Origin: Candidatus Bathyarchaeia archaeon
GTDB taxonomy: Archaea; Thermoproteota; Bathyarchaeia; Bathyarchaeales; Bathycorpusculaceae
NCBI GenBank assembly: GCA_038883795.1
Contig: JAVZLK010000012.1
Coordinates: 1-40,023 of the forward strand
Reading direction: 5' to 3'
Length of the DNA stretch: 40,023 bases
This document shows, one piece after another, positions 1 through 40,023 of this stretch; position 1 is the stretch's first letter; each line of letters starts with the position of its first letter. The translations under genes were made by a program, and so were the position numbers. The notes beneath the pieces were generated by a model, which saw nothing but the letters and a program-made list of their open reading frames with translations, ran no database searches and had not been told where the DNA came from.

Positions 1-294
1 CTTTTTCTCATCCTGGAAGGCCGCAAAACTCAAACCAGACGCTTAAAGCCCCTATGGAAGGAAGGCTGCATCTACCCAATCATGGACGATTATTCGGAAG
101 GCCCTAAGGCTTACGTCAAAATAGTTAGATGTTGGCAGCAGCGCCTAGGCGACATAACCCCAGAAGAAGCCAAAGCAGAAGGCTTCAACAGCCTAGAAGA
201 GTTTAAGGCAACATGGATTAGGCTTTATGGCTTCTGGCAGCCAGAAATATTCGTTTACGCCATTGAATTCCAACTCATAAAAACAGCCGAATAG
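1..294 (+). CDS. ASCH domain protein (5'-truncated by window edge)
   Basis: The frame is open from nt 1 into the 82..294 ORF: LFLILEGRKTQTRRLKP... GxKxxxRR motif, then LGDITPEEAKAEGF and VYAIEF, typical of ASCH/PUA-like proteins common in mobile elements. Confidence 0.85.
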   Translation, partial: LFLILEGRKTQTRRLKPLWKEGCIYPIMDDYSEGPKAYVKIVRCWQQRLGDITPEEAKAEGFNSLEEFKATWIRLYGFWQPEIFVYAIEFQLIKTAE

Positions 295-447
295 GGGAGC
301 CCCAGAGAGCCAGTCGGAGGAACCCCCAAGTTCCAGAAGCCGAATAGCCCCCCAGAGCTCCCAGCCAATATTCTGAACTCAAGTCATAGATAAGTTTTAA
401 ATGCAGAAGCCACCATAACATAGAGACTGCAAGGAGGAACCCCTAAG

Positions 448-657
448 ATGGAGGAAAAAGACGAGAAGTCAGACAAGCAGTCAGACAAGAAGCTAAACGA
501 CACCCAGACCCAGAGCAAAAACGAGACCCAGAGCCAACAACCAAGAGAGGAAGAACAGAAGAAGGGTTCAAATCCCAGCTACCCCACCATCCTTTGGATA
601 AAACCCCCGCGTTTACTTGCGCTTTCTGTAAAGCTTAACGTCATTATAACGCCTTAA
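448..657 (+). CDS. small ORF read through a tRNA-derived att-like sequence; possible N-terminal fragment of a partitioned integrase
   Basis: TATA-like TTTTAAAT near 394-401 and AGGAGG before the ATG. A low-complexity charged N-terminus is followed by GSNPSYPT, encoded by the tRNA 3'-end copy at 564-589. Confidence 0.45.
   Translation: MEEKDEKSDKQSDKKLNDTQTQSKNETQSQQPREEEQKKGSNPSYPTILWIKPPRLLALSVKLNVIITP
564..589 (+). mobile_element. putative attachment site (attR-like): copy of a tRNA 3' end
   Basis: GGGTTCAAATCCCAGCTACCCCACCA = partial T stem, canonical T loop TTCAAAT, CCCAG, 7-nt acceptor strand CTACCCC, discriminator A, CCA. No 5' tRNA half upstream. Sequence is visibly C/A-rich before and T-rich after. 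Confidence 0.75.
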
Positions 658-750
658 AATATTCTTTGTTGATTGTTAAGCGGGGCGTTGAGTCTTGAAA
701 TATGTTAGTTGCGGCTACGAATTATAATAATTTGAAAAGGACTTTTGATT

Positions 751-1365
751 TTAAGTCTTTTGAATTGCCTTCCTTACATCTGTAAATATTGATGCTAAGA
801 ATATGGCTAGCATTAATAGGTGTGGGATTATAAGCGCGGCTGGCACTCTTAAAGGGAATGCAAGGAATGATGGTAAAAGGACGGTTAACGTTGGAATAAC
901 TAAGATTATATTTGAGTTGTTGGGTTTAAGTAGTAATTGTAAATCCCTAGCTTTCAACATTCCAATGAGCATTGCCATTAACATTGTCCACTCAGCTATG
1001 ATGTTTGCTAGGCTTTCAATATCCATACCTGTTCCATAAAGTTGGGTGGTTAAGGGCCAGAATAGTTGCACGTTTCCTGTTATGAAATCTCCTAATAACG
1101 AATGTTGAAGAAGGGCGGCCAGATACGGGAATGCACCCTTTCCAAATAGAACGATTGCTGGAATAAAAATGACGATAGTTGTTAAAATTGAATGGAATGG
1201 GCCGCGGTGCTCGACAAACGGGATTAATAGGTCGATATCTGGAGCTACGGAGAGGGTTAGAACTAGTGGCACGTTGATTTTCGTCTTTGTCAAATTTCCG
1301 GCCAATTTTGCGGTTAGATATCCTAAGGCGAAGTGGCCTATGGCGTACGATTTAATTCCCACCAA
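751..1365 (-). CDS. membrane-bound metal-dependent hydrolase (YdjM/DUF457-like)
   Basis: GH near the N-terminus, PDID, HRGPFHS, HSLLGD and LFWP motifs, and multiple hydrophobic segments. Confidence 0.85.
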   Translation of the reverse strand: MVGIKSYAIGHFALGYLTAKLAGNLTKTKINVPLVLTLSVAPDIDLLIPFVEHRGPFHSILTTIVIFIPAIVLFGKGAFPYLAALLQHSLLGDFITGNVQLFWPLTTQLYGTGMDIESLANIIAEWTMLMAMLIGMLKARDLQLLLKPNNSNIILVIPTLTVLLPSFLAFPLRVPAALIIPHLLMLAIFLASIFTDVRKAIQKT

Positions 1366-1527
1366 TTTTGTTTGTTAGCCTAGTAACATGCAGACCCTCA
1401 TTAATATAGCTAATTGCAATACTTTCAACCAAGTTTAGCGCATAACGCGTTGTTTGCCCCTTTAGAGCAAGTTTTTAATAGTTCATATGCCAAGAAACTA
1501 ATTAATTTTCCTAAGGGTTTGAAGCTC

Positions 1528-1788
1528 ATGGGGGGTAGAAGAAGGGGGGAAGTTCAGATTCTAACCGATATTCTAACCCTGTCTTTGAAGGAGGTGAAAA
1601 TGACTCATTTAATGTATAAGGCAAATTTAAGCTATTCAACTCTTCATAGATATCTTAACGTTGCTTTAAAACGAGATTTGATTAGGAAAGTTTGTAAAGA
1701 TGATGGTTCTGTTGTTTATTGTATTACGGAAAAGGGTAGGCTCCTCTTGGAAAGGCTTAAAGACATTAAGTATGCCCTACAATCCTAA
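1528..1788 (+). CDS. winged helix-turn-helix regulator (archaeal HTH_45-like)
   Basis: RRRGEVQILTDIL...THLMYKANLSY...YL...LI...Y.ITEKGR. Start placed at ATG 1528 rather than the ORF-track start 1414. Confidence 0.85.
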   Translation: MGGRRRGEVQILTDILTLSLKEVKMTHLMYKANLSYSTLHRYLNVALKRDLIRKVCKDDGSVVYCITEKGRLLLERLKDIKYALQS

Positions 1789-1793
1789 TAAGG

Positions 1794-2156
1794 TTAGGTT
1801 AATTCGCTTATGGCAATTTCCTTTAGTCTAGCTTTTAACCTAACCTTTAGCTCCAAATCTCTAGTGGTGTAGTTTCCGATAATCATGTCCTGTATTTTTA
1901 TTTCTCCATACTTTGGCAGAATTATTTCTCCAATAGGCGGCTTGCTTTTTTCAATTTTTTGGTTTAAGTTCAGCAGCCATCTTGAAACTTTTACCTCCCC
2001 TGTTTTGGCGTTATATTCCACAAGGTTGTACCGGCTTAGATCCGTTAGAATTAGGTGAAGCTGCTCCTTTGGGATCTCTGTTTCCTTAACTAACTGCCTA
2101 ATGTTTTTTGTTTTCTGCTCTTCGATGAGTGTTAAAAGGTCTGCAACCGTTACCAT
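1794..2156 (-). CDS. hypothetical protein with N-terminal wHTH-like domain
   Basis: NIRQLVKETEIPKEQLHLILTDLSRYNLVEY has wHTH spacing; beta-rich C-terminal half. Confidence 0.6.
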   Translation of the reverse strand: MVTVADLLTLIEEQKTKNIRQLVKETEIPKEQLHLILTDLSRYNLVEYNAKTGEVKVSRWLLNLNQKIEKSKPPIGEIILPKYGEIKIQDMIIGNYTTRDLELKVRLKARLKEIAISELT

Positions 2157-2391
2157 AGGTTTAAATTTGCGCCCAGCTATATTAAGGGTTAGGAATTTTT
2201 CGTCTATCTAAGATTTGACAGTTTTGTAGAAGAATAGAGAATTTGTCTAGACAACTATCCTAGATTTTTCATACTTATCCATTTAAATACTCGTTTTTGA
2301 ATTTTAATTGGGTGGCGGGGAAAGGACGAGAGATTTCAACGATAAGCCTCTAACCTTTTCGTGTCCGCTTCCGTCAGGGAGGGACTTTATA

Positions 2392-2784
2392 GTGGAGAAC
2401 GTTGTGAATAAAGAATTCGTGGAGGAGCTTAAAAAGGAATGGCGGACTCTGTGGCGGGAGCGGATAGACGATAGGGTTAGGGCTGAAGCCGTAGCTAACC
2501 GCGATTACAGTTCGCTGTTTGTTGAGCGGGGCACTGTGATATTTGCCACAAGAAGGTTTAAGCTGCTAAGCCTTAAAGAAATTTTGCAGATGCATGGCAT
2601 TTTAGACGCAGAAAAGTTTGTTCCGCCTAATCCAGCCGTTGGCGGTTGGGGAAAATTCATAAGAACTGTAATAGCTAACCAGCAATGTCCAAAGCGCAAA
2701 AAAAGAGCGCAACAGTATGGGGAAGGCGAAAAAGGGAAGCAGCAGCTGAAAAAGGGCGGAAGGGGCTGGCTTCACATAATCTAA
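2392..2784 (+). CDS. hypothetical basic protein
   Basis: Part of ORF 2308..2784. The GTG at 2392 follows SD-like GGGAGGG. Trp-rich N-terminus and basic C-terminus (KKGGRGWLH). No family recognised. Confidence 0.65.
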   Translation: MENVVNKEFVEELKKEWRTLWRERIDDRVRAEAVANRDYSSLFVERGTVIFATRRFKLLSLKEILQMHGILDAEKFVPPNPAVGGWGKFIRTVIANQQCPKRKKRAQQYGEGEKGKQQLKKGGRGWLHII

Positions 2785-2842
2785 ACAGTCACTGAGCAGC
2801 ATCCCCGTCTCTTCTTCAAGAAAGCTCGGTTCACGGTGGGAT

Positions 2843-3166
2843 TTGGTTTTGGGCAGCTATAGGAGTAGATTGGACATTATAGCCGACATTCTCTCAGTCG
2901 TTAGAGGCAATGGAAAGGCTAAAAAGACGCAGATCATGTACGGCGCAAATCTTAGCTATGCCGTTTTGACGCGCTACTTGGCTGAGGTTCTAAATGCCTG
3001 CCTCATAAAATTTGAAAGAAGCAAACGCTGTTATGTTCTAACGGAGAAGGGAAGAAAGTTCCTTGAACATTACCGCGAGTATTCTAAGCGGAATAGGCAT
3101 GTGGAACGCCAACTAGAGACCGTTAACGCGAAAAGGAGGGTTCTTGAAGAACTCTGTTCAACCTAA
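2843..3166 (+). CDS. winged helix-turn-helix regulator (archaeal HTH_45-like)
   Basis: RSRLDIIADIL...KKTQIMYGANLSY..L..YL...Y.LTEKGRKFL signature, with a C-terminal coiled-coil-like tail. Confidence 0.9.
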   Translation: MVLGSYRSRLDIIADILSVVRGNGKAKKTQIMYGANLSYAVLTRYLAEVLNACLIKFERSKRCYVLTEKGRKFLEHYREYSKRNRHVERQLETVNAKRRVLEELCST

Positions 3167-3650
3167 ATCTGTTAAGGTGAAATTATTGCAGTTTTCAAAA
3201 ATTTTGATGGTTATGCTCCTATTTTCGGCAACTCTTTTTGTATCGCCTGCCGCTTGCCCCAGCCAAAGTGAAGCTGAATCGCAGATCCAGTTGGCTGAGG
3301 AAGAGGTTCTTAACTGTTATAGGGCTATTTATGAAGCTGAAAAGGCTGGAGCCAATGTGAGCGATTTGCTAAATAGCTTAAATGAGGCTGGATGGCTTTT
3401 ATCCCAAGCTAAACACGCCTATAATCGTGGAGATTATGACTTGGCGTTTTCCCTTGCAAACCAAAGCCTAACAGAATTAGAAGGGTTTATTGAAAAAGCA
3501 AACAGTTTAAGGATGAGTGCTGAGCAAGCTCGCTTTTTTGATTTCATGGTCAATTTTGTGGGTTCAGCTGTAGGCGCCCTAGCTATCGTTGTATGCGGCT
3601 ATGGTGTTTGGCTTAGCCTAAAAAAGAGAGAAAAAGCCGTGAAGGTATAA
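3144..3650 (+). CDS. exported helical protein with C-terminal membrane anchor
   Basis: N-terminal signal-like hydrophobic stretch, amphipathic helices (EAEKAGANVSDLL), C-terminal TM followed by KKREK. Start uncertain. Confidence 0.7.
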   Translation: MKNSVQPKSVKVKLLQFSKILMVMLLFSATLFVSPAACPSQSEAESQIQLAEEEVLNCYRAIYEAEKAGANVSDLLNSLNEAGWLLSQAKHAYNRGDYDLAFSLANQSLTELEGFIEKANSLRMSAEQARFFDFMVNFVGSAVGALAIVVCGYGVWLSLKKREKAVKV

Positions 3651-3653
3651 GTT

Positions 3654-4274
3654 TTGAAGATTAGCGAGTATTGGCTTCTCTATTGGACGGTTGTTGGCGT
3701 TTCAGCCTTACTTGCAGCCTCGCCTTTTCTCAGCAAGATATTGGTTTATCCCAGAACAGAATTCTTCACCGAATTTTGGATTTTGGACGCGAATCATAGG
3801 GCTGAAAATTATCCGTTTAACATTTCACGCAATCAAAATTACACCATTTATTTGGGTATCGGCAACCGTTTAGGCTACTGCGCCTACTATATGGTTCAAG
3901 TGAAGTTTTTAAACTGGTCACAGCTAGATCTTATGCCGACCCGTTTTGGACCTATTGAAGAGCGTCTTCCAAGCAGTTTGCCATCACTTTTCAACTTTAC
4001 AGCCTTTGTGGCTGACGAGCATGTTTACGAAATTCCCATAACATTCTCATTCAATTATACTTGGGATCAGCCGCCGTCAAAGGTTGAGCTTTTAAGTTTA
4101 AGGTTTAATGGTGTGTTGCTAAACATGAGTGACTACACGATATCATGCAATGCTGAGAAGGTTGAGTTTCGTGGTTTTCTGTTTTTTGAGCTATGGTTGT
4201 ATAACCATTCGGCTGGCGGTTTTCTGTATCATGGGCGTTTTGTTGGATTATGGTTTAACATGACGGTTAGCTAA
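3654..4274 (+). CDS. DUF1616 family membrane protein
   Basis: N-terminal TM followed by FTEFWIL...AENYP and LGIGNRLG...Y.V.VK motifs; many N-x-S/T sequons. Confidence 0.75.
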   Translation: MKISEYWLLYWTVVGVSALLAASPFLSKILVYPRTEFFTEFWILDANHRAENYPFNISRNQNYTIYLGIGNRLGYCAYYMVQVKFLNWSQLDLMPTRFGPIEERLPSSLPSLFNFTAFVADEHVYEIPITFSFNYTWDQPPSKVELLSLRFNGVLLNMSDYTISCNAEKVEFRGFLFFELWLYNHSAGGFLYHGRFVGLWFNMTVS

Positions 4275-5282
4275 GTGTTTAAGATGGAAACGGAGCTGAG
4301 GGTTGCTGTTGTTGGTTTCGGCAAGATGGGTATGTTACATGCTGGCATTTTGAATGTCTTGCCAAGGGTGAAGCTTGTCGCCATTTGTGAAAAAAGTGGT
4401 TTGGTTCGAAAGTTTTTGAAAAAGGCTGTTAGGAATGTACAAGTCACGGATTGTGTAGAAAAGCTTGCTGGGCTTAGTTTAGACACTGTTTATGTGACTA
4501 CACCTATAGCATCGCATTTTCCAGTTGTTAAAAGCCTCTATGAACGCGGCGCCTGCTGCAATCTTTTTGTGGAGAAGACTCTTGCCTCAAACTTTAAAGA
4601 AGCTCAGGAGCTTTGCGATTTTACGCGAAAGTTTGGAGGCGTCAACATGGTTGGTTATATGCGGCGTTTCTCCGCCACATTTATGAAAGCAAAAAATTTG
4701 TTAGATGAAGGCGCTATTGGCAAACCAATTTCTTTTAAAGCGTATGCCTATTCCTCTGACTTTTTCGGTTTTGATGAAAATTCGAAGGTTCAAACGCCAA
4801 ATGATGGAGTCGTTAGGGATTTGGGCTGTCACGCTTTGGATTTAGCCTTATGGTTTTTTGGAGATTTATGGGTTAAAGATGCAAAAATTGAGTGTGTTGT
4901 GAACAATGGTTCTATGGATTCTGCCCATTTTAGCGTTAAGGCTTCAAGCGGTGTTACCGGCGAGTTTAATGTTTCATGGTGTGTTGACGGATACCGCATT
5001 CCTGAAGTAGGCTTTATGATTGAAGGTTCTGATGGCAGTCTAAACGTGAACGACGATGAATTAGAGGTAAGCCTCAAAAACGGAAAAAGGCAAAAGTGGT
5101 TTAGGCATGGTCTAGGCGACTTTGTTGGTTTTTGGCTTGGAAGCCCGGAATATTACCGCGAGGACAAGCGTTTCGTTGAGGCTGCTCTTCGAGGCGAACC
5201 CGCCGAGCCCTGTTTCGAAACAGCGGCGAAGGTTGACCGCTTGATAGATGAAGTTTTAGCTAAGGCTGGCCGAATTGAATAG
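4275..5282 (+). CDS. Gfo/Idh/MocA family oxidoreductase
   Basis: GFGKMG Rossmann motif, VTTP..SH, EKT (EKP variant), VGYMRRF, DLGCHALD. Confidence 0.9.
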   Translation: MFKMETELRVAVVGFGKMGMLHAGILNVLPRVKLVAICEKSGLVRKFLKKAVRNVQVTDCVEKLAGLSLDTVYVTTPIASHFPVVKSLYERGACCNLFVEKTLASNFKEAQELCDFTRKFGGVNMVGYMRRFSATFMKAKNLLDEGAIGKPISFKAYAYSSDFFGFDENSKVQTPNDGVVRDLGCHALDLALWFFGDLWVKDAKIECVVNNGSMDSAHFSVKASSGVTGEFNVSWCVDGYRIPEVGFMIEGSDGSLNVNDDELEVSLKNGKRQKWFRHGLGDFVGFWLGSPEYYREDKRFVEAALRGEPAEPCFETAAKVDRLIDEVLAKAGRIE

Positions 5283-6177
5283 TAAAGAAATGGTTTTGCT
5301 TGTTGGCGATAACCCGTTCCATGGAATAAGCCATCTTTCACAGGAGAGAAGCCGCGTTAGAGGGGACACGCCAACCAACCCCGAGTATGCGGCTAAGCTT
5401 ATAATGCTTTCAGTCCAGAACGGCGCCGACGGGTTCATGTTTTCTGTCAGCGAGAAAACCCTCTCAATTTTGGATGTTCTGCGGAAGAACGGCGAAAACA
5501 ACGGGTTACGCCTATATGCCATTGTCCCTTATGCTTACGAGTATGTTAGGCTGGCCTGTGCAGCTGGAGGAGTTCCAGGACTAGCCAAAAAGCTGGTTAA
5601 GGAAATTGTTTTTTCTGGGAACCTGCGCGCTGCAGCCTCGGGTCTAAATGGAGTTTTAAGGTCTGATTTGGCTTCGCTTGTTAAGACTTATCTGCTTTAT
5701 GAAGTTTCTAGGGTCAGGCATTCTGCAGGTGGAAAAGCCAAGCTTGAGTCTGTTTTGCTGCATCAGCTTATAACTGATTTGTGCCTCAGTTTAGGCCTAG
5801 ACTGGGTTTTTAGGTTCTATACTGAGTTTTTGCTGAAGGCTGGCATAATTCCCGGGTTTAACACTGGCAATTTTGCCTTTTTGGTGGAAAAGTTTAGGAA
5901 GTGGGACATAAACCTAAACGATGTTGTGATTGCTGCGCCGTTTAACAAGGTTGGCTTCCAAATGGTCCCTTCGAGGGAGGAATGCGAAAAAGTTTTGGGA
6001 AACATGCCAAAACCTAATGTTTTGGCTGTTAGCATCTTGGCGGCTGGCTATCTAAAGCCTGAAGAGGCTGTGGACTATATAGCGGGTTTGCCAAACATAA
6101 AAGGCGTGGCGGTAGGCGTCTCAAAAGAAAAGCATGCCACGGAAACTTTTAAGCTGTTAAGAGAGAAGCTCACATGA
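5275..6177 (+). CDS. conserved hypothetical protein, probable TIM-barrel/aldo-keto-reductase-like fold
   Basis: LLVGDNPFHGISH N-terminus, PFNKVGFQM and SILAAGYL motifs; overlaps the stop of the upstream oxidoreductase. Confidence 0.6.
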   Translation: MNSKEMVLLVGDNPFHGISHLSQERSRVRGDTPTNPEYAAKLIMLSVQNGADGFMFSVSEKTLSILDVLRKNGENNGLRLYAIVPYAYEYVRLACAAGGVPGLAKKLVKEIVFSGNLRAAASGLNGVLRSDLASLVKTYLLYEVSRVRHSAGGKAKLESVLLHQLITDLCLSLGLDWVFRFYTEFLLKAGIIPGFNTGNFAFLVEKFRKWDINLNDVVIAAPFNKVGFQMVPSREECEKVLGNMPKPNVLAVSILAAGYLKPEEAVDYIAGLPNIKGVAVGVSKEKHATETFKLLREKLT

Positions 6178-6189
6178 GCTTTTACTGCT

Positions 6190-6260
6190 GCCGGGGTGGC
6201 CGAGGATTTAGGCGGCAGCCTGCAGAGCTGCTTACGTTGGTGAAAATCCAACCCCCGGCT
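6190..6260 (+). tRNA. tRNA-Cys(GCA) with non-canonical D and T loops
   Basis: Acceptor GCCGGGG/CCCCGGC 7/7, D stem GCC/GGC, anticodon stem GCAGC/GCTGC with loop CTGCAGA (GCA at 6222-6224), 4-nt variable loop, T stem GTTGG/CCAAC with loop TGAAAAT, discriminator U (Cys identity element). CCA not encoded, no intron. Confidence 0.92.
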
Positions 6261-6319
6261 TCATATAATTTGAAGCATGATTTGGAGTCAAAGCAAGATT
6301 AATTGGTTGGGGTATTTTA

Positions 6320-7450
6320 TTGGCGTTTTCTTTGCGTGTGATCAATAATGTCAATTCATTTCTCAAGATAAGGGATAAATGGAATGCTTTTATAATTGGT
6401 AATAGCAATAACCCCTTTCTTTTATGTGAGTTTGTCAAAGGGTTTATGAATCTTGCTTTTTCAAAAAAGTGGCATCCGTTGATTTTCGTTGCATTTTCTA
6501 GCGGGGAAATTGTTGGTATGGCGCCTTTTGTCTTAAAAAGACGTTTTAATGCCTTTTCAGCAGGTTTTCTTTACGCGTCCCACTTTTCCCCAGATTTTCT
6601 TGTGAAGAATGAGTATAGGCGAAGTTTCTTAAACCGCGTGTTCACTTTATTATTTAGGTATTCAGGATGTAAGCTTTTAGATTTAATATTGCCCTCATCA
6701 TCTCCGAACGTTGGCGTTCTTAAATTAATTTGTAAAGAAAATCACATGAAGTTTTGTTCATCTTCCATGGTTTATTTGAGTCATTGCGTTGTTCCCGTTG
6801 AGAGGTCATGGAGCGATTTTGAGAAGATAATGGGAAGTAACTTTCGAAGGTATTTTAAACGAATTGAACGGAAAATGATGGAATCTGGTGGCTATGAAGT
6901 TATTTCTGTAAATAAATTTGATAATTCCGTGCTTGAAGATATCTTTTATGTTGAGCGAAGAAGCTGGAAGGAAAAATGGAGAAGGCAAAAAGGTATAAAT
7001 GCTGACGGAGAACTTATAAAAATTTTAGAAGGTATTAAAGAAATAGATTCTGAATTTTCAACCTTTAAATGGAATATTTGGCTTCTAAAAATTAATGGCG
7101 AGTTAGCATCCTATGCGCTTACTATACAGTTTAAAGACGTCGGATACGTGGTTAAGACATCTTTTAACGAAAAATTCCGGAATTATTACCCAGGTACTTA
7201 TTTAGTCAACGCGGCAGTTAGGGGTTTTTTTGAGCGTACAGCGGTAAAAATAATTGATTTTCAAACAAATCTTCCTTTTATGGAGAAATGGAAACCTATA
7301 ATTTACCCAAGAACAAGAATTATGATGGGACAAGGGAGTCTCTTCTCTTCCATAGCCAACATTTCAACGAACAAAGTTTTTTGTATCCTCAGGGATCAAT
7401 TAGTAGGTCCATTTATTGCTAAACTTCCTTACCTTCCTCTTAGTTTATAG
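6320..7450 (+). CDS. CelD/BcsL family GNAT (Acetyltransf_6; FemAB-like double-GNAT architecture)
   Basis: W near the N-terminus, NPFL, IVGMAPF, NFRRYFKRIERK, SWK, TSFNEKFRNYYPGTYL, DF...FMEKW. Confidence 0.8.
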   Translation: MAFSLRVINNVNSFLKIRDKWNAFIIGNSNNPFLLCEFVKGFMNLAFSKKWHPLIFVAFSSGEIVGMAPFVLKRRFNAFSAGFLYASHFSPDFLVKNEYRRSFLNRVFTLLFRYSGCKLLDLILPSSSPNVGVLKLICKENHMKFCSSSMVYLSHCVVPVERSWSDFEKIMGSNFRRYFKRIERKMMESGGYEVISVNKFDNSVLEDIFYVERRSWKEKWRRQKGINADGELIKILEGIKEIDSEFSTFKWNIWLLKINGELASYALTIQFKDVGYVVKTSFNEKFRNYYPGTYLVNAAVRGFFERTAVKIIDFQTNLPFMEKWKPIIYPRTRIMMGQGSLFSSIANISTNKVFCILRDQLVGPFIAKLPYLPLSL

Positions 7451-7462
7451 AAGATTCGCTTC

Positions 7463-7819
7463 TTGGAGATGTTGAGTTGTTTGAAAGCAAAAAGGTGTGA
7501 AAAGAATTCAAAGTTAAATTTAGTCCCTGGAGAGGTTGTTGAGGTTAAGACGGTCGATGAAATAATGAGTACTTTAGATGAAAAGGGAACTTTAGAAGGT
7601 TTACCATTCATGCCAGAGATGTATAAATACTGCGGCAAGAGATTCAAAGTTTTCAAGCGAGTTAACAAGCTAATTATAGAAGGATTAGGCACGTTACGAA
7701 AAATTGAGAATGTTGTAATTCTTGAAAAAGCAATTTGCAGCGGGGAATACCATGGCGGTTGTAAGAGGTCATGTATGTTGTTGTGGAAGGAAGCATGGTT
7801 AAAGAGGGCAAATCCATAA
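7463..7819 (+). CDS. Cys-rich SH3-like repeat protein, first repeat (probably 5' part of a frameshifted two-repeat gene)
   Basis: LNLVPGEVVEVK...TLD..G...GLPFMPEMYKYCGKRFKVFKRV...CSGEYHGGCKRSC...WKEAWLKR; strongly similar to the C-terminal half of 7771..8391. Confidence 0.75.
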   Translation: MEMLSCLKAKRCEKNSKLNLVPGEVVEVKTVDEIMSTLDEKGTLEGLPFMPEMYKYCGKRFKVFKRVNKLIIEGLGTLRKIENVVILEKAICSGEYHGGCKRSCMLLWKEAWLKRANP

Positions 7820-8391
7820 AAGCCAAGGAAAACAAAGATAAGCCTTTTAGCTGTGCTGAAAACGAGTTTAGTTGCCAATTTACGAATTTAATCAAAGCTA
7901 CTAAACCTATCAGCGCTTGGGATTTCCGTCATTATTTTTGGGAAGCAAAATCTGAAACACGCGACGGGATATTGCAGCTCTTGTCTAGGATGGTCAAGCC
8001 CTTTAAGATTAAAATAGACCTATTTTTTAAATCAGAAAAATATTATTTGAAAAGCAGAAGAAAAACCACGCCAACGGAATCATTAAACCTAAAACCTGGA
8101 GAATTCGTTGAAGTTAAAAGTATAAAGGAAATACTTAAAACACTTGATTCAAGGGGAAGAAATCGCGGATTGGAGTTCATGCCAGAAATGCTGAAATATT
8201 GTGGCAAACGTTTTAGGGTTTTCAAAAGAGTTGATAAGATGATTGATGCTACAGGACGCATTAGGCCGATACATAACACCGTTATTTTGGATGGGGTGAC
8301 TTGTGATGGATCAGCTCATAGAGGCTGTCAGAAAACCTGTTTCTGTCTTTGGAGGGAAATTTGGCTTAAAAGAGTTGGTCAAGACAGATGA
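7771..8391 (+). CDS. Cys-rich SH3-like repeat protein, linker plus second repeat (probably 3' part of the same gene)
   Basis: Overlaps the previous ORF in the -1 frame. Linker FSCQFTNLIKATKPISAWD, then LNLKPGEFVEVK...FMPEMLKYCGKRFRVFKRV...CDGSAHRGCQKTC...WREIWLKRV. Confidence 0.75.
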   Translation: MYVVVEGSMVKEGKSIKAKENKDKPFSCAENEFSCQFTNLIKATKPISAWDFRHYFWEAKSETRDGILQLLSRMVKPFKIKIDLFFKSEKYYLKSRRKTTPTESLNLKPGEFVEVKSIKEILKTLDSRGRNRGLEFMPEMLKYCGKRFRVFKRVDKMIDATGRIRPIHNTVILDGVTCDGSAHRGCQKTCFCLWREIWLKRVGQDR

Positions 8392-9389
8392 GCTTTGCTA
8401 AAGATTTATTGAGACAAACATTAAGGAGGCAGTTACTAATTCGTTCACTTTATCTCCTTCCAAGCTATGTCCAAATCGAGCCAACGGCAAAATGTAACCT
8501 AAGCTGCAAGACTTGCATAAGATCTAGGGCAAACCCGGTTGAAGAAGCTGACATGAATCTCGGTTTGTTTAAATCAATTGTAGACCAGTTAAGGCAATCA
8601 TGGTATAAAACGAGGGCTTTGAACCTCACCGGACTTGGAGAACCATTCATGAACCCAAATTTGGTTCAAATGGTAAGTTACGCCAAAGATAAGGGCTTGA
8701 ACGTTGGTATGAATACCAATTTAACGATGGTAAATGAGGACATATTAAAGAATTTAATAAAGGCCGGACTTGATTGGCTAACGGTTTCCATTGATGGTGC
8801 TACAAAGGAAACGTTTGAAAACATAAGAGTTGGAGCCATATTTGAGGGAGTGGTTGAAAACATAAAGTTCACTATTGATTTAAGGGAAAGGATGAATGCC
8901 AAAAGACCACGAATCTATTTAAACTATACGATATGTGAACAAAATATTCAAGAGATACCGGAAATGATTAAATTAGCTGATGATTTGAGAGTAAATGGCA
9001 TAGGTTTTATGAAACAAGTTGTCCCTGGTATAAGTTATTCAGAAAAGCCACCGCTAAATCCGTTGCCTGAAAATAAGTGGCTCAATAGAAAGATTAAGGC
9101 CACTTTTCACTTGACTGTGGTGTCAAGCTGTGTGGTTCCTAGAAGTTGTTATATAACTTTCGATGGCAAAGTTCTGCCGTGCTATCCTTTATATGAACTT
9201 GTTCCTAGAGGTGAATATTCATCTTACCAATTTGGGGACTTGAGCGCGCAGTCACTCCGTGAAATTTGGTTTTCAATGCGTTATAGAAACTTCCGCGCCA
9301 AAAACATTAGCGGAACACGATTGCCTATATGTAAAAGTTGCCCTTTTGGAAAGGTTGAATTAAACCGAAAAATAGACGCTTCCAGATGA
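8388..9389 (+). CDS. radical SAM protein with SPASM/twitch-like C-terminal domain
   Basis: CNLSCKTC, GLGEPF, NTN, VSIDG...IRVG; C-terminal C...GKVLPC...G.L....L.EIW...CKSC. Confidence 0.92.
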   Translation: MSFAKDLLRQTLRRQLLIRSLYLLPSYVQIEPTAKCNLSCKTCIRSRANPVEEADMNLGLFKSIVDQLRQSWYKTRALNLTGLGEPFMNPNLVQMVSYAKDKGLNVGMNTNLTMVNEDILKNLIKAGLDWLTVSIDGATKETFENIRVGAIFEGVVENIKFTIDLRERMNAKRPRIYLNYTICEQNIQEIPEMIKLADDLRVNGIGFMKQVVPGISYSEKPPLNPLPENKWLNRKIKATFHLTVVSSCVVPRSCYITFDGKVLPCYPLYELVPRGEYSSYQFGDLSAQSLREIWFSMRYRNFRAKNISGTRLPICKSCPFGKVELNRKIDASR

Positions 9390-9437
9390 ACCACCGAAGA
9401 TTTAAAACAGATTTTATGCAGTTTTGTTGGGATTTAT

Positions 9438-10601
9438 TTGAAAGTTAAAGAGGTTGATTTTCAAAGTTTAAAAAATGATTGGGATACACTATTAAACAGA
9501 AATATTTTAGGAAACAACGTTTTTCTTACATGGGAGTGGCTTTCAACGTGGTGGAAACACTTCGGCGAAGGAAGGAAATTACTACTTTTAATCGTTGAAG
9601 ATAAAGGTGAAATTATAGCAATCGCCCCATTAATGTTATCCAAGTATAAACTACCAATTTTCGGCACAATTAAAAAAGTTGAATTCGTTGGAGTTGGGCA
9701 ATCCGACTATAACAATTTTATAATTTTGAAAAAGGAAGCAGAATGTATTAAGTTTATATTAGATTATTTAGTAAATGCAGTGGCGGATTGGGATTGGGTT
9801 GAACTCAAGGAAATCCCAGAAACAAGTGAGAATCTTAATTATTTAGGGAAAGTTTTTGCCAGTACACAGCAGGAGTTAAAACTAAACAAACGTGTCTGTA
9901 ACATGTGCCCCTATATTCCTCTACCAAATTCCTTTGATATGTTACTTAAGAAATTAGGTAGAAACATGAGGCAAAACCTAAATAAGTATTTAAGAAAAAT
10001 TAAATCAAATCATCGTATCATTGAGTTCAAAAAGTACGATGAAACAGGTTTTTCCGTGGCAGATGCTATGAAGCTTTTTACGAAGTTGCATGAGGCAAGA
10101 TGGACCGCTGAAGGATCAGGCGGAGCTTTTAAGAACAACCCATGCTTCCGTAACTTTCATTTTGAAGTAGCGGAAATCTTTGCTAATAAAGGGTGGTTAG
10201 GGCTTTATTTTCTACTAGTCGACCATGAACCTGTTTCAACACAATACGCCTTTGAGTACGAAGGCAAAATATACTATTACTTAGGAGGTTTCAATCCGGA
10301 GTACTCCCGATATTCCGTGGGAAATCTAACTATAATGTTTCTTTTAGAAAGAGGTATACAAAAAGGTTTTAAAGAATATGACATGATGAGAGGAAACGAA
10401 CCATACAAGTTATTTTGGACACGCAATGTTAGAAGAAATTTTGAGATAAGACTTGTAAAGAAGGGAATAACCAGAAAGGTTTACAATTGGTTGACATGGA
10501 GCGACGTAGTCAATAGTCTTGCTGCAAAATTAAAGCTCTCATTAAAAATGGACTGTGCCCAGCAAATTTTAAGGAGCGTTTCTAATGAGCCAAAAAAATA
10601 A
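9438..10601 (+). CDS. CelD/BcsL family GNAT (Acetyltransf_6; FemAB-like double-GNAT architecture)
   Basis: FLTWEWLSTWW, IAIAPL, SDY, RQNLNKYLRK, LH..RW, YYYLGGFNPEYSRYSVG, YDMMRGNEPYK..W. Confidence 0.9.
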   Translation: MKVKEVDFQSLKNDWDTLLNRNILGNNVFLTWEWLSTWWKHFGEGRKLLLLIVEDKGEIIAIAPLMLSKYKLPIFGTIKKVEFVGVGQSDYNNFIILKKEAECIKFILDYLVNAVADWDWVELKEIPETSENLNYLGKVFASTQQELKLNKRVCNMCPYIPLPNSFDMLLKKLGRNMRQNLNKYLRKIKSNHRIIEFKKYDETGFSVADAMKLFTKLHEARWTAEGSGGAFKNNPCFRNFHFEVAEIFANKGWLGLYFLLVDHEPVSTQYAFEYEGKIYYYLGGFNPEYSRYSVGNLTIMFLLERGIQKGFKEYDMMRGNEPYKLFWTRNVRRNFEIRLVKKGITRKVYNWLTWSDVVNSLAAKLKLSLKMDCAQQILRSVSNEPKK

Positions 10602-11268
10602 AGTAATAGTAGTATTTGCTCCACATCCTGATGATGAGACATTTGGATGCGGTGGAACAATTGCTAAAAAAATTAGCGAAGGTTTTAATGTTTTAGTGGT
10701 TGTAATGACTGATGGCAGAAACCTGTTAAAAAGTATTCTAAACATTGAAGATGATCCTCCGCCTAACGATGTTAAAGACATTAGAAGAAAAGAGGTGCTT
10801 AAAGCCACTAAAATTCTCGGTATACCTCATGATAATGTAATATTTTTTGATTTCGAGGATGGGTGTCTCAGCGATTATGAAGCGGAAGCCGAGGAGAAAG
10901 TTTGTGAAATATTGAGTCGTTATCGGCCTGTTGAGGTGTATCTTCCATTTGAAAATGATGGCCATAGGGATCACATAGTGACGAATAGAATAGTGAAAAA
11001 ATGTGTAAAAGAGCTTAATTTGGAGCCTGAAATGTATCAATATTGTATTATGCATAAGTTTGCACGCTTCGGACCAATATTTGAGAGAATAATAGGCTTA
11101 TTTAGAAAAAACATTGTTAAAGTGGATGTTTCGCAATTCTTGAAGATCAAAGAATTGGCTGTCAAGGAGTTTAAGAGTGAGTTTTCTATAATTTCAAGCA
11201 AGCAAAGTAAACCTTTAGAAGATAAAATCGATAAATACCTAAAAAAGAATGAGTTCTTCTTCCGATAA
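10585..11268 (+). CDS. PIG-L/LmbE family N-acetyl-sugar deacetylase (MshB/BshB-like)
   Basis: APHPDDETFGCGG, TDG, RRKE, DG, GHRDH metal-binding and catalytic motifs. Confidence 0.92.
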   Translation: MSQKNKVIVVFAPHPDDETFGCGGTIAKKISEGFNVLVVVMTDGRNLLKSILNIEDDPPPNDVKDIRRKEVLKATKILGIPHDNVIFFDFEDGCLSDYEAEAEEKVCEILSRYRPVEVYLPFENDGHRDHIVTNRIVKKCVKELNLEPEMYQYCIMHKFARFGPIFERIIGLFRKNIVKVDVSQFLKIKELAVKEFKSEFSIISSKQSKPLEDKIDKYLKKNEFFFR

Positions 11269-11316
11269 TTAAGGAGAACTACTTACCAAAATAATTCTAA
11301 TGTTAAAGCGATTGAA

Positions 11317-12429
11317 ATGATACAGTTTTTGTTTTTAATTTCTCTATTCATCTTCTTGACAACTTATTCAGTATACTTTCCCTACCTAAGCAGGTATGCT
11401 AAGAAATCTTGGAATATTAAAGTTGATATCTCATTTGAGCCTGAAATGTCAATCTTAATTCCCGCACATGACGAAGAAGATAACATAGAGGCAAAGCTCG
11501 AAAACATTAGAAATGTTTCATATCCCAAAGCGAAGATCGAAATAATAGTGGCAGATGACGGTTCAATTGATAATACGGTGCAAAAGGTTCAAAGTTTTAT
11601 GCAAAGATACCCAGATTTTAAAATTAAATTGGTGAAGCAGAATCCGCGGGCTGGAAAATCAGCTGCATTAAATAAAGCATTGCTAGTTTGTACTAAACCT
11701 ATTATAGTTGTTTCCGATGCGGACACAAGGTGGCCCCCAGATATTTTAAGGAAAGCTATGCCCTATCTGGCTGATCCAAGTGTTGGCGCTGTTACTGGGC
11801 GAGGCGTAAACTTGAATGCTGAGGAGTCATGGGTGACTAGGGCTGAAGAATCATACTTGCAGCTTGTGAATTTATTGAGGCTTGGCGAATCAAAGATTCA
11901 TTCAACAATAAGATTTGAGGGTGGATTCTGTGCTTATAAGCGAACTGCCTTTGATATGTTTGATTGTGAGACAGGTTCAGACGATTCTGGAACGGCGTTG
12001 AGGGTTGTCTCCAAGGGTTACCGAAGCATATTAGTTCCAGAAGTTATATTTTATACGAATTTTCCACCAAGCTTCACCGCGAAGTTTAGAATTAAGGTTC
12101 GGCGTGCCAATCAGTTGATTGGATTATGGTTTAAATGTCTAAAGCTTCTTTTTGGAAGGAATCTTTCTCTGCCTAAAAAAATAGCGGTACCTGAAATAGC
12201 GCTGTTTATCTTTAACCCAATGGTATTTTTGTTGTCGACAGTCAGCGGCATGATTTTAGTAATTATGAATCCATTTTCTCCGTTAAGTTTGGCGATCATT
12301 TTTTCGGTTTTAATCTCATTAGTTTTGGCGAGGCAAGCCTTTATTGAGCTTCTTATTGATAACATCATTTTGGCCTATGCCACAACCACTTTCCTGTTTG
12401 GTCGGCGTTATGTTGCTTGGGGAAGATGA
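11317..12429 (+). CDS. membrane GT2 glycosyltransferase (cellulose-synthase-like layout)
   Basis: IPAHDEE, DDGS, GKSAALN, DAD, SDD, and KVRRA in place of QxxRW; N- and C-terminal TM segments. Confidence 0.88.
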   Translation: MIQFLFLISLFIFLTTYSVYFPYLSRYAKKSWNIKVDISFEPEMSILIPAHDEEDNIEAKLENIRNVSYPKAKIEIIVADDGSIDNTVQKVQSFMQRYPDFKIKLVKQNPRAGKSAALNKALLVCTKPIIVVSDADTRWPPDILRKAMPYLADPSVGAVTGRGVNLNAEESWVTRAEESYLQLVNLLRLGESKIHSTIRFEGGFCAYKRTAFDMFDCETGSDDSGTALRVVSKGYRSILVPEVIFYTNFPPSFTAKFRIKVRRANQLIGLWFKCLKLLFGRNLSLPKKIAVPEIALFIFNPMVFLLSTVSGMILVIMNPFSPLSLAIIFSVLISLVLARQAFIELLIDNIILAYATTTFLFGRRYVAWGR

Positions 12430-12442
12430 TTAAAACAGAACT

Positions 12443-13345
12443 TTGGTGATTATATTGGGCTTGGTTGGATTGGCTGAATGTAAAAACCGAAGTGCCAACT
12501 TGATTAAAGAAGCTGTTCGAGAAGCGCTTAAATTAATTGATTTCTCATTTCCTAAGGCTAAAAAAATAGTTATTAAGCCAAATATGTGTTATTACTGGGA
12601 TTGGTCTACTGGACAAACCACAGATCCAATGTTTGTTGTTGCATTGATAAACCTACTTCGGGAGGAAATTTCTGAAGACGTTGAAATTTCTGTTGTAGAA
12701 TCCGATGCATCAGCTATGAAGTGTAAGTATGCCTTCAAGCATTTGGGTTATGAAAAGCTTGCGAAAGAGTATGATGTGAACTTAGTTAATCTTTCTGAAA
12801 CCGAATCCGAAAAAACATCAGTGAAAGTTGAAAATGAGATCTTTGAGTTTTTGGTTCCTAAGATCATAAAAGACGCGGATTTACGTGTGAATGTTCCTAA
12901 GATGAAGTATATGAATTTCACAAAAATTTCTGGTGCATTAAAAAACATTTATGGATGCAATCCTTACCCAAAGAAGTTTCAGTACCATTCGAAACTAAAT
13001 GAGGTAATTGTAGCATTGAATAAAGTTATGCCGTTCAACCCGCATATCCTTGATGGTTTAACCGTTTGCGGCTCGAAAACTTTAAGACTAGGACTTGTTA
13101 TGGCAAGCCAAGATCCAGTGGCTATGGATGCTGTTGTCTCAACAATTTTGGGCATTAACCCTAGATCCGTGACGCATATAAAACTTGCAGAAAAGGAAGG
13201 TTTGGGAAGCACTTCTTACATAGAAAGAGGAGTGAACTTAGACTACTTTAAAAGGAAATATCCTAGAAGAAAGTTTTCAGAAAAGGTTTTGTCTTTTGGG
13301 TACATGGCCGTGTGCAAATTGGGTTTAGATAAACGCTTAATATAA
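12443..13345 (+). CDS. DUF362 domain protein
   Basis: IVIKPN, TTDP, VPKMK, SGALKN.YG, DG, S.DPVAMD motifs. Confidence 0.85.
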   Translation: MVIILGLVGLAECKNRSANLIKEAVREALKLIDFSFPKAKKIVIKPNMCYYWDWSTGQTTDPMFVVALINLLREEISEDVEISVVESDASAMKCKYAFKHLGYEKLAKEYDVNLVNLSETESEKTSVKVENEIFEFLVPKIIKDADLRVNVPKMKYMNFTKISGALKNIYGCNPYPKKFQYHSKLNEVIVALNKVMPFNPHILDGLTVCGSKTLRLGLVMASQDPVAMDAVVSTILGINPRSVTHIKLAEKEGLGSTSYIERGVNLDYFKRKYPRRKFSEKVLSFGYMAVCKLGLDKRLI

Positions 13346-13359
13346 AGCCGTGAGAAGTT

Positions 13360-14358
13360 ATGGAAAAAGTTAATTTAGGCATTATCGGGCTTGGTTTTAT
13401 AGGTAAAGTTCACTTAAGAAACAGCATTAAATTGAAATCTGCCAAGGTTTTAGCTGTTGCGGATGTATCTAGGAGGGCTTTAGACTATGCTAGAAACTTC
13501 GGCGTTAAACATTTGTTCACAGATTACCATAGTCTATTAAAATTTAGAGATGTTGATGCTGTGATAATTTCACTTCCTACTCATCTTCATGCGGAGTGCG
13601 CAATAAGTGCAATGGAAGAAGGAAAACATGTTTTTTTGGAGAAGCCTCTTGCAAGGAATCCAGAAGAAGGAGAAAAAATAGTTTCAACTGCAAATAAAAA
13701 TGGTGTAAAATTAATTGTAGGTTATCCTTTGAGGTTTGTTCCTGAATTTAAAAAGCTTAAGGAGGAAATTGAAAGTGGAGTTTTAGGGGACGTGCAGATA
13801 GCGCACGCTGTTAACATTGGCGCTGGTCCTTTTTTCCATAGGGCTGAGAGCACTATACCTAAGCCCGTTCCAGAGTGGTGGCTTAATAAAGACTTGACTG
13901 GTGGGGGAGTGTTAACAGACTTGGGGAGCCATATGATAAATTTGACACGCTGGTACTTTGGGGAAGTCAAGGAAATTAAAGCTTGCCTCGGTTACCGCTT
14001 TAATTTAGATGTTGAAGATCATGCAATATGTATTGCTGATTTTAACTCCGGAGTAAAAGCTGTCATAAATGTGGGTTGGTTTTCTCAAAAAGCAGCTATA
14101 GGCATTGAGTTATACGGAACGATAAGCCATTTCAGTTTTTTTGAACATCCACAAAATAAAGTGATGACGGCTATAAACTTAATTTTTGGTAAATTGCCGA
14201 AATTCTTTAAGCCTTACTTTGCTGAGCTGAAGCAATTCGTTGATTGTATAAAAAATGATGAGGGAGTTCCTATTCCTTCTGGTTATGATGCGTTAGAAGA
14301 TTTGAAGGTAATAGCTAAAGCATATAGAAATCAATTGCTTGATGCTGCCTTATCATAG
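13360..14358 (+). CDS. Gfo/Idh/MocA family oxidoreductase (probable NDP-sugar dehydrogenase)
   Basis: GLGFIG, LPTHLH, LEKP, GGGVLTDLGSH. Confidence 0.92.
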   Translation: MEKVNLGIIGLGFIGKVHLRNSIKLKSAKVLAVADVSRRALDYARNFGVKHLFTDYHSLLKFRDVDAVIISLPTHLHAECAISAMEEGKHVFLEKPLARNPEEGEKIVSTANKNGVKLIVGYPLRFVPEFKKLKEEIESGVLGDVQIAHAVNIGAGPFFHRAESTIPKPVPEWWLNKDLTGGGVLTDLGSHMINLTRWYFGEVKEIKACLGYRFNLDVEDHAICIADFNSGVKAVINVGWFSQKAAIGIELYGTISHFSFFEHPQNKVMTAINLIFGKLPKFFKPYFAELKQFVDCIKNDEGVPIPSGYDALEDLKVIAKAYRNQLLDAALS

Positions 14359-14382
14359 AAGCGCCTTTGTGGGAGACACATT

Positions 14383-15276
14383 ATGCCATCTAAACCAATT
14401 GTAACCGTGGGTGTTTGTGTTAAGAACTGTGCTCAAATAATTTGTGATGCTATTGAAAGTATTTTAGTGCAGGATTATCCTCACGAGCTTATGGAAGTGA
14501 TTTTCGTTGACGATGGCAGCGAAGACGAAACTCTCTCGATAATAAAAGAATATGCTTCTAGAATGAAAATGAAAGTTAAGGTTTTTCATCATAAGTGGCG
14601 TGGTCTTGGTTTTTCAAGAAATGTGGTGGTAAATAATGCGGAGGGTAAACACATTATTTGGGTAGATGGAGACATGGTGTTGCCGAAGGATTTTATTAGA
14701 AAGCAAGTAGCCTTTATGGAAGCGCATCCGGAAGCTGGAATTGGCAAAGGCCAATATGGCTTATTTGAAACGAGCAACCTCATTGAGTACCTAGAAAATA
14801 TAAGCGCTTTTTTAGAATTCACTAAGAGCGATTTAAACCAAAATTACAAACCTCTTGGCACGGGCGGTTCGATCTACAGAACTGAGGCAATTAAGAAAAT
14901 TGGAGGCTTTAATAGCGCGCTTAAAGGCGTAGGCGAAGATATGGACGTGGAATTGAGAATGATCAAAGCTGGATGGAAGTTGTTCATAACCCCCGCAACT
15001 TTTTACGAAAAACGGAGGCGAAGCTGGAAAATGTTGTGGAATGAATACTTTTGGCATGGCTGCGGTGGAAAGAACATAAAAAGAGAACTGAAACAATTTC
15101 GAGGGATACTCCCTAAATTCTTTCCCTCAGTCGCGCTTTTAATTATTGTTTCACGAGCAATTTCAGCTTACAAAATAACTCGAAACAAAGCATCCTTCTT
15201 ACTTCCTTTACATTGGATTTTCAAGAGGACCGCATGGGTAGCTGGTTTTCTGTTCGGGTCTTCGACTAAATACTGA
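14383..15276 (+). CDS. GT2 glycosyltransferase
   Basis: VDDGSED, RN, WVDGD, GGF, GED motifs; paralog of 16046..16975. Confidence 0.92.
   Translation: MPSKPIVTVGVCVKNCAQIICDAIESILVQDYPHELMEVIFVDDGSEDETLSIIKEYASRMKMKVKVFHHKWRGLGFSRNVVVNNAEGKHIIWVDGDMVLPKDFIRKQVAFMEAHPEAGIGKGQYGLFETSNLIEYLENISAFLEFTKSDLNQNYKPLGTGGSIYRTEAIKKIGGFNSALKGVGEDMDVELRMIKAGWKLFITPATFYEKRRRSWKMLWNEYFWHGCGGKNIKRELKQFRGILPKFFPSVALLIIVSRAISAYKITRNKASFLLPLHWIFKRTAWVAGFLFGSSTKY
14467..14555 (+). repeat. 89-bp perfect direct repeat, copy 1
   Basis: GTGCAGGATTATCCTCACGAG...TAAAAGAATATGC is identical to 16151-16239. Confidence 0.95.
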
Positions 15277-15312
15277 TTAAAGATAAGGATATTCCAGTAG
15301 TCGGAATGCAGC

Positions 15313-16044
15313 ATGAAAAGCCTGATTGTCTTTGCACCACATCCTGATGACGAAACACTAGGATGTGGCGGAACTATAGTCAAAAAGATCAGAGAAGGCT
15401 ACGAAGTTTTTGTTGTTTATATGACTGATGGCAGATACGCCTTAACAGAAGTTGGAGAAAACAAAATTTTAGATCCTTTAGATATGAAAGAGCAAAGAAG
15501 AAAAGATGCATTAAAAGCCGCAGAAATATTGGGTTTAAAAGAAAAAAATTTGTGTTTTCTCGACATTGAAGATAAAACATTAAAAAGGCATAAGCAATAC
15601 GCACAAAAAATTGTTTTTGAAATCATGAAGAACATTAAGCCTTCAGAGATTTTTTTTCCTCAAGAGAAAGAGTATAACCTGGATCATCAAATGACACATG
15701 TTATTGTCGAAGTAGTGTGTGAAAGATTAAAGGTTAACCCGATTAAATATCAATATTCAATTGCTTGGATGTTTCCATTCTACCTCTTAAACCATCTTAC
15801 AAATGAAGGCATATTTGACTTCATAATGTGTCGTTATTTAAAATGCAACATGGTTCGTGTGGATATTTCTAAGTTCTTGCCAGTTAAGGAAATGGCAATA
15901 AAAGCCTATCGTAGCCAGAGGTTGCTTCTTTCAAACAAACAAAAACAACCAGCCCTTAAAGCCTCCTTTATATCGCGCTTCTTAAGGAATTACGAGAAAT
16001 TCTTTGTCAAACGCCCATATTGTGAGTATGCTGATCGTGGCTGA
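15313..16044 (+). CDS. PIG-L/LmbE family deacetylase
   Basis: APHPDDETLGCGG, TDG, RRKD, YNLDH (HxDH variant), YRSQ. Confidence 0.9.
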   Translation: MKSLIVFAPHPDDETLGCGGTIVKKIREGYEVFVVYMTDGRYALTEVGENKILDPLDMKEQRRKDALKAAEILGLKEKNLCFLDIEDKTLKRHKQYAQKIVFEIMKNIKPSEIFFPQEKEYNLDHQMTHVIVEVVCERLKVNPIKYQYSIAWMFPFYLLNHLTNEGIFDFIMCRYLKCNMVRVDISKFLPVKEMAIKAYRSQRLLLSNKQKQPALKASFISRFLRNYEKFFVKRPYCEYADRG

Positions 16045-16045
16045 T

Positions 16046-16975
16046 ATGGAAGGAAACAACAACGAGCTTATAAACAGACCTAAAGTTACCATTGGGGTCT
16101 GCGTCAGAAATTGTGAGAATACGATAAGAAAGGCTATTGAGAGTGTTATGGTGCAGGATTATCCTCACGAGCTTATGGAAGTGATTTTCGTTGACGATGG
16201 CAGCGAAGACGAAACTCTCTCGATAATAAAAGAATATGCGTCAAAAATGGACATGAAAGTCAAAATATTCCACCATAGATGGAAAGGGTTAGGTGCATCG
16301 AGAAACGTCGTTGTCAAAAACGCTTCAGGAGAATATATCATCTGGGTTGACGGTGATATGATAATTCCGAAGGACCACGTACGGAAACAGGTTGTTTTTA
16401 TGGAGGAAAATCCAAATGTAGGAATAGCTAAAGCTAAGTATGGAATATCCAATAATCAGAGTTTAGTCGCTAAATTAGAGGATGTTCCTTTTGTTATCAT
16501 AAGTTTGCAAAATCATGTAGATGGTTTAAAACTATCTGGAACTGGAGGTTCAATTTATAAGACCATCGCAATTCGTCAAGTAGGAGGTTTCGATGAAAGT
16601 TTAAGTGGAGTAGGTGAGGATTTAGACGCAGTATACAGAATATTGCAAACCGGTTGGATTATTCGAGGTAGCCCAGCAATCTTTTTTGAGATCAGAGAAA
16701 CGACTTGGAAAAGTATATGGAGAAAATATGTATGGTATGGTTATGGAAACTTTTTTGTATATTCTAAAAATAAATCAGTTTTTAAGCTTTACAAAATGAT
16801 TCCACCCGCCGGATTTTTGACCGGTCTCTTCTACTCATTCCATGCATATAGGCTGTTGTGCCAAAAGGAAGTTTTCCTTTTGCCTCTGCATTTTCTTTTT
16901 AAGTCGTTTGCTTGGTATGTTGGCTTTTTGTGGGCATATTTCAAAAAGAAAAATCGGGAGCTCATTAAGTGGTAA
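16046..16975 (+). CDS. GT2 glycosyltransferase
   Basis: VDDGSED, WVDGD, GGFDE, GED motifs. Start placed at ATG 16046, just after the upstream stop (ORF track start 16004). Confidence 0.92.
   Translation: MEGNNNELINRPKVTIGVCVRNCENTIRKAIESVMVQDYPHELMEVIFVDDGSEDETLSIIKEYASKMDMKVKIFHHRWKGLGASRNVVVKNASGEYIIWVDGDMIIPKDHVRKQVVFMEENPNVGIAKAKYGISNNQSLVAKLEDVPFVIISLQNHVDGLKLSGTGGSIYKTIAIRQVGGFDESLSGVGEDLDAVYRILQTGWIIRGSPAIFFEIRETTWKSIWRKYVWYGYGNFFVYSKNKSVFKLYKMIPPAGFLTGLFYSFHAYRLLCQKEVFLLPLHFLFKSFAWYVGFLWAYFKKKNRELIKW
16151..16239 (+). repeat. 89-bp perfect direct repeat, copy 2
   Basis: Identical to 14467-14555; flanking bases differ on both sides. Confidence 0.95.
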
Positions 16976-16997
16976 GTTACGGCAACCATACACCTTT

Positions 16998-19457
16998 TTA
17001 TTGCTGTGTTATTTCCGATTTTGTCATCGGTTTGGTGGTTATCGTAACACCATTAATATCTTTACATTGTATTCTGAACTGTGTCAAATCTGTTAATGTC
17101 ATTGTAAAACTGTGCTCTGTGGAATACGTAGAGTTGTAAATTTTCTTGGTGTTTGTTCCGTTGTATTCGATGTCCTTGTAATATATTGGTCTTCCAAAGT
17201 CTCCGTATCTTATGTTTGCATAGAAAATTTTTCCGTTAATATATTCTATTGTGGCATCTGTTGGAACCGTCGTAGTCCATGAAATTGTCACATGTGTGGC
17301 GTTTATTGAAATGACTTGCAAGTTTTGTATTGCCCATACAGGTGGCATCAATCCTTCGTTTATCAGTGCTGCCAAATGAGCTCTTATGTCGGCGAATTTT
17401 CTGAATGGGTCATTTTCGAAACCGGGTCCTCCGTATCGCCATATAATCCATCCATCGGCGCCGTTTTGTTTTAAGCCTCGCACAACGTTGACGAAGGCTT
17501 CAACAGGCATCGGTGTAAACTCGTCGGGCATTTGTAGGAAAGTTATGAATGGCACCATAGGTATTTTACCTTCCGCTCCACCCGTGTAAAAGTTCATGCT
17601 GTCAAGCATATTACTGACAGCGTCGGCGGCGTTGTCTGTGTAAATCATTGGAGAAACAAAATCTAGGTATCCTTTATCAATCCAATCTGCTGTGTGTTGT
17701 CCTATGCTTACACACCAATAGTTTCCGCAGTCTTCGAATGCTGTGAACACCGCTGCCGAAAACAGCAAGTTTGGTCTAATATCTTTCATCCACTGTACAA
17801 CGTCCCTAACCATTTCTGTTACTGGGGTCATTCGCCATTGAATGAATTGCCAATAGTATCTTCCACCTTCAACACAATCAGATGGCCATCTAACGTTGCT
17901 TAATCCTGTATCCGCGATAAATTTGGCTTTACATTCGTTACAGAAGCACATTTCTGTGGTGCTCCAGCGAATATAATCAAACATAAAACCATCAATATCG
18001 TAATTTGTTGCAATATTTTCAACGCACTTCTTTATTAATTGTCGACTGGCATTTTTGGTGAAGCATAGCCAAGTTACAGTGTTACCCGAACTATCTACAG
18101 CATACGTGGCTGGATTTTCGCCAGGTGCGCATCCAAACAAGAAGAGCAGGTGCACATTGATGCCTTTAGAGTGGAACGCGTTAATTGCGGTGCGAACGGT
18201 TGGATTATCCTTCACTTGTCCAGTTGAAGAATCTAAGAAAAAGTCCATGTCTACTTCAAGAAAAGCAGTGTTAATGCCATAGTTTAAGCATGCTTGCGCT
18301 ATAGTTGTCCAGTCGGGGTTTCGCCACTGCCAATTATGAATGAAGACTCCTCGAATGTCGCTTTTGAAAACATCTATGCTGGGTGGTGAAGGTGGTGGGG
18401 GCGAAACAACTACTGCCTTTAAAGTCGCGTTGACGGTTATGCTCGAACCACTAGCGTCAGTTATTATACAATTGATTGTGAATGTCCCTGCAGTTGTGGG
18501 TGTGTGAGTTAAAGTATTAGAAGTTTCATGTTGCCGAGTGCCATTTACATACCAAGCATAGGAATAGGGCTCAACTCCTCCTTTCACATCTACTTTAAAA
18601 CTTGCGGATACGCCGACTTCCGTCCACGCAGATTCTGGCGTAATACGAGCTTCAAGAGGAATCGTTGGGCCGGGAACAGCTTCGATATAGTCAATGTTGA
18701 ACGACGTAGGCTCGGTTATTAAGGTGTCCCAACTGGCAAACTCAATCCAAACGACTGATGTAAGGTCTGGAAACATTTCCCCGTCTCTTGGCTTTCTTAA
18801 GTCTATGTCCACCGCTAGCCACTCGCCAATAGCTGTTATTTTATCAAGTATGTCATACCCGCTTCCAAGCTCCAACCCACCCGATCTTATCCCAAAGCTG
18901 AAATATGCTGGCAAAGGTTTATACGCTTTAAACCTTATTCTTAATACAGGCGTGTTCTTTAAATTCCATGAACCGCTCCGAGCAAAGTAACCACCCCAAT
19001 TTGAGCCAGTAGCTGCAAAAGTCATTTTCAGACTTGCAACACCTTCAACTTTATCGATGGTGTCTAGCTGGATTGTGTTATCTCCCACTTCCGGAGCAAG
19101 TTTACTGCTGTAAACCAACCAGTTTTCTAAACTATCGCAGTTGTCAAATATCTTAGACAATGATATCCTGCCCTCGTTTCTTATTGAAATGATATATGTT
19201 AAGGACGAGAAGGTAATAGGCAGAATCACCATTCCAATAATTGCCATCAAAAGAAAGAATGGTTTGTAAAATTCAGACTTTTGCAACATCTTAAAGCTTG
19301 TTTTTATCGGGCGTGATTTTGGCTTTAAAAGTTTCTTGTGGTTATTCCACATGTTTATGCGTCCTTCACTACTACGTAACACATTTATATCATAATATTT
19401 ATGCAAAGAGTGTTTATTAAATCTTCTGTATTGCGATAAAATAAACACGTTTTTCAT
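16998..19457 (-). CDS. exported modular glycoside hydrolase-like protein (GHL10/DUF187-like TIM barrel with CBM-like, PKD/Ig and Fn3-like modules)
   Basis: N-terminal TM, beta-sandwich region, GGVEPYSYAWYVNG (PKD/Ig), Pro linker, IRGVFI, DIDGFMFDYIR, Q...DW...GYLDFVSPMIY, VTISWTT. True start is probably downstream (e.g. 19352). Confidence 0.75.
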   Translation of the reverse strand: MKNVFILSQYRRFNKHSLHKYYDINVLRSSEGRINMWNNHKKLLKPKSRPIKTSFKMLQKSEFYKPFFLLMAIIGMVILPITFSSLTYIISIRNEGRISLSKIFDNCDSLENWLVYSSKLAPEVGDNTIQLDTIDKVEGVASLKMTFAATGSNWGGYFARSGSWNLKNTPVLRIRFKAYKPLPAYFSFGIRSGGLELGSGYDILDKITAIGEWLAVDIDLRKPRDGEMFPDLTSVVWIEFASWDTLITEPTSFNIDYIEAVPGPTIPLEARITPESAWTEVGVSASFKVDVKGGVEPYSYAWYVNGTRQHETSNTLTHTPTTAGTFTINCIITDASGSSITVNATLKAVVVSPPPPSPPSIDVFKSDIRGVFIHNWQWRNPDWTTIAQACLNYGINTAFLEVDMDFFLDSSTGQVKDNPTVRTAINAFHSKGINVHLLFLFGCAPGENPATYAVDSSGNTVTWLCFTKNASRQLIKKCVENIATNYDIDGFMFDYIRWSTTEMCFCNECKAKFIADTGLSNVRWPSDCVEGGRYYWQFIQWRMTPVTEMVRDVVQWMKDIRPNLLFSAAVFTAFEDCGNYWCVSIGQHTADWIDKGYLDFVSPMIYTDNAADAVSNMLDSMNFYTGGAEGKIPMVPFITFLQMPDEFTPMPVEAFVNVVRGLKQNGADGWIIWRYGGPGFENDPFRKFADIRAHLAALINEGLMPPVWAIQNLQVISINATHVTISWTTTVPTDATIEYINGKIFYANIRYGDFGRPIYYKDIEYNGTNTKKIYNSTYSTEHSFTMTLTDLTQFRIQCKDINGVTITTKPMTKSEITQQ

Positions 19458-19474
19458 CAGTATAGGAGATTGTT

Positions 19475-20206
19475 ATGATATCAAAAAGTCGATGGCAGGA
19501 AGCTCAAAAGGGTGAGTTATCATTCTGGCTATGGATTAAAAAGAAAAATGAAATTTTCCCTGCAGAATCTTTAAAACGATTTTATGAATGTCTTTTATTG
19601 ATCGGGGATCGGAATAAATTCAGGGGAAAGCTGATTTTGGATGTGGGTTCTGGTCCGAATGGAGGAATTTTAAATTTTATTGAAGATGCCGTCAAGGTTG
19701 CCGTCGATCCCATGTTGAAACATGGACTTTTTAAAATAAAAAATGATATCGAGGGAGTTATTGGGATTGGTGAAAGTTTACCTTTTCCTGATGGCAAATT
19801 TAATATGATATTTGCGATTAATATGTTAGATCATGTTTACAATCCTTTAAATGTTCTCATGGAGTTTAACAGAGTTTTATCTAAAAGAGGACTTTTATGC
19901 TTAATGGTTAATATTCTAAAATCGTGGGAGAAGGCATTAAATATAGCAGTTGAGCGACCTTTAAGGCGTATGTTCAGAGCTAAAAATGCAAGATTATACA
20001 ACAGTTTACTATGGTATAGTAGTCAGATGATGAAGAAAATAAAAGTGAACATCTACGAAGACGCTGACGGACACCCGTTCTATTTTACTCATAAGCAAGT
20101 CATGGATTTGTTAGGCAAAAGTGGCTTTCATATAATAAAGTTGAAAGTAACACAACCTGAGAACAACTATAAACAAGACCTTTTTGCACTATGTCTTAAA
20201 TCATGA
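19475..20206 (+). CDS. class I SAM-dependent methyltransferase
   Basis: ILDVGSGP, VDP, GESLPFPDGKF, NMLDH, RVL...G. Confidence 0.9.
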   Translation: MISKSRWQEAQKGELSFWLWIKKKNEIFPAESLKRFYECLLLIGDRNKFRGKLILDVGSGPNGGILNFIEDAVKVAVDPMLKHGLFKIKNDIEGVIGIGESLPFPDGKFNMIFAINMLDHVYNPLNVLMEFNRVLSKRGLLCLMVNILKSWEKALNIAVERPLRRMFRAKNARLYNSLLWYSSQMMKKIKVNIYEDADGHPFYFTHKQVMDLLGKSGFHIIKLKVTQPENNYKQDLFALCLKS

Positions 20207-20212
20207 AGTTTT

Positions 20213-21328
20213 ATGATGAGTAAAATGAGAGTTTGCATGATCTCTGGGATGACTCCACCATTTGGCGGCGTGGAAGCAACGGTTGATGAATTAAGTAGGT
20301 TTCTAAGCAATAGGGGAGTTAAAGTTACTGTTTTTGGTAGAAGTGAAAAAAATTTCGTTAAGAAAAATACATTTTACGAAATTGTCGGAGTGCGGCCGTT
20401 TAATTACTTGCCGAGTCCAATACGATTTACGCATTACCATAAATATGCCTATAGCTTTGAAGTTTGGAAAAAACTTCAAAGGGAACGCCCATTTGACGTG
20501 ATTCATGGACATGGAGACAATTGCTTTTTCCCTTCGCTTTTCAGGGATGATACACCTTTTATTATGACCTTTCACGGGACTATGAAAGGTGCATATTCAA
20601 TTTTTGGGCGAAAACTGGGGCCGAGAACTATGCCTGCATTCTATACCGAGAAAGTTGCAGCCTTAAGATGTGACATAGCTGTTGCATGCTCAAATGCGGT
20701 TAAGAACGAGTTGCAAGTGTTTTATGGAGCAAGTCCAAAAAAGCTCAAAGTGATTCATAATGGAGTTGATACCGATAAGTTTGTACCACAAGATAAAAAT
20801 ATTGCAAGAAAAAAGTTGCGGTTACATCCTAAATACAAATACGGCATTTGGGTTGGAACTAATCCAAGCTTGAAGGGATTATCAATTGCAATGAAAGCGT
20901 TAGAAGGTCTTAAAAATGTTCACCTTCTTATCGTTGGGGTTGAAGGTAAAAATTCTGTTAATTTGACATTTCTTGGAAAGGTGTACAATCATGAACTACT
21001 ACTAACATTGTATAACGCAGCGGATTTTTTAATATTTCCGACGTTTTATGAAGGTTTTCCAGTGGTTCCTCTGGAAGCAATGGCGTGTGGTGTGCCAATA
21101 GTTGTTTCAAAAGAGTCGAACATGGAGGAAATTATCAAAGACGGAATTCATGGTTTTATCATAAAGGACAAAAATCCTATGATGTACAGAGAAAAGGTAG
21201 AGCAATTATTAAGTTACGATAAAACGCTTGAAGATATATCCATCAGATGTCGAGAATTAGCTATAAAACTCAGCTGGAAAAAACAAGCAGAAAAATACTG
21301 GAAAATATATGAAGAATTAACAAAATAG
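20213..21328 (+). CDS. GT4 (GT-B) glycosyltransferase
   Basis: GGVE, DVIHGH, IHNGVD, KG, YEGFPVVPLEAMACGVP. Confidence 0.93.
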   Translation: MMSKMRVCMISGMTPPFGGVEATVDELSRFLSNRGVKVTVFGRSEKNFVKKNTFYEIVGVRPFNYLPSPIRFTHYHKYAYSFEVWKKLQRERPFDVIHGHGDNCFFPSLFRDDTPFIMTFHGTMKGAYSIFGRKLGPRTMPAFYTEKVAALRCDIAVACSNAVKNELQVFYGASPKKLKVIHNGVDTDKFVPQDKNIARKKLRLHPKYKYGIWVGTNPSLKGLSIAMKALEGLKNVHLLIVGVEGKNSVNLTFLGKVYNHELLLTLYNAADFLIFPTFYEGFPVVPLEAMACGVPIVVSKESNMEEIIKDGIHGFIIKDKNPMMYREKVEQLLSYDKTLEDISIRCRELAIKLSWKKQAEKYWKIYEELTK

Positions 21329-21398
21329 AAGTTTGTTAGAATATTCGCTTCTGTTTAATAATGTTATGCTTATATAAACCTAAAATATGTGGTAAGGG

Positions 21399-22457
21399 TT
21401 GACAAACAAAATACATGTTTCCATAATTATTCCGACATATAAACGAGCACATTTGCTAAAATACGTGCTTGATGGACTGTTGAATCAAAATTACAGGGAC
21501 TTTGAAGTTTTAACTGTAATAAAGCCAAGCGGAGACAATAGTGAAGGTGTTGTGAAAAAATACAAAAAATGTTTGAATCTAAAATTAATAATACAAGAAA
21601 AAGGCTATTTCACAGACGCCTTAAATCTCGGGTTGAAGCATGCTAGGGGCGATGTGATAGCATTTCTAGACGATGATGCCATTCCACTTCCGAACTGGCT
21701 AACAGAGCACATCAAACTCTACGCCAATCCAAACATAGGGGGCGTAGCAGGAAACGTCATCCCAGCAACATTAAATGGGAGAGAATTGAAACCGTTCAAT
21801 GAAAATGCGTCACAAATTATCCCAAATCATAAATCTTCTCTGGAAAATGTTGGACGTAAACTATGGAGTCGGCCTCTTGAGAAGCTAGAAGATTATCTTG
21901 TTTATATATCAAAAGCAGGGATAGTAGAGTACAATTCTAACTTGTCAAAATATGCACGTTATCATATAACAAATTCTTTGCTAGGTATGGGTGCAAATAT
22001 GTCTGTTCTTTCGAGAGCCGTCAAGAATTTTAGTTTTCCAAATTCATGGATTCTCGGTCTGTCTAATGAACAATTTTTAGGTTGGCATATATGGCGAAAA
22101 GGATATAACCTCGTTTTTAATCCGCATGCTAAAGTTTATCATATTATTCACGACCAAACTTTATCACGAAAAATAAAAGAAACAAAAAAAGATGTGTTAC
22201 GAATTGTTGAGTACAATCTTCTTTTTTATCAATTACGTAATCTTGAAAAAAACTTTTCCTGGACGCATAGAATCACCTGGCTTATGTTCATCAATCTACT
22301 TAGTCTTAAAAAAATTTGCTTAGACAAAGAAGTAAAACAAATTGCTAAAATCAAAGGCACGTTCTTCTCCGAGATTATAGGCATCAAATGGCTTATATCA
22401 AGAAAATTTAGCGGTCGATATTCCCCCCTCATAGATTTAAAACGCATTGCCGGTTAA
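21399..22457 (+). CDS. GT2 glycosyltransferase
   Basis: SIIIPTYKR, ALNLGL..ARGDVIAFLDDD, GANMS. Confidence 0.9.
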   Translation: MTNKIHVSIIIPTYKRAHLLKYVLDGLLNQNYRDFEVLTVIKPSGDNSEGVVKKYKKCLNLKLIIQEKGYFTDALNLGLKHARGDVIAFLDDDAIPLPNWLTEHIKLYANPNIGGVAGNVIPATLNGRELKPFNENASQIIPNHKSSLENVGRKLWSRPLEKLEDYLVYISKAGIVEYNSNLSKYARYHITNSLLGMGANMSVLSRAVKNFSFPNSWILGLSNEQFLGWHIWRKGYNLVFNPHAKVYHIIHDQTLSRKIKETKKDVLRIVEYNLLFYQLRNLEKNFSWTHRITWLMFINLLSLKKICLDKEVKQIAKIKGTFFSEIIGIKWLISRKFSGRYSPLIDLKRIAG

Positions 22458-22584
22458 GGAGAGAGATGATTGAGATACGCAAAGTTTGTTAAAGAAATGT
22501 TTCTTTGAAAACGACCATATTATTTTTACCATAAAGTATATCAACTATGTTTCCACTTTTTCAACTAAAAGGGTGAGAAGGGAG

Positions 22585-25500
22585 ATGAATAGACGTAAAG
22601 TTAAATTTTTTGCCATATTAATACTTGCTTTAATTACTGGAGTTGAAACTTTTACACTAACTAAAGTAACTAGAGCAGAAGCGATCTTTGAGGATGGTTT
22701 TGAAAGTGGAAATTTCAGTTCTTGGTCTAATCAGCGAATTTGGTCAAGCGGAACAATCACTGTTACGAATACGAGGGCGCATCATGGAACCTACAGTTGC
22801 AAAGTAACATTTAAGAAATATCCCGATGAGGCATGGACGAGGAAAACTTTTAGTGGTCGACCAGAGGTTTATGGTCGCTGGTACGTTTACATTGACCGCC
22901 TGCCGGACTCCGACGGTGACGGATACGGGTTTGGAGGCTTCGGTGGGACAACCAACGATTATTGTGGTTACATGTATATTTTCAGGGTTTCAGGGAATTA
23001 TGTTTGGCGGCTGCGCTATTTTGATGGTTGGACTGATAACTGGCAGGACCTTTCAGGTGTTGACCCGCCTGCTGCCAACACATGGTTCTGCATTGAAATA
23101 TACAGTAAGGCTGGAAGAGGCACAGCAGAATATAAGGCGTGGATAAACGGTGTACTCGGATGCAGCATATCTGGGAAAAATCAACCCCAAAACCTAGTTT
23201 GGTTTGAAGTTGGAGGAATACAACAATCCGGTAGCAGTGACGTCTCTGTAAACGTTTATGCCGACTGTGCTGTTGTAGCCGATGCATATATTGGTCCTGA
23301 AGTTGAAATACCGCCGCAACCAGTTGTTTATAAGATTAGCATCAACTCAACTCTACACGAAAATTATGGTCTAGGATATCCTGTCACATACAGCTTTATA
23401 ATTCCACGAGGCTCCTCTAATTTAAAAGCATACAAAAGATGCTCCCTAATAGACAACTGGGTTGAGTTAATAGAAAAAACCCCAAACGACTTTTTCAACG
23501 GAATAGAATGCGTTAGATTTGATTATACAAACAACAAAGCCTACGTTAGCGTTGCTTTTTCAAGTATATCAGATGAAATCTACATCAAAGTAACAAATGA
23601 AAGAGGCGATATTATTCCAATTTTATTCGCGGAAATCGCAAAATATTACGATGATAGAAAAGCAGTGGTGGTAGCCTCAGCAGACGACTGGGATGGCAAC
23701 TCAAATAGGCATAACGCGTTTATGGCTGCTTGCGACGCATTCCAACAGGCAAAAGTCTGGCTCACCGTTGGAGTCACCACTCAAGGAGTTATCAACCTGC
23801 CTCCGTACAGTCCTCCAAATTGGACAGCTATACAGCAACAATTAAACGAAGGTTATATAGAAGTAGCAAGCCACAGCAGAACACATTCACATGTTCCCTA
23901 CAATGACTATGACAGCGAAATTGGCGGTTCCAAAAGCGATATTTTAAATAACTTAACTCTTCCCTATGGGCAATATGTTTGGGCTTGGATTGAGCCTTTC
24001 GGCGAATCAGACGACACTGTCAGGCAAAAACTAGGCCAGTACAAATACCTAATATCCAGAACAACTATTGTGGGACAAAACGGCCTCGCTGCGTGGGATA
24101 GCCAAAACGGTCTTTTCCAAAGATATGGTGTAACAATTAAAGCGGATGACAAGACAATAAGCGAGTTAAACAATGCATTCAATAATGTCTATAACGGTAG
24201 GGGGATATACCATTTATTCTTTCATCCAGCTAGTTTTAATTGGGATGGTTCCAATGTAATCATAGAACATCTAAACTATATTAAAAATAAAGCCGAGGTA
24301 TGGTACGTTGGACTGGGTGCACTATACATATACAATTTCGTTAAAATTTCATGTAGCATAAAAGAGTTGAAAGCGCCCACAATAGGTGAGTTTCAAGCTC
24401 CAAGCAAAGTTTATGCTAACAAATATTTCCTTTTGAACACGACAATACAGTGTCCAAACGGAGCAACCAACATTATAAACGCAACAGTTGAACTTAGTAA
24501 TGGAATAATCTTGAAATGGGACAATGCCACAAACGCCTTTACCAAAATACAAGATACCCATGGTTACTGCACTCTGGACGCCTCTGACTCCTTTAAGACA
24601 ACAATAAACTCAACAGCCTATAAATTGAGTTGGAAAATCAAACTAGGATGGACGTGTCCAGAAGGTCCTATGTCTGTTATTTCTGCAAACACTAAAGTTT
24701 TTGATAATCAAGGGCTCATTGGAAGCGCGGGCTACGGTGAACTATTCACCTTTGAAGATGATATAATCATCTATTCAGTATCAGTCGATGACTTTCGGAT
24801 AGACCCTTCACAACCAGTAACGGTTACTGGAATACTTTATTATGAAGGTACGACGATTCCTCCAGAAGACCCTTCTGGAATAACTGTTAAAGCTAATCTT
24901 GAGGAAGCCTTAAAAGGTTCAACAACCACCATCAAAATGGATGGAACTTTCACCATAAACTTCGCCGGAGAGTTAAACGTTGGACAATATTCGTACATAA
25001 TTTATGCTACTACTGACGAAAATTCTGTAAAGAATCAAACAATAAGCATAGTTGTAGATAAAATTCAAATAATTAACGGAGGAGTTTCAAAGGAATCTTT
25101 GACTGTGGGAGAAACGGTAACTATCTGGTTCCAAGCAATATACGAATATGATAGCACCATTTTTGGCAACGTAAACGGCTTTTTATATGTTAACAATTCG
25201 CAGATGTCTTGGTCTGTATCTAACAAACGATGGGAATATAATTATGTTTCTCTCACTCCGGGAACTAAAACTTTTGTAATATCAGGAGTTTTTGATAGTG
25301 CCTACGGATTAACAGTAATCGATGACTCAGTAGGTGCCCAAAGCATAGAGGTCTGGGCCTCACCATTTTCTATAGTCTCTAATTCTACAATAACAGAACT
25401 TACCTTTAACTCCACGAGCAAAACAATAACATTTACGGTTTCCGGTCCTACAGGAACTATAGGCTTCGCAAATGTAACAATAGCAAAAAGCTTAATTCAA

Positions 25501-25749
25501 GATATAAGCAACTTAACAGTCCACTTAGATGGGACTCAAATAGACTACATATATGTTTCCAATGAAGATGCTTGGTTAGTGCATTTCACATATTCACATA
25601 GTTCGCACAAAGTCGTGATACTCTTAAACTCATTAAGTATTAAACCACAAGAGCACCCCTTATCAGCAATAGCACTATGCGGAATCCTATTCCTTCTAAT
25701 GCTCTGTTTACTCATAATTTCAAAGAAAATCTATTGGAACGAGCGATAA
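22585..25749 (+). CDS. large surface protein with NodB-like polysaccharide deacetylase domain
   Basis: Signal peptide from ATG 22585, FEDGFESG beta-domain, ADD, EVASHSRTH, PFG, FH CE4-like motifs, Ig-like repeats, SNSTITELTFNST...VSGPTGTIG C-terminal module, then TM and KK. Confidence 0.8.
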   Translation: MNRRKVKFFAILILALITGVETFTLTKVTRAEAIFEDGFESGNFSSWSNQRIWSSGTITVTNTRAHHGTYSCKVTFKKYPDEAWTRKTFSGRPEVYGRWYVYIDRLPDSDGDGYGFGGFGGTTNDYCGYMYIFRVSGNYVWRLRYFDGWTDNWQDLSGVDPPAANTWFCIEIYSKAGRGTAEYKAWINGVLGCSISGKNQPQNLVWFEVGGIQQSGSSDVSVNVYADCAVVADAYIGPEVEIPPQPVVYKISINSTLHENYGLGYPVTYSFIIPRGSSNLKAYKRCSLIDNWVELIEKTPNDFFNGIECVRFDYTNNKAYVSVAFSSISDEIYIKVTNERGDIIPILFAEIAKYYDDRKAVVVASADDWDGNSNRHNAFMAACDAFQQAKVWLTVGVTTQGVINLPPYSPPNWTAIQQQLNEGYIEVASHSRTHSHVPYNDYDSEIGGSKSDILNNLTLPYGQYVWAWIEPFGESDDTVRQKLGQYKYLISRTTIVGQNGLAAWDSQNGLFQRYGVTIKADDKTISELNNAFNNVYNGRGIYHLFFHPASFNWDGSNVIIEHLNYIKNKAEVWYVGLGALYIYNFVKISCSIKELKAPTIGEFQAPSKVYANKYFLLNTTIQCPNGATNIINATVELSNGIILKWDNATNAFTKIQDTHGYCTLDASDSFKTTINSTAYKLSWKIKLGWTCPEGPMSVISANTKVFDNQGLIGSAGYGELFTFEDDIIIYSVSVDDFRIDPSQPVTVTGILYYEGTTIPPEDPSGITVKANLEEALKGSTTTIKMDGTFTINFAGELNVGQYSYIIYATTDENSVKNQTISIVVDKIQIINGGVSKESLTVGETVTIWFQAIYEYDSTIFGNVNGFLYVNNSQMSWSVSNKRWEYNYVSLTPGTKTFVISGVFDSAYGLTVIDDSVGAQSIEVWASPFSIVSNSTITELTFNSTSKTITFTVSGPTGTIGFANVTIAKSLIQDISNLTVHLDGTQIDYIYVSNEDAWLVHFTYSHSSHKVVILLNSLSIKPQEHPLSAIALCGILFLLMLCLLIISKKIYWNER

Positions 25750-25805
25750 TCAAAGACTAGACAAACCATATTTTCTCTTAGATATACTTTGTTGGAGAAT
25801 GTCAA

Positions 25806-27971
25806 ATGAATTCTTTACATAATAACAGATTCAAGCTAAACCTTTTATTTGTTATAATGTTTTTGCAATTAATAGTATGCGTCACGGTACTATTTAATAT
25901 TCCCATCGCAAGGCAAGTTATAGTCTTTTTATATCTTACATTTATCCCTGGATTTATTCTACTTAGGCTGTTTAAATTAAGCAGTCTCGACAAAGCGGAA
26001 ATAATTCTTCTTTCCATTGGATTGAGCATGGCGATTATTATGTTACTTGGGGTCTTTATAAACGAAATTTTTAATTTGATGGGAATGACGCAACCACTTT
26101 CAGAATGGTTAGCGTTAACGACTATAAGCTGTGTAGTGCTTGCTGGAGCTATATTGGGCGAGTTTAGAAATAAAGAGTCCCAATCATTGACAGCCAAAAT
26201 ACCTCTTTACATTTTAATAATCTTTGTTTCTATCGCTTTCTTAGGCGGTTTTGGAATTTTCTCGGCAATTGTGCTTGGGAATAATCTTATTTTGCTCATC
26301 TTCTTGCTTGCTACACTTGCCCTAGTTATACTGAGTATGACTTCTGAAAAAATGATCCTCGCAAAATATTATCCTTTTGTTCTATTCACAATCTGTCTTT
26401 CGCTTTTATTATTTGCCTGCAACGAAACACCCTTCATAACTCCTTATATTACTGGAAGAGGTGACCAATGGATTGAATATTATGCTTTTAGATTAACGCA
26501 AATTAAATTTTATTGGAACTCCACTTTCGTGCCATCACCATTAACACCCGCATTATTTCCGACATATTCCATGTTAAGTGTAACTATTCTGCCCACAATT
26601 TTTTCACAAATGGCGGGACTGGACGTATCATGGACAGCTAAAGTTATTTATCCATTTATTGTTTCCTTTGTTGTGATTGGAGTTTATAAATTATATGAAA
26701 CACAAACAAATAGGAAAGCGGCCTTCCTAGCAGCTTTTTATTTTATAACTATCTCTTCAGGTAAGGGATGGGGATCAGAAAAACAGATGATTGCCCAATT
26801 ATTTTATGTTCTTCTGTTTTATTTGATTTTTAATAAAAAAATTTCGTCTTCACAAAAGAATATTTTATTTGTGCTCTTTGCTTTCGGTTTAGTGGTTTCT
26901 CATTACGCATTGAACTACATATTCATTTTTATCATTTTATTTTCTAAACTTGCTATTTATCTAGTAAACTATTTTAAAACACACACATTAATCATAGATC
27001 ATAAGATACCTTTAGCTATGATGACACTTTTCTTAACAACCTCCTTCTCTTGGTACCTGTATGTGAACGCAGGAGAATCATTTAATATCCTCTTAGATTC
27101 AATAAATACCGTACAGCGAAACATCAATGAGTTTACGAACCCTCAATCGAGAGGTTCAGCTTTGCAGGGACTAGGGTTAGTTGAAGCACCCACTATATTG
27201 CACCGAATCAGCGTATTTTTGTTTCTCCTATCAGAAATTTTTCTTGTAATTGGATTTCTAATAGTCGTCACAAGCAAACAAATGAGCTTCAGTCTTGATT
27301 ATGTAATGGTCTGCGCATCAAATTTATTGATAATAGCCATGAATCTGCTGCTTCCAAGACTCGCAGACACTTTCCTCATGAGTAGGTTCTTTCAAACAAC
27401 CTTAATCATATTAGCACCTTTAGAAATCGTTGGAATACAATGTTTTAGCAAATATATCCCAAAACCAAAAATAAAGTCTAAAAATTCGTTGGTGTCGTTT
27501 TTGATGCTAGTATTTTTAGGTTCCTTATTTTTGTTTCAAACAGGATTTGTATATGAAGTTGCGAAAGTACACTGTGAATCTTTACCTTTAAGTATGTATA
27601 GATGGGATAATTTGCGCTTACATAACACGGTTGTTAGAACCACTGAAGTTTACGGTGCGTTTTGGCTTTCCCACCATACGACCCTATCGCATACGGTAAT
27701 TCATGCAGATCTTGCATCAAAATTTCATGTTTTATTGGCTTATGGTTTAGTTGAAACAGGGCGCATATCTCTATTATCAAATCGTACCAAATGGTATTCA
27801 AGTAATGAGTTTACCTACTTAGGCTATTTAAGCACAGTAGACGGTAAAGTTCAAGCAGAATTGCCAGAGATAGGATATTATATATTTAATGTAACACAAT
27901 TTACCTCTATACTAGAAAATCAAAACAAAATTTACTCAAATGGTGAATGTGAAATTTATAGGGGCTCTTAA
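25806..27971 (+). CDS. DUF2206 family polytopic membrane protein (possible polymerase/GT-C-like)
   Basis: Many TMs, FIPG...SIGLS, GDQWIEYY, YSMLSVTILP, SHY, RFFQ, C-terminal NKIYSNG. Confidence 0.8.
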   Translation: MNSLHNNRFKLNLLFVIMFLQLIVCVTVLFNIPIARQVIVFLYLTFIPGFILLRLFKLSSLDKAEIILLSIGLSMAIIMLLGVFINEIFNLMGMTQPLSEWLALTTISCVVLAGAILGEFRNKESQSLTAKIPLYILIIFVSIAFLGGFGIFSAIVLGNNLILLIFLLATLALVILSMTSEKMILAKYYPFVLFTICLSLLLFACNETPFITPYITGRGDQWIEYYAFRLTQIKFYWNSTFVPSPLTPALFPTYSMLSVTILPTIFSQMAGLDVSWTAKVIYPFIVSFVVIGVYKLYETQTNRKAAFLAAFYFITISSGKGWGSEKQMIAQLFYVLLFYLIFNKKISSSQKNILFVLFAFGLVVSHYALNYIFIFIILFSKLAIYLVNYFKTHTLIIDHKIPLAMMTLFLTTSFSWYLYVNAGESFNILLDSINTVQRNINEFTNPQSRGSALQGLGLVEAPTILHRISVFLFLLSEIFLVIGFLIVVTSKQMSFSLDYVMVCASNLLIIAMNLLLPRLADTFLMSRFFQTTLIILAPLEIVGIQCFSKYIPKPKIKSKNSLVSFLMLVFLGSLFLFQTGFVYEVAKVHCESLPLSMYRWDNLRLHNTVVRTTEVYGAFWLSHHTTLSHTVIHADLASKFHVLLAYGLVETGRISLLSNRTKWYSSNEFTYLGYLSTVDGKVQAELPEIGYYIFNVTQFTSILENQNKIYSNGECEIYRGS

Positions 27972-28016
27972 CATAGAAATAGCTTGAAATCTTCAGCAAA
28001 AGAAAAGGAATATTAA

Positions 28017-29138
28017 TTGAAAGTTGGTGTTTATCATCCCCCCATGCGTCTCGAATCTTTTGGTGGATCAGTAGCAGTAACTATATCTGTAGTTAATGCC
28101 TTAGCAGAAAGCGGATATGATGTTGTTCTGTTCACCCGCCATGATATTAATCAAGAAAAAATATTAAAAATAATGGGTGAACCATTATCAAACCATATAA
28201 AGATTATTGTGAAGCCTTCAATTTTACGATCCAGAAATTTATTAAATCTATATGAAAATGCCATTAAGCTTTTAACACTAAAAATGAAATGCAATTTGAC
28301 AATTGATACATACTCATGTTACATTTTTCCTTGGACAGACATTGCCTACATCCACTTCCCATATATCAATAATTTCCTTTTCAAACGAAAATTCCCATAC
28401 TTAACCAAGAGAAGAGGAATTTTAAGCGACTCGATCAATATACCTTACATATTTTTTGAAAGAAACTTCGAAGAATATTATCAGAAACTACTCATTGCTA
28501 ATAGTCTCTTTACAGCAAATGCTATAAAAGAAGCGTTGGGAGTTGACGCAAGAGTGCTCTATCCTCCAATATCAACAACGTTCTTACAAGGATTTAGAAC
28601 GTATGGAAAAGCGCGGCGAGAAAATTTAGTTGTGGCCGTGGGCCGCATAACTCAGGACAAGAAACTTTGGGTGATTCCCCAAATCGCGAACATTTTACGA
28701 AGAAGGGACATTAAGTTCACTATAGTTGGATTGCTACACGACAAAAACGTATATCGAAAAATAAATACAGAAATCGAGAAATTTGGTTTATTGGGTAAGG
28801 TTAGAATTTTAACTAATGTTTCGAGGAGCGAGTTGATGGAAATTCTAGGCAAAGCAAAAGTCTATTTACACCCACCTACAATTGAACACTTTGGGATATC
28901 GATAGCTGAAGCAATGGCAATGGGCTGCATACCGGTAGTTTACAAGATCGGAGGTGCAAAAGAATTTGTCCCTGCCGAGTTTGTCTATGAAAACATTAAA
29001 GACGCTTCGGAAAAAGTTGAAAAAGCCCTTGACTCGTGGTCGATGAAAGAAGCGAGGAAAATGAACTCAATAGCGCAGAAGTTTTCAGATTCAAACTTTC
29101 GAAAGAAATTTGTTGAAATTTTTTCTGCTTATTGCTAA
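28017..29138 (+). CDS. GT4 glycosyltransferase (Alg11-like)
   Basis: YIHFP, ANSLFT, VLYPP, VGRI...K, EHFGISIAEAMAMG. Confidence 0.92.
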   Translation: MKVGVYHPPMRLESFGGSVAVTISVVNALAESGYDVVLFTRHDINQEKILKIMGEPLSNHIKIIVKPSILRSRNLLNLYENAIKLLTLKMKCNLTIDTYSCYIFPWTDIAYIHFPYINNFLFKRKFPYLTKRRGILSDSINIPYIFFERNFEEYYQKLLIANSLFTANAIKEALGVDARVLYPPISTTFLQGFRTYGKARRENLVVAVGRITQDKKLWVIPQIANILRRRDIKFTIVGLLHDKNVYRKINTEIEKFGLLGKVRILTNVSRSELMEILGKAKVYLHPPTIEHFGISIAEAMAMGCIPVVYKIGGAKEFVPAEFVYENIKDASEKVEKALDSWSMKEARKMNSIAQKFSDSNFRKKFVEIFSAYC

Positions 29139-29165
29139 CGATTTGGCATATATGGCAGTGATTGA

Positions 29166-30332
29166 ATGAAAGTGTTGATGGTTACACCATTTTATTACCC
29201 AGTGCTTGGTGGTTCGGAGACACAAATAGAAAACTTATCCTTAGAACTTAACGCCATTGGCATATCAACAGATATTATGACCTTTAGTCTAAACAAGCTC
29301 GGAAATCCTCTCCCTTTTGGAAAAACTGAAAAAATAAATGGATTGACGGTCATTAAAATACCTGCTGTCAACCCATTACCCCCAAAGTTACATCATAATA
29401 AAATTAATTTCATGGTAAACTTTATCCCCGGAAAGTTTGCGCATATCCTCGACGAATATGACGTGATACATTTTCATAACGAGACTGACCTAAGTTTCCC
29501 AGCATTTTCATATGCCATAAGCAAGCCAAAAGTGTTTCATCTTAGATGCTTAAACGTTACTTACTTTATCTTTAAAAGAAATTTCGTGTGTAGACATATG
29601 CTGAAAAACATTGCAGACATATACATTGCGCAATCAGCCTACGTTTCACGCTTACTTCTAGATTTGGGCATGCCCAAAGGTAGGATCAGGATAATTCCAA
29701 ACGGGATAGATACATCAAAATTCAAACCCGGAAACAAAGAGAGAAGTGAGAATACACTGCTGTATGTTGGGAGAATTGAAGAATATAAAGGGCTACACAT
29801 ACTCCTAAAGGCGCTCGAGTGCGTAAGCACACCAGTTAGACTTTCAATAATAGGACCATTAGTTAGAGACCCAACATACTATAAGAAAGTCTTCGATTTA
29901 ATCAACAAAATAAACGAGAAAACACGCCACAAGGTTACCTATTTAGGACCAAAGAGGCCTGAAGAAATACTGGAATACTATCAAACTGCGTCAATTGTGG
30001 TGGTGCCATCCCTAAGCGAGTCCTTTGGAAACGTGGTTTTAGAAGCCTTAGCGTGTGAAACTCCGGTAATAGCCTCAAAAGTTGGAGGAATTCCAGAAAT
30101 AATTAACACAGGTGAAAGCGGCATTTTGGTTCCACCAGGAGATTATACAAAATTGGCTGAGGCTATAGAATCATTGCTAAATGATGGACATGTAAGAGAG
30201 AAAATAGGCAAAGAAGGAAGGAGATTAATGGTAGAAAAATTCTCATTTGAATCTGTGGTTAAAAAAATTTTGGACATTTATAATGAACTCATGTGTTGTT
30301 ATGATTTAGCGGCTGGGACAACATCGAGGTGA
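29166..30332 (+). CDS. GT4 glycosyltransferase
   Basis: GGSE, IPNGID, VGRIEEYKG, ESFGNVVLEALACETP. Confidence 0.93.
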   Translation: MKVLMVTPFYYPVLGGSETQIENLSLELNAIGISTDIMTFSLNKLGNPLPFGKTEKINGLTVIKIPAVNPLPPKLHHNKINFMVNFIPGKFAHILDEYDVIHFHNETDLSFPAFSYAISKPKVFHLRCLNVTYFIFKRNFVCRHMLKNIADIYIAQSAYVSRLLLDLGMPKGRIRIIPNGIDTSKFKPGNKERSENTLLYVGRIEEYKGLHILLKALECVSTPVRLSIIGPLVRDPTYYKKVFDLINKINEKTRHKVTYLGPKRPEEILEYYQTASIVVVPSLSESFGNVVLEALACETPVIASKVGGIPEIINTGESGILVPPGDYTKLAEAIESLLNDGHVREKIGKEGRRLMVEKFSFESVVKKILDIYNELMCCYDLAAGTTSR

Positions 30333-30726
30333 AGTGCACATTATTTTTAGATCACCAATAATATTAAATATGATTTTCTCACTTAACCTCTGGATGTATG
30401 CTGCAACCTTGCTATACGGCGTGCTCAAATCAAACATGTTTCAGAAGGATAAGCCTCAACCGGTTTTTCCTCTTCCTTCTTCAACAAAACGATAATGCCG
30501 TGTCAACTTTTTCCCGTATTTAAAAATATCTACACGCAACTCTCTCACCAGCATAACTAAAGAGCATACCAAGACAAACAAACCAGCAAAAATGCCCATA
30601 AAATCACTATGAAAACCTCAACAAAAAACTGGGCAAGCAAAACCCAAACAATAACAAAATAAAAAAGCAAACCAAAACAAGCCCAGAAAACTAGAGTATA
30701 ATAAGTCCTAAAAGAAGGCTATAACT

Positions 30727-32304
30727 ATGCAAAACGCTCTAGAAATGGGTAAAAAATCCGCCACGGGGAGTTTCCAACTTTTCATGGGCGTGGCAGCCTC
30801 CACTGTAATAATGGCTATTGGGACAATAATCCTAGCTAGATTAATGACACCCGAGGAATATGGCCTATACTCCATATCTCTAATCCCATCATATATGGCG
30901 ATACTCTTTAGAGACTGGGGAATAAACTCCGCCATAACCAAATACACAGCCAGCCTAAGGGCGGAAAACAAGGAAAACGAAACCCGCAAAATAATCCTTG
31001 TCGGTCTAACATTCGAAATAACTACAGGCCTCATCTTATCATTAATTCTCATCTCACTTTCAATCTTTATCGCCTCAACAATCTTCCAAAGACCGGAATC
31101 CTCACAACTAATCGCCATAGCCTCCACAACAATACTCGCAGGATCAATAATAATCACCGCTCAATCAAGCTTCATAGGATTTGAAAGAATGGAACTAAAC
31201 AGTTTAACCAACATTTGCCAAGCCATAGCCAAAACTATAATGTCTCCAATTCTAGTTTTTATAGGTTACAGCACGCTGGGAGCGACCCTGGGATACACAG
31301 TGTCATTTGCAACCTCAGCCGTAATAAGCTTAACAATGCTATACTTTGCTATAGTCAAAAAGCTGAAGAAAGGAAACCCCCAGAAAAGAGATGAATTACA
31401 AACTCTAAAAGGAATGCTGCGTTATGGTATTCCACTATCAATAGCCTCAATTATAAGCGGCTTCCTCGTGCAATTCTATGCATTTTTAATGGCTATATAC
31501 TGCGACAACGCTATGATAGGAAACTATCAAGTAGCAACTCAGTTCGCCACATTGTTAACATTTTTCACAATACCCATATCTACTGTTTTATTTCCAGTTT
31601 TCTCAAAAATAAACCCGCAAAAAGAAAGCGAATTACTCCAAACAGTCTTCACATCCTCAGTTAAGTATTCAGCATTTATTCTCATTCCAGCCACAACAGC
31701 CGTTATGGTCTTATCCAAGCCGATGATAAGCACATTATTCGGAGAAAAATGGACTCACGCGCCTCTATTCTTAACCATTTATGTGATAAGCAATCTTTTC
31801 GCGATCTTTGGAAGCCTAAGCCTTGGGAGTTTCCTAGCTGGTATAGGCGAAACAAAGATTCAGATGAAAATAAGCCTAATAACATTAACGTTTGGCATGC
31901 CACTAGCCCTTTTACTGATACCAACTGCTGGGATAATAGGTTTAATCATAACGAGTATAACGGCTGGAATACCAGGTTTGTTCCTGGGGTTGTATTGGAT
32001 ATGGAAGCGTTACAAGATAAAAGCAGAAATTAAATCGTCAATAAAGATAATAACGGCATCACTCATCGCAGCGGTTTTCACATTTCTAGCAACAAACTTC
32101 ATTAAATATGCTACAGATTGGATAGAGCTAACAGTTGGAGGCTTAACATTCATAATAACATACTTAGTTACGGCTCCATTAATTGGCGCGATCAATAGAA
32201 CAGATGCCCAAAACCTCAAAGCGATGTTCTCCGAACTTGGAATAATCTCAAAATTATTAAACATCCCGCTTAAAACCATGGAAAAGCTGTCAAGTGCAGC
32301 TTGA
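30727..32304 (+). CDS. oligosaccharide flippase (Wzx/MOP family)
   Basis: LARLMTPEEYGLY, DWGINSAITKY, YGIPL, GNYQVA, LFPVFSK; polytopic. Confidence 0.92.
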   Translation: MQNALEMGKKSATGSFQLFMGVAASTVIMAIGTIILARLMTPEEYGLYSISLIPSYMAILFRDWGINSAITKYTASLRAENKENETRKIILVGLTFEITTGLILSLILISLSIFIASTIFQRPESSQLIAIASTTILAGSIIITAQSSFIGFERMELNSLTNICQAIAKTIMSPILVFIGYSTLGATLGYTVSFATSAVISLTMLYFAIVKKLKKGNPQKRDELQTLKGMLRYGIPLSIASIISGFLVQFYAFLMAIYCDNAMIGNYQVATQFATLLTFFTIPISTVLFPVFSKINPQKESELLQTVFTSSVKYSAFILIPATTAVMVLSKPMISTLFGEKWTHAPLFLTIYVISNLFAIFGSLSLGSFLAGIGETKIQMKISLITLTFGMPLALLLIPTAGIIGLIITSITAGIPGLFLGLYWIWKRYKIKAEIKSSIKIITASLIAAVFTFLATNFIKYATDWIELTVGGLTFIITYLVTAPLIGAINRTDAQNLKAMFSELGIISKLLNIPLKTMEKLSSAA

Positions 32305-32501
32305 AATTCTAAACATAACTAGTCAAAAACTACTTATGTCATCATTTTTCGCCAAAAAGATTGTTTATAGGAGGAAAGATAACTAAAAAGCCGATAAATA
32401 GAATCGCAGTTTTAGAAGAGTCCGACAGAAAGAAATAATACTTTGAAAGTGGTGCTTAATAACTGGGCATATTTTATTCCTTCAAATAGGACGGTAAGTG
32501 C

Positions 32502-33053
32502 ATGAAATCATCTTTAAATGCTATGATTGCCTTTACTCGACGGCGCTGGAAAGTGATACTTTTATGTGTCGTTGTTTCCTTGGCAACGTTGCTATTAAGT
32601 ACTATGGCTTCGATGTGGCTTAGTAAGTTTCACAATTTTCGCTTACCAAGTTTAGGAACTATAAGGGCAATCGGTGTTGAGGTTTACGGCGGCGATCTAG
32701 AGGGAACGCAAATCAATTGGGGGGTTGTTTATCCGGGAACTTTGACAAACCGTTCATTCTACATTAATAATAGCAAAAGTAACACGCCGGTAACTTTGAA
32801 CCTAAGACAGTCAAACTTCACACTTCTAAATTCAGAAAGAGAAAATGTTACTAGTCACCTGCCGTTATCGGCGGCGGAAGCATTTAACCTAGCATGGAAT
32901 TGCAGCGGCATTGTTTTAAATCCTAAGCAAATAATTTTTGCAACATTAACTTTAAACGTGTCAAATAGGTTAGATTTTATAGAATTTTTAGTTTATTACA
33001 ACGTGATTGAATTCAGTTTTGATATACACATCGAGGCAGAGCCTGCGGAATGA
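32502..33053 (+). CDS. exported beta-sandwich protein, paralog of 38551..39003
   Basis: N-terminal TM, LPSLGTIRAIGVEVY...INWG...PG...FYI.N...FSFDI.I. Confidence 0.7.
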   Translation: MKSSLNAMIAFTRRRWKVILLCVVVSLATLLLSTMASMWLSKFHNFRLPSLGTIRAIGVEVYGGDLEGTQINWGVVYPGTLTNRSFYINNSKSNTPVTLNLRQSNFTLLNSERENVTSHLPLSAAEAFNLAWNCSGIVLNPKQIIFATLTLNVSNRLDFIEFLVYYNVIEFSFDIHIEAEPAE

Positions 33054-33080
33054 ATTATGTTCTATAACTTTGGGGAAGTC

Positions 33081-33110
33081 TTCTATATTAGTAATCCATA
33101 GGGGTTTAAT
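33081..33110 (+). promoter_or_regulatory. conserved promoter element TTCTATA-N7-TCCATA-N4-TTTAAT
   Basis: Same spacing upstream of 33967 and 34701/34760; an extra TTCTATA lies 21 bp upstream (33060-33066). Confidence 0.7.
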
Positions 33111-33151
33111 TTTCAGAACTGAAAATTCTTAATAGAGAAAGGAGAGCGCTA

Positions 33152-33862
33152 ATGCAAAATCCTTCAAGCGCTGTTGTTTCAGTGGTTATTCCAGCTTACA
33201 ATGAAGAGAAAACCATAGGCAACGTCATTGAAGAAACTCTCCAGGTAATGGACAGCTTGGGTTTACCCTATGAAATCATTGTTGTTGATGATGGCTCAAC
33301 GGACCGCACTAAAGAGATAGCAAGCAAATATAAGGCTACAGTTTTATCTAATGGAAGGAATCAAGGAAAGGGTTACGCCCTAAGAAAGGGTTTCCAACAC
33401 GCCCAAGGCGACATAATTGTAACAATTGATGCTGACGGTTCTCATAGACCAAAGGAAATCCCAGATCTGCTTTACCCACTATTTAACGGAGCGGACATTG
33501 TAGCCGGCTCACGGTTCTTAGGCAACGGAAAAGATTACACATCCAAACTTCACATGCTTGGCAACCGCATTATCAATGTAACGATTATGGTGTTGACACG
33601 AAAACTGATAACAGACAGTCAAACAGGCTTGAGAGCCTTCAAAAAAGAGTTCCTTGAAAAGGTGAATCTGAAATCTTGCGGGTATGAGATTGAAACTGAA
33701 ATAACGGTTAAGGGGCTAAAAAACGGCTTTAAGTTTAAGGAAGTTCCAATTAGCTGTAGAAAAAGAGAGTACAATATTTCAAGGTTAAGGATAATTTCAG
33801 ACGGCCTTAAGATTCTAAAAACGATCATATCTTCTGCCGCCGAAAATAGTAATCACGGTTGA
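33152..33862 (+). CDS. GT2 dolichol-phosphate glycosyltransferase (DPM synthase-like)
   Basis: VIPAYNEE, VDDGSTD, NQGKGYAL, IDADGSH, GSRF, TDSQTGLRAF, EVPI. Confidence 0.93.
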   Translation: MQNPSSAVVSVVIPAYNEEKTIGNVIEETLQVMDSLGLPYEIIVVDDGSTDRTKEIASKYKATVLSNGRNQGKGYALRKGFQHAQGDIIVTIDADGSHRPKEIPDLLYPLFNGADIVAGSRFLGNGKDYTSKLHMLGNRIINVTIMVLTRKLITDSQTGLRAFKKEFLEKVNLKSCGYEIETEITVKGLKNGFKFKEVPISCRKREYNISRLRIISDGLKILKTIISSAAENSNHG

Positions 33863-33885
33863 ATTGTGGAAAAATATCTGAAATT

Positions 33886-33917
33886 TTCTATATTTTAATT
33901 TCATACATGTTTTTATT
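33886..33917 (+). promoter_or_regulatory. conserved promoter element TTCTATA-N7-TTCATA-N4-TTTTTATT
   Basis: TTCTATA 33886-33892, TTCATA 33900-33905, TATA-like box from 33910. Confidence 0.7.
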
Positions 33918-33966
33918 GTATAATATGCATTTTCTAGCAAGGGAGAAAACCGGGGAGAAAGACTAA

Positions 33967-34632
33967 GTGAAGACTGTTAGTAAAGTAGTCTTAGCAATAA
34001 CGGCGATGGCTGCTTTATTTCTAGTTAGTACTAGGCTTGCAAATGCAATAACGGGACCTAATATTAATTTGCCGCCAAGCCAAGTAACGGTAAAAGTGGA
34101 GTATCCAAGCAGCGCGTGTTACTATTATGTGTACCTTAGCAACGTTCCAGACGGGTACCATGTTTCGAACGGCGTTTTCCTAGGATGGTGTGTTGACGAA
34201 CATCATTACATTTATAATGGAAGAACATATTCTGCAAGGCTGTACTCCAGCTACGACGCCAATAACCCTCATCCGGATCCAGACTGGCCAAAAGTCAACT
34301 ATATTCTAAACAACAAACAAGGTTCATGGGAAGACGTGCAAGCTGCAATATGGTACTTTGTTGATGGAGGAACATGGCCATCAGACCCGGATGCACAAGC
34401 TATGATTAACGCGGCTAATGCAAACGGCGAAAATTTTGTTCCAGGACCAGGTCAAACGCTGGCAGTAATTGTATGGATTAACAGCAACACACAGGTTCCG
34501 ATAATAGAGGTTGTGGTTCCATTACAAAATGTGGTTCCGGAATACCCGTTAGGACCAATTTTTGGCGTAGCCAGCTTCTTTGCAGCGCTTGGAGTTTATA
34601 AGCGGAAACTCTGCAAAATAGATCTTTTCTAG
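33967..34632 (+). CDS. PEF/PEP-CTERM-like sorted surface protein with thioester-domain-like motifs
   Basis: Signal peptide; WCVD, VQAAIW, TQVPII; C-terminal VVPEYP, TM and KRK. Confidence 0.8.
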   Translation: MKTVSKVVLAITAMAALFLVSTRLANAITGPNINLPPSQVTVKVEYPSSACYYYVYLSNVPDGYHVSNGVFLGWCVDEHHYIYNGRTYSARLYSSYDANNPHPDPDWPKVNYILNNKQGSWEDVQAAIWYFVDGGTWPSDPDAQAMINAANANGENFVPGPGQTLAVIVWINSNTQVPIIEVVVPLQNVVPEYPLGPIFGVASFFAALGVYKRKLCKIDLF

Positions 34633-34636
34633 ATTC

Positions 34637-34668
34637 TTCTATAACTATAGTCCATATGCCTTTTTATG
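34637..34668 (+). promoter_or_regulatory. conserved promoter element TTCTATA-N7-TCCATA-N4-TTTTTATG
   Basis: TTCTATA 34637-34643, TCCATA 34651-34656, TATA-like box from 34661. Confidence 0.7.
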
Positions 34669-34759
34669 TAAGATTACAGAATTAATCTGTGTTGATAGGA
34701 ATGCTGTGGAGATTGCGCTTCTTCTCAATATTTTATGCTTTGTTTGTTAGCTTACTCTT

Positions 34760-35227
34760 ATGGCGGGTAATATGGCTTTTGCACAATGGGAGGCTATAAG
34801 TTCAGGCTACGCCGTAACCACAGATTATCATGGCATGATAGTTCCACCAGGAGCGCTAGTCACAGCCACAGCAGGAACTACAAATCCAAATATTACAAGT
34901 GTCACATTCTTATGGAAGGACCCCAACGAGACGGTTAAATACGAAATTAACGTTGCGGTCTGGAGTAACGGCTCCACGTATAACGGAAAACTCATCTATT
35001 ACGCAAATAGTTCATACATGCCGGATATTGTTGGCGACTGGGGTGTTCAGGCTCTATTTATAGGCGAAGGCGGAACAGTGAAAGCCAACCATGCCGACGT
35101 GGTCAGGATTAGAGCAACATCATTTAACGTAGTACCCGACCTTCCAGTCATTGGCACGGCTGGGGCAGCAACAACTATGCTCCTCGGATTAGGCTTGTTT
35201 ATGTATTTAAAGAAAAGACGGCCTTAA
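34760..35227 (+). CDS. PEP-CTERM-like sorted Ig-fold surface protein (signal peptide apparently out of frame from 34701)
   Basis: VTFLWKDP...GDWGVQA.F beta-sandwich; C-terminal FNVVPDLP, TM and KKRR. Confidence 0.8.
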   Translation: MAGNMAFAQWEAISSGYAVTTDYHGMIVPPGALVTATAGTTNPNITSVTFLWKDPNETVKYEINVAVWSNGSTYNGKLIYYANSSYMPDIVGDWGVQALFIGEGGTVKANHADVVRIRATSFNVVPDLPVIGTAGAATTMLLGLGLFMYLKKRRP

Positions 35228-35276
35228 CAGTTTTATGTGAAATTTTAGAACCATCTTATTTCATTAACTAGTTCCT

Positions 35277-37361
35277 TTGCTCGAACGTTTTAATATGGTG
35301 AAATTCGTGAAGAAGCTTAAACAGTATTCCTTGAAAGCTTTCACATACATAAGAACCTACTACAAGCATATTCTGGCAGTTTTCTTAATACTCTCTCTAA
35401 TTCTAATTGTTTACTGGCGTGACTTGGAAGTTTTAGTTAACGAAGTCTTAAGCACGGAAGCCCTAACCCACATAATGCTAATACCCTTTCTAGCTGGTTT
35501 CCTATTTTATCGAAAAAGGGAAATGGTTAAAGCCTCATTATCTTTAGATAAGCTTCAGAAAACACAAAAAACACGCTACATAGATGGATTTATCGGATTA
35601 AGCCTCTGCCTCATCGCTTTTCTCCTATACTGGTATGGCTCCTACACCTTCCATCCACTAGAATATCACATGCTTTCCTTGCCCATATTCACTGCAGGAA
35701 TCATCATTATACTTTTTAATCTAAAAACATTAAAAGTTTTGATATTTCCCATTTTATTCCTTCTTTTTCTGGTTCCGTTTCCGCCAGAGGTTATGTCTAC
35801 ACTTGGAGGAAGCCTTGCAAACTTTAACACACAAGCTTCATACGCGCTGCTTAAACCCTTCGGGGTTCCAGTTACGTTATCTACAGCCTACGGAGCCCCT
35901 ACGATATTATTGCAAACATCAGATGGGCATTCAACATCCTTTACCATTGACTTACCTTGCTCCGGAATCTACACATTTATAGCTTTAACAATGTTCGCCG
36001 CATTTCTATCCCTTACCGTGTTAACGTCGACTTTTAAGAAAATTTCTATATTTGTAATTGGTTTTGTCGTATTCGAAGTTTTAAACATTGTACGCATAAC
36101 AACAATTATCTTTACAGCACATTTCTTCGGCGAGGAAGTTGCCATGCTCATTTTCCACTCAATTGCTGGCTTACTCCTAACATTTGCGGGTATGCTGCTT
36201 ACACTTTTTGCGTCAGAGAAACTTTTAAAGATAAATTTTCTTTCTAAAGCGAATCTGCCTCAATGTCCAAGATGTAAATTAGCATTAAAAAAGTTGGAAG
36301 ATTTTTGTTTAAATTGTGGAAAATTTCTTAACTCGTGGAAGTGGAAGCCTTCTCAAACTTTTTGGGCTAAACTTCTTGTTCTATTGCTAGGCTGTTCAGC
36401 CGTAGTACTCAGCATAAATGCACCAGTTTTCGCCATAGCTAAAGATGAAATTAATGTTAAATCAACATGGGAAAATATAACAGACATTTTTCCGGCAATG
36501 CCCCACTACGAATTGAAGTTTCTATACAGGGACGTCAATTATGAACGGATATCCAGGCAGGACGCCTCACTGGTATATGCTTACTTTCCATCGAATTTTT
36601 CAAATCCGCCTGTATATGTTCTCATCAGTGTGGCAAATAGCATATCTAACCTTCACAACTGGGAAGTCTGCCTCATATCGTGGCAAACAGCTCAAGGAAG
36701 GTATCCGCTAGTCAAAGTACTCGACTCAAAAGACATACAGCTACTCGAAGGCCCCATCATAGCGCGATATTTGGTTTTTCAGAACACCGAGCAAAACTAC
36801 ACCCAAGTAACACTTTACTGGTATGAAAAAGCCGCGTTTAAGATAGGGACCACCGTACAACAGAAATATGTGAGAATAAGCTTGATAATTTTGACGAGAA
36901 ACCCAGCCGATTATAAACGATATGAAAAACAACTTTTAGATTTCGGCGAAGCTATAGCCCTATACTTAGAACCAATAAAAACCCACTCGCTGATTTCTTT
37001 GGGCATACCAACCCAACAAACCCTCCTTATTCTATCAATAATTTTCATAATAACGGCAAAATCGACCCAATATCTAAATGAATGGCGAAAAAGGATTAAT
37101 AACCTTAAAATTTTCAATAATTTTGCCTCTCCCAAGGACAAACTAGTATTTGGAGCAATCACAGAACTAAGCGAAGCGAAAAAAGTGGCAACTGCCGCGG
37201 ACATAAATGATGCAATCAAAATGAAAGTTGGCAAGCACCTGAAAATTGAAAGACTTGTAGAAAGATTGAATCGTTTACAAGAGTATGGTTTTGTAAAAAT
37301 GGACATAATATCAAACGATAATAAGCCCACACTTGTCTGGAAAAGTTTAGTTAACCTCTAG
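35277..37361 (+). CDS. exosortase/archaeosortase family protein fused to Zn ribbon, EpsI-like and wHTH-like domains
   Basis: H..LIPF, LLFLVPFP, IDLPCSG (Cys), LNIVRI (Arg), IFHSIAG (His); then CPRC..CLNC, TM, LHNWEVCL...LYWY (EpsI-like), TM, and terminal ADINDAI...RLNRLQEYGFV...W. Start may be ATG 35295. Confidence 0.88.
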   Translation: MLERFNMVKFVKKLKQYSLKAFTYIRTYYKHILAVFLILSLILIVYWRDLEVLVNEVLSTEALTHIMLIPFLAGFLFYRKREMVKASLSLDKLQKTQKTRYIDGFIGLSLCLIAFLLYWYGSYTFHPLEYHMLSLPIFTAGIIIILFNLKTLKVLIFPILFLLFLVPFPPEVMSTLGGSLANFNTQASYALLKPFGVPVTLSTAYGAPTILLQTSDGHSTSFTIDLPCSGIYTFIALTMFAAFLSLTVLTSTFKKISIFVIGFVVFEVLNIVRITTIIFTAHFFGEEVAMLIFHSIAGLLLTFAGMLLTLFASEKLLKINFLSKANLPQCPRCKLALKKLEDFCLNCGKFLNSWKWKPSQTFWAKLLVLLLGCSAVVLSINAPVFAIAKDEINVKSTWENITDIFPAMPHYELKFLYRDVNYERISRQDASLVYAYFPSNFSNPPVYVLISVANSISNLHNWEVCLISWQTAQGRYPLVKVLDSKDIQLLEGPIIARYLVFQNTEQNYTQVTLYWYEKAAFKIGTTVQQKYVRISLIILTRNPADYKRYEKQLLDFGEAIALYLEPIKTHSLISLGIPTQQTLLILSIIFIITAKSTQYLNEWRKRINNLKIFNNFASPKDKLVFGAITELSEAKKVATAADINDAIKMKVGKHLKIERLVERLNRLQEYGFVKMDIISNDNKPTLVWKSLVNL

Positions 37362-37370
37362 AAACCTTAA

Positions 37371-38303
37371 ATGATGGCTTGCAATATTTTAATTTGGAAA
37401 ATGTGCTCAGAACACAAAAAAGAGGATAAAGCATCTGAATTAACAACCACACAGTATCTAGTTGAAACGATTAAGCAACTTCAAGCAGAGATTGAAAACC
37501 TTAAAGCAGAACTGAAGAAGGTTAAAGGCATTCCATCAGGGAAAATGGGTTTAGCCTTCATAATACCGGGTGTACTGGCACTCACCCTTGCTGTGGTATA
37601 TAACTCAAATATCTTGGCCTTCATAGGTTTGGGTCTAACCTTCTGGGGTGCCCTCTTCTTTTTTATAAGACCGTTAGGATATGTTCCAAGCAGTCTGTTA
37701 GACTCCACAGCTATATCCACATACACGACAATTGACAGAATAATAAGGGATTTAAAATTTAAGGGCAAAAGTTATTATATACCGCCTTACCCGAAAGAGG
37801 TTTACCTTCCAGACTACTTAAAAGGTCTTAAAGACCCCGTCGTATTTATTTCAGCAGACACCGGTGGCACCCCGTCAATAGAGGAGTTAGCGAAAGGCAA
37901 ATTCTTCCTTAAAAATCCAAATGGGATATGTATCGCCCCGCCGGGATTAGGACTTTTAGCGCAGTTTGAAAAGGAATTAAGGAGAGACTTGGCGAAATTT
38001 CAGCTAGCTGAATTGTGTGAAACTCTTCCGTCGATAATTGTTGAGAGTTTGCAATTGGCTAAAGAAGTGGAAATGAAGATTGAAGATGGACAAGTTTACC
38101 TTAAAATGTTAGATTCAGTCCATAAAGATCTATATAGGCTTGAGGAAAACCTTAAAAGTGTTCACATGCTTGGATGCCCAGTCGCAAGTGCTATAGCCTG
38201 TGCGCTTGCTAAGACTTCTGGAAAAATGGTTACATTGCAGAAAGACGATGTGTCTGTTGATGGACGAACCATTGAGGTTTGGTACCGCATGATAGAGGGT
38301 TAA
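37371..38303 (+). CDS. conserved archaeal membrane protein with C-terminal V4R-like region
   Basis: Coiled coil, two TMs (LAFIGLGLTFWG), YIPP, PPGLGL, GCPVASAIACALAK. Confidence 0.65.
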   Translation: MMACNILIWKMCSEHKKEDKASELTTTQYLVETIKQLQAEIENLKAELKKVKGIPSGKMGLAFIIPGVLALTLAVVYNSNILAFIGLGLTFWGALFFFIRPLGYVPSSLLDSTAISTYTTIDRIIRDLKFKGKSYYIPPYPKEVYLPDYLKGLKDPVVFISADTGGTPSIEELAKGKFFLKNPNGICIAPPGLGLLAQFEKELRRDLAKFQLAELCETLPSIIVESLQLAKEVEMKIEDGQVYLKMLDSVHKDLYRLEENLKSVHMLGCPVASAIACALAKTSGKMVTLQKDDVSVDGRTIEVWYRMIEG

Positions 38304-38306
38304 GGC

Positions 38307-38513
38307 ATGAAGTTTCCAATGTCATTGTCAGACATAAGCCTATGGTTAGCTGTCATGGCAATAATTTTACTTATAACGTCAGAACTCATATCTTCAGCAA
38401 CCGAATACTCATCAAGATTGATTATTAAAAAGAAACGTCTCAGACTTGTTGCCCTCGCATTGGGTTTAGGATTCATGGTCACGGTAGTTATGCGCATATT
38501 TCAACCTTTCTAA
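38307..38513 (+). CDS. small two-TM membrane protein
   Basis: Two hydrophobic helices separated by IIKKKRLR; starts 3 nt after the upstream stop. Confidence 0.65.
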   Translation: MKFPMSLSDISLWLAVMAIILLITSELISSATEYSSRLIIKKKRLRLVALALGLGFMVTVVMRIFQPF

Positions 38514-38550
38514 TACCGCACTGCCGACCAAAGTAAAAATAGGAGTCGAG

Positions 38551-39003
38551 TTAGTATTCTGTTCCTGTTATAACAATAGTGAATGAAAAATTGCCACTAG
38601 CAGCGTTTGATGCTACCCGAAGAGTGAACGTTCCCTTAATAGGCTGTTGATTTACCTCTAAAACTAGACCCTCAAGATCCCATGTTAAAGTTAGATAGTT
38701 TTTGGCATTGGAAGGGCTCCAGTTTTCCGTTGTCATATTAAGCTTTACTCTAGAGTTTCCAGTGTTTTTCACCCAGAAATCTCTTGTATAGCTTTTTTCC
38801 TTTTCCAAATTGCCCCAGCTAATTGAGTTCAAAACTGTGGTGCATTCTTGATTGCTGTACACGCTGATTCCAATGGTTTTTACGTTTCCACTGTTTGTGA
38901 TTGTATGATAGACCGGAGACAAACCTGCTACCAGAGCAACAATAACCATAACTGTTAATGCCACGGATAATATAGCAACCATATTTATTTTTTGTGGCTC
39001 CAT
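38551..39003 (-). CDS. exported beta-sandwich protein, paralog of 32502..33053
   Basis: N-terminal TM, ITNSGNVKTIGISVY...ISWG...FWVKNTGN...NWSP..A..YLTLTW...FSFTIVI. Confidence 0.75.
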   Translation of the reverse strand: MEPQKINMVAILSVALTVMVIVALVAGLSPVYHTITNSGNVKTIGISVYSNQECTTVLNSISWGNLEKEKSYTRDFWVKNTGNSRVKLNMTTENWSPSNAKNYLTLTWDLEGLVLEVNQQPIKGTFTLRVASNAASGNFSFTIVITGTEY

Positions 39004-39195
39004 GTTTTTAAACCTCGTGAGAAAAACGTTTCGTAAGTCTTAATAAATATTACTGTTCACTTATACAACACAAATACACAAACAAATATCCCCAAAAGCC
39101 TACAATTATAAAGGCTGTTTAACACCTATCACTTTAAGCCAAAACTTGAAAAACATGAACTGAATAAACCCAAAATTCAATTATAAACTTATATA

Positions 39196-39242
39196 GTGTT
39201 AATGGCCATTCAGCTGGTATAAAATCCGGCGGCCATTAACAC
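39196..39242. repeat. 12-bp perfect inverted repeat with nested hairpin
   Basis: GTGTTAATGGCC (39196-39207) / GGCCATTAACAC (39231-39242), enclosing GCTGG-TATAAAAT-CCGGC. Confidence 0.85.
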
Positions 39243-40023
39243 CTACTTTTAACTCTAAACATGTCAGTCATATTCCTTTTGTTGCCCTAAAATCTTCTAT
39301 AAGATGCGTGAACAAGAAACTGATGTTTTAATTCAATCAACAAAATGTAGGTGATTCCTGGCGTTATGGCGTGCACTGTCATTGCCTACATTTCATGTCA
39401 ATTGTGCTATATCCCTTTCTGCGTATATTCAAGCAAAAAGCAATATCCTTTGCATTAAAAAGTTGACAACGTACTTGGCATATTTGACACTTGCGAAAAA
39501 CGGTCTCTTATTCTTCCGAAAAAGAAAATAGCAAGCCAATAAATAAAAACCTACGGGGTCAGGTGAAAAACAAGGCGGGGTTGCCCTAGCTTCAAATTTT
39601 ACTGGTGATTTCTCCCGCGCACCCCCATTTTTCTGTTTTATTTAATATAGGATCAAAATTTGCTTCACTCTCACTTATGCAAAATAGGAACTTCTATATA
39701 TAGAAAAATCTATACTAGGATAGGCGCATTCCGCTTTTCTTTTATCAGCGACTAACAGAAACTGTAACTCGGGCGCGTTCTATGGATTTTCTTTTCAACC
39801 TAACTTTATTTAATACAGTAACAGAAACAACACAGACAGCGCTAATAAGATTTAAGATTATTTTAAGATTATGAGCGAAAGCCTAGGCTTCTCTTTTTTA
39901 AAATCGCGATTGAAGTAATCATTGTGCTCGTAATTAAAATTATTACACTTTTTGTTATAGCTTAAGTAGCTTAAATCTCGGCAAGCTTCTTCGTGCGGTA
40001 GGCCCTTCTCGCTTTCTTTAGGC

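What the first reader, a model, noticed from the sequence alone, without database searches (positions are those of the whole stretch)
6190..16044. Candidate tRNA-dependent cysteinylation system: atypical tRNA-Cys, two Fem-like GNATs and two amino-sugar deacetylases in a glycan locus
Seen: a tRNA-Cys lacking the universal D-loop GG and T-loop TTC sits 59 nt upstream of a CelD/BcsL GNAT gene. A second such GNAT overlaps a PIG-L deacetylase gene, and a second PIG-L lies between two GT2s. Known: staphylococcal non-proteinogenic tRNA-Gly species used for FemXAB cell-wall synthesis lose the D-loop GG and carry GUG in place of GUU at the T loop. FemAB-like enzymes can transfer amino acids from aminoacyl-tRNA onto amino sugars (streptothricin-related pathways). 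In mycothiol and bacillithiol synthesis a PIG-L enzyme (MshB/BshB) unmasks the glucosamine amine that is then cysteinylated. Inference: this locus may de-N-acetylate a sugar and re-acylate it with Cys from a dedicated Cys-tRNA, giving a thiol-bearing surface glycan or thiol metabolite. The donor used by these GNATs cannot be read from sequence; acyl-CoA remains possible.
Basis: partly seen in the sequence, partly recalled or inferred. Interest (0 to 1): 0.85.

Follow-up and report, generated by a model that had tools for sequence, protein, structure and literature searches.

The report
Spare cysteine tRNA in glycan operon
Beside its normal cysteine tRNA, this archaeon has a second, oddly built one at the head of a sugar-coat gene cluster whose enzymes resemble those that take amino acids from charged tRNAs, so it may feed cysteine into a surface sugar instead of into proteins.

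Summary
Window 6190-6260 encodes a tRNA-Cys(GCA) with an intact cloverleaf and U73, but D loop AGGATTT and T loop TGAAAAT. The genome also has canonical tRNA-Cys on two other contigs.

The odd tRNA is not a lineage habit. It belongs to a diverged tRNA-Cys lineage found only in Bathyarchaeia records. There it sits at the head of one recurrent envelope-glycan operon.
- Where a homologue of the second GNAT (9438-10601) has a PIG-L deacetylase within about 2 kb, 14 of 15 loci carry this tRNA or a remnant.
- Of 27 other homologue loci, 1 does.
- Its stems co-vary: 8 of 21 pairs, matched by 0 of 500 shuffles.

Both GNATs fold like FemX. Sister loci carry a true FemX homologue. GNAT2 keeps the FemX catalytic lysine. 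GNAT1, the gene next to the tRNA, does not.

Best reading (about 0.5): a dedicated non-ribosomal Cys-tRNA donor for FemX-like transferases acting on an amino sugar. Donor and acceptor are untested. Five of the 14 tRNA copies are decaying.

The closest precedent is staphylococcal FemXAB with non-proteogenic tRNA-Gly.

The parts
6190..6260 (+). Diverged extra tRNA-Cys(GCA), called tRNA-Cys* here. T loop TGAAAAT, D loop AGGATTT, 4-nt variable loop, U73, no encoded CCA.
   Evidence: Orthologues in other Bathyarchaeia loci. Stem covariation.
6320..7450 (+). GNAT1: a double-GNAT protein of the Fem superfamily (Acetyltransf_6) from a rare family. It lacks the FemX catalytic lysine.
   Evidence: Pfam 2.5e-9. 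12 database relatives. hhalign to the GNAT2 family: probability 99.4%, E 4e-21. AF2 model pLDDT 87.0. Best PDB matches are FemX. Motif F[MLSQH]xxW, lysine in 0 of 13.
7463..8391 (+). Cys/His-rich protein gene, read here as two overlapping ORFs in different frames (7463-7819 and 7771-8391). An unbroken 309-aa homologue directly follows tRNA-Cys* in metagenome locus L114.
   Evidence: Earlier scan note e1-6367137.
8388..9389 (+). Radical SAM/SPASM protein, specific to the window's version of the operon.
   Evidence: Pfam Radical_SAM 3.6e-17 and SPASM 4.3e-14. No NCBIfam hit above cut-off. No homologue in the sister loci compared.
9438..10601 (+). GNAT2: FemX-like double-GNAT protein that keeps the catalytic-lysine motif (K324). 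It is the most conserved enzyme partner of tRNA-Cys*.
   Evidence: Pfam 6.8e-28. hhalign to the FemX-like family A2: probability 94.4%, E 9e-8 over 306 columns. AF2 model pLDDT 85.2. Foldseek top hits FemX, TMt 0.67. Motif YKxxW in 18 of 18.
10585..11268 (+). PIG-L family de-N-acetylase 1, overlapping GNAT2 by 17 nt. The GNAT2/PIG-L pairing is conserved in sister loci.
   Evidence: Pfam 2e-29. BshB1 model 78.8 bits against a cut-off of 182.5. Synteny.
11317..12429 (+). GT2 glycosyltransferase, conserved in sister loci.
12443..13345 (+). DUF362 protein, a conserved member of the module.
   Evidence: Pfam 7.3e-37. Synteny.
13360..14358 (+). GFO/IDH/MocA oxidoreductase resembling UDP-GlcNAc 3-dehydrogenase, a conserved member of the module.
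   Evidence: Pfam. NCBIfam NF040723 150.7 bits, below its cut-off of 450. Synteny.
14383..16975 (+). GT2 (14383-15276), PIG-L 2 (15313-16044) and GT2 (16004-16975).
3654..6177 (+). Conserved upstream block: DUF1616 protein (3654-4274), GFO/IDH/MocA oxidoreductase (4275-5282) and a 300-aa protein of an unnamed family (5275-6177) that ends 13 nt before the tRNA.
35277..37361 (+). Long exosortase-like protein of the same envelope island. A similar gene lies about 30 kb downstream of tRNA-Cys* on the same contig in G026 and G308.

Best explanation
**Proposal.** tRNA-Cys* is a functional, cluster-dedicated paralogue of tRNA-Cys.
1. It is transcribed at the head of an envelope-glycan operon.
2. The ordinary CysRS charges it; it keeps the GCA anticodon and U73.
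3. Its remodelled elbow (U55 changed to G, no G18/G19 register, altered 51-63 pair) diverts Cys-tRNA from translation to FemX-like double-GNAT transferases.
4. In the window the likely catalyst is GNAT2. It would transfer the cysteinyl group to a free amine on a sugar intermediate.
5. That amine would be exposed by the adjacent PIG-L deacetylase, or made through the 3-dehydrogenase-like GFO enzyme.
6. The GT2 and GT4 enzymes, the flippase and the exosortase-linked machinery would then build the product into a surface polymer.

**Shown here.** The extra, diverged tRNA. Its conservation with compensatory changes. Its tight genomic linkage to Fem-superfamily and PIG-L genes. The FemX-like fold, and the conserved lysine in GNAT2.

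**Inferred.** Charging with Cys, exclusion from the ribosome, the donor role, the acceptor and the product.
For: 1. **Extra copy.** Canonical tRNA-Cys exists in all 4 of 4 genomes that carry the TGAAAAT form.
2. **Not a lineage habit.** 27 of the 29 tRNA-Cys genes read from relatives are canonical. None of the matches listed for same-genus genomes G001-G004 is the odd form, and 0 of 3 same-genus genomes searched have GNAT2.
3. **Under selection.** In 15 aligned copies, 92% of cells pair and 8 of 21 pairs change on both sides; 0 of 500 shuffles reach that. The anticodon GCA and the discriminator T are invariant.
4. **Linkage.**
   - GNAT2 with a PIG-L within about 2.2 kb: tRNA-Cys* or a remnant in 14 of 15 loci.
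   - Other GNAT2-homologue loci: 1 of 27.
   - Pattern scans that ignore protein genes found the tRNA only in Bathyarchaeia records: 7 stretches among 185,579 species genomes, and 11 metagenome stretches. Cluster genes are present wherever the flank is long enough.
   - 12 of 12 tRNA* loci with at least 10 kb downstream hold two Fem-superfamily genes. These genomes have only 2-3 such genes in all.
5. **Enzymes.**
   - The sister-locus Fem family matches S. aureus FemX at 4e-18 and W. viridescens FemX at 7e-10.
   - GNAT2 is homologous to it over its full length.
   - Both window models match FemX, FemA, Sbb17/Sba18 and MprF best.
   - GNAT2 keeps the lysine in 18 of 18 sequences.
6. **Precedent.** Staphylococcal non-proteogenic tRNA-Gly genes carry TGC or TGT for TTC. 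FmhB reads determinants in the D and T arms (PMC7826273, passages). Here 13 of 15 copies have TG at positions 54-55.
7. **Charging.** CysRS is present at 527.7 bits. No SepRS or SepCysS scores above cut-off.
Against: - No biochemical or expression data. No RNA run is listed for this DNA.
- Five of the 14 cluster tRNAs are decayed: G269, G358, G233, G322 and G085. G185 carries a further one with a damaged anticodon loop. The cluster therefore persists without the tRNA.
- One GNAT2 + PIG-L locus (G010, a 14.1-kb contig) shows no tRNA-Cys.
- GNAT1, the tRNA's immediate neighbour in the window, lacks the catalytic lysine.
- Two intact copies (G124, G056) keep a TTC T loop, so the T-loop change is not universal.
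- Tandem GNATs that use acyl-CoA also appear among the fold matches, at lower TM: 2wpw, MshD, VipF. Fold alone cannot tell the donor.
- Many Fem-superfamily paralogues in these genomes have no tRNA nearby.
- Related loci share ancestry, so the counts overstate independent support.
Confidence: 0.5

Rival explanations
1. The tRNA-like gene is functional, but as an operon-head element: a strong promoter, an RNase P / tRNase Z processing site that frees the downstream mRNA, or a sensor of cysteine charging. The Fem-like enzymes would take their acyl groups from ordinary aminoacyl-tRNAs or from acyl-CoA.
For: - The tRNA is always on the operon strand and directly 5' of the first gene, typically 20-120 nt away. 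That first gene differs between loci: aminotransferase, GNAT2 paralogue, ATP-grasp, GNAT1, Cys/His-rich protein or GT2.
- G313 and G247 carry a second copy in front of an internal gene.
- Clusters persist with decayed copies.
Against: - Processing signals need no anticodon or discriminator. Yet GCA and U73 are invariant in 15 of 15 copies, and the YTGCAGA loop is kept in all intact copies.
- The G15-C48 type pair is kept in most copies.
- No conserved promoter box at a fixed distance was evident upstream.
Confidence: 0.2
2. The tRNA is an old duplicate of tRNA-Cys that hitch-hikes at the edge of a mobile or variable glycan island, perhaps once an integration site. It is drifting towards a pseudogene and has no present function.
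For: - Five of 14 cluster copies plus G185 are visibly decayed.
- The island has lower G+C than its left flank, 0.36-0.38 against 0.43-0.44.
- The cluster is missing from same-genus genomes.
- A 3' fragment of another tRNA lies at 564-589.
Against: - Compensatory changes in 8 of 21 pairs across four families of the order; 92% of cells pair.
- Cys identity elements are invariant.
- No repeat of the tRNA's 3' half occurs in the 40-kb window: only the gene itself matches at up to 3 mismatches.
- Copies in different families are more alike (90%) than a copy is to the canonical tRNA of its own genome (78-82%).
Confidence: 0.1
3. The tRNA is an ordinary, if unusual, translational isoacceptor. It would be co-expressed with the operon to raise Cys decoding, for example for the Cys/His-rich protein and the Fe-S enzymes encoded there.
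For: - Anticodon, discriminator and all stems are intact.
- In L114 the tRNA directly precedes a Cys/His-rich 309-aa gene. The window has that gene's homologue plus a radical SAM/SPASM enzyme.
Against: - Loss of U55 and of the G18/G19 register removes nearly universal elbow contacts. The only documented tRNAs read about here with TGN for TTC are kept out of translation (PMC7826273).
- Most sister operons lack the Cys-rich gene.
Confidence: 0.1
4. The chemistry is as in the best explanation, but the product is a soluble low-molecular-weight thiol (an analogue of mycothiol or bacillithiol) and not a surface glycan.
For: - PIG-L enzymes related to BshB and MshB.
- A Cys donor.
- MshD-like tandem GNAT folds among the weaker matches.
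Against: - The PIG-L scores are far below the BshB and MshB cut-offs.
- The operon is embedded among GT2 and GT4 genes, a Wzx-type flippase, a DUF2206 membrane protein and an exosortase.
- Sister loci add an aminotransferase, a decarboxylase, an ATP-grasp enzyme and an amidotransferase, whose nearest models include ones named for XrtA/PEP-CTERM exopolysaccharide systems.
Confidence: 0.08

Closest known systems
Staphylococcal FmhB(FemX)/FemA/FemB with non-proteogenic tRNA-Gly isoacceptors (PMC7826273; passages read)
   Same: - An extra isoacceptor beside the translational one.
- T-loop TTC replaced by TGN.
- Position 18/19 guanines lost.
- A weaker 51-63 pair. The window copy has U51-A63 where the canonical tRNA has G51-C63.
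- Fem-family double-GNAT transferases as the presumed users.
   Different: - Archaeal host, and Cys in place of Gly.
- The tRNA gene is inside the biosynthetic operon.
- The target is a glycan or exopolysaccharide locus, not peptidoglycan.
- The window's enzymes are Acetyltransf_6 relatives, not FemAB-family members by Pfam.
- Use of the tRNA is untested.
- The tRNA is decaying in several lineages.
Orf11 / Sbb17 / Sba18: aminoacyl-tRNA-dependent GNAT-fold enzymes that acylate the amino sugar streptothrisamine (PMC12945691, passages; PDB 9wqw, 9wqx, 9wqy)
   Same: - Double-GNAT fold.
- The acceptor is an amine on a sugar-like scaffold.
- They are among the fold matches of both window GNATs, E 1e-9 to 5e-10.
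   Different: - Bacterial antibiotic pathways using Gly-tRNA. The passages read mention no dedicated tRNA.
- No detectable sequence similarity to the window proteins by sequence search.
NCBIfam families named for XrtA/PEP-CTERM exopolysaccharide systems: FemAB family (TIGR03019), decarboxylase (TIGR03099), amidotransferase (TIGR03108)
   Same: - The sister loci's Fem protein, decarboxylase and 625-aa amidotransferase all match these models; for the Fem protein and the amidotransferase they are the best matches, whereas the decarboxylase matches lysA (270.1 bits) better than TIGR03099 (125.6 bits).
- The window island carries an exosortase whose best model is XrtA.
   Different: - All scores are below the curated cut-offs (58.6 of 260, 125.6 of 478, 290 of 817), so these are not equivalogs.
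- The family names come from NCBIfam. The 2006 PEP-CTERM paper (PMC1569441) does not mention Fem, tRNA or decarboxylase in its text.
- The papers read here mention no tRNA gene for those bacterial systems.
Mycothiol and bacillithiol synthesis (MshB/BshB deacetylase, then cysteine ligation by MshC/BshC); recalled knowledge
   Same: The logic of de-N-acetylating a GlcNAc unit and then putting cysteine on the freed amine. Both use a PIG-L family deacetylase.
   Different: - MshC is an ATP-dependent CysRS paralogue and does not use tRNA (recalled).
- The window PIG-Ls score far below the BshB and MshB cut-offs.
- The context is a surface-polymer locus.
tRNA-Cys genes in SepRS/SepCysS operons of Bathyarchaeota BA2 and others (PMC5424206; passages read)
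   Same: A tRNA-Cys gene embedded in an operon of enzymes that act on it, in the same phylum.
   Different: That operon serves Cys-tRNA formation for translation. In this genome no SepRS or SepCysS scores above cut-off, and a normal CysRS is present.

Membership tests
Non-proteogenic (non-ribosomal) tRNA isoacceptor, staphylococcal type | An additional isoacceptor beside a canonical one of the same anticodon specificity | tested here: met
   Canonical tRNA-Cys found elsewhere in G000, G026, G308 and G392, 4 of 4.
Non-proteogenic (non-ribosomal) tRNA isoacceptor, staphylococcal type | T-loop TTC replaced by TGN (no U55 to make pseudouridine), and D-loop G18/G19 altered | tested here: met
   Window copy: TGAAAAT and AGGATTT. 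13 of 15 aligned copies have TG at 54-55 and 2 of 15 keep TTC. No copy has the canonical GG register. Comparison from PMC7826273 passages.
Non-proteogenic (non-ribosomal) tRNA isoacceptor, staphylococcal type | Poor binding to the elongation factor, and preferred use by a Fem transferase | not testable with these tools
   Only an analogy is available: the 51-63 pair is U-A in the window copy against G-C in the canonical tRNA. Archaeal EF1A rules are not known to me.
FemABX aminoacyl-tRNA-dependent transferases | Two tandem GNAT-like domains with FemX-like topology | tested here: met
   AF2 models with pLDDT 85.2 and 87.0. Top Foldseek PDB hits are FemX of W. viridescens, with target TM 0.67 and 0.65, E about 1e-12.
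FemABX aminoacyl-tRNA-dependent transferases | Sequence homology to characterised FemX/FemA | tested here: inconclusive
   - Direct for the sister-locus Fem family: 6SNR 4e-18, FemX Wv 7e-10, Pfam FemAB 4.3e-14.
- Only profile-to-profile for GNAT2: probability 94.4%.
- GNAT1 links through GNAT2 (99.4%) but not directly (5.6%).
- Pfam FemAB finds nothing in G000.
FemABX aminoacyl-tRNA-dependent transferases | Catalytic lysine of the C-terminal motif (FemX Wv Lys305, per PMC12945691) | tested here: met
   This row is for GNAT2. YKxxW with K324 is invariant in 18 of 18 sequences and aligns to the WKREW lysine of the Fem family (8 of 8) and to the FKK of S. aureus FemX. The mapping is by profile alignment, not by superposition.
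FemABX aminoacyl-tRNA-dependent transferases | The same catalytic lysine, in GNAT1 (6320-7450) | tested here: not met
   The aligned position is M, L, S, Q or H in 13 of 13 family members.
FemABX aminoacyl-tRNA-dependent transferases | Use of aminoacyl-tRNA as the acyl donor | not testable with these tools
   Needs an enzyme assay. Fold matches also include acyl-CoA tandem GNATs at lower TM.
BshB / MshB deacetylases of low-molecular-weight thiol synthesis | Score above the curated NCBIfam equivalog cut-off | tested here: not met
   BshB1 model: 78.8 and 88.8 bits against a cut-off of 182.5. MshB model: 32.8 and 21 bits against 224. Both proteins are PIG-L family members by Pfam.
XrtA/PEP-CTERM-associated FemAB family (TIGR03019) | Score above the curated cut-off | tested here: not met
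   Sister-locus Fem protein: 58.6 bits against a cut-off of 260. GNAT2 has no NCBIfam hit. GNAT1 has only a weak BspF hit.

The most novel reading that the evidence does not exclude
Bathyarchaeia maintain a lineage of non-ribosomal tRNA-Cys, encoded at the head of an envelope-glycan operon. Its remodelled elbow diverts Cys-tRNA from aEF1A and the ribosome to FemX-like transferases. These would place cysteinyl groups on an amino sugar of an exosortase-linked surface polymer.

As far as the papers searched here show, this would be the first dedicated non-proteinogenic tRNA and the first tRNA-dependent glycan aminoacylation in Archaea. It would also suggest what the FemAB proteins of bacterial PEP-CTERM exopolysaccharide loci do.
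Probability: 0.35. Interest if true: 0.9.

Novelty: new variant of a known kind. Interest (0 to 1): 0.8.

Why it matters
In the papers I could search, dedicated tRNAs kept out of translation to feed a Fem transferase are documented only in staphylococci.

An archaeal counterpart would show that this solution arose independently. It would differ in using cysteine, in acting on a glycan locus, and in having the tRNA gene written into the biosynthetic operon.

It would add a tRNA-dependent step to archaeal envelope chemistry. It would point to thiol-bearing surface sugars in a very abundant, uncultured archaeal group.

It would also give a testable function to the unexplained FemAB-like genes of exosortase-linked polysaccharide loci.

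The tRNA's natural variants form a ready-made series for asking which elbow features separate translation from non-ribosomal use: TGA and TGC T loops, copies that keep TTC, and decaying copies.

Tried and rejected
- **Integration-site idea.** A search for the tRNA's 3' 16 nt at up to 3 mismatches finds only the gene itself in the window. The tRNA fragment at 564-589 belongs to another tRNA.
- **Phosphoserine route.** SepRS and SepCysS models give only sub-threshold hits in G000, which is 87% complete.
- **Sequence searches of GNAT1 and GNAT2 against PDB.** Nothing meaningful. Hits such as SV40 large T at E 0.08 are taken as chance.
- **Promoter inspection.** Looking 70 nt upstream of 22 copies by eye showed A/T-rich boxes but no box at a fixed distance.
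- **Elbow covariation.** The idea from note e1-6367133 (position 19 pairing with 56) was looked at by eye across the variants. It is suggestive, but the D loops cannot be aligned reliably, so it is left open.
- **The 300-aa upstream protein.** No Pfam or NCBIfam family. The Atlas gives only unnamed clusters.
- **Expression.** No RNA holder is listed for window 4300-11300.
- **Haft 2006 (PMC1569441).** Searched for Fem, tRNA and decarboxylase; none occurs in its text.
- **Literature searches.** They listed no paper on an archaeal operon-encoded tRNA-Cys with Fem-like genes. I saw only listings, apart from the passages cited. Supplements were closed, and those of PMC5424206 and PMC7826273 could hold relevant tRNA tables.

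Full report
**1. What is in the window**

ARAGORN finds one tRNA, tRNA-Cys(GCA) at 6190-6260 on the + strand. Rfam's tRNA model scores it 53.6 bits against a gathering score of 29.
- All four stems pair, apart from G13.A22, which the canonical tRNA-Cys shares. The discriminator is T.
- The D loop is AGGATTT, the T loop TGAAAAT and the variable loop 4 nt.

On the same strand follow:
- GNAT1 (6320-7450, Acetyltransf_6);
- a Cys/His-rich gene read in two frames (7463-8391);
- a radical SAM/SPASM gene (8388-9389);
- GNAT2 (9438-10601, Acetyltransf_6), overlapping PIG-L 1 (10585-11268) by 17 nt;
- GT2, DUF362, a GFO/IDH/MocA oxidoreductase, GT2, PIG-L 2 and GT2.

Further downstream lie GT4 genes, a DUF2206 membrane protein, a flippase and a long exosortase-like protein.

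**2. The tRNA is an extra copy and not the lineage norm**

The window's genome (G000: 2.18 Mb, 81 contigs, 87% complete) has two more tRNA-Cys genes. They are identical to each other and canonical, with D loop AACGGTTC and T loop TTCAACT. Their flanks are 89.6% identical, so they may be two copies or two strains.

A BLAST of the odd tRNA against 41 related genomes matched 27. Of the 29 tRNA-Cys genes read from the 30 fetched loci, 27 are canonical. Only G000 and G026, from another family of the same order, carry the odd form.

Record titles of matching contigs, and one protein name, place the group in Candidatus Bathyarchaeia.

**3. It is one member of a conserved tRNA lineage (tRNA-Cys*)**

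*Pattern scans.*
- A strict T-arm pattern found true copies in 4 of 401 genomes of the order. Four further pattern hits are not tRNAs. All four carriers also have a canonical tRNA-Cys.
- A longer pattern found 7 stretches in a scan of 185,579 species genomes. All are Bathyarchaeia MAGs, and six are on contigs already seen.
- The same pattern found 11 stretches in metagenome contigs.

*Further variants.* Reading 20-kb neighbourhoods of GNAT2 homologues turned up more forms that the strict pattern had missed. Their T loops are TGCAAAT, TGAAAAC and TGAAACT, and in two genomes TTCAAGT or TTCAAAT.

*Evidence of selection.*
- In an alignment of 15 copies, the anticodon GCA and the discriminator T are invariant. 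Thirteen copies have TG at positions 54-55.
- 92% of cells form standard pairs, and 8 of 21 pairs change on both sides. None of 500 shuffles reaches these values, and slid controls fall to 26-55% pairing.
- Copies in different families are more alike (90% for G000 against G026) than a copy is to the canonical tRNA of its own genome (78-82%).

So the cloverleaf and the Cys identity elements are under selection in much of the lineage.

*Decay.* Not everywhere, though:
- the G269 copy has two acceptor mismatches and a shortened T arm;
- the G358 and G233 copies have an anticodon-stem mismatch and T at position 37;
- G322 keeps a broken remnant;
- G085 keeps only a 5' half;
- G185 has a 6-nt anticodon loop.

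**4. What it travels with**

The tRNA always lies on the operon strand at the 5' end. It follows a DUF1616 gene, or a GFO/IDH/MocA gene plus an unnamed 300-aa gene that is 72% identical between G000 and G026.

The fullest version of the operon reads: tRNA-Cys*, hisC-like aminotransferase, methyltransferase(s), lysA-like decarboxylase, ATP-grasp, FemX-like protein, GFO/IDH/MocA, DUF362, GNAT2, PIG-L, GT2 and onward.

The window's version replaces the aminotransferase-to-Fem segment with GNAT1, the Cys/His-rich gene and the radical SAM gene.

*Counts.*

| Kind of locus | tRNA-Cys* or remnant |
|---|---|
| GNAT2 homologue with PIG-L within about 2.2 kb, same strand | 14 of 15 loci |
| Other GNAT2-homologue loci | 1 of 27 loci |

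- Of the 14: 7 are intact, 2 have a single mismatch and 5 are decayed. The exception is G010, a 14.1-kb contig.
- The 1 of 27 is the damaged G185 copy.
- The 42 loci are the window locus, G308, the 20 highest-scoring further places of the 77 listed and 20 from lower in that list; those places lie in 59 of 401 genomes with a homologue.
- All 12 tRNA-Cys* loci with at least 10 kb downstream hold two Fem-superfamily genes.
- These genomes have only two or three such full-length genes in all.
- No match listed for the same-genus genomes G001-G004 is the odd tRNA. GNAT2 was not found in the 3 of them searched for it.

These loci are homologous, so the counts are not independent events.

**5. The enzymes**

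| Family | Link to FemX | Catalytic lysine |
|---|---|---|
| Sister-locus Fem (8 sequences) | S. aureus FemX 6SNR, 4e-18; W. viridescens FemX, 7e-10 | WRWKREW, 8 of 8 |
| GNAT2 (18 sequences) | Full-length profile match to the Fem family: probability 94.4%, E 9e-8, 306 columns | YKxxW, K324, 18 of 18 |
| GNAT1 (13 sequences) | Homologous to GNAT2: probability 99.4%, E 4e-21 | M, L, S, Q or H instead; 0 of 13 |

- AF2 models have pLDDT 85.2 (GNAT2) and 87.0 (GNAT1).
- For both models the best PDB matches are aminoacyl-tRNA-dependent enzymes:
  - FemX of W. viridescens (target TM 0.65-0.67);
  - FemX and FemA of S. aureus;
  - Sbb17 and Sba18, which act on the amino sugar streptothrisamine;
  - the aminoacyl-phosphatidylglycerol synthases.
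- Acyl-CoA tandem GNATs (VipF, MshD, 2wpw) also match, mostly at lower TM.
- The review PMC12945691 (passages) names Lys305 as the one reactive residue in the FemX active site. The lysine mapping in the table rests, and is by profile alignment.

GNAT2 is therefore the better candidate transferase in the window. GNAT1, despite sitting next to the tRNA, may work differently or be non-catalytic.

**6. Charging**

G000 has a CysRS scoring 527.7 bits against a cut-off of 340. It has no SepRS or SepCysS above cut-off. The tRNA keeps GCA and U73, which I recall as the main CysRS identity elements. Charging with Cys by the housekeeping enzyme is the simplest expectation.

**7. Most likely mechanism**

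The tRNA is transcribed with, or just ahead of, the operon and charged with Cys. Its altered elbow keeps it largely out of translation.

A FemX-like enzyme (GNAT2 in the window; GNAT2 and Fem in sister loci) moves the cysteinyl group to a sugar amine. That amine is freed by PIG-L, or introduced through the 3-dehydrogenase-like GFO enzyme plus an aminotransferase. The product enters an exosortase-linked surface polymer.

Shown: sections 1 to 5. Inferred: every chemical step. I put this at about 0.5.

The decayed copies fit a supply-line role that the canonical Cys-tRNA can cover. They equally weaken any claim that the tRNA is required.

**8. Rivals**
- An operon-head promoter, processing or sensing element (0.2). 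The invariant anticodon and discriminator argue against it.
- A drifting relic at an island edge (0.1). Covariation, and the lack of any repeated half-site, argue against it.
- A translational isoacceptor (0.1).
- A soluble thiol as the product instead of a glycan (0.08).

**9. Comparison with what is known**

The closest system is staphylococcal FmhB/FemA/FemB with non-proteogenic tRNA-Gly. In the passages read from PMC7826273:
- those genes carry TGC or TGT for TTC and have dihydrouridine at position 19;
- FmhB reads determinants in the D and T arms;
- the first three T-stem pairs are weaker for EF-Tu.

The present case shares the extra copy, the TGN T loop, the changed D loop and, in the window copy, U51-A63 in place of G51-C63. 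It differs in domain of life, amino acid, target pathway, the operon-encoded tRNA, and in being untested.

Other partial precedents:
- Orf11/Sbb17-type amino-sugar aminoacylation;
- the NCBIfam families named for XrtA/PEP-CTERM systems (all hits below cut-off);
- tRNA-Cys in SepRS operons of Bathyarchaeota (PMC5424206).

**10. Novelty**

Six literature searches listed nothing describing an archaeal operon-encoded tRNA-Cys with Fem-like genes. I saw listings and the cited passages only, and supplements were closed.

An earlier AI note of this scan (e1-5249655) reached a similar reading on another genome. That is not independent evidence.

I class the finding as a new variant of a known kind.

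**11. Limits**
- There are no expression data. No RNA run is listed.
- The genomes are MAGs.
- The lysine mapping is by alignment.
- The 42 GNAT2 loci were the window locus and G308 plus 40 places taken by score rank (the top 20 further ones and 20 from lower down), not at random.

Noticed in passing
window 7463-8391; L114 11099-12028: The Cys/His-rich gene after GNAT1 reads as two overlapping ORFs in different frames in the window. Metagenome locus L114 has an unbroken 309-aa homologue (about 49% identical) directly after its tRNA-Cys*. The window gene may carry a frameshift or an assembly error. It has no Pfam family.
   Followed up: partly
window 5275-6177; L031 9044-9973: A 300-aa protein with no Pfam or NCBIfam family. 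It is 72% identical between two families of the order and ends 13-30 nt before tRNA-Cys* in many loci. It is absent from that position in G308. Atlas neighbours are unnamed bacterial and archaeal clusters.
   Followed up: partly
L082 (G313:C4) 14981-15051 and 17144-17214; L085 (G247:C6) 11099-11170 and 14659-14730: Two genomes carry two tRNA-Cys* copies in one operon. The copies are identical in G313 and diverged in G247. One precedes a GNAT2 paralogue and the other precedes the ATP-grasp gene.
   Followed up: partly
window 35277-37361; G026:C11:76858-77685; G308:C1:149840-150655: A long (about 690 aa) exosortase-like gene lies about 29-33 kb downstream of tRNA-Cys* on the same contig in three genomes. 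This suggests one large envelope island.
   Followed up: partly
window 564-589: A 26-nt 3' end of a different tRNA (GGGTTCAAATCCC...CCA) with no 5' half. It is unrelated to tRNA-Cys*.
   Followed up: partly
G000:C5:450-522 and G000:C39:189-261: The two canonical tRNA-Cys genes sit near contig ends, with flanks 89.6% identical over 260 nt. This may be a true duplication or strain mixture in the MAG.
   Followed up: partly
L114 3743-10807: A 2354-aa ORF lies directly upstream of tRNA-Cys* in one metagenome contig. It was not analysed.
   Followed up: no
window 1-6000 against 6001-16000: G+C falls from 0.43-0.44 to 0.36-0.38 at the tRNA. This fits the glycan operon being an accessory island, and it is absent from same-genus genomes.
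   Followed up: partly

What the first reader, a model, noticed from the sequence alone, without database searches (positions are those of the whole stretch)
6190..6260. tRNA-Cys with an apparently co-varied elbow (G18G19 to A,U; T loop UUC to UGA)
Seen: acceptor, anticodon and T stems are fully Watson-Crick and the Cys identity elements (GCA, U73) are intact, yet the D loop reads AGGATTT and the T loop TGAAAAT. My alignment to a typical archaeal tRNA-Cys places U at 19 and A at 56, a Watson-Crick replacement of the universal G19-C56 pair, with A18/G55 replacing G18/U55. T-stem pairs U50-A64 and U51-A63 are at positions known to tune elongation-factor affinity. Inference: compensation with intact stems suggests a maintained specialised tRNA rather than decay. 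D-loop numbering is ambiguous by eye.
Basis: partly seen in the sequence, partly recalled or inferred. Interest (0 to 1): 0.7.

Follow-up and report, generated by a model that had tools for sequence, protein, structure and literature searches.

The report
Second tRNA-Cys with rewired elbow
A hot-spring archaeon carries, beside its normal cysteine tRNA, a conserved second copy whose corner-forming loops have changed together and which always sits in a sugar-coat gene cluster next to enzymes that resemble those taking amino acids from tRNAs for cell-wall building.

Summary
Window 6190-6260 (+) is a tRNA-Cys(GCA) with perfect stems, U73, D loop GAGGATTTA and T loop UGAAAAU. It is the only one of 50 tRNAs in this Bathyarchaeia genome with G55/A56. 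A canonical tRNA-Cys and a single CysRS are also present.

It is a maintained paralogue, not decay or an assembly error. G55-type copies occur in 14 of 401 genomes of the order. In an alignment of 15 such copies plus one U55 intermediate, 98% of stem cells pair and 10 of 21 pairs show compensatory changes. An invariant A sits where G18 is expected, and the next base tracks base 56 as U-A, U-G or G-C.

Every copy lies in one glycan gene cluster. Ten of the 14 genomes hold the Fem-like gene 'Fem2', against 48 of 387 others. Fem1 and Fem2 models match FemX/FemA best.

My best reading, at about 45%, is a cysteine donor for Fem-type aminoacyl-tRNA transferases, an archaeal parallel to the staphylococcal non-proteogenic tRNA-Gly.

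The main counter-evidence is genome G414. There a G55 tRNA-Cys outside any such cluster seems to be the only one. No expression data exist.

The parts
6190..6260 (+). tRNA-Cys(GCA) paralogue ('tRNA-Cys*'), 71 nt, no encoded CCA; starts 12 nt after the stop codon of the upstream gene
   Evidence: ARAGORN; Rfam RF00005 at 53.6 bits; 16-sequence alignment A2 with 98.2% of cells paired
6202..6210 (+). D loop GAGGAUUUA. A14 and G15 are kept. 6205 is variable (position 16/17). 6206 is an invariant A, proposed A18. 6207 is U, proposed U19.
   Evidence: Invariant columns; cmscan's alternative register; dinucleotide rule
6241..6247 (+). T loop UGAAAAU, with U54, G55 (6242), A56 (6243), A57 and A58
   Evidence: G55 is in all 15 G55-type rows of A2; only the G138 intermediate has U55. 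Base 56 is A, G or C.
6222..6224 (+). Anticodon GCA, followed by G37; U73 lies at 6260
5275..6177 (+). Conserved 300-aa protein with no Pfam or NCBIfam family ('X300'). It is the gene directly upstream of the tRNA in the window and in 6 other assemblies.
4275..5282 (+). GFO/IDH/MocA oxidoreductase, a conserved cluster member
   Evidence: synteny
3654..4274 (+). DUF1616-like protein. In other genomes the tRNA follows this gene directly.
6320..7450 (+). 'Fem1': a tandem-GNAT, PF13480 protein 60 nt downstream of the tRNA
   Evidence: PF13480 at E 2.5e-9. AF2 model at pLDDT 88.5. Best fold matches are FemX, MprF and a tandem GNAT. The orthologue lies next to the tRNA in L041.
7463..8391 (+). Cys/His-rich two-repeat protein, in two frames in the window (7463-7819 and 7771-8391) and whole (309 aa) in L041
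8388..9389 (+). Radical SAM/SPASM enzyme
9438..10601 (+). 'Fem2': a tandem-GNAT, PF13480 protein and the Fem-like gene most often found with the tRNA
   Evidence: PF13480 at E 6.8e-28. AF2 model at pLDDT 87.5. The top 8 fold matches are FemX/FemA. Co-occurrence.
10585..11268 (+). PIG-L family de-N-acetylase, closest to BshB1/MshB-type models but below their cut-offs; adjacent to Fem2
   Evidence: Next to or one gene from Fem2 in 13 of the 16 loci that I tallied by eye.
11317..14358 (+). GT2 glycosyltransferase, DUF362 protein and a second GFO/IDH/MocA oxidoreductase: the conserved downstream part of the cluster

Best explanation
This is a maintained second tRNA-Cys gene ('tRNA-Cys*') of Bathyarchaeia.

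Shown: its stems and the Cys identity marks (GCA, G37, U73, and the same acceptor stem as the housekeeping tRNA-Cys) are kept. The genome holds one CysRS.

Shown: its elbow is rebuilt, not broken. A replaces G18, G replaces U55, and the 19-56 pair is U-A instead of G-C.

Shown: the gene is embedded in a surface-glycan cluster that encodes one to three Fem/MprF-type tandem-GNAT enzymes beside a PIG-L de-N-acetylase.

Inferred: the single CysRS charges it with cysteine. Cys-tRNA-Cys* then serves as the preferred amino-acid donor for these Fem-type aminoacyl-tRNA transferases. They would add cysteine to a free amine of a deacetylated or aminated sugar.

Inferred: the changed elbow and the weaker 51-63 pair partition this tRNA away from translation, or towards the transferase. 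The model is the non-proteogenic tRNA-Gly of staphylococci.
For: 1. It is a real tRNA, and the only one of 50 in the genome with G55/A56.

2. A canonical tRNA-Cys exists on C5 and C39, with one CysRS and no SepRS above cut-off. A canonical tRNA-Cys was found in 12 of 15 genomes with the G55 type. Nine of these were read whole. G318, G399 and G367 rest on 5'-half pattern matches only.

3. It is under purifying selection. In A2 (15 G55-type copies plus the G138 intermediate) 98.2% of cells pair and 10 of 21 pairs change on both sides. None of 500 shuffles reaches this.

4. It is one lineage. The 18 G55-type copies split from the canonical copies at 99% bootstrap. Support falls to 58% once G414 and more canonical copies are added.

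5. Linkage. All copies lie in the same cluster, after X300 or after DUF1616. In the 9 loci with 8 kb or more beyond the tRNA, a Fem2 homologue lies within about 10 kb, and a PIG-L gene in 8 of them. In genus g17 the tRNA lies beside the Fem2b paralogue, and on both sides of it in G323 and G259.

6. Co-occurrence. Ten of 14 tRNA* genomes hold Fem2, against 48 of 387 others (Fisher p = 1.2e-6; kin are not independent). Three of the four exceptions have contigs that end within 2 kb of the tRNA. Congeners G002-G004 lack the tRNA, Fem1 and Fem2 alike. The closest orthologous loci without the tRNA (L033, L036, L037, L042) also lack Fem1, rSAM, Fem2 and PIG-L.

7. Enzymes. The Fem2 model's top 8 PDB matches are FemX/FemA (E 1.6e-13 to 7e-12). 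Next come aa-tRNA-dependent Sbb17/Sba18 and MprF. Fem1 matches FemX and MprF. A third gene in the clusters of G038, G134, G280, G138 and G318 passes Pfam FemAB PF02388 at 52-86 bits against a cut-off of 24.

8. Precedent. Staphylococcal non-proteogenic tRNA-Gly genes have TGC/TGT instead of TTC (G55) and U or C at 18 with U19. Their 51-63 pair is A-U instead of G-C, and FmhB, FemA and FemB prefer them (PMC7826273, passages; PMC4574755, passages).
Against: 1. G414, from another family and 89% complete, has two tRNA-Cys genes with A18-G19/G55-C56. They lie outside any Fem or glycan cluster, and no canonical tRNA-Cys was found there. A G55/A18 elbow therefore does not by itself exclude a tRNA from translation.

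2. No intact canonical tRNA-Cys was found in G134 (93% complete), in G155 (98%, only two 3' fragments) or in G062.

3. Forty-eight genomes have Fem2 homologues without this tRNA. Twenty-nine distant Fem1-like loci have no tRNA-Cys beside them.

4. In genus g17 some copies erode while Fem2b stays. G332 is a pseudogene. G367 and G245 have stem mismatches and U37.

5. The 19-56 pair is kept as Watson-Crick. That is what a tRNA still using the ribosome, RNase P and the CCA enzyme would also need.

6. Fem1 and Fem2 themselves reach only PF13480, not Pfam FemAB, and acyl-CoA use is not excluded.

7. There is no evidence on expression, charging or any product.
Confidence: 0.45

Rival explanations
1. 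It is an ordinary extra translational isoacceptor. The elbow change (A18/G55, U19-A56) is a neutral, structurally compensated variant of tRNA-Cys that Bathyarchaeia tolerate. The gene merely travels with a horizontally exchanged glycan cluster and adds tRNA-Cys dosage.
For: In G414 a G55-type tRNA-Cys appears to be the sole tRNA-Cys, away from any Fem cluster. No canonical copy was found in G134, G155 or G062. All identity elements, U33 (except in G062), G37 and a Watson-Crick 19-56 pair are kept. The intermediate form in G138 (A18 with U55-C56) sits in the same cluster. The patchy distribution across six families fits transfer together with the cluster.
Against: A redundant hitch-hiker would not be expected to stay intact, with compensatory changes, across family-level divergence. 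Nor would it keep its linkage while its position inside the cluster shifts: after X300, after DUF1616, or on both sides of Fem2b. Its presence tracks Fem-type genes even within one genus. It shares G55, a non-G18, U19 and a weak 51-63 pair with the only known Fem-dedicated tRNAs.
Confidence: 0.3
2. It is a donor for a tRNA-dependent step other than Fem-type transfer to a sugar. One candidate is cysteine addition to, or modification on, a peptide or protein, involving the neighbouring Cys/His-rich protein and the radical SAM/SPASM enzyme. Another is a PLP enzyme acting on the aminoacyl-tRNA.
For: In the window and in L041 the tRNA is followed by Fem1, the Cys/His-rich protein and rSAM/SPASM. 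In G038, G056, G134, G318 and G138 the gene right after the tRNA is an open reading frame of about 370 aa. Pfam named it a class I/II PLP aminotransferase in G038 and G056, the only two tested. A PLP decarboxylase and an ATP-grasp ligase follow in G038. Cys-tRNA-dependent peptide extension is known for PEARL enzymes (PMC12945691, passage read).
Against: These neighbours differ between genomes, whereas Fem2-type genes are the common denominator. No LanB/PEARL-like gene appeared among the cluster genes that I scanned.
Confidence: 0.12
3. It is a relic of integration: a tRNA gene used as an attachment site, duplicated and left beside variable island DNA, with no present function, or decaying.
For: Gene content immediately downstream of the tRNA varies. 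Duplicated copies occur in G323, G259 and G280, one of them decayed (L045 5094-5165). Eroded copies occur in G332, G367 and G245. A tRNA-Pro 3' fragment lies at window 564-589.
Against: The window has no direct repeat of this tRNA within 1-12000. The 564-589 fragment matches tRNA-Pro(GGG), not Cys. I saw no integrase among the cluster genes scanned. The window copy has perfect stems, and the family shows compensatory changes.
Confidence: 0.08

Closest known systems
Non-proteogenic tRNA-Gly (NP1, NP2, NP3/'NEW') of Staphylococcus aureus and S. epidermidis, used by FmhB/FemA/FemB
   Same: Both are extra isoacceptors beside canonical ones, charged by the single synthetase. Both have G instead of U at 55 (TGC/TGT in the gene), a non-G at 18, U at 19, and a weaker 51-63 pair than the proteogenic copy. 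Both occur in organisms that encode Fem-type tandem-GNAT transferases (PMC7826273, passages; PMC4574755, passages).
   Different: This one is archaeal and carries cysteine rather than glycine. Base 56 has changed too, so 19-56 can still pair (U-A). The tRNA gene is physically inside the Fem-gene cluster. The acceptor is probably a glycan or amino sugar rather than a peptidoglycan lipid II peptide. No biochemical data exist. According to PMC7826273, such tRNAs had been detected only in those two staphylococci (passage).
FemX/FemA/FemB, MprF and Sbb17/Sba18 aminoacyl-tRNA-dependent transferases
   Same: The Fem1 and Fem2 models share the tandem-GNAT fold, and their best PDB matches are FemX and FemA. 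Sbb17/Sba18 aminoacylate an amino-sugar intermediate, which is the chemistry proposed here (PDB titles; reference title seen).
   Different: Sequence identity is 9-14%. Fem1 and Fem2 reach only PF13480, not Pfam FemAB. PDB sequence searches find nothing. Use of aa-tRNA, the amino acid and the acceptor are all untested.
Mycothiol and bacillithiol pathways (PIG-L deacetylase MshB/BshB followed by Cys ligation to glucosamine by MshC/BshC)
   Same: A PIG-L family deacetylase sits directly beside the proposed cysteine-adding enzyme. Its best NCBIfam models are BshB1, BshB2, Mca and MshB. The proposed product would carry Cys on an amino sugar.
   Different: The PIG-L scores fall below those families' cut-offs (78.8 against 182.5 bits). 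The ligase here would be a tRNA-dependent Fem-type enzyme, whereas MshC is an ATP-dependent CysRS paralogue described as tRNA-independent (PMC2922099, passage). The cluster looks like surface-glycan synthesis, with several GT2 genes.
Canonical archaeal tRNA-Cys of the same order
   Same: It has the same acceptor stem, D stem, anticodon loop CUGCAGA, discriminator U73 and presumably the same CysRS.
   Different: It has G18-G19 and U54-U55-C56, G51-C63, a 10-nt D loop and a different variable loop. It is never seen in the glycan cluster.

Membership tests
tRNA (Rfam RF00005) | Cloverleaf with 7-bp acceptor stem, anticodon stem-loop and T stem-loop, scoring above the gathering threshold | tested here: met
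   53.6 bits against a gathering score of 29, model positions 1-71; ARAGORN; 98.2% of cells paired over 16 homologues
tRNA (Rfam RF00005) | Conserved elbow nucleotides G18, G19, U55 and C56 | tested here: not met
   The T loop is UGAAAAU. The D loop has an invariant A and then U where G18-G19 are expected.
tRNA-Cys identity | Anticodon GCA and discriminator U73 (identity set recalled from the literature) | tested here: met
   GCA at 6222-6224 and U at 6260, with an acceptor stem identical to the genome's canonical tRNA-Cys. One CysRS is present in the genome. Charging itself was not tested.
Fem-dedicated 'non-proteogenic' tRNA (staphylococcal tRNA-Gly type) | Extra isoacceptor beside a canonical one | tested here: met
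   A canonical tRNA-Cys lies on C5 and C39. It coexists in 12 of 15 genomes carrying the G55 type.
Fem-dedicated 'non-proteogenic' tRNA (staphylococcal tRNA-Gly type) | Loss of G18-G19 and of U55 (TGN in the T loop), plus a weak pair among the first three T-stem pairs | tested here: met
   A18/U19, G55, and U51-A63 against G51-C63 in the canonical copy. Compared with passages of PMC7826273 and PMC4574755.
Fem-dedicated 'non-proteogenic' tRNA (staphylococcal tRNA-Gly type) | Poor binding to the elongation factor and ribosome, and preferential use by a Fem transferase | not testable with these tools
   This needs biochemistry. G414, where a G55 tRNA-Cys seems to be the only one, argues that G55 alone does not bar translation.
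Fem/MprF aminoacyl-tRNA transferases (for Fem1 and Fem2) | Tandem GNAT fold like FemX | tested here: met
   Fem2 matches FemX at E 1.6e-13 with TM 0.58/0.65. Fem1 matches FemX at E 4.3e-12 with TM up to 0.60/0.66.
Fem/MprF aminoacyl-tRNA transferases (for Fem1 and Fem2) | Match to Pfam FemAB (PF02388) above its cut-off | tested here: not met
   Only PF13480 matches for Fem1 and Fem2, even at E up to 1. A third cluster gene in 5 related genomes does pass, at 52-86 bits.
Fem/MprF aminoacyl-tRNA transferases (for Fem1 and Fem2) | Use of aminoacyl-tRNA as the acyl donor | not testable with these tools
   Inferred from the fold and from linkage to the tRNA gene only

The most novel reading that the evidence does not exclude
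Bathyarchaeia run a tRNA-dependent cysteinylation pathway. A dedicated tRNA-Cys, marked by a re-coded elbow (A18-G55 and U19-A56), is kept out of translation. It hands cysteine to Fem-type ligases that acylate the amine freed by a PIG-L deacetylase on an amino sugar. The product is a thiol-bearing surface glycan or a new Cys-aminosugar low-molecular-weight thiol. This would be the first dedicated non-proteogenic tRNA in Archaea, the first for cysteine, and a natural example of 18-55 and 19-56 elbow covariation used as an identity mark.
Probability: 0.25. Interest if true: 0.88.

Novelty: new variant of a known kind. Interest (0 to 1): 0.7.

Why it matters
Dedicated tRNAs that feed Fem transferases are known from only two staphylococcal species (PMC7826273, passage). 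An archaeal cysteine-specific counterpart, encoded inside the gene cluster it would serve, would show that splitting a tRNA pool between translation and wall or glycan synthesis evolved more than once, with the same marks (G55, loss of G18, U19, weak 51-63).

It would also point to an unknown cysteine-decorated glycan or thiol in an abundant uncultured archaeal class.

Independently of function, the family is a natural experiment on the tRNA elbow. G18-U55 is replaced by A18-G55 in two lineages, and 19-56 switches between G-C, U-A and U-G. This can be tested structurally, and it implies loss of the near-universal archaeal modifications at 55 and 56 (the modifications are recalled knowledge, not tested here).

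Tried and rejected
- Assembly or base-call error: rejected.
- A trait shared by all tRNAs of the organism: rejected, 1 of 50.
- An att-site duplicate in the window: no direct repeat of the tRNA in 1-12000. The tRNA-like piece at 564-589 is the 3' end of tRNA-Pro(GGG).
- A SepRS/SepCysS route: no SepRS above cut-off, best 56 bits against 380.
- Sequence searches of Fem1, Fem2 and the Fem2 profile against PDB chains: nothing meaningful. The large T antigen hits at E 0.02 or worse are chance.
- NCBIfam for X300, Fem2 and the Cys/His-rich protein: nothing.
- ESM Atlas for X300: only unnamed clusters.
- Distant Fem1-like loci: of 30 loci, only the window's own has the tRNA.
- BLAST-type searches for canonical tRNA-Cys missed intact genes that pattern searches later found. 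'Not found' from those calls is therefore weak. G410 (locus L058) yielded no tRNA-Cys of any kind and is uninformative.
- Expression: no RNA holder was listed.
- The fixed-register test of column 20 against 56 pairs in 12 of 16. No single register fits all copies.
- Promoter: A/T-rich boxes about 25-35 nt upstream in several homologues were seen by eye only. In the window the nearest box is 37-43 nt upstream, inside the upstream gene. This is not counted as evidence.
- Literature: four full-text searches listed no paper joining Bathyarchaeia or archaea with Fem enzymes, or with an unusual tRNA-Cys. Only the listed top hits were looked at. Supplementary files were not opened, and the tRNA-Gly sequences of the cited papers are in figures or supplements that I did not see.
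Full report
**The object**

Window 6190-6260 (+) is called tRNA-Cys(GCA) by ARAGORN. Rfam's tRNA model matches it end to end at 53.6 bits, against a gathering score of 29. The sequence reads as follows.

| Part | Sequence or position |
|---|---|
| Acceptor stem | GCCGGGG/CCCCGGC |
| Positions 8-9 | UG |
| D stem (3 bp) | GCC/GGC |
| D loop | GAGGAUUUA (6202-6210) |
| Anticodon stem | GCAGC/GCUGC |
| Anticodon loop | CUGCAGA |
| Variable loop | UUAC |
| T stem | GUUGG/CCAAC |
| T loop | UGAAAAU (6241-6247) |
| Discriminator | U |

No CCA is encoded. The gene starts 12 nt after the stop codon of the upstream gene.

**The genome**

Record titles of relatives name Bathyarchaeia. Runs holding the stretch are hot-spring metagenomes. 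The assembly has 2.18 Mb in 81 contigs and is 87% complete.

ARAGORN finds 50 tRNAs in it. T loops begin TTC in 44, TCC in 3 (tRNA-Glu UUC), ATC in 2 (tRNA-Thr UGU), and TGA only in the window's tRNA.

A canonical tRNA-Cys is present on C5 and C39. It has the D loop GAACGGUUCA, the T loop UUCAACU, and the same acceptor stem. There is one CysRS at 527.7 bits and no SepRS above cut-off.

Contigs of run X1 are identical over the tRNA. Contigs from two other studies carry the junction of the tRNA 3' half with Fem1. It is therefore not an assembly error.

**A conserved paralogue**

Several searches found G55-type tRNA-Cys copies: a BLAST of relatives, synteny through the upstream protein, a metagenome pattern scan and two pattern scans of 401 genomes of the order.

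- In the second order scan, 24 genomes matched the pattern. Fourteen of the matches are tRNA-Cys genes and 10 lie in no tRNA.
- One more genome (G062) and two metagenome contigs also carry a copy.
- The 14 genomes belong to families f1, f2, f3, f6, f7 and f11.

In the 16-row alignment A2, the cloverleaf pairs in 98.2% of cells. Ten of 21 pairs change on both sides, and none of 500 shuffles reaches this.

A maximum-likelihood tree splits the 18 G55-type copies from the canonical ones at 99% bootstrap. Support falls to 58% after G414 and more canonical copies are added. With about 72 columns, such trees are weak.

Some copies in genus g17 are eroding:
- G332 is a pseudogene.
- G367 and G245 have stem mismatches and U37.
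- G155 and G259b have a C50-A64 mismatch.
- One of two copies in G280 has a broken acceptor stem.

**The elbow**

cmscan keeps a G at 18 and places A at 19, with lowered posterior. Across homologues the fourth D-loop base varies (G, A or U), while the A after it is invariant. That fits position 18 better. The base after that A tracks base 56:

| D-loop bases | Base 56 | Copies |
|---|---|---|
| A-U | A | most copies |
| A-U | G | contig L130 |
| A-G | C | G259a, G259b, G137, and G138 (which keeps U55) |

G323 (C-G with C56), G155 and G245 do not fit the A-N rule. In all, 16 of 19 copies fit, and a permutation test gives p about 0.004. That value is not corrected for kinship, and the register is flexible.

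With a fixed alignment column the count is 12 of 16.

G414, in another family, has tRNA-Cys genes with A-G in the D loop and UGCAAAU in the T loop. They group with canonical sequences in the tree. The A18/G55 change therefore seems to have arisen twice.

I read this as real but modestly supported covariation at 18:55 and 19:56.

**Context**

All copies lie in one gene cluster. The order is: small proteins A, B, C; a DUF1616-like protein; a GFO/IDH/MocA oxidoreductase; the 300-aa protein X300; the tRNA; variable genes; a second GFO oxidoreductase; DUF362; Fem2; PIG-L; and GT2 glycosyltransferases.

The tRNA follows X300 in the window, G038, G056, G113, G062 and G399. So does the decayed second copy of G280. 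It follows DUF1616 in G134, G318, G323, G259, G155 and G137.

The genes right after the tRNA come in two sets:
- Fem1, a Cys/His-rich protein and rSAM/SPASM, in the window and G062.
- A class I/II aminotransferase, methyltransferases, a PLP decarboxylase, an ATP-grasp ligase and a FemAB-family gene, as scanned in G038. Relatives hold BLAST-level or size-matched counterparts. Pfam confirmed the FemAB gene in G134, G280, G138 and G318.

In the 9 loci with 8 kb or more beyond the tRNA, a Fem2 homologue lies within about 10 kb. A PIG-L gene does so in 8 of them.

Order-wide, Fem2 homologues (E at most 1e-30) occur in 58 of 401 genomes. They occur in 10 of the 14 tRNA* genomes and in 48 of the other 387 (Fisher p = 1.2e-6, kin not independent).
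- Three of the four exceptions have contigs that end within 2 kb of the tRNA.
- The fourth, G137, has a Fem1-like gene 10 kb away.

The three congeners in the sample lack the tRNA, Fem1 and Fem2 alike. The closest orthologous loci without the tRNA also lack the Fem1-to-PIG-L block.

**The enzymes**

Fem2 (387 aa) and Fem1 (376 aa) hit only PF13480. AlphaFold models built on 27 and 15 sequences reach pLDDT 87.5 and 88.5.
- Fem2's eight best PDB matches are FemX/FemA. Next come the aa-tRNA-dependent peptide synthases Sbb17/Sba18 and MprF.
- Fem1's best matches are FemX, MprF and a tandem GNAT of the clavulanate pathway.
- The PIG-L protein's best NCBIfam models are BshB1, BshB2, Mca and MshB, all below cut-off.

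**Comparison with what is known**

Staphylococcal non-proteogenic tRNA-Gly genes have several marks that differ from the proteogenic copies:
- They have TGC/TGT instead of TTC in the T loop, and U or C at 18 with U at 19.
- Their 51-63 pair is A-U where the proteogenic copies have G-C.
- They bind EF-Tu weakly, and FmhB, FemA and FemB prefer them.
- They are said to be known only in S. aureus and S. epidermidis (PMC7826273 and PMC4574755, passages read).

The window's tRNA shares G55, a non-G18, U19 and the weakened 51-63 pair. It differs in four ways. It is archaeal. It is cysteine-specific. It keeps a pairable 19-56. It is encoded inside the Fem cluster. Four literature searches listed nothing on such an archaeal system.

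**Counter-evidence**

- G414 has only G55-type tRNA-Cys genes, and none lies near Fem genes.
- No intact canonical copy was found in G134, G155 or G062.
- Many Fem2 genomes lack the tRNA.
- Some g17 copies are eroding.
- The compensated elbow is what a translating tRNA would need.

**Verdict**

I put the dedicated-donor reading at about 0.45, a plain extra isoacceptor at about 0.30, another tRNA-dependent use at about 0.12, and an integration relic at about 0.08.

Noticed in passing
G000 contigs C1:145801-145875, C23:242-317, C38:270-345 (not in the window): Three tRNA-Glu(UUC) genes have the T loop UCCGAAU (C at 55), while a fourth copy on C31 has the usual UUCAAAU. This may be another T-loop variant tRNA in the genome, or a strain variant.
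   Followed up: no
window 564-589: This 26-nt stretch is identical to the 3' end of this genome's tRNA-Pro(GGG), with CCA and no 5' half. It looks like an attachment-site remnant and is unrelated to the tRNA-Cys.
   Followed up: partly
window 7463-8391: A Cys/His-rich protein with two internal repeats (74% identical over 69 nt at 7607 and 8176) is in two overlapping frames here but is one 309-aa frame in L041:2709-3635. The listed rows of the read lay-out show no insertion or deletion at the frame change, but 560 rows were not shown.
   Followed up: partly
L394:1501-1572 and L399:1499-1572 (genome G414): In another Bathyarchaeia family, two tRNA-Cys genes carry the D loop GAGCAGCUA and the T loop UGCAAAU. 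They lie outside any Fem cluster, and no canonical tRNA-Cys was found in that 89%-complete genome.
   Followed up: partly
L389 (G155 C5:778561-778582 and 779360-779381): Two partial 3' pieces of a canonical-type tRNA-Cys lie 800 nt apart, about 30 kb from that genome's tRNA-Cys*. No intact canonical gene was found there. This may be the footprint of integrations into tRNA-Cys.
   Followed up: no
L041:1370-1440 (genome G062): This tRNA-Cys* copy has the anticodon loop UCGCAGA, with C instead of the universal U at position 33.
   Followed up: no
L040, L041, L055, L056, L063, L066 and others: Close homologues of the 300-aa protein (up to 78% identity) sit in records titled WOR-3, Aenigmatarchaeota, Chloroflexota or Dehalococcoidia. 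Some may be mis-binned Bathyarchaeia contigs. Others may reflect real spread of the glycan cluster.
   Followed up: no
G000 whole assembly: Several tRNA genes occur in near-identical multiple copies on short contigs (Ser-GCT four times, Glu-UUC four times, the Ile-GAU/Arg-UCG pair three times, the canonical Cys twice). This suggests strain redundancy in the bin.
   Followed up: no
L288 (G323 C4) and L327 (G259 C6): In genus g17 two copies of tRNA-Cys* lie on both sides of the Fem2b paralogue. In G323 the two copies are identical.
   Followed up: partly
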